64,000 nucleotides of DNA from an uncultured Chloroflexia bacterium (GTDB lineage Bacteria; Chloroflexota; Limnocylindria; Limnocylindrales; CSP1-4). Shown piece after piece: positions 1-64,000 of the stretch. The stretch is from positions 342,464 to 406,463 of the forward strand of contig CAWBQM010000001.1 of assembly GCA_963790955.1 (NCBI GenBank), read 5' to 3'. The translations under genes and the position numbers were made by a program. Below the pieces are notes generated by a model. That model was not told where the DNA came from and did no database searches. It worked only from the letters and a program-made list of their open reading frames with translations. Numbering within the stretch: the stretch's first letter is position 1; every line of letters starts with the position of its first letter.

Positions 1-1
1 C

Positions 2-598
2 ACGCTGCGCGACGAGTACGGTCTGGAGCCCGGCTCGCAGATCGTGGGCGTCGTCGCCCGGCTGGAGCCCGAGAAGGGCCATCCGACGCTGCTCGAGGCG
101 TGGCCGGCGGTCCTGCGCGCCGTGCCCGACGCGTACCTGCTCGTCGTGGGCGAGGGCAGCCAGCGCGACTCGCTCGAGGCCCAGGCGCGCGAGCTCCGGA
201 TCGCGCATCGGGTCGTGTTCACCGGCCGTCGCGACGACATCCCGGCGGTCACGGCCGCGCTCGACGTCGCCGTCCTGCCGTCCTACCGCGAGGCGCAGGG
301 CCTGACCATCCTCGAGGCCATGGCGCTCTCGCGTCCGATCGTGGCCTCCAACGTCGGTGGCATCCCGGAGATGATCGAGGACGGCGTGACGGGCTTGCTC
401 GTGCCGCCGCACGAGCCGGACGCGCTGGCTGGTGCGATCACCCGCCTGCTCGTCGACCACCCGTTCGCCGACATGGTCGCCCGCGCCGGCCACGACCTGG
501 TCCACGAGCGCTTCTGCGTGCAGCTCATGGTCAGCTCGATCGAGGCGATCTACGAGGAAGCCGGCACGGCGCGCGAGCTCGAGACGGCCGCAAGCTAA
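2..598 (+). CDS. Glycosyltransferase family 1 (GT4-like), C-terminal half; 5' end lies outside the window
   Basis: Open in frame from the window edge (TLRDEYGLEPGSQIVGVVARLEPEKG...). LLVVGEG, FTGRRDD and EAQGLTILEAMALSRPIVASNVGGIPEMIEDGVTGLLV form the classic GT-B/GT1 C-terminal sugar-nucleotide-binding signature. Confidence 0.85.
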   Translation, partial: TLRDEYGLEPGSQIVGVVARLEPEKGHPTLLEAWPAVLRAVPDAYLLVVGEGSQRDSLEAQARELRIAHRVVFTGRRDDIPAVTAALDVAVLPSYREAQGLTILEAMALSRPIVASNVGGIPEMIEDGVTGLLVPPHEPDALAGAITRLLVDHPFADMVARAGHDLVHERFCVQLMVSSIEAIYEEAGTARELETAAS

Positions 599-828
599 GC
601 CGATCGGTCGCTGCCAGGCGCCTGTCGGCGGCGGTAGCTCGCCACACATGCCACCGTCGGATTGACGACGGCGGCGGGAGCTCCGGCACCCTCATTCCTC
701 GTTCGCTTGGACGGAAGGATTCCTGCCCAGCGGTTTAGGGCCTGCCTGGGGGCAACAATGATCAGACAACTCGGGCTCGATCGAGGAGCCCGGCGAGTGG
801 TTCCGTCGCCCGGCGTCGCCGCGGGTCG

Positions 829-1824
829 ATGGCGCTCGCCCTCGGTGCCGGACTTCTCGTCGCCATTCTGGTCGTCTATGTCCGGATGGGGGCCGCGCCG
901 GCTGACGCTTGGAATTACCTCGCGGCAGGCGAGCGCTTGAACGCCGGGCATAACTTGTACGCGCTGTCGCCGGGCGACCGGTATGTCGGGACCAGTCCGC
1001 CGTATGGACGGCGCCGTTGATCTATCCGCCGCTGATCGCGGTCATTTGGCGTCCGCTCGCACTCCTGCCGGCGGAGATCGCCGTGGCCTTCTGGACGATC
1101 GCGATGGCCGCGTGCACGGTGGCGGCCGTCGTCTGGCTTGCCCGGCGCACCCCGCAGGTTGCCGGAGCGCCCTCCTGATCGCGGTGCCGCCGCTCGTCTG
1201 GCACCTGTCAGCACCGGAAACGTGAATGCGCTGGTCCTGTTCGGTCTCGTTGGCGCCTGGATGGCCCGGGACCGTCCGATCAGTGCCGGCTGGTTGGCGG
1301 CCCTGGCGTGCTGAAGATCATCCCGCTGCCTATGCTCGCCTGGCTCGTGGTCTTCGGTGGCCGCCGCCATCTGGCGGCCGCGATTCTCGGTGGCCTCCTG
1401 GCCGCTGGGATGGTCTCTTCGGGGCAGGGTTCGGTGGCCACGTGGAGTACATCGATGTCGCGCAGGGCGATGCCAGCATGGGGCAACTCCCTGGAGCAGC
1501 GCGGCTCTCGGCATTCCGCCGATGCTCGTCTTTGTCGTGGGGATCCTCGCGCGCGGTAGCCACGGCGCAGAACTCGCCGCTCCCTTTGCTTACATGCTCG
1601 CCGTCGGTCGCGGTGGTCTTCGGGTCGGCGCGGTGAACTTCCACACATACGCGCTGCTCGCTGCGCTTGCGGCGCCCATTTCCGATCCGGTCGCTGCTGC
1701 TCGGCGATGCAGCTTCATCGCCCGGCCGCGACCGCCTGGAGAGCGTCGTAGCGACCTGAGTCGGCACGTCGGCAATGCGCGACTGGGACTATCGACCGGT
1801 GCCAAGGCGCACCGGGTCACCTAG
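829..1824 (+). pseudogene. GT87/DUF2029-like polytopic membrane glycosyltransferase, paralogue A; frame interrupted several times
   Basis: Colinear pieces lie in three frames: 829-1020 (MALALGAGLL...DAWNYLAAGERLNAGHNLYALSPGDRYV), then LIYPPLIAVIWRPLALLP..., then 1308-1559 (LKIIPLPMLAWLVVF...), with a tail ...VNFHTYALLAALAAPI. Motif order matches the intact paralogue at 4716-5726. Confidence 0.65.
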
Positions 1825-1878
1825 GATCACCGGGCTATGCGGCCGCACCTCCACCTCGTAAGCATCTGAGCAGCTGAG

Positions 1879-3361
1879 GTGTCCACGACCAGGCTCTGGG
1901 CGTTCCTTGGCGTCGGGCTGCCGGTGCTCGCCGCCCTGATCGCGAGCCTGTCGACGGTCGATCTGGCCTACCAGCTTCGGGCCGGCGACCTGATCCTGTC
2001 GGGCGGCGGGATCCCGACCACGGATACGTTCACGTACACGGCCTCGGGCTCGTCCTGGCTGGATCAACAATGGGCGGCGCAGGCCATCCTCGCGGCCGTG
2101 TTCGGCGCGGGGGGCTGGAGCGGGCTGGTCGTGCTCCGCGCCGTGCTCGTGGGCGTCACGTTCGGAGCGGTGGAGCTGGCGGCGTATCGGGCGGGCGCGA
2201 CGGTTCGCTGGGGGGCCCTCCTGGCGGTTGGCGCGTTCGCGGTGTCGGCCGCCGGCGCTCGCGCTCCGGCCGCAGCTCTTCGGCATGGCGCTGTTCGCCG
2301 TCGTACTGCCGCTGCTCGTCGAGCGGCATCGTCATCCGCGGCTGGTCTGGCTCGTGCCGATCCTGACGGTTGCCTGGGCGAGCATCCATGGCAGCTTCTT
2401 CCTGGCGCCACTCGCGTGCGGGGCAGCCTGGCTGTCCGACCTGTCGGCCGGTCGGCCATACCGACGCACGCTCGGCCTGACCATCGCGTCGGCCGTCGCG
2501 CCTTTGCTCAATCCGTTCGGTCCGGCGGTCTACGCCTATGCCATCGGGTTGACCACGAACTCACTCGTCACCGATCGAATTGCGGAATGGCAGCCGACCT
2601 CGCCCCGGACGATCCCGGGTCTCCTCTTCTTCGGCTCGGCGCTGCTCGCCGTGGTCCTGCTGGTGCGCCGCGGGCAATTCGTCCGCTGGCCGACGCTCGC
2701 GTGGCTCGGTGGCCTGTTCCTGATCGGCGCGTATGCCGTCCGCGGCGTGGCCTGGTGGCCGATCGGAGCCGCGGTCGCGGTGGCGCCCCTCCTGGCTCGC
2801 AGCTCGGACGGCTCGGCGTCACCGGCGCCGCGGCCCGAGCCGAGCATCATGCGCGGCCTCAACGTGGCGATCGCCACGGCGATCCTCGTCGTGGGCGTGA
2901 TCCTGCTGCCGGTCTGGCGCTCGAGCGACCCGGTGGCCGGTCCCTCAGGCGTGCTCGTCGACGCGCCGGCCGGGCTGACGAAGGCGCTCCTCGCGTCCGC
3001 ACGGCCAGGCGATCACGTCTTCGCGCCACAACCTTGGGGATCGTGGTTCGAACTGACTGCGCCCGAGGTGAAGGTCTTCGTCGATTCGCGGATCGAGCTC
3101 TTCCCGCCCGTGGTGCTGGGATCAGTACGACGCCGTGGTCACTGGTTCGGCCAGTTGGCAGTCGATCCTGGACGACACGGACACCTCGACGTCGTCGTGT
3201 CGAGGGACCAGGGTCCGGATCTTCCGCGCCGGCTCGCCTAGGCCGGATGGGACTCCGCATATAGCGACGAGTACGGACAGGTATTTCTTCGAACAGGCTC
3301 CGCCAGCGGTGCCGGCCGGGTTGCGGGCGACGACCCGGCGGTATACGAGCAGGGCTTCTGA
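1879..3361 (+). pseudogene. Large polytopic membrane protein (possible GT-C-type glycosyltransferase); about 3 frame breaks plus an in-frame TAG at 3239
   Basis: The N-terminus is in ORF 1879 (DLAYQLRAGDLILSGGGIPTTDTFTYTASGSSWLDQQWAAQAIL). The body is in ORF 2228-3241 (many TM segments). There is a short detour to frame 0 at about 3,115-3,180 (WDQYDAVVTGSASWQSILD). After TAG 3239 the same frame continues AGWDSAYSDEYGQVFLR... to TGA 3359-3361. Confidence 0.55.
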
Positions 3362-3621
3362 TGGAGCGTGCGGCGACCTTCTGGATGGCGGCAGTCGGCC
3401 TATTCCTGACTGGCCTGATCGTGCTGGTCTATGTGCCGACGGCCTTGCCCGTCGATCAACCGCTCCAGGTGGCAACAATCGCCGGGCTGCTGACCGTCAT
3501 CCTGTCAAGCCGCGAACTCGGGCTTCATCCGTCGATCCGGCGGGTCGTCGGCATCCTCGGTGTGATCGGGTTCGTGCTCTTGGTGATTGGCACGATCGTC
3601 GGCGCCGAGGCCACGCACTGA
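3361..3621 (+). CDS. Small hydrophobic protein (about 3 TM helices), function unknown
   Basis: 86-aa ORF. Its ATG overlaps the TGA of the upstream membrane-protein frame (cTGATGg), suggesting translational coupling. The sequence is strongly hydrophobic with G/C-rich third positions. Confidence 0.5.
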   Translation: MERAATFWMAAVGLFLTGLIVLVYVPTALPVDQPLQVATIAGLLTVILSSRELGLHPSIRRVVGILGVIGFVLLVIGTIVGAEATH

Positions 3622-3646
3622 CGGTGCGCGAGGACGCGGCCCTCTA

Positions 3647-4783
3647 GTGCAACCTTGCGGAAATAGCTAGACGATTATGTCGATCGCAGCTACGCTGACT
3701 GACATGGCCAACCATCCGGCGCCTCCCTTGGCGGTCAACGAGTCCGATCTTGAGATCCTCCGGGCGCTCGTGCGAGCGCGGACGACGGAGCAGCGAGTGG
3801 TCCAGCGGGCGCGGATCGTCCTCCGCGCCGCGGAGGGCCGGCCTAACCGCCAGATCGCGGACGAGGTCGGAGTGGCCCCCATGACGGTCCTGCTGTGGCG
3901 CGACCGCTACGCTCGCGCCGGCCTGGCCGGACTGGCCGACGAGCCCCGCCCGGGTCGCCCGCCGACGTACTCCCGGGAGGATCGCGACCGGGTGATCGCC
4001 CTGACCCTCGAGCCACCGACCGACGGCACGACCCATTGGAGCGCCCGCCGCCTCGGCGAGCGGCTCGGGATGAGCGAGACGACCGTCTGGCGGATCTGGC
4101 AGACGGTCGGCCTCAAGCCCCATCGGACCGAGACCTTCAAGTTCAGCACCGACCCGCAGCTCGAGGCCAAGGTCCGCGACGTGGTCGGGCTGTACCTCGC
4201 GCCACCCGAGCGGGCGATCGTTCTGTCGGTCGACGAGAAGACCCAGATCCAGGCGCTCGACCGGACCCAGCCGATGCTCCCGCTGCGGCCCGGCGGCGTT
4301 GTCCGCCGGACGCACGACTACAAGCGCAACGGCACGACGAGCCTGTTCGCCGCGCTCGAGATCGCGACCGGCACGGTCACCCAGGAGGCCCGGGCCCGCC
4401 ACACCGGCGCCGACTTCCTCGCCTTCCTGCGGCGGCTTGACCGGGTCTATCCAGACCAGGACCTGCACGTCATCCTCGACAACGTCAGCACCCACAAGAC
4501 ACCGGGCGTCAACGCTTGGCTCGGGCGTCATCCGCGGGTGACCTTCCACTTCACCCCAACCTCGGCGTCGTGGCTCAACCAGGTCGAGACGTGGTTCAGC
4601 GTGCTCACCCGCCAGGCCATCCGGCGGGGCACCTTCGCCTCGGTCAAGGAACTCGTCGCCAGGATCGACACGTTCACCCGGAGCTGGAACGCCGGCTCGA
4701 CCCCCTTTGTCTGGGTCAAGACCGCCGACGAGATCCTCGCCAGGGCGGTCCGCAAGCGCCCAGCCACTTCCGAGGCGAGACAC
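3647..4783 (+). mobile_element. IS630-family insertion sequence
   Basis: It carries a single DDE transposase ORF. Imperfect terminal inverted repeats are present (left GTGCAACCTTGCGGAA..., right ...TTCCGAGGCGAGACAC). TA dinucleotides flank it at 3645-3646 and 4784-4785, the usual IS630/Tc1 target duplication. Confidence 0.7.
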
Positions 4784-4786
4784 TAG
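3677..4786 (+). CDS. IS630-family DDE transposase
   Basis: 369 aa. The N-terminus has an HTH (RIVLRAAEGRPNRQIADEVGVAPMTVLLWRDRY). The DDE core motifs are SVDEKTQIQAL, YKRNGTTSLFAAL, HVILDNVSTHKT and TPTSASWLNQVETWF. Confidence 0.92.
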   Translation: MSIAATLTDMANHPAPPLAVNESDLEILRALVRARTTEQRVVQRARIVLRAAEGRPNRQIADEVGVAPMTVLLWRDRYARAGLAGLADEPRPGRPPTYSREDRDRVIALTLEPPTDGTTHWSARRLGERLGMSETTVWRIWQTVGLKPHRTETFKFSTDPQLEAKVRDVVGLYLAPPERAIVLSVDEKTQIQALDRTQPMLPLRPGGVVRRTHDYKRNGTTSLFAALEIATGTVTQEARARHTGADFLAFLRRLDRVYPDQDLHVILDNVSTHKTPGVNAWLGRHPRVTFHFTPTSASWLNQVETWFSVLTRQAIRRGTFASVKELVARIDTFTRSWNAGSTPFVWVKTADEILARAVRKRPATSEARH

Positions 4787-5726
4787 AAACCGGCGACGCC
4801 GACCCGACGGGCGCTGCGGCGTTGGCGGGCTGTGCCCGTGCGCTGGCGACGAGCTCGACGGGCCATGCGAGAGGGGCGATGAGGGCAAACAGCAGCACAA
4901 ACCAATTGATGCTTACGGCAGGTGCGCCCGCGATCATCGTGACGACACCGATCGAGTACGCGACGCCCGGACGTTCTCGGAACACCCAGATGCCGATGAA
5001 CCCGGCCGCGATTGCGATGATGGGCACCAGGCGGGCGAGGTTCTCCGGCAGGCCGATGTACGAGAGCATCCCCCCGAGGCTGAGCGGGCTCAGACTGACT
5101 GATCCGTCGCCCAGGATCGACACATATTGAAGATGGGCGTCGAGCCCGGCGCCGATGACGCTCACCATCGCGACGGCGATGCCGGTGGCAGTGAACGCCG
5201 CGATGGCGTTCCAGCGCTTCTGCGTGAGGAGCCACCAGGCCATAATCCCAGGCGTGAGTTTCAGGGCGGTCGTGACCGCGGTAACGGCACCCGCGACCCG
5301 ATCTTGGCCGCGTGCATATGCCCGCCACGTGAGAACCAGGCCCAGCAACAGGAACGAGTTCACGTTGCCCACACCGATCTCGTAGACGAGCGGCACCGCC
5401 AGGGTGAGCAGGGCGCCGACCGTCAGGAGCGGACGTTGCCCGGCCAGCAATATGATCGCGATTCCGAGCGCCGCAACCTGCAGCGCCCACCACACATAGA
5501 TCCCGAAATCGCCGAGCGTCGCGAGCAGGCGAAAGACGACAGCGATCGGTGGAGGCGATACGAGCGGGACTGCGAAAGTCTGTGGATCGAGCTTGACCAA
5601 TCGATCTCCGGGCGACAGGGCGTACAAAGAATGGCCCGCGTTCAGTCGCTCGCCGGCCGCAAGGTAGTTGAAGGCGTCTCCAGGGATGAGCCCGCGCTCG
5701 AAGACGACCAACTGAACCGCCGCCAC
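4716..5726 (-). CDS. GT87/DUF2029-like polytopic membrane glycosyltransferase, paralogue B (only copy with an uninterrupted core)
   Basis: Motifs DAFNYLAAGERLNAGHSLYALSPGDR, TALKLTPGIMAWWLL and GAPAVSINWFVLLFALIAPLAWP. The last ~23 codons are read from inside the IS630 element. The true start is uncertain: either the GTG at 5726, or the ATG at 5781 in another frame (MSRPGAAFLIATRL...) if one indel is assumed. Confidence 0.75.
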   Translation of the reverse strand: MAAVQLVVFERGLIPGDAFNYLAAGERLNAGHSLYALSPGDRLVKLDPQTFAVPLVSPPPIAVVFRLLATLGDFGIYVWWALQVAALGIAIILLAGQRPLLTVGALLTLAVPLVYEIGVGNVNSFLLLGLVLTWRAYARGQDRVAGAVTAVTTALKLTPGIMAWWLLTQKRWNAIAAFTATGIAVAMVSVIGAGLDAHLQYVSILGDGSVSLSPLSLGGMLSYIGLPENLARLVPIIAIAAGFIGIWVFRERPGVAYSIGVVTMIAGAPAVSINWFVLLFALIAPLAWPVELVASARAQPANAAAPVGSASPVSSVSPRKWLGACGPPWRGSRRRS

Positions 5727-5786
5727 CGCCGCCAGGGTGAAGGCGAGTCGCGATCAGGAATGCGGCCCCTGGACGACTCACAAGGG

Positions 5787-6131
5787 TCAGCTTCCTGATC
5801 TAGGTTTCATGGAGTTTCTGCGGCGCGGGTCGTCGGAGCCGGACGAATGGTTGCCGATTCGGCCGCTGGACGCTGGAGACTCCCTCGATGCCCTCACCCG
5901 GCTAGGCCAGGTGACCGGGATGATGAGGCCAAACAGCAGGACATACCAGTTGATGCTCACCAGGGGCGAGCCGGCGATCATCGTGACGATCGCGATCTGG
6001 AAGGCGAGATCCGGTCTCGATCGGGCAAGCAACATGGCTCCGAGGCCGACCACGACGGCCAGACGGGGCAGCCACACGGCAACATCGGTGGGCACGCCCA
6101 CGTACTGCGCCATCCCATCTGCTCGACACAC
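5787..6131 (-). pseudogene. GT87/DUF2029 paralogue C: C-terminal third only
   Basis: GMAQYVGVPTDVAVWLPRLAVVVGLGAMLLARSRPDLAFQIAIVTMIAGSPLVSINWYVLLFGLIIPVTWP aligns with residues ~210-300 of paralogue B. There is no N-terminal two-thirds upstream. Confidence 0.6.
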
Positions 6132-6148
6132 ACACTGTCACCTTCCGA

Positions 6149-7002
6149 CACGGCACGATCCTCGATCACCCACTCATGAGCGAGCTCATCTCGGGCGTCG
6201 ACGTGGTCGTGCATCTCGCCGCCAGCGTCGGCGTCGAGCTCATCGTCCAGAACCGCTCAACGCGCTGCTCAACAACGTCCGAGGCACCGAAATCGTGCTC
6301 GACGCGGCGGTCAACCGGGGGGCCAAGGTGCTCGTCGCCTCCACGTCCGAGATCTACGGCAAGAATGCCGGCGGCGCGGTTGACGAGGAGGCCGACAGGA
6401 TCCTGGGTTCCTTGTTCAAGGCCCGCTGGGCATACGCCGTTTCGAAGGAGGTCGACGAGATCTTCGCCTTCGAGTACTGGCGCGAGCGCGGCCTGCCCAC
6501 GATCGTGGCGCGGCTCTTCAACTGCGTCGGCCCCCGTCAGACGGGCGCATTTGGCATGGTCGTGCCGCGCTTCGTGCAGCAAGCGCTCACTGGCGAAGAC
6601 CTGACCGTGTTTGGTGACGGCACACAGTCACGCTGCTTCTGCCACGTGTCGGATATGGTCGACGGCCTCTTGAGTTTGCTCGAGTCCGATCAGGCCGTCG
6701 GCGACGTGTTCAACGTCGGCTCGCAGCACGAGATCACCGTTCGCGCGCTGGCCGATCTCGTCATCGAGATGACGGGCTCGAGCTCGAAGATACGGTACGT
6801 GCCCTACAACGTGGCATACGAGCCTGGCTTCGAGGACATGGAGCGGCGCATGCCCGACATCTCCAAGATCGCACGAGTGACCGGCTGGCAGCCGACGTTC
6901 TCGCTGCGCGACATCCTGACCGACGTCATCGACCATGAACGCCATGCGATGCGAGTCGAAGCACCCCGCCTGAAGGGGATCGCCGGCGGCCGTTCAGCGT
7001 GA
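6149..7002 (+). pseudogene. NAD-dependent sugar-nucleotide epimerase/dehydratase (extended SDR), 5'-truncated, one frame break near 6,251-6,255
   Basis: Homology begins at ...GVDVVVHLAASVGVELIVQN|PLNALLNNVRGTEIVLDAAV..VASTSEIYGK...YAVSKEVDE...FNCVGPRQ. The Rossmann GxxGxxG N-terminus (about 45-60 aa) is absent. Confidence 0.8.
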
Positions 7003-7751
7003 CCGTCGAGGCTTCCCCGGCGTCGGGCGCGGCTGAGGCCGCATTGCCGCTCGTGGCCGTCGTTATCCCGGCCCTCAACGAGGCCGGCAAGATCGGCCGC
7101 GTGCTCGACCGGCTGCCGCGTGACGGGCGCTTCGAGGCGATCGTCGTCGACGACGGCTCGACCGACTCGACCGGCGACGAGGCGCGCGAGCACGGGGCCG
7201 CGGTCGTCCTGCGCCACGAGCAGCGCTCCGGCAAGGGCGTGGCGTTGCGTGACGGCTGGGAAGAGGGTTTGCGCCGCGGACGGCCGTACCTGGCCATCGT
7301 CGACGCCGACGACCAGCACGAGCCCGCCGAGCTGGCGCCCGCGCTCGACCACCTGCTCGCCGCCGGCGCGGACTACGTCCAGGGTTCGCGCTGGCGTCGG
7401 GGCGGCCGCGTGGAGGGCCCGACGGGCGGTCGTGGCTTCGGGACGAAGCTGTACTCGTTCCTGTTCAGCATCCTGGCGATGCGGCGGGTGACCGATGCCA
7501 CGAACGGCTTCCGGATCTTCCGCGCGGGCATCCTCGAGGACCCGGCGATCGATCTCCACCAGACCTGGCTCACGAGCTACGACCTGGAGCCATACCTGCT
7601 GTACAAGGTCATCCGCCGCGGCTACAAGCTCATCGAGCATCCCGTCACCGTTCGCTACCACCCCGAGGGCTACACGAAGATGGCCGGCATCCGCGACTGG
7701 TGGCGCCTGTTCCGGCCTGCCGTGCTGCTCCGGTTCGGCCTCAAGCGATGA
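6999..7751 (+). CDS. Glycosyltransferase family 2 (polyprenol-phosphate glycosyltransferase-like)
   Basis: 250 aa. VAVVIPALNEAGKIGRVL, IVVDDGSTDST, IVDADDQHEP and NGFRIF are GT2/GT-A signatures. The GTG start overlaps the epimerase stop (GTGA). Confidence 0.85.
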   Translation: MTVEASPASGAAEAALPLVAVVIPALNEAGKIGRVLDRLPRDGRFEAIVVDDGSTDSTGDEAREHGAAVVLRHEQRSGKGVALRDGWEEGLRRGRPYLAIVDADDQHEPAELAPALDHLLAAGADYVQGSRWRRGGRVEGPTGGRGFGTKLYSFLFSILAMRRVTDATNGFRIFRAGILEDPAIDLHQTWLTSYDLEPYLLYKVIRRGYKLIEHPVTVRYHPEGYTKMAGIRDWWRLFRPAVLLRFGLKR

Positions 7752-7789
7752 TGTCGCCCGCTCGGATGGCCAGGCGGCGAGCACGATGG

Positions 7790-8806
7790 TTCGCGTTGCC
7801 TGGCGACAGCTCACTCGCCGTCCGATGCTCTGTTCGTGGTCAATATGATCGCCGGTCGCTTCGCGTCGGCGGCGAAGGATCTCGTGGCGATTCCGCGTTG
7901 CCATGGGCGTGGCGATCATGAGGACCGCGGAGCGGAGGCTGGACGTTGGCACGTTCACGACCGGGCTCCCGAAGACCATCGTCGCCACGGCCACGGGCCA
8001 GGCTCGCCTCGATCGACGGAGCGCGATCACCTCAAGAACGCCGAACCCTGCTAGTCCGAGGCCATGCCCTTTGCTGCTGGGCCGCCGAGCGCCTCGAGCA
8101 TGCCGGGAACCGACAGCGCGGACGGCGCAGCGGCCGATGCCGCTCGGACATAGATGGCGAGCTGGTCTGGGCCGACGAGCGCCACCGATCCAGCCAGGCT
8201 CAGGACACCCACGAAGGCGCCGAGCATGGCCTCACGCCGTCGGCCGGTCGCGAACGGATAGACAAGGATCCCGCGGGCGTCAGCTTGATGGCAGTCGCGA
8301 CCCTATGGCGATCGCGCCGAGCCGTGGCCGCTCCAGGAGCAGGACGAGCGCGCCGAGAATGAACCCGTGTAGGTTGCCGGCGCCCGCCTCCCAGGCGAAC
8401 GCCGGTACAGGGCCAGTCGGCGAGGGCGGCCGTCACGCCTCCGCGCCGGACGGACCACGCGACTGCGACGAGCATGTCGCGTTGTCGCCAGCGTCCTGAC
8501 GCGACGCCGGCATCCGACGGCAGGGCGGCGAGCGGTTGCCACATGACCCCGATCGTCGGCGGATACAGCAGCGGAACTGTCCAGCACGGTGGATTGATCC
8601 GACGCTGCGATCACCAGGTGAGAGCAAATACGGGGATCGACCCGCGTTCGGCGTTCACCCGCCGCGAGATACTGTCGTCGTCGTCCCAGGCAAGCCGCCG
8701 TTGTGCGCCTGACTCTCGACGACGAGGGCCGCCCCTGATAACGATGCACTACCGTGAGAAGCACATCGAGTCGACGTGGCGACGCTCTCCGGCCGGTTCT
8801 CTCCAT
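7790..8806 (-). pseudogene. GT87/DUF2029 paralogue D; frame interrupted several times
   Basis: Fragments QYLAAGER, LSPGDRSVG, PLLYPPTIGVMWQPLAALP, ATAIKLTPAG and VATMVFGSPVVNV...AVLMIATPMA occur in the family order but in different frames (ORFs 8303-8806, 8433-8627, 8200-8544, and the N-terminus of 6804-8030). The 3' limit is approximate. Confidence 0.55.
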
Positions 8807-9144
8807 TTACCGTAGCGGACCTCGGGCGTTCCGCGAGACGGCAGTCCGTCTGTGGCTCGCAACAGTCCCTGAGCATGATCCTGAGGGTGGCGGTCATGCC
8901 CTTGATCCAGCCGGGTCGCGGGTCTATGGGAACCTCTGCCGGGAGCGTGCGGGGATTTGCCACCGGATCCTCAAGTCGTACGGAGGTCGTTTCGGCGCCG
9001 CCTCGGAGATGGCCATGTCGCCCGGTCCATCGCATTGGTCCTCCAAGCGCGAGAGCGGCCACCCGCTGCGGTTGCAGTCGCGCTCGCAATCCCCTGGCCC
9101 GCTATGCTCCCGCGGATGCCCTCGTTCGTAGATGCCGGCGAACC

Positions 9145-11537
9145 GTGACCGCCGCGATCCTCGCGATCTTCGTGCTGTCCGGCGCGGCCGGCCTCATCTA
9201 CGAGGTCGTATGGGCGCGCCAACTCGTGCTCGTGTTCGGCAACACGACCCAGGCCGTGTCCGCGATCCTGACCGGGTTTTTCGGTGGGATGGCGATCGGG
9301 AGCTGGCTGGGCGGTCGCATCGCCGATCGCGTGCGCCGGCCGCTGCGTATGTACGGGCTGCTGGAGCTTGCCCTCGTCTTCATCGTCATCGCGACGCCGT
9401 ACACGTTCCGGTTGGTTCAAGAGGCCTATCGGGGCGCCTTCGGTGCCCTCGAGACGAGCCCGAACGCGCTCGCGCTGGTTCGCTTCGGCCTGGCCCTCCT
9501 CGCACTCGGTCCCGCAACGCTGTTCATGGGTGCGACGCTCCCGACGCTCACGCGCTTCCTGAGTCGTGAGCAGCACCTCAGCCGTGCGTTCGGTCGCCTG
9601 TACGCCGCGAACACGGTCGGGGCCATTCTCGGGACCGGGTTGTCGGGCTTCGTGCTGATCGAGCTCCTTGGTCTGACGGGAACCCTGGTCGTCGGAGCCG
9701 TATGCTCGGGTACGGCGGGCATCGCGGCCCTCCTGCTCGAGCGGCGCCGGGCGAGGCAGGAGGCCGAGGTCGACGTGCTCGCACGCTCGACGATGGAGCG
9801 GTTGAGCTCGCACTCCGATCCGCCAATGTCGGGCACGCTGCCCCCGTCCGCGGGCCAGCCGCCCCGGCCTGCCGTCCTCGATGCCCTCCGGATCGATGGC
9901 GCCGGGGCGATGGCTCGACCTCGGCTGGCGATCGCGATCGCCTTCGTCTCGGGCCTCACGACGCTCGCGTACCAGGTGCTGTGGACGCGGCTGCTCGCCG
10001 AGGGAACAGGCAACTCCACGTACGTCTTCAGCATGATCCTGACGCTATTCCTGGTGGGTCTGGCGATTGGTGCTGTGATCTTTGCATCGATCAGAAACCG
10101 GATGCGCAACGTGGTGGGCCTCATCGCGTTCGCGCAGCTGGCGGCAGCCGCGCTCGCGGTCGTGGGCATGGCGGTGATTGCCGCGAACACGAGCAGTCCG
10201 CTGGGACTGGAGGCCACGTTCACCCGCCTCCTGACCGATTTCGCCCTGCCCGCGCTCATCGTCGTCGTGCCGACCACGATCCTGCTGGGGATCGTGTTTC
10301 CGGCAACGTCGGCGCTCGTCTCGGGCGAGGCGGGTCGGAGTGGGTCGCATGCAGGTCGGCTCCTCGCCGCCAATACCCTGGGCGCCATCGTCGGGACGTT
10401 CGTGCTGCCGTTCTTCGTCATCCCGGCGATCGGTTCGCCCGCGACCCTCGGGCTGGTCGCCGTGTTCAACACGCTGACCGGTCTGGCCCTGACACGCTGG
10501 GTGCCCGCCGGGGCCGGCCGGCGCGGTCCGGCTGCCCTCGCGGTGCTTGTCGCGGTCGTTCTCGTCGGGGCGGTCTCGACCGGCAACGTCTTCGTCGACC
10601 CGAGCGCCTTCAGGATCGAGCGGGCAGGGGGCACGGTCTACGCCAGCACGGAGGATGAGATCGCCTCGGTGCAGGCCGGCGATTTCGTCCAGAAGCAACT
10701 GTGGGTGACCGGGGCATCGATGACCGTGCTCACCGTCGATGCCCACCTCATGCCCATCCTGCCGCTCATGCTCCGGCCGCAGTCCCACACCGCGCTCGTC
10801 GTCGCGTTCGGCATGGGCACGGCGTTCCGGACCGCGCTCGTGGCCGGGCTCACGACCGACGCCGTGGAGCTCGTGCCGTCCGTGCCGGACATGTTCCACT
10901 GGTTCTACGACGACGCCGCGGCCGTGCTCGCGAATCCAAGGGCCGCGTGCTCATCGCCGACGGCCGCAACCACGTCGAGCTGACGAACCGCACGTACGAC
11001 ATCATCGTCACCGACCCGCCGCCGCCGATCGAGAGCTCCGGCGTGTCGGTCATCAGCTCGCTCGAGTACTACCGCGCCGCGCACGACCGCCTGACACCGG
11101 GCGGCGTGATGATGCAGTGGGTGCCGTTCGGGCAGACGCTCGACGAGTTCAAGGCCCATGTCCGCACGTTCAGCACGGTCTACCCGAACGTGCTCATCGC
11201 CATCGGCCCGGGCGGCAACGGCTTCTACATGCTCGGCTCCGACCGACCAGTTGCCTTCTCGGCCGACGCGATCCGCTCGATCCTCGAGCGCCCTGGCGTC
11301 CTGGCCGACATCTCGTCAGCGTTCGACTCACCGCACCGCACCGAATCCGAGTGGGTGACCGCCATCCCGAACCTGCAGTGGATCTCGGGCTCACAGGTCG
11401 CGCGGTTCGCCGGCGACGGGCCGCTCATCACCGACGACCACCCGCTGCCCGAGTACTTCATCCTGCGCCACGCGTTCGGCCCGGCCTCACCGCCGGTCAG
11501 CGCGTCCCTGGTCCGCTCGCTGACGCCGGCGCCGTAG
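9145..11537 (+). pseudogene. Fused polytopic-membrane (MFS-like) / spermidine-synthase-like protein; one frame break near 10,940
   Basis: The N-terminus reads AILAIFVLSGAAGLIYEVVWARQLVLVFGNTTQAVSAILTGFFGGMAIGSW, followed by many TM segments. The C-terminal part is in ORF 10701-11537 (VLIADGRNHVELTNRTYDIIVTDPPPPIESSGVSVISSLEYY..LTPGGVMMQW), a SpeE-type fold. The start is assigned to the GTG at 9145; the 120 codons upstream look non-coding. Confidence 0.75.
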
Positions 11538-11552
11538 TCTCGCGAGGCAGGC

Positions 11553-11984
11553 TCAAGGCAGCTGCGCGTCGGCCGGCAGCAGCACGAATGAGCCACCCTG
11601 GATGGGCGCGACAGCACGAAATGCGCGCTGATCGAAGGTCATGATCCGGCTCGTGCCGTACCGCGCGGCGATGACAACAAGGGATGCATCTGCAAGACCC
11701 AGCTGCAGATCTCGATAGCGTTCCACGATGCTTCGCGCGGTCGCCAATTCCTCGCTCGTCAGGCACTCGACGACGAAGGTGCCCGCGGAAAGGTCCTCGA
11801 GGAATGCGAGCTCCACGTCCACGCCCAGCCGGTCGAGGATGAGGTAGTCGGCCTCGGCCACCGCCAGCTCGGTGGTGATGAGCAGCTCTGTCTCGATCTC
11901 GAGTGCTCGGGCGACCGCGCCATGTCGAGGCTCATCCGCGTCGGCCTGCGCATACAGTGCGCCGGCGTCGAGCACCAGCGCCAT
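11553..11984 (-). CDS. vapC: PIN-domain ribonuclease toxin (VapC-type)
   Basis: 143 aa. The conserved acidic positions are LVLDAGAL, ...ELAVAEADY..., GLADASLVV and MTFDQRAF. Its ATG overlaps the stop of the upstream small gene (ATGA). Confidence 0.8.
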   Translation of the reverse strand: MALVLDAGALYAQADADEPRHGAVARALEIETELLITTELAVAEADYLILDRLGVDVELAFLEDLSAGTFVVECLTSEELATARSIVERYRDLQLGLADASLVVIAARYGTSRIMTFDQRAFRAVAPIQGGSFVLLPADAQLP

Positions 11985-12217
11985 CAGCGCTCGCCGATGA
12001 CCTTGCGATAGACGGCGTCGGACGACCAGCGCTCGATCGGCCGGCCGCCGCCCCGGCCCTTACCCAGGCTATGGAACGTCCGGCCTCGGTTCGTATCGCT
12101 GATCACCCGCCTGATGCCCTCGCGGATCAGTTCGGCCTGGGGCCTGCCGGCGGTTCGAGCCGCGCGCTGGAGGCCTTCGGCCTCGTCGTTTGTCAGGTAG
12201 ACGGACGTCTTCTTCAT
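11984..12217 (-). CDS. vapB: Ribbon-helix-helix (CopG-like) antitoxin (VapB-type)
   Basis: 77 aa. MKKTSVYLTNDEAEGLQRAARTAGRPQAELIREGIRRVI fits a beta-strand plus two helices, as in RHH proteins. It overlaps vapC by 4 nt. Confidence 0.75.
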   Translation of the reverse strand: MKKTSVYLTNDEAEGLQRAARTAGRPQAELIREGIRRVISDTNRGRTFHSLGKGRGGGRPIERWSSDAVYRKVIGER

Positions 12218-12262
12218 AGGCTGTAGGGTACCCTACATGCGCGAAGTCGAATGCGATCCCCG

Positions 12263-13367
12263 TCACGGACGGCGCAGAATCTCAATTCGGGTCGTCGCCC
12301 AGTAGCGCTCGGCGTAGCCGCTGCCGCCGCCGAGCTCGGCGACGCGCCGGCCGTAGCCGCGGACCGCGTCGGCCATCTGGCGCCGGCCGCCGAAGAGCCG
12401 GCTCGAGCTGGCTCTCGTACAGCGAGATGCCCGTGATCTTGCGCTCGACCTGGTCGCTCACGTCGGCGTACTCGGCCGCCACCGACACGTCCTCCGGCAG
12501 CCCGAGCAGGGCGCCGTCGGGCAGGTCGCCGAGCTGCGTGAAGTCGTCCCACCACGCGTACGGGAAGTCCTCGTAGAACACGAGCTTGCCCGCGTACTCG
12601 GGCCCGGGCATGACCCACCGACGCGCCTCGTCGAGCAGCGCCAGGCCCGCGTCGCGGCAGTGCTGGTGGTCGACGTGGTTGCCGACCGCGAGCGGCAGAT
12701 ACACGCGCTGGGGCTCAAGCCGTCCGATCTCGACGCGCAGCCGCTCGATCGGAGCCGGATCGTCGTCGCGCGCCAGCCCGAGCAGCTCGTCGTCGCCCGT
12801 GTAGCCCCGGAAGGCAGCGTCGGGCAGGTCGAGGAACACGACCGAGGCCTCGGCGAAGTACGCGAAACGCTCGTCCTCGAGTCGCCGGCGGGCCATCGCG
12901 TCGCCGGCCGCGGCCGCGTCGACGACCTCGTCGGTCAGCACCGCACCCTGGGTCGGCAGGGCGTCCATGAGGGCCTGGCCGGCGAGCGGCTCGTTGCGAA
13001 TGCTCGCCCGGCGATACCACGACGAGCGCTGCCAGAAGCGCTTGGCCGCGCTGTCGGCGTCACCCTGGGTGGCGTCCAGACGATCCTCGGTCGCGGCCCA
13101 GGCGGGCAGCAGCGCGGGGTCGCCCGGATCGACCGGGTAGTCGGCCGCGATGTCGGCCCGATTGAACGCCTCGGTCGCCGGCCACACGGCCTTCGTCCCG
13201 AACCCGACCGCGTCGCGCTGATGCGGCGGGAGCGACTCGCCGGCGGCGCTGCCCGAGTACACGGTCAGGATCGTGACGTTCTGCCCGAGCTCACGCAGGT
13301 TTGCGATCAGGCCGCCGCACGACAGGGCGGCGTCATCGGGATGGGGCGCGACGAAGACGTGCGTCAT
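12263..13367 (-). pseudogene. PIG-L/LmbE-family N-acetylglucosaminyl deacetylase; one frame break near 12,400
   Basis: It starts MTHVFVAPHPDDAALSCGGLI (the PIG-L AHPDD motif) and contains ...NHVDHQH... After YESQLE the frame shifts to ...RLFGGRRQMADAVRGYGRRVAELGGGSGYAERYWATTRIEILRRP*. The ORF-track N-terminal extension to 13715 is Arg-rich and was not used. Confidence 0.75.
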
Positions 13368-13528
13368 GGCTGGCGAGTATAGCGGCGAGCCGGCCGGCGC
13401 TCGAAGCGAGACGGCTGTGAGGCGGTGGCCGCCTGCTCTTGATGCGCGAACGACGCCGCTCCCGTAGCATCCGCGTCGGCGGGTCCGGGCGGACAGCTCG
13501 GTTCCCGACCTGCCTGATGGAGTGACAT

Positions 13529-14227
13529 ATGCCCGGGGAGAGCCTTCGTCGTCGGCGCCTGCTGCTGCCGATCGTCGCGAGCGTCGTGGCGCTCGTCGCG
13601 GCGGCCTGCGGAGCGTCGTCCTCACCAAGCCCGTCCAGCGCAGCGAGCCTGCCCGTCGCGAGCTCTGCCGCACCCGCCGCCAGCTCCGCCGCGCCCTCGA
13701 CCGGGGCGTCGGCATCGGCGGCCGAATCGCCGGCCCAATCGAGTGGTACGAGCAGCGTGCCGTCGGTCGCCCTGCCCTCGTTCCACGAGGCGCCCGATCT
13801 CGAGGCGCAGCTGCCCGATCAGGTCGGGACCGAGACGCTCCAGAAGCTGAGCTTCTCGGGCGCGAGCGTGCTGAACAACCCGGCCGGCCAGACGGCTCCC
13901 CAGATCCAGCAGGCGCTCGGTGCGCTGGGCAAGTCGGTCAACGATGTCAGCATCGCGATCGCCGGGTCCAGCAGCGTGCAGATCGGCGCGTACCGGGTGG
14001 CCGGGGTCGACGGCAACACGCTGCTGGGTCTCATTCAGCAGGCCATGGCCCAGGGCGGCTCGGCCATGACCATGACCGATGCCAACGTGGGCGGCAAGTC
14101 CGTCAAGGTCGGAACGGAGTCGGGGAGCGGCACGACCGAGTACTTCTACGCACACGGTGACGTGCTGTTCTTCGTGACCGCCGACACGGACGCGCTCGTC
14201 AACGAGGCCCTGTCCAAGCTCCCCTGA
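13529..14227 (+). CDS. Lipoprotein, function unknown
   Basis: Signal peptide with a lipobox (LVAAAC|G), a long Ser/Ala/Pro tether, then a ~130-aa globular part. Confidence 0.7.
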   Translation: MPGESLRRRRLLLPIVASVVALVAAACGASSSPSPSSAASLPVASSAAPAASSAAPSTGASASAAESPAQSSGTSSVPSVALPSFHEAPDLEAQLPDQVGTETLQKLSFSGASVLNNPAGQTAPQIQQALGALGKSVNDVSIAIAGSSSVQIGAYRVAGVDGNTLLGLIQQAMAQGGSAMTMTDANVGGKSVKVGTESGSGTTEYFYAHGDVLFFVTADTDALVNEALSKLP

Positions 14228-14308
14228 TGAACCGATGTGGGCTGCCGGGCGGGGTCGATGCTCGGCCCGGCAGCCGGGCGGCTCGGCCAGACGGAGGCGC
14301 GCCTGGAC

Positions 14309-15007
14309 CTATGCCGGACCGAAGCCTTCGGCCCCAAGCAGGGGCACGAACACGCACGGCCCGTCCGACTCGTCGAGCCACTCGTCGGCCCGGCGGGTGA
14401 CGACCCGCAGGTCCTGGCGGTCGCGCGGCCCGACCGGGATGACGAGCCGGCCGCCGTCCGGATCGAGTTGCGCTCGGAGGGTCTGGGGCACGTGCGGCGA
14501 GGCGGCCGTCACGATGATGCCTGGCCACGGACCCTCGTCCGGCAGCCCGAGGCTGCCGTCGCCGACTCGCACCTCGACCCGGTCGGCGTAACCGAGCGAC
14601 TCGAGTAGGCCCCTCGCGGTCAGCGCCAGCTCGGGCATGCGCTCGATCGAGGTCACTCGGCAGCCGATCTCCGCGAGCACCGCCGCCTGGTAGCCCGAGC
14701 CGGTCCCGATCTCGAGGATCCGCATGCCCAGCTGCGGGTGCAGCAGCTCGGTCATGCGCGCGACGATGTACGGCTGGCTGATCGACTGGCCGGCGGGTAA
14801 CGGCAGTGCGTCGTCCGAGTAGGCAAGCTCGCGACGCCAGCCGGGCACGAACGCCTCGCGCGGGACGCGATTCATCGCGGCGAGCACGTGCTCGTCCTCG
14901 ATTCCACGTCGCCGAAGCTGCCGCTCGACCATTGCCGAGCGCGCCTCCGCGAAGGCGTCGACCTCGGTCACAGGGCCGAGCATAGGCGCGTCAGCCGCGG
15001 ATGACAC
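14309..15007 (-). CDS. pcm: Protein-L-isoaspartate O-methyltransferase
   Basis: REAFVP...AYSDDALPLPAGQSISQPYIVARMTELL...ILEIGTGSGYQAAVLAE...V.SIER...GDG..G.P..GPW..IIVTAA match the Pcm motifs. An alternative start lies at 14983. Confidence 0.85.
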   Translation of the reverse strand: MSSAADAPMLGPVTEVDAFAEARSAMVERQLRRRGIEDEHVLAAMNRVPREAFVPGWRRELAYSDDALPLPAGQSISQPYIVARMTELLHPQLGMRILEIGTGSGYQAAVLAEIGCRVTSIERMPELALTARGLLESLGYADRVEVRVGDGSLGLPDEGPWPGIIVTAASPHVPQTLRAQLDPDGGRLVIPVGPRDRQDLRVVTRRADEWLDESDGPCVFVPLLGAEGFGPA

Positions 15008-15109
15008 CTGCCACCCGGCCCAGTTCGGTGTCTCATCGACGTGACGCCGGGGCCGGATCCGGTTCGCTTCGCGTTTCCCGGCCCCAGGGCGTGCGCGATG
15101 GCGTGTGGG

Positions 15110-15679
15110 CTAGGGCGAGCTCGATGGTGACGGGCTGGGCGAGGCGAGCGACGACCCGCCGGCCGAAGCCGACGGCGAGGCCGATTCGGTGCCACTGCCT
15201 GATGGGGCGACGCTGGCCGACGCGCTCGCGGACGCGCTGGGGCTCGGCGATGCGGACACGCTCGGGATCGGCGTCGGGGTGGCGATCGGCGTGAGCGCTC
15301 CGCCGCTGCCGAGGAGGATCCCGTACAGCAGGATCGCCGCGAACGCGATGACCGATCCGATCACGAAGATGGCCGAGATCCGATCGTCGACGTGGATCCC
15401 GAGCTCGGCCGCGCTGGGCTGCGCGATGCTGCCCCGAACGACGGGTCGGGCGCCTCGAGCCGCTCCGGCCGCCCCGGCTGCGCCCGCTGCCTCGGCCTCG
15501 AGGGTCTCCTCGTCCTCGAGCTCCTGCTCGTTGTCGGCCTCGTCCTCGTCCTCGGGCTCGTCGTTCTCGGCCTCGTCCTCGTCCTCGGGCTCGTCGTTCT
15601 CGGCGTCGTCGTCCTCGGTCTCGTCGTCCGGTCGCTCGACCTCGTCGGCCGTCGAGCGCTCGTTGTCAGGCCCGGTCAT
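15110..15679 (-). CDS. Single-pass membrane protein with an acidic N-terminal region and a Ser/Pro-rich C-terminal region
   Basis: 189 aa. There is a D/E-rich segment with a duplicated ENDEPEDEDEA block, one TM helix (ISAIFVIGSVIAFAAILLYGILLG), then ATPTPIPSVSASPSPSASASASAS... No family was recognised. Confidence 0.6.
   Translation of the reverse strand: MTGPDNERSTADEVERPDDETEDDDAENDEPEDEDEAENDEPEDEDEADNEQELEDEETLEAEAAGAAGAAGAARGARPVVRGSIAQPSAAELGIHVDDRISAIFVIGSVIAFAAILLYGILLGSGGALTPIATPTPIPSVSASPSPSASASASASVAPSGSGTESASPSASAGGSSLASPSPSPSSSP
15538..15603. repeat. Perfect 33-bp tandem duplication inside the acidic-protein CDS
   Basis: cctcgtcctcgtcctcgggctcgtcgttctcgg occurs at 15538-15570 and again at 15571-15603. 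Confidence 0.9.
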
Positions 15680-15828
15680 TCGGTCGGCTTCGCTCCTCGT
15701 GGATCCCGCGCAGCGGGCGCATCGACACCCCGGCAGGCGGGCGCCAGTGTACCGGAGCGCCGATCATCGCTGCCGGCCGCCGGGTCGGGCGCCGCGGCGG
15801 GGCGCTGAGCGTGCGGGGGGCCCAATCC

Positions 15829-16000
15829 CTCACCCCGTGAGCGAATCGCCGGGTCCCGGGCGGTCGTACCCGCCGATACCGCGTCTTCCACTCACCCCGT
15901 GAGCAAATCGCCGGGTCCCGGGCGGTCGGACCTGCCCGCATCGCGTCTTCCGCTCACCCGGTGAGCGAATCGCCGGCCCCGGACGGGCCGATCGTCACGC
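15829..16000. repeat. 62-bp intergenic tandem repeat, about 2.8 copies
   Basis: Units start at 15829, 15891 and 15953. Each starts CTCACCC(C/G)GTGAG (dyad) followed by CGAATCGCCGGGTCCCGGGCGGTC (second dyad, CCGGGTCCCGG). The array lies between the MFS stop (15995) and the next gene's start (15679). Confidence 0.9.
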
Positions 16001-17250
16001 GTCGCGCACCTCGGGCACGAGCAGACCGGCGAGACCGGCGGCCAGGGTGATGCCGCCGAACACGAACAGCACGGCCTGTACGCCGATCAATTCGGTGAGC
16101 ACGCCGCCCACAGCCATCGCCAGGGTCATGGCGCCGAAAACGAGGGCGAAGCGGAATCCGACCACGCGGCCGATCATGTCGGCCGGTGCCCGTTGCTGGA
16201 ACAGCGTCTGGCTGGGGATGACGTAGACCATATTCGCGATGCCCGCGCCGACCATGAACGCGATGGCGACCGGAAGCGAGCCGGTCAGCGCGAGACCCAT
16301 CGTGCACAGTCCGTACACCGTGTAGCCGACGATGACGAGCCGGCCCTTCGCGAGCCGTGCCCCGATCATGCCCACGACAAACCCGCCGACGAGGTTGCCG
16401 ACTCCCATGCCGGTCTCGAGGAAGGCATACGTGGCGCTCGCGTCGAACGGCTGGCTGCGCACGACCTCGTCGGCGTAGATGAACGTCACGGCGAGCGTCA
16501 CGCCCGTCGTGAACTGGCCGGCCACGCCTTGCAGCGTGTTGGCGAGCAGGACGGTCTCCGTGCGCAGGAACCGCCAGCCGGCCTTGAGCTCGCGCAGGAA
16601 GTCTTCCTCGGCTTCGGCGCCGCGATTCCGTGCCGGCCGCGGGGGCACCGCCATGGACGTGATGAGCACCGCCGACGCGACGTACGTGGCGGCATCGATC
16701 CAGAACGCGAGCGGCAGCGCGTCGGCCAGGAAGAACACGAACAGGCCCGCAAGCGGGTAGCCCAGGATGTCGGCCATCGTGTCGCCGAGCCAGGACGCCG
16801 AATTGGCGGTGATCAGGTCGTCTTCGTTGACGATCTCGCGGCAGGATCGCGGTCTTGGCCGGGCGGAAGAAGATCGAGATGGACGTGACGGTGAAGACGA
16901 GTGGGTAGACGAGGAACAGGTTGATGGCCGCGGCGACGGGCACGAGCAGCACGGTCGATGCCCGCAGGAGGTCGCTGACGACGAGCACTTCCTTGTGATC
17001 CCAGCGGTCCACGAGCGTGCCCGCGATGGGGCTCAGCATCAGGTTGGGCAGCGTCGCGGCAACGAACGCCAGGGCGACCGCGATGGGGGAGCCCGTGACC
17101 GCGAACACGAGCGTGGCGAGCGCAACCTGGTGGACCCGGTCGCCGAACAGGCTGATGAGCTGGCCGGTCCACAGGGCGGTGAATGACGAGTTGAGGACCA
17201 GCCGGACATACGGATGCCGGCGCGCCCGCTCGATGATCGGCGGGACGGCC
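15995..17250 (-). pseudogene. MFS transporter; frame break near 16,830; start uncertain
   Basis: The N-terminal half (FTALWTGQLISLFGDRVHQVALATLVFAVTGSPIAVALAFVAATLPNLMLSPIAGTLVDRWD...) is in the frame of ORF 15954-17861. The C-terminal half is ORF 15995-16777. No in-frame ATG/GTG precedes the first TM. An ATG at 17209 lies in a neighbouring frame. Confidence 0.75.
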
Positions 17251-17479
17251 GGTCGCGGCCGGACGAGCGGCTCCGTCGAGGCCCGCCCGCTCGCCGTCGA
17301 TGCCCAGGGGCCCGAGTGCGGGCGCCGCCAGACCCGCCCCCGCCCCGGCCAGGACGAGTGGACGCTGGAGGCTCGAGGCCTCGGCGAGCCCGGTCGAGAA
17401 GCCAGTCTCCGACCGAACGCCGCGCGGTCCGCGCCGACCGAGGACGGCTGGAGGTCGCGTCCGCGCCAGCCGGCGCACC

Positions 17480-18066
17480 GATCGCGGCCGCGTCGACCTC
17501 GAGCGGTTCGTCGGGTGGCGCGAACGAGCGTCGCGAACAGGAAGAAGCCGAGGCCCGCGGTCAGGAAGATGTCGCCGATCGAGGCGACGTTCGAGACGAA
17601 TCGGCAGGGGGATCGGGATGATGTCGCCGAGCGGGCCCGCGTGGAGCAGGAACGAGGCGTTGAGCTGGCTGGGAGCAGCGTGTGGAACGATGTGGAGCGT
17701 GATCCGTCGGCGGAGGCCGGCGGCGTCAGGCTCGGCGGCCAGATCGGCATGCGGCCGCCGTTGGCGACGATCGCGACGGCGTTGCGACAGGATCCCGACG
17801 AAGGCCATGGCGATGCCCGGGTAGCGGCGGTTCGCCCACAGCGCGACGAGCAGCAGGCCATACGCGCGCCGCCGAGGAGCGGCAGGCGGAGGGTCTCGGC
17901 GAGCGCCGACCCCGTGGTCGAGCAGGAACTCGGTCGCCGAAGCGGACGACGACGGCGAGGAACAGCGTCGCGACCCAGCGCAGCCGGATGGTGGCCGAGG
18001 TGCTCGATGCGGCCGCCGGCAGCGAGGCCCGCGACCAGGCCGAGTGCGATGCCGCCGAGTCAGCAC
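17480..18066 (-). pseudogene. DUF5317-like small membrane protein; at least 4 frame breaks
   Basis: Stitched pieces are GIALGLVAGLAAGGRIEHL / IRLRWVATLFLAVVV / LLLVALWANRRYPGIAMAFVGILSN / AVAIVANGGRMPIW / FLLHAGPLGDIIPIPLPI / SNVASIGDIFLTAGLGFFLFATL. The family name is from memory of the VANGG.MP and IGD..S.G motifs. The 3' end is approximate. Confidence 0.45.
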
Positions 18067-18074
18067 GCCTCAGT

Positions 18075-19530
18075 CTACGGCGTCGACCTGCATGCGCATC
18101 GGGCCGCCGGCCAGTCTCGTCGGCTGCGCTCGTCGAGCCTCGGCGGGCCTGAGGCCGACTGAGCCATCCGGCCCGCCGCCTGCGAGAGCAGGGGGATCGG
18201 CCGCGGCTCGACCGCGCGGCCCGGGTCGGCCACACCCTCGACCCACTTCGTGCGCACGAACGCGTCCACGACCTGCGGGTCGAACTGGATGCCCGCGAAC
18301 TTGCGCAGCTCGCCGAACGCCTGCTCCGCCGTGAGCGGCGTCATGCGGTACGGGCGGGCGGCCGTCATCGCCTCGAACGCGTCGGCGACGTGGAGCAGCC
18401 GGGCGAGCTGCGGGATCTCGTCGCCGATGAGCCGGTCGGGGTAGCCCGAGCCGTTGTACCACTCGTGGTGGTGGCGGATGATCGGCAGCTCCGCGCGCCA
18501 GCTTGGCCACCGGCGCGATGATCTCCGCGCCCAGCACCGGGTGGGCGTTCATGATCATCCGCTCTTCGCGGGTCAGGCGCTCCTGCTTGAGCAGGACGTT
18601 GTCGGCGACGCCGATCTTGCCGACGTCGTGGAGCAGGCCGCCCCACTCGAGCGCCTCGAGCTCGCCTCGCTCAGCCGCATGACCCGCCCGATGTCGACGG
18701 CGATGTCCTTGACCCGGCTGGCTGTGCTTGCTGGTGAAGGGATCCCGCTTGTCGACGGCCTGCGCCAGGCTCCGATGGTCTGCGTGAACATCTCGCGCAT
18801 CTCGACGAACCGGTGATGCCGAGCCGGGTCGTGTAGAGCGGCAGAGCGAACAGGAGGGACGCCCACCAACCTGCGCCGGGCACTAGTACGATCCGGGCCA
18901 TGAGCCACGCGAGCGGAGACAGGCCAAGGAGGCTCGACGAGAAATGCCGCGCACGTCGCCAATTAGCACAGCGCGATATGGCTGGTTCGTTCGCAGACGA
19001 CGCCACGGCCGAGGCGCAACACCAAGTTGAGCCCGAAGAACACGGCCGCGCCGACAGTCGCCGACAAAGTCGAGCAATCAGATCGTTGCCACGGGCTGCG
19101 CTGTGGCCAGATCAGCTCACGAGCAGACCAGCCGCCGCGCGAGCGCGGGAGCGGCGGCCTCGCGTGGTTTGCAGAGTGCCCGTACCAGGGCGATCCGACC
19201 TCGGAGCTCGCGCCTTCTGTCGTGCCCAACGCAGCGACCCAGCCCGGCGCCAATGGGCCGCCAAGGGCCATGGCGGCAACGATGGGGGCGATCGAAACGC
19301 CAACGTACGTGCCCCGCGGCATCCTGATGGGGAGAGCCGACGTTAAGAGCGTCACAACAACCCAGAAGGCGAGGCCCAGCCAGACCTGCCCAGGACGTGG
19401 GGTCGGCCGCTCCCGTGATCGCGATGTGGGGGTCCACGGGAATTGCAAGGCTCGTGACCAGCAGCGCGACTGCGCTGGCGACCACGAGCCCCGTGATGAG
19501 AAGCTTTAGCGAAGAGGACATTCCCGGCAT
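18075..19530 (-). pseudogene. Membrane-anchored HD-GYP-domain phosphodiesterase; at least 6 frame breaks
   Basis: The N-terminus has TM helices (MPGMSSSLKLLITGLVVASAVALLV..., LPIRMPRGTYVGVSIAPIVAAMALGG). The HD-GYP core is stitched from several ORFs: LLHDVGKIGV, IIRHHHEWYNGSGYPDRL and LLHVADAFEAMTAARPYR...FDPQVVDAF. Confidence 0.75.
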
Positions 19531-19904
19531 TCTGGACGTTTGGGTCCAGCAAATCTAGGCCCTCGCCCCTCGGGACGTACCAGGGACCAAAGTACCGGTC
19601 AGAACCCCTGAGGGTCGCTCCTCCGGCAAGCGCCGTCGCCGCGATGGCGCCGACGGCGCCGAGGATGCGGAATAGCCGATATCTCATCGGTCGATGCTCC
19701 GCTCGCTCCCTACCAACCCTTGACGGTGCTCTCGGGATGCACGCTCGATCCTCCTTGCGGCCTTCGTCGACCGTGCCCCCACGCACGACAAACGAAAACC
19801 GACCAGTCTCGTTTGGCCGGTCGGTTGCACTACTCGCTCCGCTCCCACCCTAAGTGCCCATTTCAGGTGGCGCTTCTGCGCGTCCGAGCGTCTTAACTTC
19901 GCCT

Positions 19905-19924
19905 CCTAGTACGGGGGTACTAGG
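19905..19924. other. Perfect hairpin (8-bp stem, GGGG loop) about 105 nt downstream of the SARP-module end
   Basis: CCTAGTAC-GGGG-GTACTAGG. There is no U-tract on either strand, so a terminator role is only a possibility. Confidence 0.3.
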
Positions 19925-20029
19925 AAGTGGACCGGACTATAGGTAGTCGCGCACCAACCGGTCAATACGGCACCTTCCCTATCCTCTACAGACCGTCGAA
20001 CGAGGCGGGCTCGAGGCCGAGCTGGTCCC

Positions 20030-20673
20030 TCATAAGGCCTGCGTACTGGCCGTATCGCTCAGCCGCCGCGGCCCCGGCGCCTGACCGTTGAGGAGAGACA
20101 GGAGCAGAACCTCCAGTTGGTCCGCCTCAGGGTCGACATCCAGGGCACGAAGTAGCATGTCGATCGCGCGATCCGGACGACCCGCCGTAAGGGCGTCCCA
20201 GCGGGCGTTGGTTTCGACCAGCTCTAGAAACCGTGAATGCAATCTCTCTCGGAACTCAAAAGCCCAGTCGTCATATGAAAAGTCCAGCGCGAACTTTCCT
20301 GAATATAGCTTGAGCACATTGGCAATCTCATCAGCTCCACGTGTCTCACCGACCGCGCGCACCAGCCGGAGAAATTCTGTGCTTCGACTAAGGAGCAGAT
20401 GTCGTTAGCCACACGATGTCAGACTCATGGTGAACGTACTCTGGCGAAGAGGTGCTCCTGGAACGTGGGCTCAAACACTCGTCGCAAGAAGTAGATGGTC
20501 TGGTTAAGAGAATTGGCGGCAACCTCAGGCTCGAGGTCGGGCCACAGGGCGTCAAGTACCTGGTCCTTTGTCGCGGAGTAACGTTCCCTGGTCAACAGAT
20601 AGCACAGCAGCGCAAGAACCTTTCGCCGAATGCTTGCGTGCTCGACTACGACTCCGCCGATGTGGACCGTCAC
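20030..20673 (-). pseudogene. SARP-type module: OmpR/PhoB-like winged HTH followed by a BTAD domain; frame breaks between and inside the two ORFs
   Basis: ORF 20425-20673 (RRKVLALLCYLLTRERYSATKDQVLDALWPDLEPEVAANSLNQTIYFLRRVFEP) is the wHTH. ORF 20030-20362 (YSGKFALDFSYDDWAFEFRERLHSRFLELV...AIDMLLRALDVDPEADQLEVLLLSLL) is the BTAD. The module is continuous with the gene upstream through a GTGA frame break at 20670-20673. Confidence 0.7.
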
Positions 20674-21882
20674 CCTCCGAGATCGTCAACATAGACTGGC
20701 GGCGCCAACCGTCGAGACAGTCCCTTGCCGAGAAGCGCGTCCGGACCTATGAAACGGCGCCTTTTGGCGAACTGTCTAAGGGATCCGATGTCGACCTGCT
20801 CCCCAATCTCATCAAGTATTCGTGCGGCCATGAGAGGGGGTACTCTGATCCCCATGGTTCAATCCATTCCGCAGGGCTGGGCGCCACCTCGCCGGCCGTC
20901 GGCCTGCCTCGCGAACCGTCCTAGCCGCCGACTCGCTCAACGTTCCGAGGCAACGCACGTCGGTTCGGCGACGAGCGACAGGCTCCACGTTCGCTCGACA
21001 GGTAGCGCCTCGATGGCGGCCGAGAAGGTGCCTTCATCCGCGTCCAGGGCTGCGAGCGAGCAGCTTGATGGCATCGTCGTATATGTGAGCCTCGACTGTC
21101 TGGAGTCGTCGCAGCGACTCGCGAAGCAGCTTGGGAGCCTCGGCCCCCATGGTGTGGGCGGCTAGCAGGCAGGTTACCCACTCCATGCGGGGCAGTTCGT
21201 CAATCGAGAACGATGAGGGCGCCAAGGTCTTGAGTCTCGATCGATTGACTTGCCCCGGCGTAGTCCCCTTGGCGTATGTGAAGCTCGGCATCGGATAGCG
21301 CAATTCGGTCATCGCCGGGGCGTCATGCCCCTTGCGCTTGCTTTGGCCTCCGCAATCTTCCGCTTGGCGTCTTCGGCATCACCAAACCAAAGATAGGCGT
21401 CCGCGAACTCAAGTAGCTCCGAACGAGTTATGAATGTTTGACAGCTGTAGCCCGCGAGAATTCCCGGATCGCCTGGTCCTAGCGATGGTCAATAGCATCG
21501 TTTAGGGCGACACAAGCCAGCGCGGCGGCCAATTCTGGTCCTATCGGTTCGCGTCCAAGTAGGTCGAGGGCACGTCTGGCATTTGAGCTGCTTTCCGTGA
21601 AGGCGCCCATCGTTCGTTGCACGACTGCGGCATTGAGATAGGAGACGCCGGCGAAGAACCGACGTCGGAAGTTGCTTGGCGGTCACCAATCTCAAGCAAA
21701 TGACTGAGCAGCTGAGTCAGGCCCTTGCCTTCAAGCGCTTCTCGGGAAAGCACAACGGCTGGCGTGATGTCACGGATGACGTCGGATGTCGGTGTGTTCG
21801 TAAGCGGGCGCGAGATCGAGATGGCCTGCTCCTCGTCGCCGGCCGTGAGCAACTGCGAATCGCAAGATTGAACAGGCTAAGC
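20674..21882 (-). pseudogene. Helical/TPR-like middle region of the STAND-SARP gene; broken into many short frames
   Basis: Coding-looking pieces run in succession: PEERELSLFNLAIRSC / LLTAGDEEQAISISRPL...LTQLLSHLLEIGD (21541-21852), LLAAHTMGAEAPKLLRESLRRLQTVEAHIYDDAIKLLARS (21034-21312), and WGIRVPPLMAARILDEIGEQVDIGSLRQFAK (20670-20855). Confidence 0.4.
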
Positions 21883-23490
21883 TCACGCTCCTCTGGGGTC
21901 CCGGCAGGCTGCAGCCTCGACTGCCGACTTGGCTAACCGAATGGAATCCTCGACCTGATCCTCTCCGCCGAGGACCCGTGACCGGACAATTGAGTGCACG
22001 ACGGCGGGGGTGTCGGGCGGGTAGCGGTCCATCCAGGCGGCGACGGCGGCGTAGTCGCCGGCGGACATGATCTCGAGGACCGAGGACTCGATGACCCGGT
22101 GGACGTCGGCGATGTGGCCGGCTTCCGCGTAGTGGTAGGCGGCTCGCTGCCAGTTGCTGCCCTCTGCGAATCGAGCGACCGCGAGATGGAGCTCCGCGAC
22201 CGCGGCGTCGCCCATCGCGTGCACGAGCCGCTCGACGAGGAAGTCCCGGACGAGGGGATGGAAACGTTGCGTGTGTCGGCTCAATTCGCCGCGCCGTGCC
22301 AGCAGACCGACTTTCTCGGCGGACTCGATCAGGAGACGCGCCTGTTCCTCCGAGACGCCGGCAACCACGGCGCCGTAGGCCGGGTCCACCACCTGCAGGA
22401 TCGACGTCCGCATGAGGAACGCCTGCATGTCATCGTCGAGGTCCGCCACGACCTCCTCCGCGAGGTAGTCGTACAGGTCCTCATCGATCCCGGACAGGCC
22501 CCGGACGAACGATCGGATCTCGGCCGGTGATCGGTCGCGCAGTGCCGCCTGGGCCAGCTGGAGCGATGCCGCCCAACCCTCCGTGCGCGACGAGAGATCG
22601 GCAAGAACGTCCGGCTCGAGCGGATGGCCGTACGCCTCACGGAACAGCTGTTCGGTCTCGGGCGGGCTGAAGCGCAGATCCTTCGTCGCCAGCTCGGCCA
22701 CCTCGCCTCGCGCCCGATAGCGGGCGATCGGGATGGACGGGCGCCGACGGCTGGCAAACAGGAAGGTCATCTGCGCCGGCGCACGTTGGATCAACTCGCG
22801 CATGAGGTCGCGCACGTCGGCCACGCTGTCGAGGAGATGCCAATCGTCGAAGATCACGGCGGTCGGCACATCGTCGAGGGCCTGGACCTCGAGCATGAAC
22901 GCCTCGACAATTCGTTCACGGGAGGCACGACCGGTTGCCATGTCGCCGAGCAGGGCGCCGGTGGCCATCGCGAACTCGGGCTTGACCTGCCGTCCCGCCG
23001 CGACCAGGTAATTCAGGACCGAGATCCAGTCCCGATCCTGCTCGTCCAGGCGGTACCACAGGATGCGGCGTCGCGAGTGTCGGGCGTAGTCGGCCAGGAG
23101 CGTGGTCTTGCCGTGGCCGGCCTCCGCGGTGACGAAGACGAGGCGGTGATCCATCTTGTCTTCGAGCCACGACAGGAGCCGCTGCCGTGTCAGGGTCTCT
23201 GCCCGAAGGGGTGGGCGCTGGACCTTGGCGAGCTGGATCTGGAAGCCGGGGCCGAGCGAGCCATAGCCGGCGCTCCCGCTCGAGGATGTGGTCGCGGCCG
23301 GCGCCGACGGAGTCGCCGCGTCGTCATCGGCAGGTTGGGCCGGCACGGCCCGGGGCGCCCTTCGCTCAGCCGGCTCGACCGAGTGGGGCGCCTCCAGCGC
23401 AATGCGGTCGCGCTTGGTCGTCGGTCGAGGCCGGGCATCGACGTATGCGGATGGGACGCGGTCGGGACTGTCTGGCTTGGGCAAGGCCAT
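21883..23490 (-). CDS. STAND/MalT-like P-loop NTPase (N-terminal 535 aa of a longer, interrupted gene)
   Basis: Pro/Ala-rich leader, Walker A VFVTAEAGHGKTTLLADY, Walker B AVIFDDWHLLD, then a MalT-like helical region (EGWAASLQLAQAAL...LYDYLAEEVV...FLMRTSIL). The stop at 21883 is followed out of frame by colinear coding sequence. Confidence 0.8.
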   Translation of the reverse strand: MALPKPDSPDRVPSAYVDARPRPTTKRDRIALEAPHSVEPAERRAPRAVPAQPADDDAATPSAPAATTSSSGSAGYGSLGPGFQIQLAKVQRPPLRAETLTRQRLLSWLEDKMDHRLVFVTAEAGHGKTTLLADYARHSRRRILWYRLDEQDRDWISVLNYLVAAGRQVKPEFAMATGALLGDMATGRASRERIVEAFMLEVQALDDVPTAVIFDDWHLLDSVADVRDLMRELIQRAPAQMTFLFASRRRPSIPIARYRARGEVAELATKDLRFSPPETEQLFREAYGHPLEPDVLADLSSRTEGWAASLQLAQAALRDRSPAEIRSFVRGLSGIDEDLYDYLAEEVVADLDDDMQAFLMRTSILQVVDPAYGAVVAGVSEEQARLLIESAEKVGLLARRGELSRHTQRFHPLVRDFLVERLVHAMGDAAVAELHLAVARFAEGSNWQRAAYHYAEAGHIADVHRVIESSVLEIMSAGDYAAVAAWMDRYPPDTPAVVHSIVRSRVLGGEDQVEDSIRLAKSAVEAAACRDPRGA

Positions 23491-23563
23491 ATCCCCGATG
23501 GTGGCGGCCGGGGCTCACCTGAGGCTTAGTCTGCGAGTGGTGCCCCGCCACGCCGCTGTGGCG

Positions 23564-23770
23564 CTACTCGGCCTCGTATTCGAAGCCGATCTTCAAGTCC
23601 ACGCGGTACTCGACGATCTCGCCGTTCTCGACCTGGGCCGTCGACTTGACCACCTCGACCGTGCGGATGTTGCGAACCGTCCGGGACGCCGTCGCCACGG
23701 CCTGACGGGCGGCATCGCTCCATGAGCGCGGGCTGGTTCCGACCATCTCTCGAATGATGATGACGCCCAC
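23564..23770 (-). CDS. Dodecin-family small flavin-binding protein
   Basis: 68 aa. The pattern VIIIREMVGTSPRSWSDAARQAVATASRTVRNIRTVEVV...VENGEIVEYRVDLKIGFEYE matches my memory of dodecins. Confidence 0.75.
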   Translation of the reverse strand: MGVIIIREMVGTSPRSWSDAARQAVATASRTVRNIRTVEVVKSTAQVENGEIVEYRVDLKIGFEYEAE

Positions 23771-23977
23771 GGCCTCCTCCGCTCGTGCCGGTCGCCGCCG
23801 TCGAGGACTTGGCCGAGCGGCGCCCAGGGGACGCCCAGTCTACGACCCCGCGAACGGCGGCGAACGCCAGACTCGCGGACCGGGGAGCGACCGCCCATGC
23901 CCAGACAGCACGAGAGGCCGACGCACTGCCGGCCCCTCGATCGTTCGCTCGTCGGGGTCATGTGCGACCCGGCGTGT

Positions 23978-24295
23978 TCAGGCCGTCGCGACGGCCTCCC
24001 CCGCTCGAACCTTGTCGAAGCACGAGCTGCAGTACACCGGACGATCGTTGCGCGGTGCGAATGGCACGATCGCCTGCCCGCCACACATCCCGCAGACCGC
24101 CGCGTGGTATTCGCGGGGCCCCCCTGTGGTACGTGCGCGCTTGGCTGCCGCCCGACACGACGGGCAGCGTTGCGGGTCGTTCTGCAGACCCTTGCTCGCG
24201 AAGAACGCCTGCTCGCCGGACGAGAAGACGAACTCCTCGGAGCAATCGCGGCAGGTCAGTGTTCGGTCCTGGTACACCCTCTCAGAACCCTCCAT
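23978..24295 (-). CDS. Zinc-ribbon protein with two CxxC...CxxC pairs
   Basis: From the internal Met: MEGSERVYQDRTLTCRDCSEEFVFSSGEQAFFASKGLQNDPQRCPSCR...CGMCGGQAIVPFAPRNDRPVYCSSCF. The ORF-track start at 24355 adds 20 unlikely codons. Confidence 0.7.
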   Translation of the reverse strand: MEGSERVYQDRTLTCRDCSEEFVFSSGEQAFFASKGLQNDPQRCPSCRAAAKRARTTGGPREYHAAVCGMCGGQAIVPFAPRNDRPVYCSSCFDKVRAGEAVATA

Positions 24296-24952
24296 GTCGA
24301 ACGCGATGACGCACGAGCCCTGTGGCGCCGTGCCCGGTCGTACCGCAATCCACACACAGGAGGGCCGTGAAGATTGGGCACGAGCCTGCTCGGGGGCTCG
24401 GACTCATAGCGGCGAGAATACGCGGGCCGTCAAGCGTGAAATAGCCTCATCGGACTCGGACATTGTCCCGCCCGCGCGTGGCGGCCCGATAACCCCGAGT
24501 CCGGCCATGACCCGACGCGCGCCAGATCTGGGGCAGCCGCACTGACTGGTCGCTCGGTGCGCGTTCCTTGCCAAAGGTGCAGGGCGCGCACGTTCGCCGA
24601 CCGACTCCGTGGCCGGGCGGCTCCGGGGGACTCGCGGACGCTCGACGGCAGCACGAAACCCGGGCTTCCGGCCTCGCTTCGCCGCATGCACACGGCCCAC
24701 ACCCGCCGGTTGCCGTCGAACGTGCGCCAGACGCCCACATGGCAAGGTTGTGGAGCTGGATCGAACGATCTCCGGCACGAACGGTGGCAGCCACGACGTG
24801 CCCGTCATCAGGAGATCAGGAACCCCGCTCAAATCCCACTACTCGGGGGGACACCGCTGCCGCAAAGTCGCGTTGCGCCATGTCGAGCCGGCACAACTTC
24901 GGTTCGACACCTTCGACGGAACCCGATCGCGACGCCGATCGTCGAAGGCCGC

Positions 24953-25972
24953 ATGTCGAACCCTCCGACCGCTACCGACCGGCTTCGCCGGGCCCCAGCC
25001 ATCTGTCCCCAGGTCCGGCCCGCCAGCCGACGGCGAGGTCGTGGGGGTCATCCCACCGCGGCTCGCGTGGCGCTCGCCGGGATCACGCTCCTGTTCGCCG
25101 TCGTGTCGGCGTGCTCCGCCGGGTCGTCGCCGCGCGCGTCCGCCACGCCCGACCGATCGGGCGACCCGTCCACGTCCTCGAGCCCGACCGCCGGCTCGAC
25201 GGGCTCAGGCCTCGAGCATCCAACGGGCTCGACCGACGTCGTCCTGCGTATCTCCGAGGGCGGCGGGTTCATCGGCCCGGCCGTGCTCGCGACGCAAGCG
25301 CCCTGGTTCACGCTGTATGGCGACGGCACGATCATCGCCCGTGACCTGACGGCGCAGCCGCCGACGACCGATGACGGGATCGGCCGTGGGCTCCCGTTCC
25401 ACACCGGCCGTCTTGCGGCGGACGCGATGGACAGGCTGCTCGCCGACGCGTTGACGCGGGCCGGGCTCGGGATCGCTCGTGAGCGATATGACCAGCCCAA
25501 CGTGGCGGACGCGGGCACGACCACGTTCGACGTGCACGCACGTGGCGTCGACAAGCGCGTCGAGGTCGTGGCTCTGGGGGCCGACACGCCGAGCTCGGCG
25601 GACGCGGCCGTCCGAAGCGCGCTCGCGAGCCTGCGCGACCGGCTCATGGCCCTTGCCTCGAACGGCGACGTGCTCCCGGCGGTCTACGCCCCCGCGCGGT
25701 ATCGGGTCATCCTCGACGGACCGGCCGATGGTGTCGGACCGGTGGCGCCGAGGCCATGGCCCTGGCCCGACCTCACGCCTGACGACTTCGGCACACCGCC
25801 CGACCCGAACGGGCCGCAGCTCCAGCAGGCCGCCATCAGCGACACACAGGCGGCCGCGCTCCGCCTCGATCACATCGAGGGCGGCGTGCAGGATGCCCCG
25901 TACCTGACGCCGACCGGCAGTGGCTGGTACGGCGTCTCGCTCCGCCTGCTCCTGCCCGATGAGCGGTTCTGA
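24953..25972 (+). CDS. Lipoprotein, function unknown
   Basis: Lipobox LLFAVVSAC|S, a Ser/Thr/Pro tether, then a ~270-aa body. The start is assigned to ATG 24953; the ORF-track start at 24557 gives an Arg-rich, non-protein-like leader. Confidence 0.65.
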   Translation: MSNPPTATDRLRRAPAICPQVRPASRRRGRGGHPTAARVALAGITLLFAVVSACSAGSSPRASATPDRSGDPSTSSSPTAGSTGSGLEHPTGSTDVVLRISEGGGFIGPAVLATQAPWFTLYGDGTIIARDLTAQPPTTDDGIGRGLPFHTGRLAADAMDRLLADALTRAGLGIARERYDQPNVADAGTTTFDVHARGVDKRVEVVALGADTPSSADAAVRSALASLRDRLMALASNGDVLPAVYAPARYRVILDGPADGVGPVAPRPWPWPDLTPDDFGTPPDPNGPQLQQAAISDTQAAALRLDHIEGGVQDAPYLTPTGSGWYGVSLRLLLPDERF

Positions 25973-26016
25973 GGGGCCGTCCCGATCTCGGGCGGGTTCT
26001 TCGCAGCGCAGCCGGC

Positions 26017-27372
26017 TCAGGCAAGCGCGTCCGCGTAGCGATCGCCGACCGCGGCCGCATAGAAACGCGTCTGGCGCTTGCGGAACATGAGCTTGACCCG
26101 ACCGGTGGGCCCGTTGCGGTGCTTGGCCAGGTGGAGGTTGATCTCCTCGACGTCCGCGTCCTGGTCGTCCTGACTGCGTTCCTTCTCACGCCACAGGAAC
26201 AGCACCAGGTCGGCATCCTGCTCGATGGCGCCTGACTCGCGAAGGTCCGACAGGCGCGGCTCCTTGGATTCACGCATCTCCGGTTGGCGAGACAGCTGCG
26301 ATAGCGCGATGACCGGCACGCTCAGCTCGCGTGCGAGGGCCTTGAGCCCGCGGCTGATCTCGCTGACCTCCTGCACCCGGTTGGCGTCACGACTCGTCGT
26401 CGTGGCCTGCATGAGCTGCAGGTAGTCGACGATCACGAGATCGAGGCCGGCCTCGGCCTGCAGACGCCGGGCCTTGGTCCGCAATTCCATCGTGCTGATG
26501 TTCGGCGTGTCGTCGATCCACAACCGCGCCTCGGAGAGCTGGGTCATGGCGTTGGCCACACGGTTGAAGTCGAGATCCTCGAGGAAGCCGGTGCGGAGGC
26601 GCTGGCTGTCGATGTCGCCGACGGAGCTGAGCAGCCGCAGGACGAGCTGCTCCTTGCTCATCTCCAGGCTGAACACCCCGACCGATTTTCCCTCGCGCAC
26701 CGCGGCGTTCTCCGCGACGTTGAGGGCGAGGCTCGTCTTGCCGACGCTGGGCCGTGCGGCCAGGATGATGAGGTCGCTCTTCTGGAGCCCAGTCGTCATG
26801 GCATCGATCTCGGGGAAACCGGTCCGAATGCCGCTGATCTCCCCGCGGTGCGAGTGGAGGTAGTCGAGGCGGTCGAATGCCTCGTGCAGGAGCGAGCGGA
26901 GCGGGCTGAAGCCGGCGTGGATGCGCCGCTCGCTGACCGCGAAGAGCTCGGTCTCCGCCCGATCGATTGCCTCCTGGATCTCCGCTGGATCCTCGTAGCC
27001 GATACCGGCGATCTTGCCGGCGGCCCCGATGAGGTTCCGCAGGACGGCCTTGCGCTCGACGATGCGCGCGTACTGAACCGCGTGGACGGCGGTGGGGGTC
27101 GCGTTGGACAGCGACGAGAGGTATGTCCGGCCGCCGACCGTGTCCAGGTCGCCGCGTCGCTCGAGCACCTCGGCGACGGTGACGATGTCGACGGGCTCGC
27201 GCCGTTCGAAGAGCTCCAGCATCGCGCTGTAGATCGATCCATTCGCGGCGCGATAGAAGTCCTCGGGCCGCAGGAACTCGGCGACCTCGACGACCGCGTC
27301 CTTGTCGATCAGGACCGAGCCCAGGACCGACTGCTCGGCCTCGAGACTTTGCGGTGGCAGCCGATCGATCAT
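26017..27372 (-). CDS. dnaB: Replicative DNA helicase DnaB
   Basis: 451 aa. PPQSLEAEQSVLGSVL, Walker A ARPSVGKTSLALN, Walker B LVIVDYLQLM, plus SRGLKALARELSVPVIALSQLSR and LRESGAIEQDADLV. No intein. Confidence 0.97.
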   Translation of the reverse strand: MIDRLPPQSLEAEQSVLGSVLIDKDAVVEVAEFLRPEDFYRAANGSIYSAMLELFERREPVDIVTVAEVLERRGDLDTVGGRTYLSSLSNATPTAVHAVQYARIVERKAVLRNLIGAAGKIAGIGYEDPAEIQEAIDRAETELFAVSERRIHAGFSPLRSLLHEAFDRLDYLHSHRGEISGIRTGFPEIDAMTTGLQKSDLIILAARPSVGKTSLALNVAENAAVREGKSVGVFSLEMSKEQLVLRLLSSVGDIDSQRLRTGFLEDLDFNRVANAMTQLSEARLWIDDTPNISTMELRTKARRLQAEAGLDLVIVDYLQLMQATTTSRDANRVQEVSEISRGLKALARELSVPVIALSQLSRQPEMRESKEPRLSDLRESGAIEQDADLVLFLWREKERSQDDQDADVEEINLHLAKHRNGPTGRVKLMFRKRQTRFYAAAVGDRYADALA

Positions 27373-27524
27373 ATGGTCCTCACGTCCTCCCTCGGCTCGT
27401 CAGCGTGCCCTGACATGCCCGTATCGGAAAGGCGCTTATCCCCCAACTTCGTCCACGACTTCTGGCCCGGCTGTGGGCAGTGTGGAGAACTGCCCGGCGC
27501 CGCCTCGGTCGGGCCCATCGCCGC

Positions 27525-27644
27525 GTCAGGCGCTTCAGGCGAAGGCGCCCGGGCGGCACGCATTGCCCTCGGTGGGTTGGGAGGCTCAGGGCAAGGCGGC
27601 AGCGAACTGAGCGGGTCAGGCGCCTCAGGCGAAGGCGGCCCGGG
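27525..27644. repeat. 29/30-bp motif present twice, 90 bp apart, in the lexA-dnaB spacer
   Basis: GTCAGGCGCTTCAGGCGAAGGCGCCCGGG (27525-27553) versus GTCAGGCGCCTCAGGCGAAGGCGGCCCGGG (27615-27644). A looser third copy lies near 27582. Confidence 0.85.
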
Positions 27645-27724
27645 GAGCAGGCGAACGAGCGCACTTGAGGTGCGTGAGTGAGGCGCGGACCCGGCCAACG
27701 CACGCCTGAGGCGAGATGACGCGC

Positions 27725-28378
27725 TCAGTCCAGGCGGCGGATGACGCCTATCAGCTTCCCTTGAATCCGCACGTCGTCGTAGACCTGGACGGGATAGGCA
27801 GGGTTGGCGGGCTGCAGCCGGACCTTGTCCTTCTCCTTGAAGAAGCGCTTCAGCGTGACCGCGTTCTCCTCGACCTGCGCGACGACGATGTCGCCGTTGC
27901 GGGCCGTGGTCTGCGGGCGAATCAGGACGTAGTCGCCGTCCATGATCGCGGCCTCGATCATCGAATTGCCCCGGACCTTGAGGACATAGGCATCGCCCGA
28001 CGGTGCCAGGAGGTCGGGCACGGACAGCGTCTCGGACGCGTCTTGATACGCCTCGATCGGGCCGCCGGCCGCGATCTCGCCAACGATCGGGATGACGTGG
28101 ACCTCACCCATGGAGCCGGTCTGCGGAACGAGCTCCGATGACAGTCCGAGCCGGATGGCGGCGTGGGGCGTCAGGCGCAGTGCGCGGGACTGGGCCGCAC
28201 CGCGTTCCAGGTAGCCCTCGCGCTCGAGGATCTGCAGGTGATGATGCACGGCAGACGTGGACGCCAGCCCGACCGCGCGGGCGATCTCGCGCACAGACGG
28301 TGGGTAGCCACGGAGGCGCAGCGTCGCCGCGATGTGGTCGAGGATGCGTTGCTTCCGTTCGGCGTCGTGCCTGGTCAC
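27725..28378 (-). CDS. lexA: LexA repressor
   Basis: 217 aa. The wHTH is PPSVREIARAVGLASTSAVHHHLQILEREGYL. The Ala-Gly cleavage site is EIAAGGP. The catalytic Ser is in VRGNSM and the Lys is in LKRF. Confidence 0.95.
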   Translation of the reverse strand: MTRHDAERKQRILDHIAATLRLRGYPPSVREIARAVGLASTSAVHHHLQILEREGYLERGAAQSRALRLTPHAAIRLGLSSELVPQTGSMGEVHVIPIVGEIAAGGPIEAYQDASETLSVPDLLAPSGDAYVLKVRGNSMIEAAIMDGDYVLIRPQTTARNGDIVVAQVEENAVTLKRFFKEKDKVRLQPANPAYPVQVYDDVRIQGKLIGVIRRLD

Positions 28379-28406
28379 GGGCGCCTCCTTTCGCTGTCCA
28401 GCATAC

Positions 28407-28420
28407 CGAACAGACGTTCG
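28407..28420 (-). promoter_or_regulatory. LexA operator (Cheo-type SOS box) upstream of lexA
   Basis: Perfect palindrome CGAACAGACGTTCG, 28 nt upstream of the lexA GTG. It matches the Gram-positive/actinobacterial GAAC-N4-GTTC consensus. Confidence 0.85.
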
Positions 28421-28504
28421 ATGTCAAGGGCGGCCAGACCTTCTCGGGCGCCGGCGCCGTTCGTGGCCGAGCTGCCCGGATGGTAGATTTCCCCTTCCGG
28501 CGCC

Positions 28505-29059
28505 ATGGACGGCGCCGCGGTGTGGGCTGGAGCGGATCGAGACGAGCGCATGACATCCCGTGGATCCTCGGGCGGGCGTCGACGTGGCGGCGTCCTGCGC
28601 CGCTCGCTTGGCCTGCTCGCGTTCCTACCCCTGGCGAGCCGAGCGCCGGCGTACACGCGCCTGCTGTTCGAGCTCGTTCGCGACGAACGAACGCCCGCCG
28701 CCCGCAAGGCGCTGCTCGGCGCGGCGCTGGCCTATCTCGTCATCGGGCGCGATCTCGTGCCCGATGAGATCCCGGTCCTGGGCGGGCTCGACGATCTCGT
28801 GGTCGTCGTCCTGGCCGTCGACGTGTTCCTGGACGGCGTGCCCAACGACCTGCTCCACGAGAAGCTCGACGCCCTCGGCATCGAACGTGCCGCCTTCGAC
28901 CAGGACGTCGCCCAGATCCGGCGCCTGACGCCGGGGCCGGTGCGCCGGGCGGTGCGGCGCCTGCCGCATACCCTGGAGCTCGCGGCGTCGTCGTTCGGCC
29001 GGACCGGGCTGGGACCCCGGATCAGATCCTGGATCAAGACGGAGGAATCGATTTCGTGA
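28505..29059 (+). CDS. DUF1232 (YkvA-like) membrane protein
   Basis: LLGAALAYLVIGRDLVPDEIPVLGGLDDLVVVVLAVDVFL is the DUF1232 core as I remember it. An alternative start is at 28550 (MTSRGSS...). The stop overlaps the rplI start. Confidence 0.65.
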   Translation: MDGAAVWAGADRDERMTSRGSSGGRRRGGVLRRSLGLLAFLPLASRAPAYTRLLFELVRDERTPAARKALLGAALAYLVIGRDLVPDEIPVLGGLDDLVVVVLAVDVFLDGVPNDLLHEKLDALGIERAAFDQDVAQIRRLTPGPVRRAVRRLPHTLELAASSFGRTGLGPRIRSWIKTEESIS

Positions 29060-29502
29060 AGGTCATCCTGACCGCCGACGTGGCGAAGCTCGGGAAGAGC
29101 GGCGACCTCAAGTCGGTCGCTGACGGCTACGCCAGCAACTACCTCATCCCCAAGAAGCTGGCCGTGCCGGCAGCCGGCGGTGCGTACCGAGCCTACGTGC
29201 ACGACATTGCAAGCCGCGAGGAGAAGCGCAAGCGCGAGCGCGAGGAATCCGAGATCTACGCGCGGCGCATCGAGAGCACGACCCTCACCATGGGCGTCAA
29301 GGTCGGCGAGGGCGGCAAGCTGTACGGCTCGATCACGGCCAAGGACATCGGCGACGCGCTCGCCCGCCGCGGGATCGAGATCGATCGCCACAAGATCGAG
29401 CTCGAAGAGCCGCTCAAGACGCTCGGCACGTACAAGGTCGCGATCAAGGTCTTCACGGGTATGACGCCCGAGGTCACGGTGGTCGTCGAGCCCAAGGGCT
29501 GA
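29056..29502 (+). CDS. rplI: 50S ribosomal protein L9
   Basis: 148 aa. MKVILTADVAKLGKSGDLKSVADGYASNYLIPKKLAV... and ...GKLYGSITAKDIGDAL are typical of L9. GTG start. Confidence 0.95.
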   Translation: MKVILTADVAKLGKSGDLKSVADGYASNYLIPKKLAVPAAGGAYRAYVHDIASREEKRKREREESEIYARRIESTTLTMGVKVGEGGKLYGSITAKDIGDALARRGIEIDRHKIELEEPLKTLGTYKVAIKVFTGMTPEVTVVVEPKG

Positions 29503-29563
29503 CCGCCGAGGCCTGACCACCGGCGCCGCCGCGACCGCCGTCGATGCCGGCCGGCGTGCGGCT

Positions 29564-30694
29564 GTGAGCGCAGCCGGGGCCGGAGCAGGAGCGGCCGACC
29601 GCCGCGACCCCGCCGACGTCGTCCGCGATGCGATCCTGCCGGCGCTCGCGTTCCATGCCCTCGTGTTCGGGTTCGGGCTGCTCGCGCTGGTGATCTTCCG
29701 GCCGGCCGTCCTCGATGAGGGCTGGCTGCAGGTCTGGAATCGCTGGGACGCGCCACACTTCCTCGAGGTCGCGGCCAACGGCTACGGTCCCCCGACCGAT
29801 CCCGCCCGGATCGTCCTCTTCCCGGCGCTGCCGGCGCTGATCGCGATCGGGTCGGTCGTCATGACCCCGCTCGCCGCGGGCATGGTCGTGTCGCTCCTGG
29901 CGACCCTCGCGGCGGCCGCGGGCGTGTATCGCCTGGCGGCCCTGGACGGGTCGCGGACGATCGCTCGAGCCGCGGTCGTGGCCATGCTCGTGTACCCGAC
30001 CGCGTTCACGCTCATCGCGCCGTATTCGGAGCCGCTGTTCATCGCCGCGGTGGCGTGGTCATTCGTGCGGGCGAGGCAGGACGACTGGCGGTCGGCCGGG
30101 TTCCTTGCCCTGATCGCGGGTGCGACACGGATCCAGGGTGCGTTCCTGGCGCCGGCACTGGCCCTCGAGTACTTCCTCCGCCGGCGGCATGTCGAGCGCG
30201 ACGCCGGCTGGCTGCTGCTCTCGCTCGGGGGGCCGCTCATCTATCTCGCGATCAACGTGGCCACGTTCGGCGACCCGTTCTACTTCGTCCACGTCCAGGC
30301 CCAGGTCTTCCAGGTCTCGAACGTGGCGCCCTGGTCCGTGGCCGCGACCCTCCTCAACGGGCTCCAGCACGCGCCGCTGAACGAATCGTGGCTGACCGTC
30401 TACCTGGCGCCGGCGGTGGCGTTCGTGGCCCTCGGCCTGGTCGCCGTCTGGAGCCTGTTCGGGCGGGCATCGCGGCCGTCGTACGCCGCGTTCGTGCTCC
30501 TCAACCTGGCCTCGCTCGCGACGCTGTCGTGGCCGATCAGCGTGCCGCGCTACCTGTTCGGGATCGTGCCGGTCTTTCTGGCCGGTGCCCAGACCGCGCA
30601 TCGGCCGTGGCTCGCGATCACGCTCCTGGTCGGCTCGACGCTGCTCATGGCCGTCGTGACCACGTTGTTCGTCATGGGCCACTGGGCCTTCTGA
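29564..30694 (+). CDS. Polytopic membrane protein, PIG-V-like (GT76-type) mannosyltransferase candidate
   Basis: WNRWDAPHFLEVAANGYG...VLFPALPALI resembles the W..WD..hY..IA..GY...FFPL motif of PIG-V-type enzymes (from memory). About 9 TM segments. Confidence 0.5.
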   Translation: MSAAGAGAGAADRRDPADVVRDAILPALAFHALVFGFGLLALVIFRPAVLDEGWLQVWNRWDAPHFLEVAANGYGPPTDPARIVLFPALPALIAIGSVVMTPLAAGMVVSLLATLAAAAGVYRLAALDGSRTIARAAVVAMLVYPTAFTLIAPYSEPLFIAAVAWSFVRARQDDWRSAGFLALIAGATRIQGAFLAPALALEYFLRRRHVERDAGWLLLSLGGPLIYLAINVATFGDPFYFVHVQAQVFQVSNVAPWSVAATLLNGLQHAPLNESWLTVYLAPAVAFVALGLVAVWSLFGRASRPSYAAFVLLNLASLATLSWPISVPRYLFGIVPVFLAGAQTAHRPWLAITLLVGSTLLMAVVTTLFVMGHWAF

Positions 30695-30706
30695 TGCGCC
30701 CGCGCC

Positions 30707-32713
30707 TCACGCCCCCGGGCCGACCGCGAAGACCTGGTAGTCGCCGGTGTCGATCACGACGGGATAGCGAGCCCGAAACGCGTCCTCGTTCGCCCCGAGC
30801 TGGTCGCGCTCGTACGGGCCGATGACCACGTCGTCGATGCCGGCGCGTGCGATGAGCTCCGGCGCGTCGTCCTGCCAGGTCAGGATCCGGAGCGCCTCCG
30901 CGGCCCGTCCCTGAAACGGCACGCCCTCGGTACCGAGCCAGTCCGAGGAGCCGACATACAGGGTCCGGCCCGACAGGACGGACACCGCGTCGTGATGGAA
31001 CATGCCGGTCAGGAACACGGCCCGCGGCGGCGTGCTGGCGCGGATCTCCGCGGCGAGCTGGACCTGCTCGGCGTCGAGCATCCGGTACGTGCTATGGCCG
31101 AGGGCCTGATTGACTGTCTCGAACACGCCCGACAGGGTCATGGTCGCGATCGCGACGAGCACGGCCGCGCGAATCACGATCGAACGCTGCTCACGCCACA
31201 CGCGCGCGAGCACGGCCGCGACGACGATCGCGCTGGCCAGGAACCAGTACACCAGCCACTTCTGGTTGTCCCAATCCCACGGTTGCAGGACGACCAGGTT
31301 GCCGATCACGAACAGGGGCATGAACGCGAGCAGGAAGCGCCAGGTGCGCCGCGCCAGCGTGGCGCGCCACACGAAGCCGACGATCACGAGCGGCAGGAAC
31401 AGGCCCACGTTGCGCAGCCAGAACACGAGCCAGGCGCCGAGGCCGCCGTCCGTGCCGGCCATCCAGCCGACCAGGACGCGCGCGTACGAGAGCGCACCGG
31501 GCTCGCCGCTGCCCTGCTGATACAGGAGCTGGGGCAGGGCCACGGCTACCCACACGATCCCGAACAGGATCCAGCCGGGGCGCGGCTGGAGGAGGAACAG
31601 GACCGGTACCGCGATCGCGAGCGCCAGCAGGGTCGCGAGGTGCGCGAACGGCAGCAGCCCACCGACGATGCCGGCCAGGATCCAGAGCCGCCCCGCGGAC
31701 GGCGACTCCGTTGCCACCGTGAGCGTGCGCAGGATCGCGAACGCCATCGGCATGCCGTACAGGAACGCGCGCTGGCTCATCCAGAAACCCCAGAACATGT
31801 TGACCCACCAGAAGTCGAGGTTCGTCTTCCACTGGTAGTCCCAGATGCCCTGGTCGATCGCCGTGCCGATGCCCAGCCGGAGCGCCCGATCGACGGGCAC
31901 GAGCCAGGCCAGGTTGCCGCCGAGCAGGAACAGGACCAACGCGAGCGTGCCCGCCAGCTCGCTGCCGGTCAGCCGGCGGGCGAACGCGTACAGGGCGATC
32001 GCGGCGACGATCGTGAGCAGGTACGAGTGGAGCTCGAGCGCCCCCGCCGGATCGAGGCCGAGCGGCACGAGCGCTGCCGCGGTCAGGTCGACCAGCCAGT
32101 GATAGGCGAATGGGTAGCCGGCGAAGCGCGGGTGCTGAGGCGGGAAGTTGTCGCCATACGCGAACGAGCTGACGTTGCCAAGGTGGATCGTGTAATCGCC
32201 CCACACGTTGACGTGGCCCGCCCACAGGCCGTCGGGCCGGTAGCTGAGCGCGCCGGGCCAGTAGTAGGCGCCATGGATGGCGATGGCCACGATCACGATC
32301 ACGGGTAGCCAGCGAACGTGGCGACGGACGCTTGGCCGGAGCGCCGACGCGAGCGCGCCCGGGAATGACGCGGGCGGCGGGCCGGTCCCGCCCGGTGTCG
32401 TGTCGGCCCGCCAGGCGCGGTAACGGTGCGCGATCCGGGGCCCGAGCTCGCCCGTCAGGGCCCCGCGACCGAACGCGATGATCAGCGCCAGCACGACGCA
32501 GGCCAGGGCGTCGACGAGGACGAGCGTCGCGCCCAGGCCGCCGGTCACGATCGCGCCCGGCACGAGCGCGAGGCTGGCCACGACCATGCCGACCGGCACG
32601 CCGTACGCGAAGCGCTCGACGGCGGAGAGATGCCCGAACCAGCGTTCGAACGCCGCCCAGCCAAGGCCGCCCATGGCCGCCAGCACGGCCACGGACAGGA
32701 CGGCGGCGGTCAT
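30707..32713 (-). CDS. Large polytopic membrane protein, DUF2298/'YYY-domain'-like GT-C candidate
   Basis: 668 aa and uninterrupted. [29 protein letters not shown] resembles the FPP.DPWFAG..INYYYFGY signature of the Chloroflexi/Archaea YYY family (from memory), but reads FAYHW instead of YYY. Confidence 0.5.
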
Positions 32714-32803
32714 CGCCGCGAGCCGGTCCGGCGCCGGATCATCGGGACGAGCTGCGCGCGGTGGTCATGGCACCCCATCGTGTCGTCGCGTCGGCGGTCT
32801 GGT

Positions 32804-32850
32804 GGCTCGACGCGATCTCGAGGCTCGACGCGGTCTCGAGGCTCGACGCC
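32804..32850. repeat. 18-bp tandem direct repeat (about 2.6 copies) in the divergent promoter region
   Basis: ggctcgacgcgatctcga (32804-32821), ggctcgacgcggtctcga (32822-32839), ggctcgacgcc... (32840-). Confidence 0.9.
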
Positions 32851-32865
32851 GGCCGCCGTCGGGCG

Positions 32866-34139
32866 ATGATAGGCACGATGACGGAACGAACCATCCTCCA
32901 TGTCGACCTGGATGCGTTCTTCGCGGCCGTCGAGCAGCGCGACCGGCCCGAGCTGCGTGGTCGGCCGGTCGTCGTCGGGGGCGGCGGGCCGAACGACCGG
33001 GGGGTCGTGTCGACCGCGTCGTACGAGGCGCGCGTGTACGGCATCCACTCGGCGATGCCGCTGCGGACCGCGGCCGCTCGTGCCCCGACGCGGTGTTCGT
33101 GCCCGTGCGTGGCAGCGTGTATGCGGCGGTCAGCCGCGAGGTCATGGCGATCCTGCGGCGCTACACGGACCAGGTCGAGCCGATCTCCATCGACGAGGCG
33201 TTTCTCGACGTGACCGGCTCGCGCGCGTTGTTCGGCGACGGCGCGTCCATCGCGCGCTCCATCAAGACCGCGGTCAACGCCGAGACCCAGCTGACGGCGT
33301 CGGTCGGGGTGGCGACGACCAAGCTCGTTGCCAAGATCGCGTCGGACCTGCGCAAGCCCGACGGTCTGGTCGTCGTGGCGCCCGGGACGGAGCCCGACTT
33401 CCTCGACCCCCTGGCCATCGCCCGCTGTGGGGTGTCGGTTCCAAGGCCGCCGCGGCGCTGCGCGAATACGGCGTGGCCACGATCGGCGACCTCGGGCGCC
33501 TGCCGGTCGACGTTCTCGTGCGGCTGTTCGGGGCCCATGGCGCGACGCTGCACGATCGGGCGCTCGGGCTCGATCCCGATCCGGTGGCGGGCCGGGATCC
33601 GGCCAAGTCGGTCGGGCATGAGCACACGTTCGATCAGGACACGTCCGACGTCGACACGATCGAGCGGACCCTCCTTGGCCATGGCCGACGGCGTGGCCGG
33701 GCGCCTGCGGGCGGCCGGGCTACGGGCCGGGACGGTGGCGGTCAAGATCCGCGACAGCTCGTTCCGCACGATCACCCGCCAGCGCCCGCTCGTGCCGCCG
33801 ACCGACATGACCGAGCCGATCTGGCGGGCGGCGCTCGAGCTGGTGCGGCCCGAGGTGCGTGGGATGCGCGTGCGTCTGCTCGGCGTCACATGCTCGAATT
33901 TCGGCGATCAGGAGCAGCTCGCCTTGTTTGCGGGCGAACCCCGAACGGAGCTCCGGCGGCGGCAGGCGGTCGAGGCCGCCGACGAGTTGCGACGACGCTA
34001 CGGTCAGCGGGCCGTGACCCGCGGCCGGCTCATCGGGACCGGCCTGCCGGCGCCGTTCGAGCGGGATCCGCGGACCGCGCCCGAACGCCGGGTCGGCAGC
34101 CGACGGACCAGCCTGACGAACCTGGAGATTGAGCGGTAG
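32866..34139 (+). pseudogene. dinB: DNA polymerase IV (Y-family); 3 frame breaks (about 33,075, 33,425 and 33,675)
   Basis: Catalytic motifs are retained: [67 protein letters not shown] and LWGVGSKAAAAL. The pieces lie in ORFs 32761-, 32478- and 32900-. An alternative ATG is at 32878. Confidence 0.85.
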
Positions 34140-34210
34140 CGTGCCTGGCCCCAGCTCCGGCGCGCAGACAAGCTGTCATTGGCCGGTTGCATGGTGGGCG
34201 GCGTCAGGGG

Positions 34211-34240
34211 TTGACATCGAACACCTGTTCGATCTAGCAT
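34211..34240 (+). promoter_or_regulatory. Sigma-70-type promoter (TTGACA - 18 nt - TAGCAT)
   Basis: TTGACA at 34211-34216 and TAGCAT at 34235-34240, 75 nt upstream of the ATG at 34315. Confidence 0.6.
34218..34231 (+). promoter_or_regulatory. LexA operator 1 (inside the promoter spacer)
   Basis: Perfect palindrome CGAACACCTGTTCG. Confidence 0.8.
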
Positions 34241-34252
34241 CCCTGCACTAAC

Positions 34253-34266
34253 AGAACAAACGTTCT
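34253..34266 (+). promoter_or_regulatory. LexA operator 2 (just downstream of the -10)
   Basis: Perfect palindrome AGAACAAACGTTCT (GAAC-N4-GTTC core). Confidence 0.7.
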
Positions 34267-34314
34267 GTCTGCCGAGTGCCCCGGCTGACGCCACAGGTGA
34301 AAGGAGCCATCACG

Positions 34315-34575
34315 ATGGCCATGACCCGTGTCGAGTCGGTGCCCGTCCGCGTCCGGACCGACTGGTTCGACGGTCGACCGCGCGAGATCCGCTGGGGGCT
34401 GGATCGGTTGCCGGTCACGGCCCTTGCGGCCGTTCGGGAGGAGGCCAGCGCCTACCCCGAGGCCGTCGGGCCGCGGACCGTGTTCGAGGTCGAGACGCCG
34501 CGCGCGCGACTCGCCCTGAGCTTTGCCCACAGGACCCGCCGCTGGACGATCGAGGCGCTCGAGAACGCCGCATAG
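34315..34575 (+). CDS. 86-aa protein of unknown function, predicted SOS-regulated
   Basis: AGGAG lies 8 nt upstream of ATG 34315. Sequence: MAMTRVESVPVRVRTDWFDGRPREIRWGLDRLPVTALAAVREEASAYPEAVGPRTVFEVETPRARLALSFAHRTRRWTIEALENAA. The codon third positions are GC-rich. Confidence 0.65.
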   Translation: MAMTRVESVPVRVRTDWFDGRPREIRWGLDRLPVTALAAVREEASAYPEAVGPRTVFEVETPRARLALSFAHRTRRWTIEALENAA

Positions 34576-34770
34576 GGGCCACCATCCACCGCCGATCGTC
34601 GGCTCCTCCCGGCGATCGGCGTCCGAACCGGTCGCGCGACGAGCCGGTACTCGTCCGTCACCGGATCTGATCGGCGACCGGCCGCGCCACGGCCCAGCGT
34701 GCGCGGCCGGGCCGACCGGAAGGTCGCGGGGGCGTACATTCCCGGGTGTCGTGACTCGTACAATCGATAC

Positions 34771-35389
34771 GTGCAGGACACGGCCGCCGTTACCCCGTAT
34801 CGCGACCTGAGCCTGAGCGCCTTCACCAACCGGCTGGCCTCGTCCGAGCCGGTCCCGGGCGGTGGTAGTGCCTCGGCCGTGGCCGCCGCCATCGCGGCCT
34901 CGCTGGTGTCGATGGTCGCCCAGCTGTCGCTCGGGCGTGACAGGTACGCCGCCCACGTCGAGCTCTTGACCGAGGCACGCGCCCAGGCCGACGCGCTGCG
35001 CGAGCGCCTGCTGGAGCTTGCCGAGGAGGACGCGGACGCGTATGCCGCGTTCGCTCGAGCCCGAAAGCTGCCGCGCGATAGCGAATCGGCGGCCGATGAG
35101 CGTCGACGCGCGATCTCGGTCTCGGCGCGGTCTGCATCGGAGGTCCCGCTGGCGTGTCTCGAGGCATGCATGAGCGTGGCCGAGCTGACCGAAATCACTT
35201 GCCGGGCGGAGCAACGCCAACGCCGGCTCGGACCTGAACGTGGCATCGCTTCTCGCTGAGGCCGCGGCGCGCGGTGCCGCCGCGAACGTCCAGATCAACC
35301 TGCCATCCGTCGACGATCCCGACTGGGTGGGCTCGGTCGAGTCGCGCGTCGACGGACTGTCCACGAGGTCTCTCGCCTCGCGTCGATGA
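34771..35389 (+). pseudogene. Formiminotetrahydrofolate cyclodeaminase / methenyl-THF cyclohydrolase family (FTCD C-terminal domain-like); one frame break near 35,200
   Basis: AFTNRLASSEPVPGGGSASAVAAAIAASLVSMVAQLSLGR and ...EEDADAYAAFARARKLP... are the family signature. After ELTEIT the frame shifts to ...[30 protein letters not shown]... Confidence 0.8.
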
Positions 35390-35480
35390 CGCGCCAGACA
35401 GTCGCGTCCGGCGAGGCGCGACCGCCCCGGGCGATGGCGGGCTGAGCCCCGCCGGCGCCGATCGAGGCGGAGCCGAGTCC

Positions 35481-36393
35481 ATGGCGGGCAACACACGCTC
35501 GCGCGGCCCGCGCCTCTTGCAGGGTGCCCCGATCGCGGCCGAGATCCGGAGCCAAGTCAAGGCGGACATCGCGGTGTTCCGGCGTCGGCACGGGTTCGCG
35601 CCGACCCTCGCCATCGTCCTCGTGGGACGCGATGCCCCGTCGGCCGTCTATCTCCAGCAGATTCTGCGCGGCTGCCGGAACGTCGGTGCCTCGGGACGCC
35701 TGGTCGAGCTGACGGGACGGGTCTCCGGGGCCGGCCTTCGGCGCCAGATCCAGGCGCTCAACGCCGACCCGATCGTGTCCGGGATCATCGTCCAGATGCC
35801 GCTGCCGAGGCGCATTCCCCTGAGCACGGTGACCGAGACGATCGATCCTGCCAAGGACGTGGACGGGATCCGCCGCGGAACGTCGGTCGCCTCGCGCTTG
35901 GCCAGGAGGGCGTTCGTGCCCACGACTGCCCAGGCCGCCGTCGAGATGCTGAAGCGATCCGGACATCCCGATCGAGGGTCGGCGTGCCGTCGTGATCGGG
36001 CGCTCGACGTGGTCGGCAAGCCGCGCCGCCCTGTTGCTGCTGCGCGAGCATGCGACGGTGACCGTGTGCCACACGCGCACGCGTGACCTCGCCGCACGTG
36101 TGAAGCAGGCCGAGATCGTCATCGTCGCGGCCGGCCGGCCGGGGCTCGTACCGGCGCGATGCTGCGCCGCGGCGCCGTCGTCGTCGACGTGGGCATCAAC
36201 GTCGTCGGCGATCGCATCGTCGGCGACGTCGACTTCGAATCCGCCGTCGGTGGCCTCCGCGATCACCCCGGTGCCGGGCGGCGTCGGGACCCGTCACCAA
36301 CGCCCTGCTATGACGCACCTCCTGGCGGCGGCGCGGGCGCAGGCGGGACCGTCCAGCGCGGCACCCGCCCGATCCGCCAGGACGCATCGGTGA
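35481..36393 (+). pseudogene. folD: Bifunctional methylene-THF dehydrogenase/methenyl-THF cyclohydrolase; at least 8 frame breaks
   Basis: Stitched: LLQGAPIAAEIRSQVKADI..PTLAIVLVGRDAPSAVYLQ / GIIVQMPLP / DPAKDVDGI / FVPTTAQAAVEMLKRSG / IPIEGRRAVVIGRS / VVGKP / AALLLLREHATVTVCHTRT / AEIVIVAAGRPGLV / GAVVVDVGIN / AITPVPGGVG / PVTNALL. The 3' end is uncertain. Confidence 0.85.
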
Positions 36394-36426
36394 AGCAGTC
36401 GTCGCCGCACTGGCTCGTCGTCACCG

Positions 36427-38143
36427 ATGACGGTTCCCGCCAGATCTGGAGATCGCGCGGTCCGTGCGGCCACGGCCGATCCTCGACGTGGCACGCGAGC
36501 TCGGGTTGCGCGACGACGAGGTCGAGCTGTACGGGCCGACGAAGGCGAAGGTCACGACTCGAGGCGATCCTCCAGGCTGGAGGCGGCGAACGCGCGCGGC
36601 AAGTACGTGGTCGTCACGGCGATGACGCCGACGCCGCTCGGCGAGGGCAAGACGACGACGACGGTCGGGCTCGCCCAGGGCCTGAACCGGATCGGGCAGC
36701 GGGCGGCGGTCGCGATCCGCCAGCCATCGCTCGGGCCGGTGTTCGGGATCAAGGGCGGCGCGGCCGGCGGCGGCTACAGCCAGGTCATCCCGATGGAGGA
36801 CTTCAACCTCCATCTGACCGGCGACAACCATGCCATCGGCGCCGCACACAACCTTGCCGCCGCGTTCCTCGACAATCACCTCCACCACGGCAACCTGCTC
36901 GGCATCGACCCGCATCCATCCTCTGGCCGCGCGTGGTCGACATCAGCGACCGGGCGATCCGGCGCGCGGTGATCGGCCTCGGCGGACGGGAGAACGGTGC
37001 CGCCGCGTGAGACCGAGTGGCAGATCACCGTCGCGTCGGAGGTCATGGCGGTGCTCGCGCTCGCCTCCGACCTGGCCGATCTGCGTGCGCGGCTCGGGCG
37101 GATCGTGCTCGCGATCGACGCTCGACGGCCGGCCGATCACGGCCGAGGACCTGAGGGTCGCGGGTGCGATGGCGGTGCTCCTGCGGGACGCGCTCAAGCC
37201 GAACCTGCTGCAGACGCTCGAGGGCGGCCCGGCCTTCGTCCACGCGGGCCGTTCGCCAACATCGCCCACGGCAACAACTCGGTGCTCGCCGATCGGCTCG
37301 CGCTCGCGACGACCGACATCGTCTGCACCGAGGCGGGCTTCGGGGCCGACATGGGCGCCGAGAAGTTCTTCGACATCAAGTGCCGAGCGTCGGGCCTGCG
37401 CCCGGATGCGGCCGTCGTCGTCGCCACGATCCGGGCCCTCAAGATGCACGGCGGCGTGGGCCGAATCGTGGCCGGCAAGCCGCTCGACCCGGCGCTCGCC
37501 CTCGAGGATCGTCGAGGCGGTTCGCCGTGGCGCGGCCAACCTCGCCAAGCAGATCGAGAACGTGCGCCGAGTTCGGCGTGCCGGTGGTCGTCGCGATCAA
37601 CGCGTTCCCGACCGACACGACCGACCGAGATCGACGCGGTCGCCGAGGTCGCGCTCGAGGCCGGTGCGCGCGCGCGCGGTCGTGACCCGCCATTTCACCG
37701 ACGGCGGTGCCGGTGCGGTCGACCTCGCGGAGGCCGTATGGGCCGCGGCGTCGGAGGGCGCGCCCGACTTCCGGCTGCTCTATCCGGACGAGGCCAGCCT
37801 GACCGACAAGATCGAGACGATCGCGGTCCGCATCTACGGCGCGACCGGCGTCGATGTGCTGCCGCGCCGCCGCGAAGGCGCTCGCACCGTACGAGGCAGC
37901 TGGGTTTCGGTCGGCTGCCGGTGTGCATGGCCAAGACCCAGTACTCGCTCAGCCACGACCCGACGCTCATGGGCCGGCCCGACGGGCTTCCGCGTGCCGG
38001 TCCGCGACGTCCGCCTATCGGCGGGCGCCGGCTTCGTGACACCGCTGTGCGGGGAGATGCGGACGATGCCGGGGCTGCCGTCGCGGCCGGGCGGCGAGAG
38101 CATCGACATCGACGCCGACGGGAACATCGTCGGATTGTTCTGA
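36427..38143 (+). pseudogene. fhs: Formate-tetrahydrofolate ligase; at least 13 frame breaks
   Basis: Stitched: [23 protein letters not shown] / [25 protein letters not shown] / [34 protein letters not shown] / [15 protein letters not shown] / [14 protein letters not shown] / [12 protein letters not shown] / [19 protein letters not shown] / [12 protein letters not shown] / [17 protein letters not shown] / [15 protein letters not shown] / [20 protein letters not shown]...GNIVGLF*. Confidence 0.9.
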
Positions 38144-38198
38144 GCGCGGACGGGCGTTGCGGTCGTGGCCGCTGGGCGTGGCCGCAGGCTCGCGGACC

Positions 38199-38227
38199 CG
38201 GCGCGTGGCCGCCGGCGCGTGGCCGCC
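38199..38227. repeat. 14-bp tandem GGCGCGTGGCCGCC x2, with two looser GCGTGGCCGC copies at 38164-38185
   Basis: Read directly from the sequence. Part of the repeat-dense convergent spacer 38144-38604. Confidence 0.8.
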
Positions 38228-38244
38228 GTCGCACCCGGGCGCCC

Positions 38245-38345
38245 CCCGGCGTCATGCGACGCGCCGCCCCGTCATGCGACGCGCCCCGGCGTCATGTGAG
38301 GGCGCCGCCCCGTCATGCGACGCGCCGCCCCGTCATGCGACGAGC
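38245..38345. repeat. Five direct repeats of a 20/21-bp unit (consensus CGTCATGCGACGCGCCGCCC)
   Basis: GTCATG starts at 38251, 38271, 38291, 38312 and 38332. The third unit is degenerate (GTCATGTGAGGGCGCC). Confidence 0.9.
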
Positions 38346-38454
38346 GAATGAACGGACCGCTCATTGGCCGCTTGATGCGCCAGCCGACTCGTCCGTCCAG
38401 GGTCACCGGCGATTTCAGTCATTAGGAGCCTCAAACGGCCCATCGAACGGTTCG

Positions 38455-38547
38455 TAGAGCCACCGGGCGCATAGAAGGCCGGGAGAGTGCCGGGAGAGGG
38501 CCGGGAGAGGGCCGGACAAACGCCTCCTAGAGTCACCGGGCGCATAG
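38455..38547. repeat. 21-nt direct repeat pair TAGAG(C/T)CACCGGGCGCATAG flanking three tandem 11-mers GCCGGGAGAG(T/G)
   Basis: The direct repeats lie at 38455-38474 and 38528-38547 (20/21 identical). The 11-mer array lies at 38478-38510, plus a partial copy. Confidence 0.9.
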
Positions 38548-38604
38548 CCTCTGTGGCCGCGAGATCGGCGCGCGCGCCGGCCGCCGCGGGCGAGCAAGAC
38601 CCCC

Positions 38605-38802
38605 CTAGATCGTGCTCGTGGCGAGCATGAAGCACAGGGTCATGACCAGACCGATCACCGCGCCCAGCGCCCCCGCGCCCCAGGCCGCCCAGTCGATCGG
38701 CCCGAGCTCCTGTTCACCGTGCTCCTCGGCGACCTCGCCGCCGTGGGCCTCTTCCTCGATCGTGGGCGCGTGGACATCGACCTGGCGATCGTCATGTGTC
38801 AT
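38605..38802 (-). CDS. Small C-terminally anchored membrane protein, function unknown
   Basis: 65 aa from the internal ATG: MTHDDRQVDVHAPTIEEEAHGGEVAEEHGEQELGPIDWAAWGAGALGAVIGLVMTLCFMLATSTI. The N-terminal half is acidic and there is one terminal TM helix. Confidence 0.45.
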   Translation of the reverse strand: MTHDDRQVDVHAPTIEEEAHGGEVAEEHGEQELGPIDWAAWGAGALGAVIGLVMTLCFMLATSTI

Positions 38803-38965
38803 GGGCCGGAGCCACCTCCACGCGGATTTCTGCCACGAGCACGCTGCTTTCGAGCCGGTCGGGCTGCCGCCGGTCCGGTCGGCCCGAGCGCCGGGCTGGT
38901 AGACGCCAGGCCCGAGCGCCGGGCTCGAGCGCCGGGACCTGGCCCCGGGCCCGTAGACTTCGTCC

Positions 38966-39631
38966 ATGCTCACGCTCGTCCTCACACGGCACGGTCTGAC
39001 ACCGCGCTCCAAGCCGGAGCAGCATCTCGGGCAGAAGCTCGACGAGCCCCTGTCGGACGACGGCCGGGAGCAGGCACGCCTGCTGGCCGGGCGACTCGAC
39101 GGCGTGGACTTCGAGCAGATCTTCAGCAGCCCCCTTCGACGTGCCCTCGAGACTGCCGAGGTCGTGGCCGGTGACCGGCCGGTCGACGTCGATCGGCGCC
39201 TGCTCGAGATGGACTACGGCGAGTGGGAGGGGCTGACGTACGCGCAGATCGAGGAGCGCGACGCTCAGCGACGCCGAGCCTGGGAACACGATCCGTCGGT
39301 CCTTCGGTGCCCGGGCGGCGAGTCCGGCAACGATGTCGCGGCTCGCGCGGCCGGCTTTCTGGCCGACGTCCTCGCGCGCCACGTCGAGCGCCACGGGCAC
39401 AGCGAGGCCGACGAGCGCTCCGTCCTGGTCGTGGCCCACAGCAGCCTCAACCGTGTGCTCATGTGCGTCGCGCTCGGGCTCCCAATTCGCGAGTTCCGGC
39501 AGCGCTTCCAGCAGAGCCAGGTCAATCTGACCGTGCTGCGATTCGAGCATGGCGACGGTCCATCCGACGCACGCCTCATCCTGCTCAACGACCTCGAGCA
39601 CGTCCGGCGGGGCATGATGCCCTGGGAATGA
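38966..39631 (+). CDS. Histidine phosphatase family protein (phosphoglycerate-mutase-like)
   Basis: LVLTRHGLT (RHG motif), FSSPLRRALETAE, EMDYGEWEGLTY and VVAHSSLNRVL. Confidence 0.85.
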   Translation: MLTLVLTRHGLTPRSKPEQHLGQKLDEPLSDDGREQARLLAGRLDGVDFEQIFSSPLRRALETAEVVAGDRPVDVDRRLLEMDYGEWEGLTYAQIEERDAQRRRAWEHDPSVLRCPGGESGNDVAARAAGFLADVLARHVERHGHSEADERSVLVVAHSSLNRVLMCVALGLPIREFRQRFQQSQVNLTVLRFEHGDGPSDARLILLNDLEHVRRGMMPWE

Positions 39632-39683
39632 ACGTCAGCCGGTGAACGGCGCGGTGTCCAGGGCGAACAGCGCCCGGCGCTGC

Positions 39684-40345
39684 TCAGTCGCTGACGCGCC
39701 GCGGCCGGCCCGGCATCCCCAGTCGCCACCACACGAACAGCGCGACCGCCAGGACCACGACGATGACGATCGCCGTGTCGAACGGCTGGAGCGCGTGGCG
39801 GATCTCCTTCCAGTTGTCGCCGAGGAGCGTGCCCGCGTAGACGAGCAGCAGCGACCACGGGAACGCCCCGAGCGTCGAGTACGCGACGAACCGGCGCAGG
39901 GGCATGCGCGCGACGCCGGCCGGGAAGCTGATGAACGTGCGCACGACCGGGAGCAAGCGACTGAAGAAGGCGGTCGGCGACCCCCAGCGGGCGAAGAACT
40001 CCTCGGCCAGCTCGATCTCGTGCGGCCGGATCAGGAGGAATCGGCCCCAGCGTTCGAGGAACGGCCGGCCACCGTAGGCGCCGATGCCGTACGCGATGAG
40101 CGAGCCGGTCGTGTTGCCCGCCGTGGCCACGATCACGACGACCCAGAAGCTCCACGGGCTGTTGGTGAGTGGCTCGAGCGCGCCCGAGCTCCGACCAGGA
40201 ATCCCGCGAACGGCAGGATGAGCTCGGACGGGATGGGGATCATCGCCGACTCGATCGTCATCGCGAGGAAGACCCCGAGATAGCCGGCGGCCCCGTACAG
40301 GTTCGACAGGAACGGGATCACGATATCGTCGATGAACGCGAGCAC
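39684..40345 (-). pseudogene. DedA-family membrane protein; one frame break near 40,170
   Basis: The N-terminus is ORF 40133-40345 (GYLGVFLAMTIESAMIPIPSELILPFAGFLVG). The remainder is ORF 39684-40136 (...RLLPVVRTFISFPAGVARMPLRRF...). Confidence 0.8.
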
Positions 40346-40522
40346 GGCGAAATCTCGTTGGCTGGCCGGGTGGCCGAAACAGGGAGTACCGCGGCAGGAT
40401 AGCCGACTACGCTAGCGCCGTGAGGGACGGGCAGCGTGAGCGCCGATCGACCGACGCATCGGGGGCTGGGCGACGGGCGTCCCGGCCACGAGCACCAACC
40501 TGCCGCGGATCATTTCGACCCC

Positions 40523-42113
40523 ATGCGCCCGGCCTCGCCCGAGACGGTGATCCTGACCGGTGCCGACCTGACCGTCGCCGACGTCGAGGCCGTCGCCCGC
40601 CGGGCCGCGCCGGTCCGGCTCGACGTCCATGCCCGGGAGCGCATGCTCGAGGCCCGCGGGGTCATCGAACGCCTCGTCGCCGCGGGTGAGGTCGTGTACG
40701 GGGTCACGACCGGCTTCGGCGATCTCGCGACAACGTTCATCCCGGCCGCCGACGCCGCGGTGCTCCAGGAGAACCTGCTCCTGAGCCACGCGGCGGGCGT
40801 GGGTCCGGCCTTCCCGCGTGAGGTCGTGCGGGCCATGCTCGTGCTGCGGGCCAACACGCTCGCGCTCGGGCACTCGGGCTGTCGGCCGGAGCTCGTGGAT
40901 CGGATGCTGCGACCTCCTCGAGCGCGGCATCCACCCGGTCGTGCCCGAGCAGGGCAGCGTGGGCGCGTCGGGCGATCTCGCCCCGCTCGCGCATCTCGCC
41001 CTGCCGCTCATCGGCCGCGGCCGGGTCGAGTTCGGCGGCCAGGTGCTGCCGGCCCTCGTCGCGTTGCGCGAGGCCGGTCTGGAGCCCCTGACGCTGGGCC
41101 CGAAGGAAGGTCTCGCCCTGCTCAACGGTACCCAGATGATGTCGGCCGTCGGCGCGCTGCTCGCGGCCGATGCCGATCGGCTGGTGCGGACTGCGTCCGT
41201 CGTCGCGGCCATGTCGGTCGAGGCGCTCCTCGGCACGGACGTCGCATTCGCCGCCGCCTACCAGCTCGCTCGGCCCCACCCCGGCCAGGTCGAGGTCGCC
41301 GCCGAGCTGCGCTGGCTGCTGCGCGATTCGGGGCTGCAGGCGTCGCACCACGCGAGCACGCACAAGGTCCAGGATCCGTACTCGCTGCGCTGCATCCCTC
41401 AGGTTCACGGGGCGGTGCGCGATGCGCTCGGCTACCTCGAGCGTGTCCTCGACGTCGAGCTCAACAGCGCGACCGACAACCCGCTCGTGTTTCCGGGTGG
41501 CGGGGCGACCGACGAGCGCGCCCTGGCGACCGGGGGCGGCCTCGTCATCAGCGGCGGCAACTTCCACGGCGAGCCGATCGCACTCGCACTCGACTTCGCG
41601 AAGCTCGCCCTGGCGGAGCTTGGCTCGATCAGCGAACGACGGACCGCGCTGCTGGTCGACCCGCGGCTGTCCGGGGGCCTGCCGGCGTTCCTCACGCCGG
41701 ATCCGGGTCGGAACAGCGGTCTGATGCTGCTCCAATACACGGCCGCGGCGCTCGTGTCGGAGGACAAGGTGCTTGCTCATCCCGCATCTGTCGACTCGAT
41801 CCCAACCTCCGCCAACCAGGAGGACCACGTGTCGATGGGCTCGATCTCGGCGCGCCATGCACGGACCGTCCTGGCCAACGTCGAGCAGGTCCTTGCCATC
41901 GAGCTCATCTGCGCCGCCCAGGCGCTCGACCTGCGGCTGGCCGCCCTGGCCGGCGCCGATCCCGTTCGGCCGGGGACCGGCGTTGGCGCGGCGCGCGATC
42001 CGTTCGCAGCCGAAATCGACGCTCTCGAGGGCGATCGAGAACCAGGTCCCGATCTCGCGGCGGCCCTCGAGCTCGTCCACTCGGGGGCGCTGGCCGCGTT
42101 GTTCGTGGCCTGA
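40523..42113 (+). pseudogene. hutH: Histidine ammonia-lyase; one frame break near 40,905
   Basis: VYGVTTGFGDLA, LSHAAGVG and the MIO-forming GSVGASGDLAPLAH are present, as are LLNGTQ, NPLVF and SGGNFHGEP. The start is assigned to ATG 40523. Confidence 0.9.
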
Positions 42114-42166
42114 CCTCGGTTTCGGCGCTGGGGCACGGGGAACGCAACCGGGTAGACTCGCCGCCG

Positions 42167-42969
42167 ATGGCCGCGATCCGCATCGTCGACGTCACCGACG
42201 CCGACACCTACGCCCTCCTGCCGCCGTGCGCCGACCCGTCCTTCGACCATCGCAGCTGCGACTACTGGGAGGACGCGGATCGGGGCTCGAAGCAAGTCGC
42301 CTGAGCTGGCTCGAGCCCGGCCGCTCGATCCGCCGGCGAGTGCGGCGGCGGGCTGTCGGGCCGTCGGGCGCGGGTCGCGGTGCCAACCCGTTCGCAGTCC
42401 CGACCGACGATCTGGGGCTGCCCGAGAACCCGTTCGCCCCGGCACGGTCCGCCAGGCCGGCGGTCAATCCCTTCGCGCGCTCGGACGACGCACCGATCGA
42501 CAATCCCTTTGCGCCACGCCGACCCGAGGCGCCGGCGGCTGGGGGCCGACGGACCGCCCAAGCTCCGGCTGCTGTCGCGCGGGCTCACGGTGTTCGGCAC
42601 CTACGCCAAGGTGCTGCTGCTCGACGACGAGCCCGCCGCGTACGCGCAGTTCGGACCCCTGTCGGCGTATCCGCGCGCACGGCACGTGCGGAGCTCTACG
42701 CGCAGTTGCCCGACGCCCCGCTGCCCGCCGTCGTCACGTGCATCGCGACGACCGCGGCCGCCCGCGGCGCCGGCCACGCCCGACGGCTCGTCGATGCGGT
42801 ATGCGCCGATCTCGCGGGTCGTGGCTTCGCGGCGGTTGAGGCCTATCCGGAGATCGGCACGCGGCCCGACGCGACGAGTGCGGCCGTGCCCGCGTTCTGG
42901 CTGGCGTGCGGCTTCACGCTCGCCGTCGACGACGAGCGCTACCCGGTCGTCCGACGAGAGCTGGAGTGA
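42167..42969 (+). pseudogene. GNAT-like acetyltransferase with a low-complexity NPF-repeat linker; 3 frame breaks
   Basis: MAAIRIVDVTDADTYALLPPCADPSFDHRSCDYWEDADRGSK / NPF-repeat linker / [29 protein letters not shown] / [40 protein letters not shown]...FWLACGF (acetyl-CoA-binding-like). The family call is tentative. Confidence 0.55.
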
Positions 42970-43661
42970 GGCGCCCGAACCGTCGCCGGCCGTCCTGGGG
43001 GCCGGGTCCGTCGCGCATCTGGGCGCCGGCCGTGGCGTTCCTCGCGGCCGCCACGATCGTGGGCGCGTGCCGGGGAGCAGCGCGAGCCCCACACCGGCTC
43101 GGTCGGCGGCCGCATCCGCGGGCAGCAGCCTCGCGACCCCGGCCGGGATCACGCCCGGGACCAGCCCCGGTTCCGGCGCCTCCGGGAGCGCGGGCTCCAG
43201 CGCGCGGCCTCGCGATCGACACCGGCCTGCTCGATCTCCTGCCGGGCTCGATCGGCGGGCTCGATCGGCAGAACGATGCCGACGCCGATCACAGCATCGA
43301 GACCGATCCCGCGTTGGCCGGCATGGCCGATCAATTCACGACCGCCTTCTACGGCAACCTCGATCCGAATCGGGCCGAGACCGTGTTCGTGATCGCCATG
43401 CATGCACGGCAGGGCGCCCTGGCCGATCAGCGCTTCGGCGACTGGCGCGAGACATACGGCCAGGGCGCGTGCGAGGACGCGGGTGGTGTCGTCGGGTCGG
43501 CCGAGAGCACGATCGGCGAGCGCCAGGTGTTCGTCGTGCGATGCGTCGAGGGCGAGATCGTGTACTACGTCCCGCTCGCCGACTGCGGCGAGCTGTTGAC
43601 GATCGATGCGGTCAGCACTCGCGACCTGGGACGGACGCTCGTGGAGCACATCCAGGGCTGA
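42966..43661 (+). CDS. Lipoprotein, function unknown (tether region possibly affected by two compensating frame breaks)
   Basis: The GTG overlaps the GNAT stop. Lipobox ATIVGAC|R. The neighbouring frame reads a Ser/Ala/Thr/Pro tether like those of the other lipoproteins here. The body is ...[29 protein letters not shown]... Confidence 0.55.
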
Positions 43662-43690
43662 GGCCGACGGCCGGGACTACCATCCAATAC

Positions 43691-45412
<1,722 letters not shown>

Positions 45413-45433
45413 GCCCCGCGGGCGCGGCCGTCG

Positions 45434-46814
45434 CTAGCGGTCGTCGTCGAGGAGCGCGTCGCCTCCGGCCGGGCGTGTCAGCGGCGCGCTCGAGCCGACC
45501 GCGTGCGGCCCCTCGTCGAGCGCCTCGCCGATCTCGATCTCCGTCGCCGGCGCGGGCGCCTCCTCGAGCGGCGCCGGCATCTCGCGCAGCGAGCGGACCG
45601 GTGAGAAGAGCACGAACAGGAACGGCGTGCACGAGCCGATCGCGCCGACCCAGATCGCGGTCGGCAGCCCGAACCTGGCGCCCAGCTGGCCGCCGATGAT
45701 CTGCCCGAGGGGGATCGTGCCCCACACGATGAAGCGCATCGTGGCATTCATCCGGCCCTGCATCCGGGGCGGCGTGATGGCCTGCCGGAAGCTGACCTGG
45801 TTGATGTTGTAGACGAGCGCCGACACGCTCGTGATGAAGATCGCGCCGGCCAGATACGGCAGCGCCCCGGCGTCGTGTGGTGCGATCGCGAACAGGAGGA
45901 TGCCCGGGCCGCCGAGCGCGATCGAGAGCACGATCGCCGGCCCGACGCCGATGATCGAGGCGACGCGGTTGGCGATGACCGCGCCCAGCAGCGAGCCGAG
46001 GCTCCCGATCCCGAATGCGAACCCGAGCTGCTCCGAGCCGAGGTGCAGCTCGTTGGCCGCATACAGGATCAGGATCGAGAACACGATGTTCGAGAACAGG
46101 TTGGAGGTCGCCGTCGCGCCCGCGATCATGCGCAGGTACGGATGGCCGAGCACGTAGCGCAGGCCGATGCGGATCTCGCCCGCCATCCCCGGGCGCTTGC
46201 CTTCGGCGTGGACTTCGGGCGGCGGCTCGGCCTTCCGGATCAGGAACACGCCGCAGGCCGAACCGATGTAGCTGATCGAGTCGGCCACGATCGCGATGGG
46301 CGCCGAGACGAGCGCGATCAGCACACCCGACACCGACGGACCTACGATCTGCGCCGCGGAGCGGCTGATCTCGAGCTTGGAATTGCCCTCGACGATCTGC
46401 TTGCGGTCGACGAGCGAGGGCAGGTAGCTCTGGTAGGCGACGTCGAAGAACACGGTCAGGATGCCGTTCATGAAGCCCACGACGTAGAGCTGGTAGATGG
46501 ACAGCACGCCGAGCTCGTACGCGATGGGGATCGAGGCCAGGCTCAGCGCACGACCGAGGTCGCCGCACGATCAGGATCGGCCGGCGTGGCAGGCGATCGA
46601 CCCACACCCCGGCCGGCAGGCTGATGAGGATGAACGGCAGGAACTCGAACACGCCCAGCAGCGCGAACTCGTCGGCGCGGACCTTGAGGATCGTCGCCGC
46701 GACCCAGGGCACCGCCAGCAGGCTGACCTGAGTCCCGAACTGACTGACGGTCTCGGCCGACCACAGCTTCATGAAATCGGCGTGGCGCCAGAGGCTGCGG
46801 GTCGGGGACGTCAT
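45434..46814 (-). pseudogene. MFS transporter; one frame break near 46,550
   Basis: The N-terminus (FMKLWSAETVSQFGTQVSLLAVPWVAATIL...LPAGVWVDRLPRRPILIV) is in ORF 45294-46814. The rest is ORF 45434-46507. Confidence 0.8.
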
Positions 46815-46976
46815 GGCACCCTCGAGCGAATGGAGGTGTCGCGAACGCCATGCTCGGCGAGGCTCGCGTTAGTCTACGGTCTAACTTCTGTTAGTCAAAC
46901 CTTCCTTATAGGCACCGTCCAGAGGATCGTGGCTGCCGCCCGCGCGACCTCTGCACGATGGTCCCCGCCAAGCGGC

Positions 46977-47991
46977 ATGATTTCGCTCATGCCCGGTCTC
47001 GTCGAATCGGTGCCCAACTTCTCCGAGGGTCGCAGGCCCGAGGTCGTCGATCGCCTGGCCGAGGCGGCCTCGAGCCGGCCCGGGGTGCACCTGCTCGATC
47101 GCACGTCGGACGCGAGCCACAACCGTAGCGTGCTGACCCTGGCCGGTCCGGCCGAAGGCGTCGCCGACGCCCTCGAGGCGGCCGTCGCCGTCGCCGTTGA
47201 CGCCATCGACATGGAGACCCAGCACGGCGAGCATCCTCGGATCGGTGCCGTCGACGTCGTCCCGTTCGTGCCCCTCGCGGGCACGACGATGGCCGAGGCC
47301 GTCGATGTCGCTCGCTCGTTCGGTGCGCGCATCGCGGACCGCTTCGACCTGCCGGTCTACCTGTACGCGGAGGCAGCGACGAGATCGGACCGGGTCAAGC
47401 TCGCCGAGGTGCGCCGCGGCCAGTACGAGGGCCTCAAGGTCCGAGATCGGGCAGCGCGGTCGCGAGCCCGACTTCGGCCCGGCACGGACACACCCGTCGG
47501 CCGGCGCCGTCGCCGTGGGCGCCCGCCCGTTCCTCATCGCCTACAACATCAACCTCGACTCGACCGACGTCGAGCTGGCCAAGCGCATCGCCCGGCGCGT
47601 CCGCGAGTCGGGCGGCGGTCTGGCGCGTGTCCAGGCCAACGGCTTCTGGATCGAGGAGCTGCAGCGGGCCCAGGTGTCGATGAACCTGCTCGACTTCGCC
47701 ACGACGCCGATGTGGCTCGTGTGGCAGTCGGTCGAGGACCTGGCCGCCGAGGATGGCGTGCGGCTGGCCGAATTGGAGCTGATCGGACTCGTGCCCCAGG
47801 CGGCCCTGCTCGACGTCGCGGACCACGTCGGCGTGGCGTCGGGCTCGCCGCTCGAGCGCCGCCTCGAGGCCGCCGCGGCGTACCTCCAGGTCCGCGACTA
47901 CAGCCCCATGCAGGTCCTCGAGTTGCGCCTCGCCGCGGCCGAGGCGGGCGAGGCGCCCGGGGCCGCGCCAGGGTCGGGCGGCGACGCATGA
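46977..47991 (+). pseudogene. Glutamate formimidoyltransferase (FTCD N-terminal domain-like); one frame break near 47,440
   Basis: VESVPNFSEGRR, DASHNRSVLTLAG, HPRIGAVDVVPFVPL and YLYAEAA...L.EVRRGQYEGLK are present, then (frame of ORF 47197) PDFGP...HPSAGAVAVGARPFLIAYNINL. An alternative ATG is at 46989. Confidence 0.85.
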
Positions 47992-48031
47992 CCCGAGCGC
48001 GCATCCACCCACGACCGGACCGGACGGCGAC

Positions 48032-49396
48032 GTGACCCTGCGGGTGATCAGCGGCGGTCGCGGTCAGGGCCCGGCGGCGGGCCTGCTCGTGACCGGCGCG
48101 CGTGAGATCGCGACGCTCGCCGGTGGCCTGCGGCGCGGTCCGAGCCAGGCTGACCTCGCCCTGCTCGACGCGACGCCGGCCGGTGGACCGGACAGCCCGA
48201 CGGCCCCGATCATCGCCGCCTGGGAGGGCCGCATCGTGGCCGTGGGGGCGCGCGATCAGGTCGAACACGGCATCGAGGCCGCCGGCCTGCGGCTCGCGAA
48301 CTTCGTGCGCATCGACGCGCGCGGCGGGAGCGTCACGCCGGGTCTCGTCGACCCGCACACGCACCTGCTGTTCGCCGGCAGCCGCGAGGGCGAGCTGCTC
48401 CTCCGCCAACAGGGCGCGGGCTACCTCGAGATCTTGGCCGCCGGTGGCGGCATCCTGTCGACGGTCGCGGCGACCCGCGCGGCGCGCGACGATGAGCTGC
48501 TTGCGCACGGCCGTCGCTGGCTCGGCCAGATGCTCCGCCACGGCACGACCACGATCGAGGCCAAGTCCGGCTACGGTCTCGACCTGCCGACCGAGCTGCG
48601 CCTGCTCGACATCGCGCACCGCCTCGACCGCGATACGCCGATCGACGTCGTGCCAACGTTCCTCGGGGCGCACGCGGTCCCGGCGGAGTATCGCGGCCGA
48701 CCAAACGGCACGGAGGCCTACGTCCGGTCGGTCATCGAGGAACAGATCCCGGGCGTCGCCGCGCAGGGCCGGGCCCGGTTCTGCGACGTGTTCTGCGAGA
48801 CGGGCGTGTTCACCGCCGACGAGTCGCGACGGATCCTCGAAGCGGCGCGCGTCTTCGGGCTCGAGCCGCGGCTGCATGCCGACGAGCTCGCGCCATCGGG
48901 TGGCGCCGAGTTGGCAGCCGAGATCGGCGCCGCCTCCGCCGACCACCTCGGTGCGCCCTCGGACGCGGGGCTGGCGGCGCTCTCGGCCGCCGCCGAGACC
49001 GACCATCCGGTCGTGGCCACGCTGCTGCCGGCGACGACGTGGTTCCTCATGAAGGACCACGATGCGCCCGCCCGGCGCATCATCGAGGCCGGCATTCCCG
49101 TGGCGCTCGGCACCGACTTCAATCCCGGCACGTCGCCGACGCCGTCGCTACCTCTGGTTTTGACGCTGGCCTGCCTGCGACTGGCGATGACCCCGGCCGA
49201 GGCGCTGGCCGCGGTGACCATCAATGCGGCGCACTCGCTGGGCCTCGCCGACGAGATCGGCTCCATCGAGCCGGGCAAGGCCGCCGATCTCGTGATCTGG
49301 CGGGTGCCGAGCACGGGCCAGATCCCGTACTGGCCGGCCGCGGATCTCGTGGCGACGGTCATCAAAAACGGCCGGGTCGTGCACGAGGCGAGCTGA
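48032..49396 (+). CDS. hutI: Imidazolonepropionase
   Basis: 454 aa and uninterrupted. VTPGLVDPHTHLLFAGSR, GGGILSTV, GTTTIEAKSGYGL, HADEL, GTDFNPGTSP and GSIEPGKAADLVIW. Confidence 0.92.
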   Translation: MTLRVISGGRGQGPAAGLLVTGAREIATLAGGLRRGPSQADLALLDATPAGGPDSPTAPIIAAWEGRIVAVGARDQVEHGIEAAGLRLANFVRIDARGGSVTPGLVDPHTHLLFAGSREGELLLRQQGAGYLEILAAGGGILSTVAATRAARDDELLAHGRRWLGQMLRHGTTTIEAKSGYGLDLPTELRLLDIAHRLDRDTPIDVVPTFLGAHAVPAEYRGRPNGTEAYVRSVIEEQIPGVAAQGRARFCDVFCETGVFTADESRRILEAARVFGLEPRLHADELAPSGGAELAAEIGAASADHLGAPSDAGLAALSAAAETDHPVVATLLPATTWFLMKDHDAPARRIIEAGIPVALGTDFNPGTSPTPSLPLVLTLACLRLAMTPAEALAAVTINAAHSLGLADEIGSIEPGKAADLVIWRVPSTGQIPYWPAADLVATVIKNGRVVHEAS

Positions 49397-49490
49397 CCCG
49401 GGGCGTGCCGGCCATGACCGGCGCGGCGGCCTAGAGTAACGACCGGCGACGATCCGCGGACGGCCCCGGCCGACACCGAAGGGAGTGACG

Positions 49491-50537
49491 ATGACGACCA
49501 ACGAACCGACCCAGCTGGGTGTGGTGGGGCTCGGGCGCATGGGCGCGAACATCGCGCGGCGCCTGATGCGAGCGGGACATGAGGTCGTCGTGACGAACCG
49601 TTCCCTGGGCCCCGTCCGACAGCTCGAAGGCGAGGGCGCGACCGGCGCGGATGACCTGGCCTCGTTCGTCAAGGGGCTCCGTCCGCCGCGGGCCGCGTGG
49701 ATCATGGTCCCGGCCGGGACGGTCACCGACCACCTGGTCGGGCAGCTCGGCGAGCTCCTCGAGCCCGGCGACACGATCATCGACGGTGGCAACAGCTACT
49801 ACCGCGACGACATCCGTCATGCCGCCGAGCTGCGGACCAAGGGCATCCACTTCGTCGACATCGGGACGAGCGGTGGGGTCTGGGGTCTCGAGCGCGGCTT
49901 CTGCCTCATGATCGGCGGTGAGGACGAGGTGATCGATCGCCTGCGGCCGGTGTTCGAGACCCTCGCGCCCGGGCTCGACACGGCACCGCGCACGCCGAAC
50001 CGGAGCGGCCCGGCCGCGCCGGCCGAGCAGGGCTGGCTGCACTGCGGTCCGAACGGTGCCGGGCACTTCGTCAAGATGGTCCACAACGGCATCGAATACG
50101 GGGTGATGGCCGCCTACGCCGAGGGTCTCGCGATCCTGCGCGGCGCGAACGCCGGCACGGCGGAACGGATCGCCGACGCCGAGACGGCGCCCCTCGGCAA
50201 CCCCGAGTTCTATCAGTACACGTTCGACCTGTCGGAGGTCACCGAGGTCTGGCGGCGAGGCAGCGTGATCGGCTCGTGGCTGCTCGACCTGACCGCGGGC
50301 GCCCTGCTCGAGTCACCGACGTTGTCGGACTTCAGCGGCCGGGTGAGCGACTCGGGCGAGGGTCGGTGGACGTCCATCGCGGCGATCGAGGAGGGCGTGC
50401 CGGCATATGTCCTGACCTCGGCCGTGTACGAACGCTTCAGCTCACGCGACGAAGGCGACTTCGCCAACAAGGTCCTGTCGGCCATGCGCAAGCAGTTCGG
50501 CGGCCACTTCGAGAAGCCACTCGAGACGGGCCCGTAG
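49491..50537 (+). CDS. gnd: 6-phosphogluconate dehydrogenase (decarboxylating), short YqeC/Gnd-like form
   Basis: LGVVGLGRMGANIARRL, IIDGGNSYY, DIGTSGGVWGLERG, GAGHFVKMVHNGIEYG and SDSGEGRWT. The ATG at 49491 sits 6 nt after GGGAG; the ORF-track GTG is at 49485. Confidence 0.88.
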   Translation: MTTNEPTQLGVVGLGRMGANIARRLMRAGHEVVVTNRSLGPVRQLEGEGATGADDLASFVKGLRPPRAAWIMVPAGTVTDHLVGQLGELLEPGDTIIDGGNSYYRDDIRHAAELRTKGIHFVDIGTSGGVWGLERGFCLMIGGEDEVIDRLRPVFETLAPGLDTAPRTPNRSGPAAPAEQGWLHCGPNGAGHFVKMVHNGIEYGVMAAYAEGLAILRGANAGTAERIADAETAPLGNPEFYQYTFDLSEVTEVWRRGSVIGSWLLDLTAGALLESPTLSDFSGRVSDSGEGRWTSIAAIEEGVPAYVLTSAVYERFSSRDEGDFANKVLSAMRKQFGGHFEKPLETGP

Positions 50538-51264
50538 CGGCGTCCCGGCCGCCGCCCGTGTGATGGCGGCGGTCTAGGCGGGCGTGGCGCTCGCGACCTT
50601 GCCCCGCGATTTCGAGCAGCACCGCCGTCGTTTCCTGCGGCAGCGATGACGGCGTGACCTGGAGCTTGGGCTGCGTGCTCGGGACCCCGCCCATCTCGTG
50701 GAAGAAGCGTGCCAGGGCCTCGTCGCACGCGGCCTCGTCCTCGCACACCGGCATGGGCACGACGATTCGAGGATCGAGCTGCGCGAGCAGATCGGCGACC
50801 TTGGTCGGCGACAGGTTGCCGCCGATCGGGACGCAGGCGACGTCGACCGGCCCGACGTCCGACAGGCGTTCCTCGGTGAGCAGGTGGCCGATGTCACCGA
50901 GGTGGAACGTGTGGATCCCGTCGAGCTCGATCGAGAACGCGGTCTGGCGGCCGTTGCGTGCGCCCTGCTGATCGTCGCGGTGCGTCCGCACCGCGGTCAG
51001 GAGGACGTGCTTGACCTCGTACTCGCCCGGGCCGTCGAGCGTGAACGCCTCGTCGAGGCTCGAGGGCAGATGTGTCCGTCCGTCCCGCGAGAGGCGGCCT
51101 TTGGCCTTCGGTAGGGGCGCGTCGTCGGGATGGCTGAACGTGACGATGTCGCCGGTGATGCCGCGGCCGGTCGGTCCCACGACCGACTGGTAGGGATCGC
51201 AAACGACCACGGCGTCCCTGCCGCGCAGGCGGACGCACGTGCGCCCGTACCAGGTGAGTTCCAT
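50437..51264 (-). CDS. MBL-fold metallo-hydrolase (UPF0173-like); 3' tail doubtful
   Basis: MELTWYGRTCVRLRGRDAVVVCDP...FSHPDD...IHTFHLGDIGH...VACVPIGG. Homology seems to end near ...AVLLEI (about 50,600). The remaining 45 codons overlap the gnd 3' end in antisense, so an indel with the real stop near 50574 is possible. Confidence 0.7.
   Translation of the reverse strand: MELTWYGRTCVRLRGRDAVVVCDPYQSVVGPTGRGITGDIVTFSHPDDAPLPKAKGRLSRDGRTHLPSSLDEAFTLDGPGEYEVKHVLLTAVRTHRDDQQGARNGRQTAFSIELDGIHTFHLGDIGHLLTEERLSDVGPVDVACVPIGGNLSPTKVADLLAQLDPRIVVPMPVCEDEAACDEALARFFHEMGGVPSTQPKLQVTPSSLPQETTAVLLEIAGQGRERHARLDRRHHTGGGRDAATGPSRVASRSGRRTACAWPTGPCWRSRLRRVS
50549..50572. terminator. GC-rich hairpin between the convergent gnd and MBL genes
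   Basis: CCGCCGCC-cgtgtgat-GGCGGCGG, 12 nt after the gnd stop. There is no U-tract, so this is a weak call. Confidence 0.3.
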
Positions 51265-51547
51265 GGCGCCGATTCTGGCACACGCCGCTCGCCCGACGCT
51301 TGCCCGACCGACCGGCCGCCTCGCCCAGTTCCGGTCCCAGAAATGGGAGGACCGGAGGCGCCTGCCCAATCGGCGCCTCCGGTCGGAGGGAGGGAGGATG
51401 GAACCTGAGGGTTCGTTCCGAGCAAGACACTACTCGCGACCTGTTCATCCCCGAGAGGGCAAGCGATTAAGAAAGCGACATTCGGTCGGGCACGACGGGA
51501 CGATCGATCCGCCGCCCGGGCGGCAGGTGCGTGCGACAATCCGGCGC

Positions 51548-52927
51548 GTGATCCACGCGCCCGCTCGTCGCGACCGCCGCAACGTCGCGCCTCGGCGAGG
51601 GGGCCGGGCGGGTATCGGTTCCCGACTGTGCGCTGGCCTGATCACCGCGGCGCTGCTCGTCGCCGCCTGCGGGTCGACGGCGAGCCCGGTTCCGAGCGGC
51701 TCGAGCTCGTCCAGCTCGGCGGGCGCCTCCCCGAGCAGCTCCGCCAGCGTCGGTTCGTCGGCTGGTGCGCCCTCGAGCCAACCCACGCCGACGCAGGACG
51801 CCGCGGCCATCTACGCGGCCATCGAACCCCAGGTCGAGGCGATCCGCGACCTGCGCCCGACGACGCCGGTCGACCCGAAGCTCATCGACGAGGACGCGCT
51901 CAAGACATACCTGGCCCAGGACTTCAAGAAGTCGAACCCGCCTGAGGTCGTGGCCGCCAACGAGCGCGCGCTCAAGGCACTCGGCCTGTTCCCGGCTCAG
52001 GCCTCGCTCGAGGACCTCGAGCTCCAGCTGCTGGGCAGCCAGGTCGCGGGCTTCTACGACGCGGACACCAAGCAGCTCAATGTCGTATCCCGCTCCGGCG
52101 GCCTGGGGCCCATCGAGAAGGTGACGTTCGCGCACGAGTTCACCCACGCCCTCCAGGACCAGCACTTCGGCCTCAACAAGCTCGTCGACACGAACTCGAT
52201 CGGCGAGGGCGACCAGTCGCTCGCCCACCTGGCACTGGCCGAGGGCGACGCCGTCCTCGTGCAGTCGGCGTGGACGCAACAGAACCTGTCCACGGCCGAG
52301 CTGCTGCAGCTCCTCGCCGCATCATCGGACCCGGCCCAGACCCAGCTCCTGAACTCGATGCCGGCCATCCTGCGCGAGACGCTGCTGTTCCCGTACACGA
52401 GCGGGCTGGCGTTCGTCACGGCGCTCCAGTCCTCGGGCGGCTGGGCGGCGGTGGACGCCGCCTACGGGAAGCCGCCCGCCTCGACCGAGCAGCTGCTGCA
52501 TCCCGACAAGTACAGCGCGCACGAGGCGCCGGTCTCGATCTCGGTCCCGAAGGATCTGGCCAAGCGTCTTGGCGCGGGTTGGAGCGTTGCCCTCACCGAT
52601 TCGCTCGGCGAGTTCCAGCTCCGGATCTGGCTCCGAGAAGTGGCCGGCCTGAGCGACTCTCAGGCGGCCGCGGCGGCGAGTGGCTGGGGCGGCGACCGGC
52701 TCATCCTCGTCGAGCACGGCAGCACATACGGGTTGGCGCTGCTGACGGCTTGGGATAGCGCGACGGACGCGACCGAGTTCTCGGCCGGCGCGGGCACCGC
52801 GCTGGGGCGCCTGCCCGACGCGCATGCGCTCATCGAGCCGACCGCCGACGGCCGCGTGTCCGTGTTCGTCGCGAGCGATCAGGCCACGATCGACACCCTC
52901 GCCGGAGCACTCGGCCTCGCCGGCTGA
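51548..52927 (+). CDS. Lipoprotein with an HExxH zinc-metalloprotease motif
   Basis: Lipobox LLVAAC|G, a Ser-rich tether, and VTFAHEFTHALQDQHF (HExxH). The start is uncertain (GTG 51548 chosen; the ORF-track start is 51239). Confidence 0.7.
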   Translation: MIHAPARRDRRNVAPRRGGRAGIGSRLCAGLITAALLVAACGSTASPVPSGSSSSSSAGASPSSSASVGSSAGAPSSQPTPTQDAAAIYAAIEPQVEAIRDLRPTTPVDPKLIDEDALKTYLAQDFKKSNPPEVVAANERALKALGLFPAQASLEDLELQLLGSQVAGFYDADTKQLNVVSRSGGLGPIEKVTFAHEFTHALQDQHFGLNKLVDTNSIGEGDQSLAHLALAEGDAVLVQSAWTQQNLSTAELLQLLAASSDPAQTQLLNSMPAILRETLLFPYTSGLAFVTALQSSGGWAAVDAAYGKPPASTEQLLHPDKYSAHEAPVSISVPKDLAKRLGAGWSVALTDSLGEFQLRIWLREVAGLSDSQAAAAASGWGGDRLILVEHGSTYGLALLTAWDSATDATEFSAGAGTALGRLPDAHALIEPTADGRVSVFVASDQATIDTLAGALGLAG

Positions 52928-52932
52928 GGACG

Positions 52933-54666
52933 TTACATCGACTCCGGGGCGGAGATTCCGAGCAAGCCCAGGGCGTTGGCGAGCGTGATCTGCGTGGCCC
53001 GGGCGAGGGCCAGCCGGCGGGCCGACCGCTCAGGGGCGTCCGGGTCGACGACGCGCGCATCCCGATAGAAGGCGTGGAACTGGGTCGCGAGCTCGGTCGC
53101 GTAGCCGGTGATGCCCTGCGTCTCCTGCACGGCGACCGCGTCCTCGACGACCTCGGGCAGGCGGACCACGACGCGCGCCAGCGCGGCCTCGGGCTCGCCA
53201 TCGAGCGCCCCGGTCAGATCCACGGCCGGCTCGATGCCGGTCTCGGCTGCCTTGCGCAGGATCGACGCGATTCGAGCGTGCGCGTATTGGACGTAGTAGA
53301 CCGGGTTCTCGTTCGACTGCTTCTTGGCCAGCTCGATGTCGAAGTCGATGTCGAGATTGGCGCCGCGTGAGCCGAAGAACCAGCGCGCGGCATCCACGCC
53401 GACTTCGGCCAGCAGCTCGTCGAGCGTGATGAACGTGCCGGCGCGCTTGGACATCGAGACCTCGACGCCGTCGCGTACGAAGCGCACCCAGCCGGTCAGC
53501 AGCATCTCGACCGCGTCCCGATCGAAGCCCATCGCCTGGGCGGCATTGCGCACCCGGGCGACCGTGCCGTGGTGGTCCGCGCCCCAGATGTAGATGAGGT
53601 GGTCGAAGCCGCGGCTGAACTTCTCGGCGACGTAGCCGATGTCCGCCGCGAAGTACGTCGGCCGGCCGTCCGCGCGGTAGATGACCCGGTCCTTGTCGTC
53701 CCCGAACGCGGTCGAGCGGAACCACAACGCGCCGTCCTGCTCGTACACGTGGCCGGCCATGCGCAGCCGCTCGACGGCTCGATCGACCCAGCCCTCGGCG
53801 TGCAACGAGCCCTCGGACTTCCAGACGTCGAAGTGGACACCGAGGCGCTCGAGGGATGCCTCGATCCCCGCGCGGACCCGCTCCGACGCCCAGCCCCCGA
53901 CCGCGTCGGCCGGAGCGGCGCCGCTCGAACGCGCGTCGGCCACGACCCCGTCCGGCAGCTCCCGGGCGAGATCCGCCACGTAGTCCCCGTGATAGCCGTC
54001 CTCGGGCACCGGGGTCCCGTCGCGCAGCGCGAGCACGGACGCACCCAGGTTCCGGACCTGTGCCCCGAAGTCGTTGAAGTAGTACTCGCGCGTGACGCGC
54101 TGGCCGCCGGCCTCGAGCACGCGACTCAGCAGGTCGCCGACGAACGCCCCGCGCGCGTTGCCGATGTGGAGGGGCCCGGTCGGGTTGGCGGACACGAATT
54201 CCACGTTGACGTGCCGGCTCACGTGGGGGTCGGGCAGGCGACCCCAGGAGCCTGGAGAACGCAGGATCTCACCGAGCACGGCCTCGAGCGCCGGCATGGC
54301 GACGCGCACGTTCACGAAGCCGGGCGGTGCGATCTCGACCGAGGCGATGAGCGTGTCCGCGGCGGGTGCCGACGCGCCGCCGCTCGCGAGCTCGGTTCCG
54401 CCGCCCGCGAGCTCGGCGGCAATCGCCCGGGCGATGTCGAGCGGTGGCCGGCGGTACGGCCGCGCGAGCTTCATGGCCAGGTTCGTCGCCAGATCGCCGT
54501 GCTCCGGCTTGGCGGGCCGTTCGATCTCGACGCCCGGCAGCTCCGAGCGCGGCGGCTCGGTCGGCAGGGACCCCGCGGCCACGGCACGCTGCCAGGCGTC
54601 GTCGACGGCGCGGCGGATCGCGGCGCGGATCGAGCCTGTCGCGCTGCGAGCGTGCTCGGTCGTCAT
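52933..54666 (-). CDS. argS: Arginine-tRNA ligase
   Basis: 577 aa from ATG 54666. VEFVSANPTGPLHIGNARG (HIGH motif), YYFNDFGAQ, the MSKRAG (KMSKS-like) motif, and the C-terminal anticodon-binding YYVQYAHARI. Confidence 0.95.
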   Translation of the reverse strand: MTTEHARSATGSIRAAIRRAVDDAWQRAVAAGSLPTEPPRSELPGVEIERPAKPEHGDLATNLAMKLARPYRRPPLDIARAIAAELAGGGTELASGGASAPAADTLIASVEIAPPGFVNVRVAMPALEAVLGEILRSPGSWGRLPDPHVSRHVNVEFVSANPTGPLHIGNARGAFVGDLLSRVLEAGGQRVTREYYFNDFGAQVRNLGASVLALRDGTPVPEDGYHGDYVADLARELPDGVVADARSSGAAPADAVGGWASERVRAGIEASLERLGVHFDVWKSEGSLHAEGWVDRAVERLRMAGHVYEQDGALWFRSTAFGDDKDRVIYRADGRPTYFAADIGYVAEKFSRGFDHLIYIWGADHHGTVARVRNAAQAMGFDRDAVEMLLTGWVRFVRDGVEVSMSKRAGTFITLDELLAEVGVDAARWFFGSRGANLDIDFDIELAKKQSNENPVYYVQYAHARIASILRKAAETGIEPAVDLTGALDGEPEAALARVVVRLPEVVEDAVAVQETQGITGYATELATQFHAFYRDARVVDPDAPERSARRLALARATQITLANALGLLGISAPESM

Positions 54667-55057
54667 CGACGTGCTTCTCCTTCGGCGAGCCGCCATCGTA
54701 GCCCGTCGCATGCGGACAGGGCGGCAGCCAGCGTTCGATCGCGACGTGGCCCATGACCGGCACCGCCGGCACGACCAGCACAAGTCCTGGGACCTCGGTG
54801 CGGGGTCGCACCGGAAAGGGCATTTCCCGCCTGTGGCAATTGGTGGACATCAGGCCGGTTGGTCCTAGAGATCATGCATTTGCCCTAGTACCTTTGGCCG
54901 GCCTCGGCGACGTACGATCCGCGGGCACTTGTCGACGACCCGTCCGTCAGGGCCGCCCAGGGGGTTTGTTCGGGGGTCTGCCCAGGTCGGCAGCGACCCC
55001 CACACATAGAGCGTTGCGGCGATCGCCGCCGTCTCGGGGATTCGGAGGGTCACAGCA

Positions 55058-58000
55058 ATGTCGTCTCGGGGTATCTGGCTCTACATGAGCGCCAGAACAC
55101 GGAAGCGGGTGACGCTTCTGTGGGTGGCGCTCTTTGTGTTCTCACTGCTCCTCCAGTACGCGTCACTCTCGTCACCCGCCTCGACGCTGGCGGCGAGCGG
55201 CCTGAAGGCCGGCACCGTCCAGGGCTTCGAGGTCGACGGTGACCTCACGTCCGGTGACGCGGCGTCCAACCCGGGTGCGATCCCGGCCGGTCTCATCGAT
55301 GGCTCGTTCACGAACGGCGACGATTGGCTGACCGGCGCTAGTGGCAACGGCGTGGTCGACCCCGCCAGTCCGCCGCATTCGATCATCGACACCGACCCCG
55401 CCAACTCGAACAGCGACGATGAATTCATCGGCGGCGCCAAGGAGCTCGACACCTGCACCTGGGGCTATGACCTCGGGCCGGTGACCGGCAAGGATGACAT
55501 CAAGCACGTCATGGCCTACGCCAAGTTCGTGGGCAATAGCGCGTTCTTCTACATGGGCGCCGAGCGCATCGTCAACAACGGCGATACGCACGTCGACTTT
55601 GAGCTCAACAAGAAGCCCTACGGCGTGTTCCCGGGCGATCCCGGTGTCAGCAAGCCGATCCGCTCGGTCGGCGACCTGATCATCTCGCTCGAGTACTCCA
55701 ACGGCGGCTCGAACCCGGAGGTGACCGCCTATGAAGTCACCGCAGTCGCCAACTGCACGAAGTCGGGCAAGGCCGCCGGCCAGACCATCACCGTCAAGGA
55801 CATCACCTCGTCGGCTGCGGTCCACTCGGCCACCAACTTCGTCGACCTGGCCAACGCCGGGTTTGGTTACACGATCCCGTCCTTCGAGTTCGTGGAGGCC
55901 TCGATCGACCTCGCCAGCCTCGGCATCCAGACGTCCTGCCCGGGTCTGTCGTCGGGCAGCATCCGAACGCGCGCCGGCGGTGACATCAGCTCGTCGCAGC
56001 TGAAGGACACCGTCAGCCCGTTCCCGATCGACCTCAACAACTGCGGCCAGCTGCGCATCGAGAAGCATGCCGGCACTACGAGTGGCGCGCTCCTCGGCGG
56101 AGCCACGTTCACCGTCGATCCCAACCCGATCCCCGGCGGCAGCGGCACGCTGACCGTCGTCGACAACGCCGGGAACGACGCCAACAGCACGGCCGGTCGC
56201 ATCGACATCGATCCGGCCACGCCGGGCGACTACACGGTCTGCGAGACGGTCGCTCCGACCGGCTACAGACTCCCGAACCCCGACTGTCAGGACGTGACCG
56301 TGCCCAACAATGGCACGTTCGCGAACGCGACCGTGAAGTTCGCGGACCCGCGCAAGACGGCGACGACGACGCTCACCGTGTCGGGTGCGAGCCCGGCTGA
56401 CAACAGCTTCGTCGCGGCCGGCCAGTCGATCAGCCTGAGCGTCCTCGAGACGAACACGGGCGAGTCGATCCTCCACAACGTCGCCGTGCACGGCACCAAC
56501 TCGTGCACCACCTGGACGCCGCCGAACGGCTTCAGTGGCACCCTCGCGCCGGGCGCGACGGCGACGTTCACCTGTACGTTCAGCGCGCCCGCCGTGACCG
56601 ACTTCACATGGAGCGCGACGGCCACCGGGCTCGACGAGCTCGGCGACCAGCACGACCCGACGAACGAGACCGTCAGCGGTGGCTACGACGTGCTCATGCC
56701 CGCCACCACCCTCACGATTGCGCAGGACACGCCCGCGCAGTTCCACGCCGGCGACCCGATCACGATCATCGTGACCGAGGCGAACACCGGCGAGGGCACG
56801 ATCTCCGACGTCCATGTCGACGGCACAGGGCCGTGCCTCAACAACTGGGAGCCGGCTCTCGGCAAGAACGCCGGCAAGGGCTCGTTCAGCGGCACCCTCC
56901 TCACCGGTGAGTCCGTGAACTTCACGTGCTCGTTCACGGCCGGGGCGGTGGACTTCGCCTGGACGGCGGACGGCAAGGGCACCGATGCCCTCGGCCATGC
57001 CGTGCCGGCGACGGGCGAGCATCAGGCCGGTTCGGCCGCGGTGGTCAGCCCGGCCACGAGCCTGACCCGCGTGTCGGCCCCGGACAAGGTCCATGCCGGC
57101 GACACGATCACGGTCGTCGTCAACGAGAAGAACACCGGCAACGGGTCGCTCACCAACGTCCACGTCGTGGCCGGCGGCGACTGCCCGTCATTCACGCCCG
57201 CGAGCGTGACCCTGGCGGCCGGTGCGGCACAGAACTTCACCTGCTCGTTCAGCGCCCCGGCCGATGGCACCGACGTGACTTGGTCGGCCGACGGTAAGGG
57301 CACCGACTCCCTCGGAGCGGCGGCGCCGGCCACGGGTGAGCATCAGGAAGGCTCGGTCGTCGTGATCAAGCCGTCCACGTCGCTCACGACCACGTCCGCT
57401 CCCGACAAGGTCCATGCCGGTGACACGATCACGATCGTCGTGACCGAGACCAACACCGGTGACGACCCGCTCACGAACGTCCACGTGGTTGCGGGTGGCG
57501 ATTGCGCCGCCTTCAGCCCCGCCAGCACGAGCCTTGCGCCCGGTGCGAGCGCGGACTTCACGTGCACGATCACGACCACGGCCGGCGACGGCACGGACGT
57601 GACCTGGACGGCGGACGGCAAGGGCACCAATTCGCTCGGCGCCGCGGCCCCGGCCGCGGGCGAGCATCAGGCGGGCGGAGTCGAGGTCATCGCCCCGGCC
57701 ACCCAGCTCTCGCTCACCAGCAGCAACCCGGCCGACCTCGGCCATGTGCTCCAGAACAGCTCGATCACCTTGACCGTGACCGAGACGAACAGCGGTGACG
57801 ACACGCTGACCGGCGTGAACGTCACGGGCACCGCCAGCTGCGCCACGTGGAGCGCCGTCGGAAGCTTCGATGGCACGCTCGATCAGGGCGAATCGCAGGC
57901 CTTCACCTGCACGTTCGGCGTGACGACGGACGACGTCGACTGGAGCGCAACCGGACATGGCACGGACTCCCTCCAGAGCCCGGCGCCCCTGACCGGCGAG

Positions 58001-59605
58001 ACGGTCCAGGGCCATGTCCACGTGGTCAACCCGAACATCGACATCGTCAAGACGGCCGGCGCCGCGCTCGGCGACCAGGCGGTCGACGGCGCGCTGTACG
58101 AGACCCAGGACGGCACCACGGTCGTGTACCGCTATGAAGTCATGACCGAGGATCCGGACGGACTCACCAATGTCCAGGTCAGCGACGACAAGTGCTCGCC
58201 CGTGGCGGCCGTCCTCGACGGTGCGCACAACACGGGTGACGCGAACGGCAACGGCGTGCTCGAACCCGGCGAGACCTGGGTCTTCCAGTGCTCGGCCGAT
58301 CTCTCGATCGCATCCGACGGCACGACCGTCCACAACATTGCCACCGCGAGCGGCCAGCCCGCGGCCGGTGGACGGGTGGACGAGACCGACGATGCGGACG
58401 TCACGCTGCTCGTGCCCGGCATCGACATCCTCAAGACGGCCGGTGACGCGCCGGACGGTGGTACGTATGTGACCGAGGCGTTCGCGAACAACGTCACCTA
58501 TCACTACAGCATCACGAACACCGGCCAGATCGGCCTGCTCGGCGTGGTCGTCGTCGACGACAACGGGACGCCGGCCGACACGGCCGACGACTTCACGGTG
58601 TGCACGATCGCCAGCCTGGCGGTCGGCGCCAACGCCACCTGTGACAAGACGCTCACGATCGGCAGCGACACGACCAACGTGGCCGTCGCGACAGGACACA
58701 CCGCGCAGAAGCCGAACGAGGACGTCAGCGCCCAGGACGACGCCGTCGTCGACATCGTCGGCCCCAGCATCCGCATCATCAAGACCGCGGGCAGCGCGGC
58801 CGATGGTGACGAGTTCGTCACCCAGGCCGGCCCGGTCACCTTCCACTACGCCGTCACGAACACCGGTGAGGTCGACCTGCTCGACGTCACGGTCATGGAC
58901 GACAACGGGACGCCGGCCGACACGTCCGACGACATCCTCGTCGGCACGATCGACCAGCTCGCTGTCGGCCAGACGGTCGACCTGACCGCGAACATCGACG
59001 TGCCCGCGAGCCGGACCAACGTGGCCACGGCGAGCGGACACACCGAGCAGAAGCCGGGCGACTCGATCGCCGACACCGACGACGCCGTCGTGCGGATCCC
59101 TGATCTCACGATCGCAAAGGCGGTTGCGCCGACGGGCGTGGTCGACCCGACACTCGGTCTGCCGGTCGCCAAGGAGGGCGATACGCTGAGCTACAGCCTG
59201 GCGTACACGCTCACGGACGGCCCGGTCAGCAACGGCGTCGTCACCGACGTCCTGCCGGTCGGACTCGACTACGTCGAGGGCTCGGCCACCGACAACGGGG
59301 AATTCTCGTTCACGAGCTATGACCCGGCGACGCGTACCCTGCGCTGGGATGCGTCGACCGTCACCGAGAGCGGCAGCCTCGGCTACCAGGTCACGGTCGC
59401 GCTCGGCGCGGCCGAGCTCGCCCAGCCGCTGACCAACCTGGCGACGATCGACTCGGACGAGACATCGCCGAACAGCGACGACCAGGCCGTCCTCGTGTCG
59501 CCGACGCCGCTGGCGGCCGCACGGCCACGCCGAAGCCGACGCTTCCCCCGACAGACACCCTCGAGCCTTCAAGCCAGGGCGGTAGCAATCCGGGCTTCGG
59601 CCTGA
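55058..59605 (+). CDS. Giant modular cell-surface protein (adhesin-like); ORF as it stands, without its anchor
   Basis: GGAGGG lies 8 nt upstream of the ATG, and the product has a signal/TM segment (VTLLWVALFVFSLLLQYASL). Then come a ~300-aa N-terminal domain, a SpaA/Cna-B-like domain (LRIEKH...GATFTV...PGDYTVCETVAPTGYRL), five ~111-aa and three ~119-aa repeats, and a DUF11-like domain. The last ~30 codons are Arg-rich and look out of frame. Confidence 0.85.
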   Translation: MSSRGIWLYMSARTRKRVTLLWVALFVFSLLLQYASLSSPASTLAASGLKAGTVQGFEVDGDLTSGDAASNPGAIPAGLIDGSFTNGDDWLTGASGNGVVDPASPPHSIIDTDPANSNSDDEFIGGAKELDTCTWGYDLGPVTGKDDIKHVMAYAKFVGNSAFFYMGAERIVNNGDTHVDFELNKKPYGVFPGDPGVSKPIRSVGDLIISLEYSNGGSNPEVTAYEVTAVANCTKSGKAAGQTITVKDITSSAAVHSATNFVDLANAGFGYTIPSFEFVEASIDLASLGIQTSCPGLSSGSIRTRAGGDISSSQLKDTVSPFPIDLNNCGQLRIEKHAGTTSGALLGGATFTVDPNPIPGGSGTLTVVDNAGNDANSTAGRIDIDPATPGDYTVCETVAPTGYRLPNPDCQDVTVPNNGTFANATVKFADPRKTATTTLTVSGASPADNSFVAAGQSISLSVLETNTGESILHNVAVHGTNSCTTWTPPNGFSGTLAPGATATFTCTFSAPAVTDFTWSATATGLDELGDQHDPTNETVSGGYDVLMPATTLTIAQDTPAQFHAGDPITIIVTEANTGEGTISDVHVDGTGPCLNNWEPALGKNAGKGSFSGTLLTGESVNFTCSFTAGAVDFAWTADGKGTDALGHAVPATGEHQAGSAAVVSPATSLTRVSAPDKVHAGDTITVVVNEKNTGNGSLTNVHVVAGGDCPSFTPASVTLAAGAAQNFTCSFSAPADGTDVTWSADGKGTDSLGAAAPATGEHQEGSVVVIKPSTSLTTTSAPDKVHAGDTITIVVTETNTGDDPLTNVHVVAGGDCAAFSPASTSLAPGASADFTCTITTTAGDGTDVTWTADGKGTNSLGAAAPAAGEHQAGGVEVIAPATQLSLTSSNPADLGHVLQNSSITLTVTETNSGDDTLTGVNVTGTASCATWSAVGSFDGTLDQGESQAFTCTFGVTTDDVDWSATGHGTDSLQSPAPLTGETVQGHVHVVNPNIDIVKTAGAALGDQAVDGALYETQDGTTVVYRYEVMTEDPDGLTNVQVSDDKCSPVAAVLDGAHNTGDANGNGVLEPGETWVFQCSADLSIASDGTTVHNIATASGQPAAGGRVDETDDADVTLLVPGIDILKTAGDAPDGGTYVTEAFANNVTYHYSITNTGQIGLLGVVVVDDNGTPADTADDFTVCTIASLAVGANATCDKTLTIGSDTTNVAVATGHTAQKPNEDVSAQDDAVVDIVGPSIRIIKTAGSAADGDEFVTQAGPVTFHYAVTNTGEVDLLDVTVMDDNGTPADTSDDILVGTIDQLAVGQTVDLTANIDVPASRTNVATASGHTEQKPGDSIADTDDAVVRIPDLTIAKAVAPTGVVDPTLGLPVAKEGDTLSYSLAYTLTDGPVSNGVVTDVLPVGLDYVEGSATDNGEFSFTSYDPATRTLRWDASTVTESGSLGYQVTVALGAAELAQPLTNLATIDSDETSPNSDDQAVLVSPTPLAAARPRRSRRFPRQTPSSLQARAVAIRASA
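56363..58036 (+). repeat. Five tandem ~111-aa Ig-like repeats (type R) in the surface protein
   Basis: Each unit follows T.LT....P..V.AGD.IT..V.E.NTG...L.NV.V.....C..F.P....L..G....FTC.F....D..W.A.G.GTD.LG...P..GE...G.V.V. Every unit keeps two conserved Cys. Confidence 0.85.
58037..59104 (+). repeat. Three tandem ~119-aa repeats (type S, DUF11/'conserved repeat domain'-like)
   Basis: The units begin IDIVKTAG..., IDILKTAG... and IRIIKTAG..., and share V.Y.Y.VTNTG...L..V.V.DDNGTPADT.DD......T.....DDA.V. Confidence 0.8.
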
Positions 59606-59700
59606 TGCTGGCCCTCCTGGCCCTTGCCGGCTTCGCCCTCGGCATCGGGTTCATCACCCCGGTTCCGGAGCGAGCCCGCCGACGGGCTGGGAGGCGCTAG
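59521..59700 (+). other. Displaced C-terminal sorting/anchor module of the surface protein (one frame off from 55058-59605)
   Basis: Frame 1 reads TATPKPTLPPTDTLEPSSQGGSNPGFGLMLALLALAGFALGIGFITPVPERARRRAGRR*, with TAG at 59698-59700. It joins the main frame if one base is restored in GCGGCCGC-ACG (about 59,513-59,521). Confidence 0.75.
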
Positions 59701-60081
59701 CGCGCCGACCATGCACCACGGTCCGGTCGTCCGCCCAGCGTTGGACGGGCGACCGGGCACGAGACCGTCGGACCCTGTGTTGGGGTCCCCGAGACCCGGA
59801 CGGGGCGTGCTGGCCTGAGCACGCCCCGTCTGCCTCTTCGGCCCGGGTCGCATTCGCGGCGGACCCGGCGATGGGCCGAACGCCCCAGGACCCTCGGTGC
59901 CGACCCGCACCGCAATAAGCCGGGGGCATTGGGGTCCAGTCATGTTGTCGATAGTCCGGGTAGGTACTTCTGTACTGGACGCTGCAAGGTCCATAGGCGA
60001 CGATGGGCGAGCCGTCTCAGGCACGGTGCCGGTGTCATCCAACGGGGGGCCGGCAGCCACACAAGGAGTTATTGGGGACCC

Positions 60082-61119
60082 ATGATGAGGACTCATCGCA
60101 CTCCGCGCTTCCGGCTCGCCGGCTGGATCGCGGTCGGAGCCATGTTGGCGCTCGCTGTCTTTGGCCCGGCCGGGGTCGAGGCCGCCGGGGGCTACACGCC
60201 CGGCGGCAACGGCCATCCCACCAACGGACCGTATTCGGATCTGAAGGGCGGTTCGGGCACGTTCACGTTCGAGCAGAACGGTCAGCTCTTCTGCACGGCG
60301 AATGACACTGCCACCAGCTTCTCGTTCAAGCTCGACTACTCGAACGCGTCGCTGCCCGCGGGCGCCTCGATCGTCGTCTACCTTTCGCCGAACCAGGGCG
60401 CCATCAACGCCAACGCCGGTGGGGACGATGCGAGCTACATCGCCGCCGTCGAATCCAACTACGGTGTCATCACCTTCGCCAGCGGCCTCAGTGGATCCGG
60501 CACGCTCGACGTGCAGGTCAACGTCACGACGGCCTTCCAGGCCACCGGCGGCGGGATCCTTGGCGTGGTTGCCACGGAGAGCGATGGCACCTCCGTCACG
60601 ACGTCGAAGACGAACTCGCTGAACTGCACGGAAGCCAATCCGACGCCCACGCCATCCACGGCCACTCCGACCCCGTCGGTCGCCACCCCGACCCCGTCGG
60701 TCGCGACGCCGACGCCATCAGTCGCCACCCCGACCCCGTCGGTCGCGACGCCGACGCCATCAGTCGCCACCCCGACCCCGTCGGTCGCGACGCCCACGCC
60801 GTCCACGGCAACGCCCACCCCGTCGGTCGCCAGCCCGACCCCGACCGGTTCGGTCGAGGCGTCCACGTCGACCGCGCCGAGCACCAGCCCGACGGGTTCC
60901 GTCGAGGCCACAAGCTCCGCCGCGCCGAGCACCAGCCCGACCGGTGGGGTCGAGGGTGTCACGGGAACGCCGCGAACGACCCTTCCGCCCACCGACACAC
61001 TCGGCGGCGCAGGCTCGACGCCGACGTCGGGCGGCTGGCGCCTCCTGCTCATCGGCCTGGCCGGCCTGCTCGCGAGCATCCTGGTCCTGGTCCCGAGCCC
61101 GAAGCGGATCCGCCGTTAG
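60082..61119 (+). CDS. Pro/Thr-repeat cell-surface protein carrying the same C-terminal sorting module
   Basis: AAGGAG lies 13 nt upstream of the ATG. It has a signal peptide (FRLAGWIAVGAMLALAVFGPAGVEA), a ~190-aa domain, (A/S)TPTPS(V/T) x ~9, two SPTGSVEA..S.APSTSPTG units, then TLPPTDTLGGAGSTPTSGGWRLLLIGLAGLLASILVLVPSPKRIRR*. Confidence 0.8.
   Translation: MMRTHRTPRFRLAGWIAVGAMLALAVFGPAGVEAAGGYTPGGNGHPTNGPYSDLKGGSGTFTFEQNGQLFCTANDTATSFSFKLDYSNASLPAGASIVVYLSPNQGAINANAGGDDASYIAAVESNYGVITFASGLSGSGTLDVQVNVTTAFQATGGGILGVVATESDGTSVTTSKTNSLNCTEANPTPTPSTATPTPSVATPTPSVATPTPSVATPTPSVATPTPSVATPTPSVATPTPSTATPTPSVASPTPTGSVEASTSTAPSTSPTGSVEATSSAAPSTSPTGGVEGVTGTPRTTLPPTDTLGGAGSTPTSGGWRLLLIGLAGLLASILVLVPSPKRIRR
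60640..60849 (+). repeat. 21-bp (7-aa PTPTPS[V/T]A-type) tandem array with two perfect 42-bp higher-order copies
   Basis: The units are phased from 60640. gccaccccgaccccgtcggtc+gcgacgccgacgccatcagtc occurs identically at 60682-60723 and 60724-60765. Confidence 0.9.
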
Positions 61120-61198
61120 AGCCTCAGGGTTCGCTGTCCCCGAGCGCCGGAGACCGGGTGCGACCTTCGCACCCGGTCTCTTCATGTCCGGGACCGGA

Positions 61199-61942
61199 TC
61201 ACACGACGAGACGATCGCCCGGGCTGACAAATCGGACCTCGCCACCGTAGCGAGCCCTGACGCCGGCAAGCGTTGCGGCGCGGTCGAAGCCCATTTGCAG
61301 ATGCGTGAGGAGAACGAGGGCCGGGCGGGTTGCCAGGGCAAGCTCCCCGACCGAGGCCGCGTCCAGGTGCAGCGCTCCGACCGGGACCGGTCCGTCACCG
61401 AATGAAACCTCGGTCAACAGGACGTCTCCGGGCCGAACGAGCGGCACGAGATCTCGCCATTCGCCGCAGTCGCCCGAGTAGACCAGCCCGGGCCGCCCCG
61501 GATCGCCGACCCGCACGGCGTGGCTGTTCTGCGTATGGGTAACACGTCGAGCCTCGACACGGAAGCCCGCACACTCGAAGGCTCCGACCGTCAGATCCGT
61601 GAGTGCGAGCACATCTCGGCAAAAGCCCAGCTCGCCGTTGAGGGCGTCCAGGCGCTCGGCAAGACCGGCCGGGGCCACCACTGGGACGCGCCGTGGCGGA
61701 TCGAACTCATAGCGCAGGTAGTGGCGCAAGGGGACGAGATCGATGAAGTGGTCAGGATGGAGGTGGCTGACGATGACGGCGCCCAGCGCGCTGGGTTCCA
61801 GCGCGGCCGCCAGCGACGGAAACACCCCCTGGCCCAGATCGAGCAGCAGGCTCCTGCCGTCGTCGGTCAGGAGGTAGCCCGCGCCCAGCGCTCCGACCCG
61901 ATCGCTGTACGCCGGACCGGCACCGAGCACGTGCAAATCCAC
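61199..61942 (-). CDS. MBL-fold metallo-hydrolase
   Basis: 247 aa. LLLDLGQG, VIVSHLHPDHFIDL (HxHxDH), VYSGD and LLTH. Confidence 0.8.
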   Translation of the reverse strand: MDLHVLGAGPAYSDRVGALGAGYLLTDDGRSLLLDLGQGVFPSLAAALEPSALGAVIVSHLHPDHFIDLVPLRHYLRYEFDPPRRVPVVAPAGLAERLDALNGELGFCRDVLALTDLTVGAFECAGFRVEARRVTHTQNSHAVRVGDPGRPGLVYSGDCGEWRDLVPLVRPGDVLLTEVSFGDGPVPVGALHLDAASVGELALATRPALVLLTHLQMGFDRAATLAGVRARYGGEVRFVSPGDRLVV

Positions 61943-61976
61943 GGGCGCAGCCTAGCAGGCGCGGATCGATGACCGG

Positions 61977-62957
61977 TCAGGGCTTGGGAATCTTGTCCGG
62001 CTTCGAGGAGGCCGCGGCGTCGGGTGACGGAACGGTCGACGGCGACGCGCTCGGGCCACCTGGCGGCGATTGGCTGGGCTTGCCAGGGGGCGACTGGCTG
62101 GGCTTGCCGGGCGGCGACTGGCTGGGCCCGTGGCTGGCGGTCGGCGTTGCCGTGCTGCCCGAGGGCGCGCTCGAGTGCGTCGCGTGGGATCCTGCCGGAG
62201 CGCCGGACGACGCGGGACTCTCGTTCCCGTTTCCGCCATTTCCTCCGGTGCCGGCTGGGTTCCCGCCGGGGCCCTGGCCGTCGTTGATGCGATCGACCGC
62301 CGAGCTGCTGCGATCGATCGCGCGCGTGATGGCGTCGGTCGCCTGTGACGGAACGGTCGCGAGCAGGCCGCGCAGAACCATGAGATGGCGTTGGAGGACG
62401 GTCTCGAGCTCGGCAAGCCGTCCCGGATCGTCGCCTGCCGCGGCGAAGGCGTCGTCCAGGACGTCGGAATACGCCGCGAGGGCGGCCGCCAGGGCGCCGC
62501 TGTCGTGGGCGGCGGCCGCGGCGTCGACCTCCGCGAGCCGCTCGGTGAGGCGTTGGACGTCCGTGTCGGTTCGGGCAGCCGGGTCGGACGGCAGGGTCAC
62601 GGTCTCCAGCCACAGGCGGGGGCCGTACAGCGGTCCGTTTGGCTGCGCCGCTGCCGCCACACCGCCGATCGCCAGGACGGCCAGGGATGCGGCGGCGAGG
62701 CCCAGCCCCAGACGTCGCCACGCTCGACTGCTCGTCCCGGCGCGCGGCGCCGCCGTCACACGACGCGTCGGAGGAAGGCCGAGGTCCTCGGCGGCCGTTG
62801 CGGGGCCAGCCGTCGTGGACGCGATCCGCTCGAGCAGGTCCGCCCGGATGGCGGCCATCGCGTCCGGATCCGGGGCGAGCGCATCCGTCGCGTACGTCCG
62901 CAGGCGTCGCGTCAGTTCGTCGTCTCGGAATCGAGTGCTCATGTCGTCGTCATTCAT
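61977..62957 (-). CDS. Membrane-anchored anti-sigma-factor candidate (DUF5667-like extracytoplasmic domain)
   Basis: It overlaps the sigma-factor gene stop. It has one TM (LGLGLAAASLAVLAIGGVAAA), a helical domain (LWLETVTLPSDPAARTDTDVQRLTERL...), and a Gly/Ser/Pro tail with PSQSPPGK repeats. The family name is from memory. Confidence 0.6.
   Translation of the reverse strand: MNDDDMSTRFRDDELTRRLRTYATDALAPDPDAMAAIRADLLERIASTTAGPATAAEDLGLPPTRRVTAAPRAGTSSRAWRRLGLGLAAASLAVLAIGGVAAAAQPNGPLYGPRLWLETVTLPSDPAARTDTDVQRLTERLAEVDAAAAAHDSGALAAALAAYSDVLDDAFAAAGDDPGRLAELETVLQRHLMVLRGLLATVPSQATDAITRAIDRSSSAVDRINDGQGPGGNPAGTGGNGGNGNESPASSGAPAGSHATHSSAPSGSTATPTASHGPSQSPPGKPSQSPPGKPSQSPPGGPSASPSTVPSPDAAASSKPDKIPKP
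62065..62136. repeat. 24-bp tandem repeat x3 (encodes PSQSPPGK on the minus strand)
   Basis: ggcgattggctgggcttgccaggg / ggcgactggctgggcttgccgggc / ggcgactggctgggcccgtggctg. Confidence 0.9.
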
Positions 62958-63550
62958 CTGCCGCGTGTCCCGCCGGCTCCGACCCCGACCGCGTTGGTGC
63001 TCGAGTCATCGATCCCGAGCCGGCGGCGGAGTGCCGCGATGGCCCGGAATTGCAGGCCGCGTACCGTGCCTTCCTGCTTGCCCATCGCCGCCGCCGCCTC
63101 CCGGGCCGAGAGCCCGGCGAAGAAGCGCAGCGCGATGGCGTCTCGCTGCTCGTCCGTCAGCGCGGCCAGGGCCTGCGCGACGGCTTCCATGTCCTGTCGT
63201 GCCAGCGCCACGTCCTCGGGCGCCTCGTCGCTGCCGCTGACGTCCTCGGCCGCCGACAGCTCGGCGTGCTCGTGGCGCGTGCGCGTGAAGTCAATGACGG
63301 TGTTCCTGGCCAGCCGGAAGAGCCAGCCCCCGAACGGGATACCCCGCGACTCGTAGCGCGGCAGGGCCTCCAGGGCCTTGACGAAGACAATCTGCGTCAG
63401 GTCCTCCGCGTCCGCCGGGCGATGAACGCGGCTGGCGATGAAGCGATACACGGGCTCGTGGAAGTGATCGAAGATCCGGCCGAAGGCCTGCGCATCGCCG
63501 TGCCTGGCCGCCTCCACGAGCGCCGTCAGCGCCGCGTCGTCGAGGGACAT
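62954..63550 (-). CDS. ECF (group IV) sigma-70 factor
   Basis: Region 2 is FDHFHEPVYRFIASRV....AEDLTQIVFVKALEAL. Region 4 is LTDEQRDAIALRFFAGLSAREAAAAMGKQEGTVRGLQFRAI. Confidence 0.9.
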   Translation of the reverse strand: MSLDDAALTALVEAARHGDAQAFGRIFDHFHEPVYRFIASRVHRPADAEDLTQIVFVKALEALPRYESRGIPFGGWLFRLARNTVIDFTRTRHEHAELSAAEDVSGSDEAPEDVALARQDMEAVAQALAALTDEQRDAIALRFFAGLSAREAAAAMGKQEGTVRGLQFRAIAALRRRLGIDDSSTNAVGVGAGGTRGR

Positions 63551-63571
63551 AACGAATGAGACTGGTTGCTG

Positions 63572-64000
63572 TTAGGCGTGCCCTGACTCCGACCGCGTCG
63601 CCGGTGCGAGGGGGCGGTCGGACGCCGCACGGTGATATCGATCCGGCACTGCAACGAACGCGCGCTCCTGATTGCGCCGGATAAAGACGTGCTCGAACCC
63701 GACGTCTGCCGCGACACGATAGCCCCGACCCAGGCCGTATGCGAAGTGTGCCGTTCGATGGGCGTCCGAGCCGATGGTCAGGGTCCTGCCGCCGAGCTCG
63801 CGGTAGCGAGCGACCGCCCACGGCGCGGGATACGTCTCGGCCACCGGATGGCGCAGCCCGCTCGTGTTGATCTCGAGGCCGGTCCCGCTCTCGACGAGCG
63901 CGACCAGCGCCGGCTCGAGGAGCTCCGGGGCGCGGGCCAGCTCGGCGGGTGTGACGTGGGGGTGGAGGTAGCGCTTGACCACGTCGAGGTGGCCGATCGT
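63572..64000 (-). CDS. PHP-domain histidinol-phosphatase-like protein (HisJ family), C-terminal part; 5' end outside the window
   Basis: In frame to the window edge (TIGHLDVVKRYL...). GLEINTSGLR and LTIGSDAH are PHP/HisJ C-terminal motifs. Confidence 0.75.
   Translation of the reverse strand, partial: TIGHLDVVKRYLHPHVTPAELARAPELLEPALVALVESGTGLEINTSGLRHPVAETYPAPWAVARYRELGGRTLTIGSDAHRTAHFAYGLGRGYRVAADVGFEHVFIRRNQERAFVAVPDRYHRAASDRPLAPATRSESGHA

Follow-up and report, generated by a model that had tools for sequence, protein, structure and literature searches.

A conserved C-terminal module with a TxPPTD core, a putative surface sorting signal, in adhesin-like proteins of uncultured Chloroflexota

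The closest described relatives of the protein tails analysed here are the LPXTG/LAXTG sortase signals (PF00746 Gram_pos_anchor; TIGR01167), which likewise consist of a C-terminal motif with a P-x-T core, a hydrophobic helix and an Arg/Lys end, sit on passengers of the same types (SpaA, isopeptide CLIPPER/DUF11 and VWA fibrillar adhesins), and occur in several copies per genome; one homologous adhesin (P0068) even has a true LPRTG signal at the equivalent place. In contrast to these signals, our motif, TxPPTD, has P, A or L in the first position of the pentapeptide and Asp, Ser or Asn in the last, never Gly, with an invariant Thr two residues upstream, is separated from the helix by a longer spacer, and belongs to tails with conserved NPGF and TPxP flanks that the corresponding HMMs fail to match. 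The PGF-CTERM signals processed by archaeosortase A (ArtA), as in the Haloferax S-layer glycoprotein, share a Thr/Pro-rich linker, a P-G-F at the start of the helix and a basic end with our tails, yet they are archaeal, whereas the TxPPTD tails are bacterial (Chloroflexota), have TxPPTD upstream as their invariant element rather than PGF, and extend past the helix into a longer, conserved stretch (TPxP...RRRxRR). Finally, PEP-CTERM/exosortase, GlyGly-CTERM/rhombosortase, MYXO-CTERM and the Asgard Heimdall- and Loki-CTERM systems also combine a lineage-restricted C-terminal motif with a helix and an Arg cluster, and do so in numerous surface proteins, whether unrelated or repeated; their motif, however, touches the helix, whereas TxPPTD lies about 10 residues away, and our tails have no PEP, GG or Cys motif and no significant match to any of these models.

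Two tails of this kind lie in neighbouring genes of the window, by which we mean the whole 64,000-nucleotide stretch of DNA that was analysed (Table 1). Translation of 59521-59700 and 60082-61119 confirmed both tails, each with the octapeptide TLPPTDTL, exactly where they had been predicted, and a search of the window's six frames for LPPTD or P.TDT found these two occurrences only. As claimed, the seven codons of LPPTDTL differ at four synonymous positions; the leading Thr codon differs too (acg versus acc). The resemblance of the two tails is far beyond chance, since hundreds of proteins carry this module.

Table 1. Positions of the features of the two surface-protein genes and their surroundings in the window
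Feature	Position	Strand	Basis
Large fibrillar adhesin body	55058..59518	+	Frame 2; ORF list, translation
Frameshift junction, adhesin body (frame 2)/tail (frame 1)	59519..59520	+	Three-frame translation, tblastn with P0002
Class I adhesin tail	59521..59700	+	Frame 1, stop 59698-59700
TLPPTDTL copy 1, core T-x-P-P-T-D	59539..59562	+	Six-frame motif scan, translation
NPGF element, outer boundary of TM helix	59587..59598	+	Translation
Predicted TM helix of tail 1, LMLALLALAGFALGIGFI	59602..59655	+	Read from sequence
TPVP motif and Arg-rich cytoplasmic end, TPVPERARRRAGRR	59656..59697	+	Translation
Perfect 15-bp GC-rich hairpin, terminator-like	59797..59832	+	RNA fold
Second surface protein, 345 aa	60082..61119	+	ORF list, translation
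Repetitive Thr/Pro/Ser linker	60641..60955	+	Tandem Repeats Finder
TLPPTDTL copy 2	60979..61002	+	Six-frame motif scan, translation
Remainder of class II tail	61003..61116	+	Translation
Perfect 15-bp GC-rich hairpin, terminator-like	61149..61181	+	RNA fold

The first gene encodes a large adhesin that begins with a leader (MSSRGIWLYMSARTRKRVTLLWVALFVFSLLLQY...), contains a SpaA prealbumin-like domain, Ig-like repeats (HYDIN-Ig), DUF11 (CLIPPER) and, in 8 stretches, DUF7507 (CLIPPER_2; 2.5e-42) according to Pfam, and has homologue matches of up to 8.8e-165. Its ORF (55058-59605, 1515 aa, frame 2) terminates in the out-of-frame residues RPRRSRRFPRQTPSSLQARAVAIRASA, and what had been described as the adhesin tail is indeed present, in frame 1 and thus out of frame with the body. 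The intervening frameshift, overlooked in the original prediction, amounts to two bases extra or one base missing: in an ungapped tblastn, residues 577-699 of the closest homologue, P0002, align to 59150-59518 in frame 2 and residues 700-713 to 59521-59562 in frame 1, so that residue 699 falls on 59516-59518 and residue 700 on 59521-59523. Because hutU, FTCD and ArgRS are also frameshifted in the same window, the break that separates the adhesin from its own tail is most likely an assembly error. The tail itself (TATPKPTLPPTDTLEPSSQGGSNPGFGLMLALLALAGFALGIGFITPVPERARRRAGRR) is laid out as TATPKP-TLPPTDTL-EPSSQGGS-NPGF-G-LMLALLALAGFALGIGFI-TPVP-ERARRRAGRR, with a helix that lines up with the hydrophobic block in every member of the family, and we refer to this form as class I.

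The second gene has AAGGAG upstream of its ATG. Its product carries a signal-like helix at the N-terminus, followed by some 150 aa that form a beta-rich domain, then by a linker rich in Thr and Pro, and lastly by a variant tail, class II, ending in TPRTTLPPTDTLGGAGSTPTSGGWRLLLIGLAGLLASILVLVPSPKRIRR. No Pfam domain was found in this protein and its beta-rich domain matches no known family; a single-sequence AF2 model was poor (pLDDT 48) and placed beta strands at residues 60-165, one helix at 11-26 and another at 318-336. The linker comprises TPTPSVA about nine times followed by a 16-aa repeat, detected by Tandem Repeats Finder as period 21 x 8.7 copies (60661-60843) and period 48 x 2.4 copies (60840-60955). 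Past the motif come the spacer GGAGSTPTSG, G-W-R at the helix boundary, the TM helix LLLIGLAGLLASILVLV and PSPKRIRR. Each gene is followed by a hairpin: the first lies about 100 nt 3' of the adhesin tail stop codon, has no strong U-tract, folds at -39.9 kcal/mol (z = -5.3, with 0 of 200 shuffles as stable) and was missed by a consensus terminator scan, and the second lies 30 nt 3' of the stop (-40.8 kcal/mol, z = -5.05).

A tail profile (A1) of 57 columns, built from 24 tails, gave an HMM that matches the adhesin tail at 90.1 bits (E 4.4e-27) and the class II tail at 50.2 bits (E 1.3e-14). Searched against 1.84 billion representatives, it matched 524 protein clusters (50% identity) at E<=1e-3, of which 143 also pass E<=1e-10, and in 218 of 231 matches the module ended within 2 residues of the C-terminus. 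The motif is therefore not confined to the two window proteins: their orthologues and many paralogues carry it, as do about 56 of 120 adhesin homologues. In a scan of GTDB representatives all 31 confirmed loci belonged to Chloroflexota MAGs, several of them titled Candidatus Limnocylindrales, while none of 31 matches in other taxa had the tail. The module is borne by several passenger architectures and follows different last domains; the passenger domains are of the SpaA, DUF11/CLIPPER, DUF7507, DUF5979 and VWA types, and a signal-like segment was seen at the N-terminus of 42 of 50 long proteins. At the loci from Chloroflexota, LPXTG is absent from the ORFs whose C-terminus is recognisably that of an adhesin or secreted protein and ends in a TM and a basic tail; all of them have the PPTD-type module instead.

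The adhesin and the small tail-bearing protein that follows it form a conserved pair in about 10 genomes, and two loci (L053 and L058) have up to three tail-bearing genes within 8 kb. The class II variant, xPPTD ... [G/S/D]WR, TM and basic end, recurs in other genomes: the gene after the adhesin has [G/S/D/P]WR, a TM and a basic end at L039, L042, L044, L050, L052, L053, L054, L057 and L058, and retains xPPTD even when its N-terminal domain differs. The L053 orthologue of the second protein is 35% identical over 190 aa and has SKTNSLNCTE in common with it.

Across the family the conserved core is T-x-P-P-T-[D>S>N] (n=210: T 97%, P 100%, P 84%, T 99%, and D 81%, S 14% or N 3% in the last position), with 6-12 residues, mode 10, between the D and the helix. 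The spacer often ends in (N)PG(F): PGF is found in 80 of 211 tails (38%) and PGx in 66 more, and all of the 24 aligned tails have the Gly. TPxP, a Pro-containing turn, follows the helix in 145 of 211 tails (69%), and all 211 have at least three R/K within the last 12 residues. The original prediction had overlooked both the (N)PGF at the membrane boundary and the TPxP; its P-x-P-x-R-x-RR tail fits only the two window copies, whereas the family consensus past the helix is (F)(V/I)TPxP followed by xxxRRRxRR. The tripartite logic that it proposed (motif, TM helix, basic end) was borne out: the tail is modular, conserved and placed right at the C-terminus.

One may consider that the tail is an ordinary sortase signal, a degenerate LPXTG read by a known sortase class. 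Both window copies read LPPTD, which fits the published sortase-motif expression LP.T[GAND] (PMC12617251), and the passenger types found here are typical sortase-substrate domains that elsewhere carry LPXTG (PMC12617251). However, the position of the "Leu" is P in 38%, A in 29% and L in only 27% of tails (n=210), which also weakens the original description of the motif as an LPXTG in which Asp replaces Gly; as many as 6-12 residues separate the motif from the helix; the Gram_pos_anchor model matched 1 of 24 tails (E 0.029) and the LAETG model reached only E 8.2; and the TLxTC sortase signature is absent from the six frames of the window and from 587 kb of related loci (about 40 of them true). 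We therefore regard a known sortase class as improbable.

A second alternative is a PGF-CTERM-like signal, in which an intramembrane enzyme, of the exosortase/archaeosortase family or another, would recognise (N)PGF and TxPPTD would be a mere linker. In the adhesin tail NPGF abuts the helix, the one database resemblance of this tail, a weak one (E 0.011), is to haloarchaeal S-layer glycoproteins that depend on ArtA, at their PGF-CTERM ends, and conserved helix flanks are usual in exosortase-type signals. Yet xPPTD persists where GWR stands in place of PGF, in the tail of the second gene and in class II tails throughout, and 62% of tails lack PGF. The PGF-CTERM, PEP-CTERM and other CTERM models gave no more than noise-level scores for the 24 tails (Heimdall-CTERM crossed at noise level with 5, best E 0.099, and MYXO-CTERM with 3). 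In the window, the polytopic membrane proteins have no exosortase/archaeosortase match, three of them lacking any family assignment. This explanation thus appears very improbable. In line with the original proposal, the tail is covered by none of the sorting-signal models in Pfam or NCBIfam r20, whether for LPXTG, PEP, PGF, GlyGly or another CTERM signal.

No sortase, exosortase or rhomboid family member was found in the scanned ORFs of the window, as had been stated for sorting enzymes in general, or in the annotated contexts of the related loci. This counts in favour of a third explanation, a plain anchor in which the TM helix and Arg-rich end tether the adhesin permanently, uncleaved by any dedicated protease or transpeptidase, and TxPPTD belongs to a conserved stalk rich in Pro and Thr, e.g. 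a glycosylation or rigid-spacer element through the envelope. The motif does lie within Thr/Pro-rich linkers of a kind that is O-glycosylated in other monoderms, GT87- and mannosyltransferase-like membrane glycosyltransferases are encoded in the window, and the conserved TPxP and RRR flanks are expected of a tail that is kept in the mature protein. On the other hand, a stalk needs no near-invariant T, P, T and D at a fixed distance amid variable flanks, and the motif is kept in class II tails although their helix and cytoplasmic parts have diverged. Moreover, to our knowledge, a processing enzyme was eventually found for every tripartite family described earlier (the Haft sorting-domain families). 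We consider a plain anchor rather unlikely.

We somewhat favour the view that these tails are copies of a lineage-specific C-terminal surface sorting or anchoring signal with a putative dedicated enzyme that reads the motif. Once the protein has been exported, its TM helix and Arg-rich stop-transfer end would keep it in the cytoplasmic membrane while the passenger lies outside, and TxPPTD, exposed at a fixed short height above the membrane, could serve as the recognition site of this trans-acting enzyme. The leading candidate would be a transpeptidase or endopeptidase resembling sortases, which would cut at P-x-T|D or immediately beside it and so fix or release the adhesin; cleavage or transfer of the tail by a sortase- or exosortase-like enzyme is putative. 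Several observations speak against this preferred reading: no processing enzyme turned up in any of the DNA examined, the motif is unlike every sortase pentapeptide at its first and last positions and farther from the helix than usual, and strongly conserved helix flanks (NPGF, TPVP) are atypical of sortase signals and could reflect a membrane-embedded partner or simply the common descent of paralogues. That the tail is a genuine dedicated anchoring signal is very probable, whereas the chances that an enzyme processes it at the motif seem to us evenly balanced, and membership of the processing enzyme in the sortase family is doubtful.

We propose the name TxPPTD-CTERM for this signal, whose users would be Limnocylindria-type Chloroflexota and whose passengers would be adhesins of the fibrillar, isopeptide-domain type as well as a few further secreted proteins. 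A conserved anchoring signal that has not been catalogued before thus appears to be used, within one group of uncultured Chloroflexota, by adhesin-like proteins numbering in the hundreds.

The octapeptide TLPPTDTL stands near the C-terminus of the products of two neighbouring genes, and a six-frame search of the 64-kb window gave no further instance of LPPTD or P.TDT. In the sequence 59400-61300 and its translations we found both tails, and the octapeptide that they share, as the original prediction had quoted them. Over the seven codons of LPPTDTL the copies show four synonymous differences, and the codon of the leading Thr differs as well, so that conservation is at the level of the peptide rather than a result of recent DNA copying, as had been proposed. 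We call the module (a TxPPT[D/S/N] motif, about ten residues, a TM helix and an Arg-rich end) TxPPTD-CTERM, and distinguish class I tails (adhesin type, with (N)PG(F) at the helix) from class II tails (second-gene type, with [G/S/D/P]WR at the helix).

Positions of the features discussed, in window coordinates
Positions	Strand	Feature	Remark
1994-3238	+	Polytopic membrane protein	Large, no Pfam/NCBIfam family
29465-30691	+	Polytopic membrane protein	Large, no Pfam/NCBIfam family
30710-32764	-	Polytopic membrane protein	Large, no Pfam/NCBIfam family
~40800-64000		Conserved gene order
43736-45409		hutU (urocanase gene)	About 12 frame switches
47437		Frameshift in FTCD (formimidoyltransferase gene)	Single
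51194-52924	+	Lipoprotein-like, Hvo_1808 family	Lipobox LVAAC, Ser-rich tether, HEFTH
~53192		Frameshift in ArgRS gene	Single
55058-59605		Adhesin ORF, 1515 aa	Frame 2
55058-55170		Adhesin leader
59516-59518		Codon matching residue 699 of P0002	Frame 2
59519-59520		Adhesin frameshift
59521-59523		Codon matching residue 700 of P0002	Frame 1
59521-59700		Adhesin tail (class I)	Frame 1
59539-59562		TLPPTDTL, first copy
59797-59832		Hairpin 3' of adhesin	Perfect, 15 bp, GC-rich
60082-61119		Second tail-bearing gene, 345 aa	Class II tail
60979-61002		TLPPTDTL, second copy
61149-61181		Hairpin 3' of second gene	Perfect, 15 bp, GC-rich

The adhesin tail reads as quoted, but it is out of frame with the adhesin body, a point that the original prediction had missed; the ORF of the body ends in out-of-frame junk. 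The closest homologue, P0002 (...PLAATATPKPTLPPTDVL...), passes from one frame to the other between two consecutive residues, and body and tail rejoin if the two intervening bases are skipped or one base is added. Most likely this frameshift is an assembly error and the tail is the true end of the adhesin, since other genes of the window are frameshifted too, and the related public contigs, which are long-read style assemblies, contain split genes and tail-only ORFs. A biological frameshift, either programmed or marking a pseudogene, is unlikely, since hutU, FTCD and the essential arginyl-tRNA synthetase (ArgRS) gene are also affected. The window frameshifts suggest an assembly rich in indels (of the long-read type), not a set of pseudogenes, and ORF-based readings need care.

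The first gene encodes a fibrillar adhesin with an N-terminal leader, a SpaA prealbumin-like domain, Ig-like repeats, eight DUF7507 stretches and DUF11 domains, the last two types being "CLIPPER" intramolecular-isopeptide stalk domains (PMC12617251). The second protein has a signal-like N-terminus, a predicted beta-rich domain of ~150 aa that matches no family, a repetitive TPTPSVA linker and the tail; AlphaFold, run without an alignment, gave a pLDDT of 48. The hairpins 3' of both genes (z about -5 vs shuffles) are terminator-like, have no U-tract and are absent from the output of a consensus terminator scan. Across the family, 42 of 50 long members start with a signal-like segment, the remaining eight looking like truncated gene calls. 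The big adhesins (that of the window, P0167, P0175, P0190, P0213, P0239 and others) have in common an unusually conserved leader, M-x-SRG-x-W-x-x-MSARTRR-x-L-x-L-x-W-x-ALFVLSLLLQY...ALA, which contains a twin-arginine-like T-R-R-x-L-x-L and, judging from its sequence, may act as a dedicated export signal, perhaps of the Tat type, paired with the C-terminal tail.

Used as a query, the repaired C-terminus of the adhesin gave 148 homologues, and among the best 120 about 56 end in the same module. Among 24 aligned tails, T, P, T and D did not vary, nor did a Gly immediately before the helix, and the profile built from this alignment matched 524 clusters at E<=1e-3 (143 at E<=1e-10) among 1.84 billion representative proteins. 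The module ends no more than two residues from the C-terminus in 218 of 231 local HMM matches. Over 210 tails the motif columns are T (97%), P, A or L (38, 29 and 27%), P (100%), P (84%, otherwise R or Q), T (99%) and D (81%, with S in 14% and N in 3%), followed by [T/V/A]-[L/I/A/F]; Gly never occupies the last motif position, and 6-12 residues, most often 10, separate the D from the hydrophobic helix. The motif had been set against LPXTG, with Asp in place of Gly, and its description has to be corrected to TxPPT[D/S/N], which is no LPXTG derivative, Leu being present in just 27% and Gly never. A helix is found in all tails, as are at least three R/K among the last 12 residues (211 of 211), and TPxP follows the helix in 69%. 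At the helix boundary 80 of 211 tails (38%) have PGF and 31% more have PGx; in the window the adhesin tail has PGF, while the second gene has GGWR and no PGF. The earlier description has to be widened to two subclasses of tail and to these further conserved elements.

We scanned GTDB species representatives with a DNA pattern for F[VI]TPVPxxxRRR, taking 8-20 kb per locus. The tail HMM confirmed 31 of the 62 loci listed, every one in a Chloroflexota MAG (titled Candidatus Limnocylindrales, "uncultured Chloroflexia" MFD bins, Chloroflexota bacterium and, in one case, an Anaerolineaceae-labelled bin); in the other 31, from Streptomyces, Bradyrhizobium and other taxa, it found no tail. Two tail carriers lie in the window, and three within 8 kb in each of the related loci L053 and L058. 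As in the window, a small protein with xPPTD, [G/S/D/P]WR, helix and basic end comes after the adhesin in about ten genomes. Among these only L053 has the N-terminal domain of the window's second protein, and the class II tail is therefore carried by at least two different small passengers. The motif is thus not confined to the two window proteins and is kept in their orthologues. Carriers include DUF11, DUF7507, DUF5979, VWA and SpaA types and at least two unannotated small-protein families, although the majority belong to one broad fibrillar-adhesin class; in carriers other than the window pair the part preceding the tail is DUF5979, DUF7507 or a PT linker, and VWA- and SpaA-containing proteins are among them. 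One related locus, L004, has a tail-bearing gene fragment within a TadE/Tad (Flp pilus) gene cluster (7647-13706). Among DUF7507 homologues from other metagenomic lineages (P0033, P0049, P0078, P0081, P0083, P0084, P0101; P0054, P0064, P0073, P0074, P0117) we observed other recurrent C-termini, namely (Y/F)LP(L/V)(V/I)x(R/K)-COOH without a TM helix and ...E(N/S)xxGCPLN-COOH, which may be further uncatalogued C-terminal signals; one more such homologue, P0068, has a canonical LPRTG anchor.

None of the existing models that we consulted covers the tail, as had been claimed. Neither window tail has a significant match in NCBIfam r20 or Pfam, the tail-only ORFs have no precomputed Pfam family, and the curated anchor models (PF00746, TIGR01167, LAETG) do not match the tails significantly. 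Scanned singly, the 24 tails gave matches at noise level only: Heimdall-CTERM in five (best E 0.099), MYXO-CTERM in three, Gram_pos_anchor (PF00746) in one (E 0.029) and strep_LAETG in one (E 8.2), the last two models matching neither window tail. Searching the literature for the motif, or for a sortase or archaeosortase from Chloroflexota or Limnocylindria, turned up nothing of relevance. The core idea of the original prediction, a non-canonical C-terminal sorting module, holds. A published regular expression for sortase motifs (PMC12617251) accepts LP.T[GAND]; it would take both copies of the window, yet with the Leu not conserved it would take no more than about a quarter of the family. With LPXTG-type signals the tail shares the P-x-T core, the hydrophobic helix and the positive end, whereas the pentapeptide differs from LPXTG, LAXTG, NPQTN and LPXTA, with which it has P-x-T alone in common. 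The variable first position, the Asp, Ser or Asn for Gly and the long spacer also set it apart from a classical sortase signal, as do its NPGF and TPxP flanks, whose conservation would better fit a membrane-embedded partner.

These flanks also call to mind PGF-CTERM, and the tail might be an exosortase/archaeosortase substrate of that kind; the PGF-bearing ends of haloarchaeal S-layer models do match weakly (best E 0.011, far below cut-offs). However, a PGF-CTERM/archaeosortase A signal would be expected to have PGF directly before the helix in essentially all members, against 38% here, and PGF is missing from class II tails, which makes this reading improbable and less likely than an uncleaved anchor. 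Among the window membrane proteins there was no match to exosortase or archaeosortase.

No candidate sorting enzyme was found in the window, in agreement with the original prediction. The sortase signature TLxTC is absent from all frames of the window and from 587 kb of related loci; Pfam/NCBIfam scans of those window ORFs that were unassigned or polytopic yielded GT87/mannosyltransferase, MFS, Y-family polymerase and Hvo_1808-family lipoprotein, and no sortase, exosortase or rhomboid; and none of these three (PF04203 for sortase) was annotated around nine tail-bearing genes. Since the gene of a sorting enzyme often lies elsewhere in the genome, these negatives are weak evidence. The gene order around the adhesin is strongly conserved in Limnocylindria-type genomes and recurs in about 20 genome loci and six further annotated contigs (loci with it include L002, L068, L069 and L071): hut operon, MBL-fold, DUF8575/Hvo_1808-like lipoprotein, ArgRS, adhesin, small tail protein, MBL-fold, a 326-aa protein (possibly an anti-sigma), ECF sigma factor, PHP-domain protein, aminotransferase, ADH and FAA hydrolase. 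Clustering the neighbours of 35 true loci returned only conserved synteny (hut, MBL-fold, DUF8575/Hvo_1808-like, ArgRS, ECF sigma/anti-sigma, PHP), an orthologous gene order that indicates no functional link to the tail. We also considered the lipoprotein-like product two genes upstream of the adhesin. It carries a zinc-protease-type HEFTH motif, scores E 1.6e-43 (below cut-off) with the NCBIfam model for Hvo_1808 family surface proteins and corresponds to the DUF8575 genes of related contigs, being syntenic in several genomes. A role as processing protease is unsupported and would be pure speculation; published accounts of HVO_1808 treat it solely as a model lipobox protein. The three family-less polytopic proteins adjoin GT87/mannosyltransferase-like and GT2-like genes (the latter label assigned by eye), and are possibly envelope glycosyltransferases.

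A module of constant architecture at the extreme C-terminus of several passengers in a restricted lineage is very probably a dedicated anchoring signal. In this respect it resembles the CTERM domains of the Haft type, which likewise end proteins with an N-terminal signal and occur on several paralogous carriers of varied architecture within a restricted lineage. The helix and Arg-rich end would retain the exported protein in the membrane, and the exposed motif would be recognised by a dedicated enzyme. Several observations argue for such recognition: T, P, T and D hardly vary and stand at a fixed distance from the helix amid variable flanks; class II tails keep the motif despite divergence in their helix and cytoplasmic parts; sortase motifs have the same P-x-T core; the same kinds of passenger bear LPXTG elsewhere, the homologue P0068 having LPRTG at the equivalent place; and no LPXTG signal was found among the Chloroflexota loci examined. 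The main rival, an uncleaved anchor whose conserved motif is part of a stalk, would share the membrane-retaining helix, and we consider it somewhat unlikely. Processing of the tail at the motif is, in our estimate, an evenly balanced question. We tentatively propose that TxPPTD-CTERM is the substrate signal of an undescribed, Limnocylindria-type-specific enzyme, which would recognise a motif held about ten residues above the membrane and fix isopeptide-domain adhesins to the envelope. Such an enzyme may form a divergent subclass of sortase, or else be a peptidase or transpeptidase of unrelated origin, extracytoplasmic or embedded in the membrane; that it belongs to the sortase family at all we hold to be rather doubtful.

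Limnocylindria-type Chloroflexota are abundant and widespread in soil and freshwater and are uncultured, and to our knowledge their envelope biology is essentially unknown. An uncatalogued signal on hundreds of adhesin-like proteins offers a way to predict their surface proteome, could become a new HMM for genome annotation, and provides a definite starting point for tracking down its enzyme by phylogenetic profiling. Should that enzyme prove to be a sortase-like transpeptidase of a new kind that is specific for P-x-T-D, it could also be attractive for protein ligation. The lineage-specific CTERM signals described so far are already many, and the tail joins this growing list of sorting domains as a useful, not a paradigm-changing, addition.
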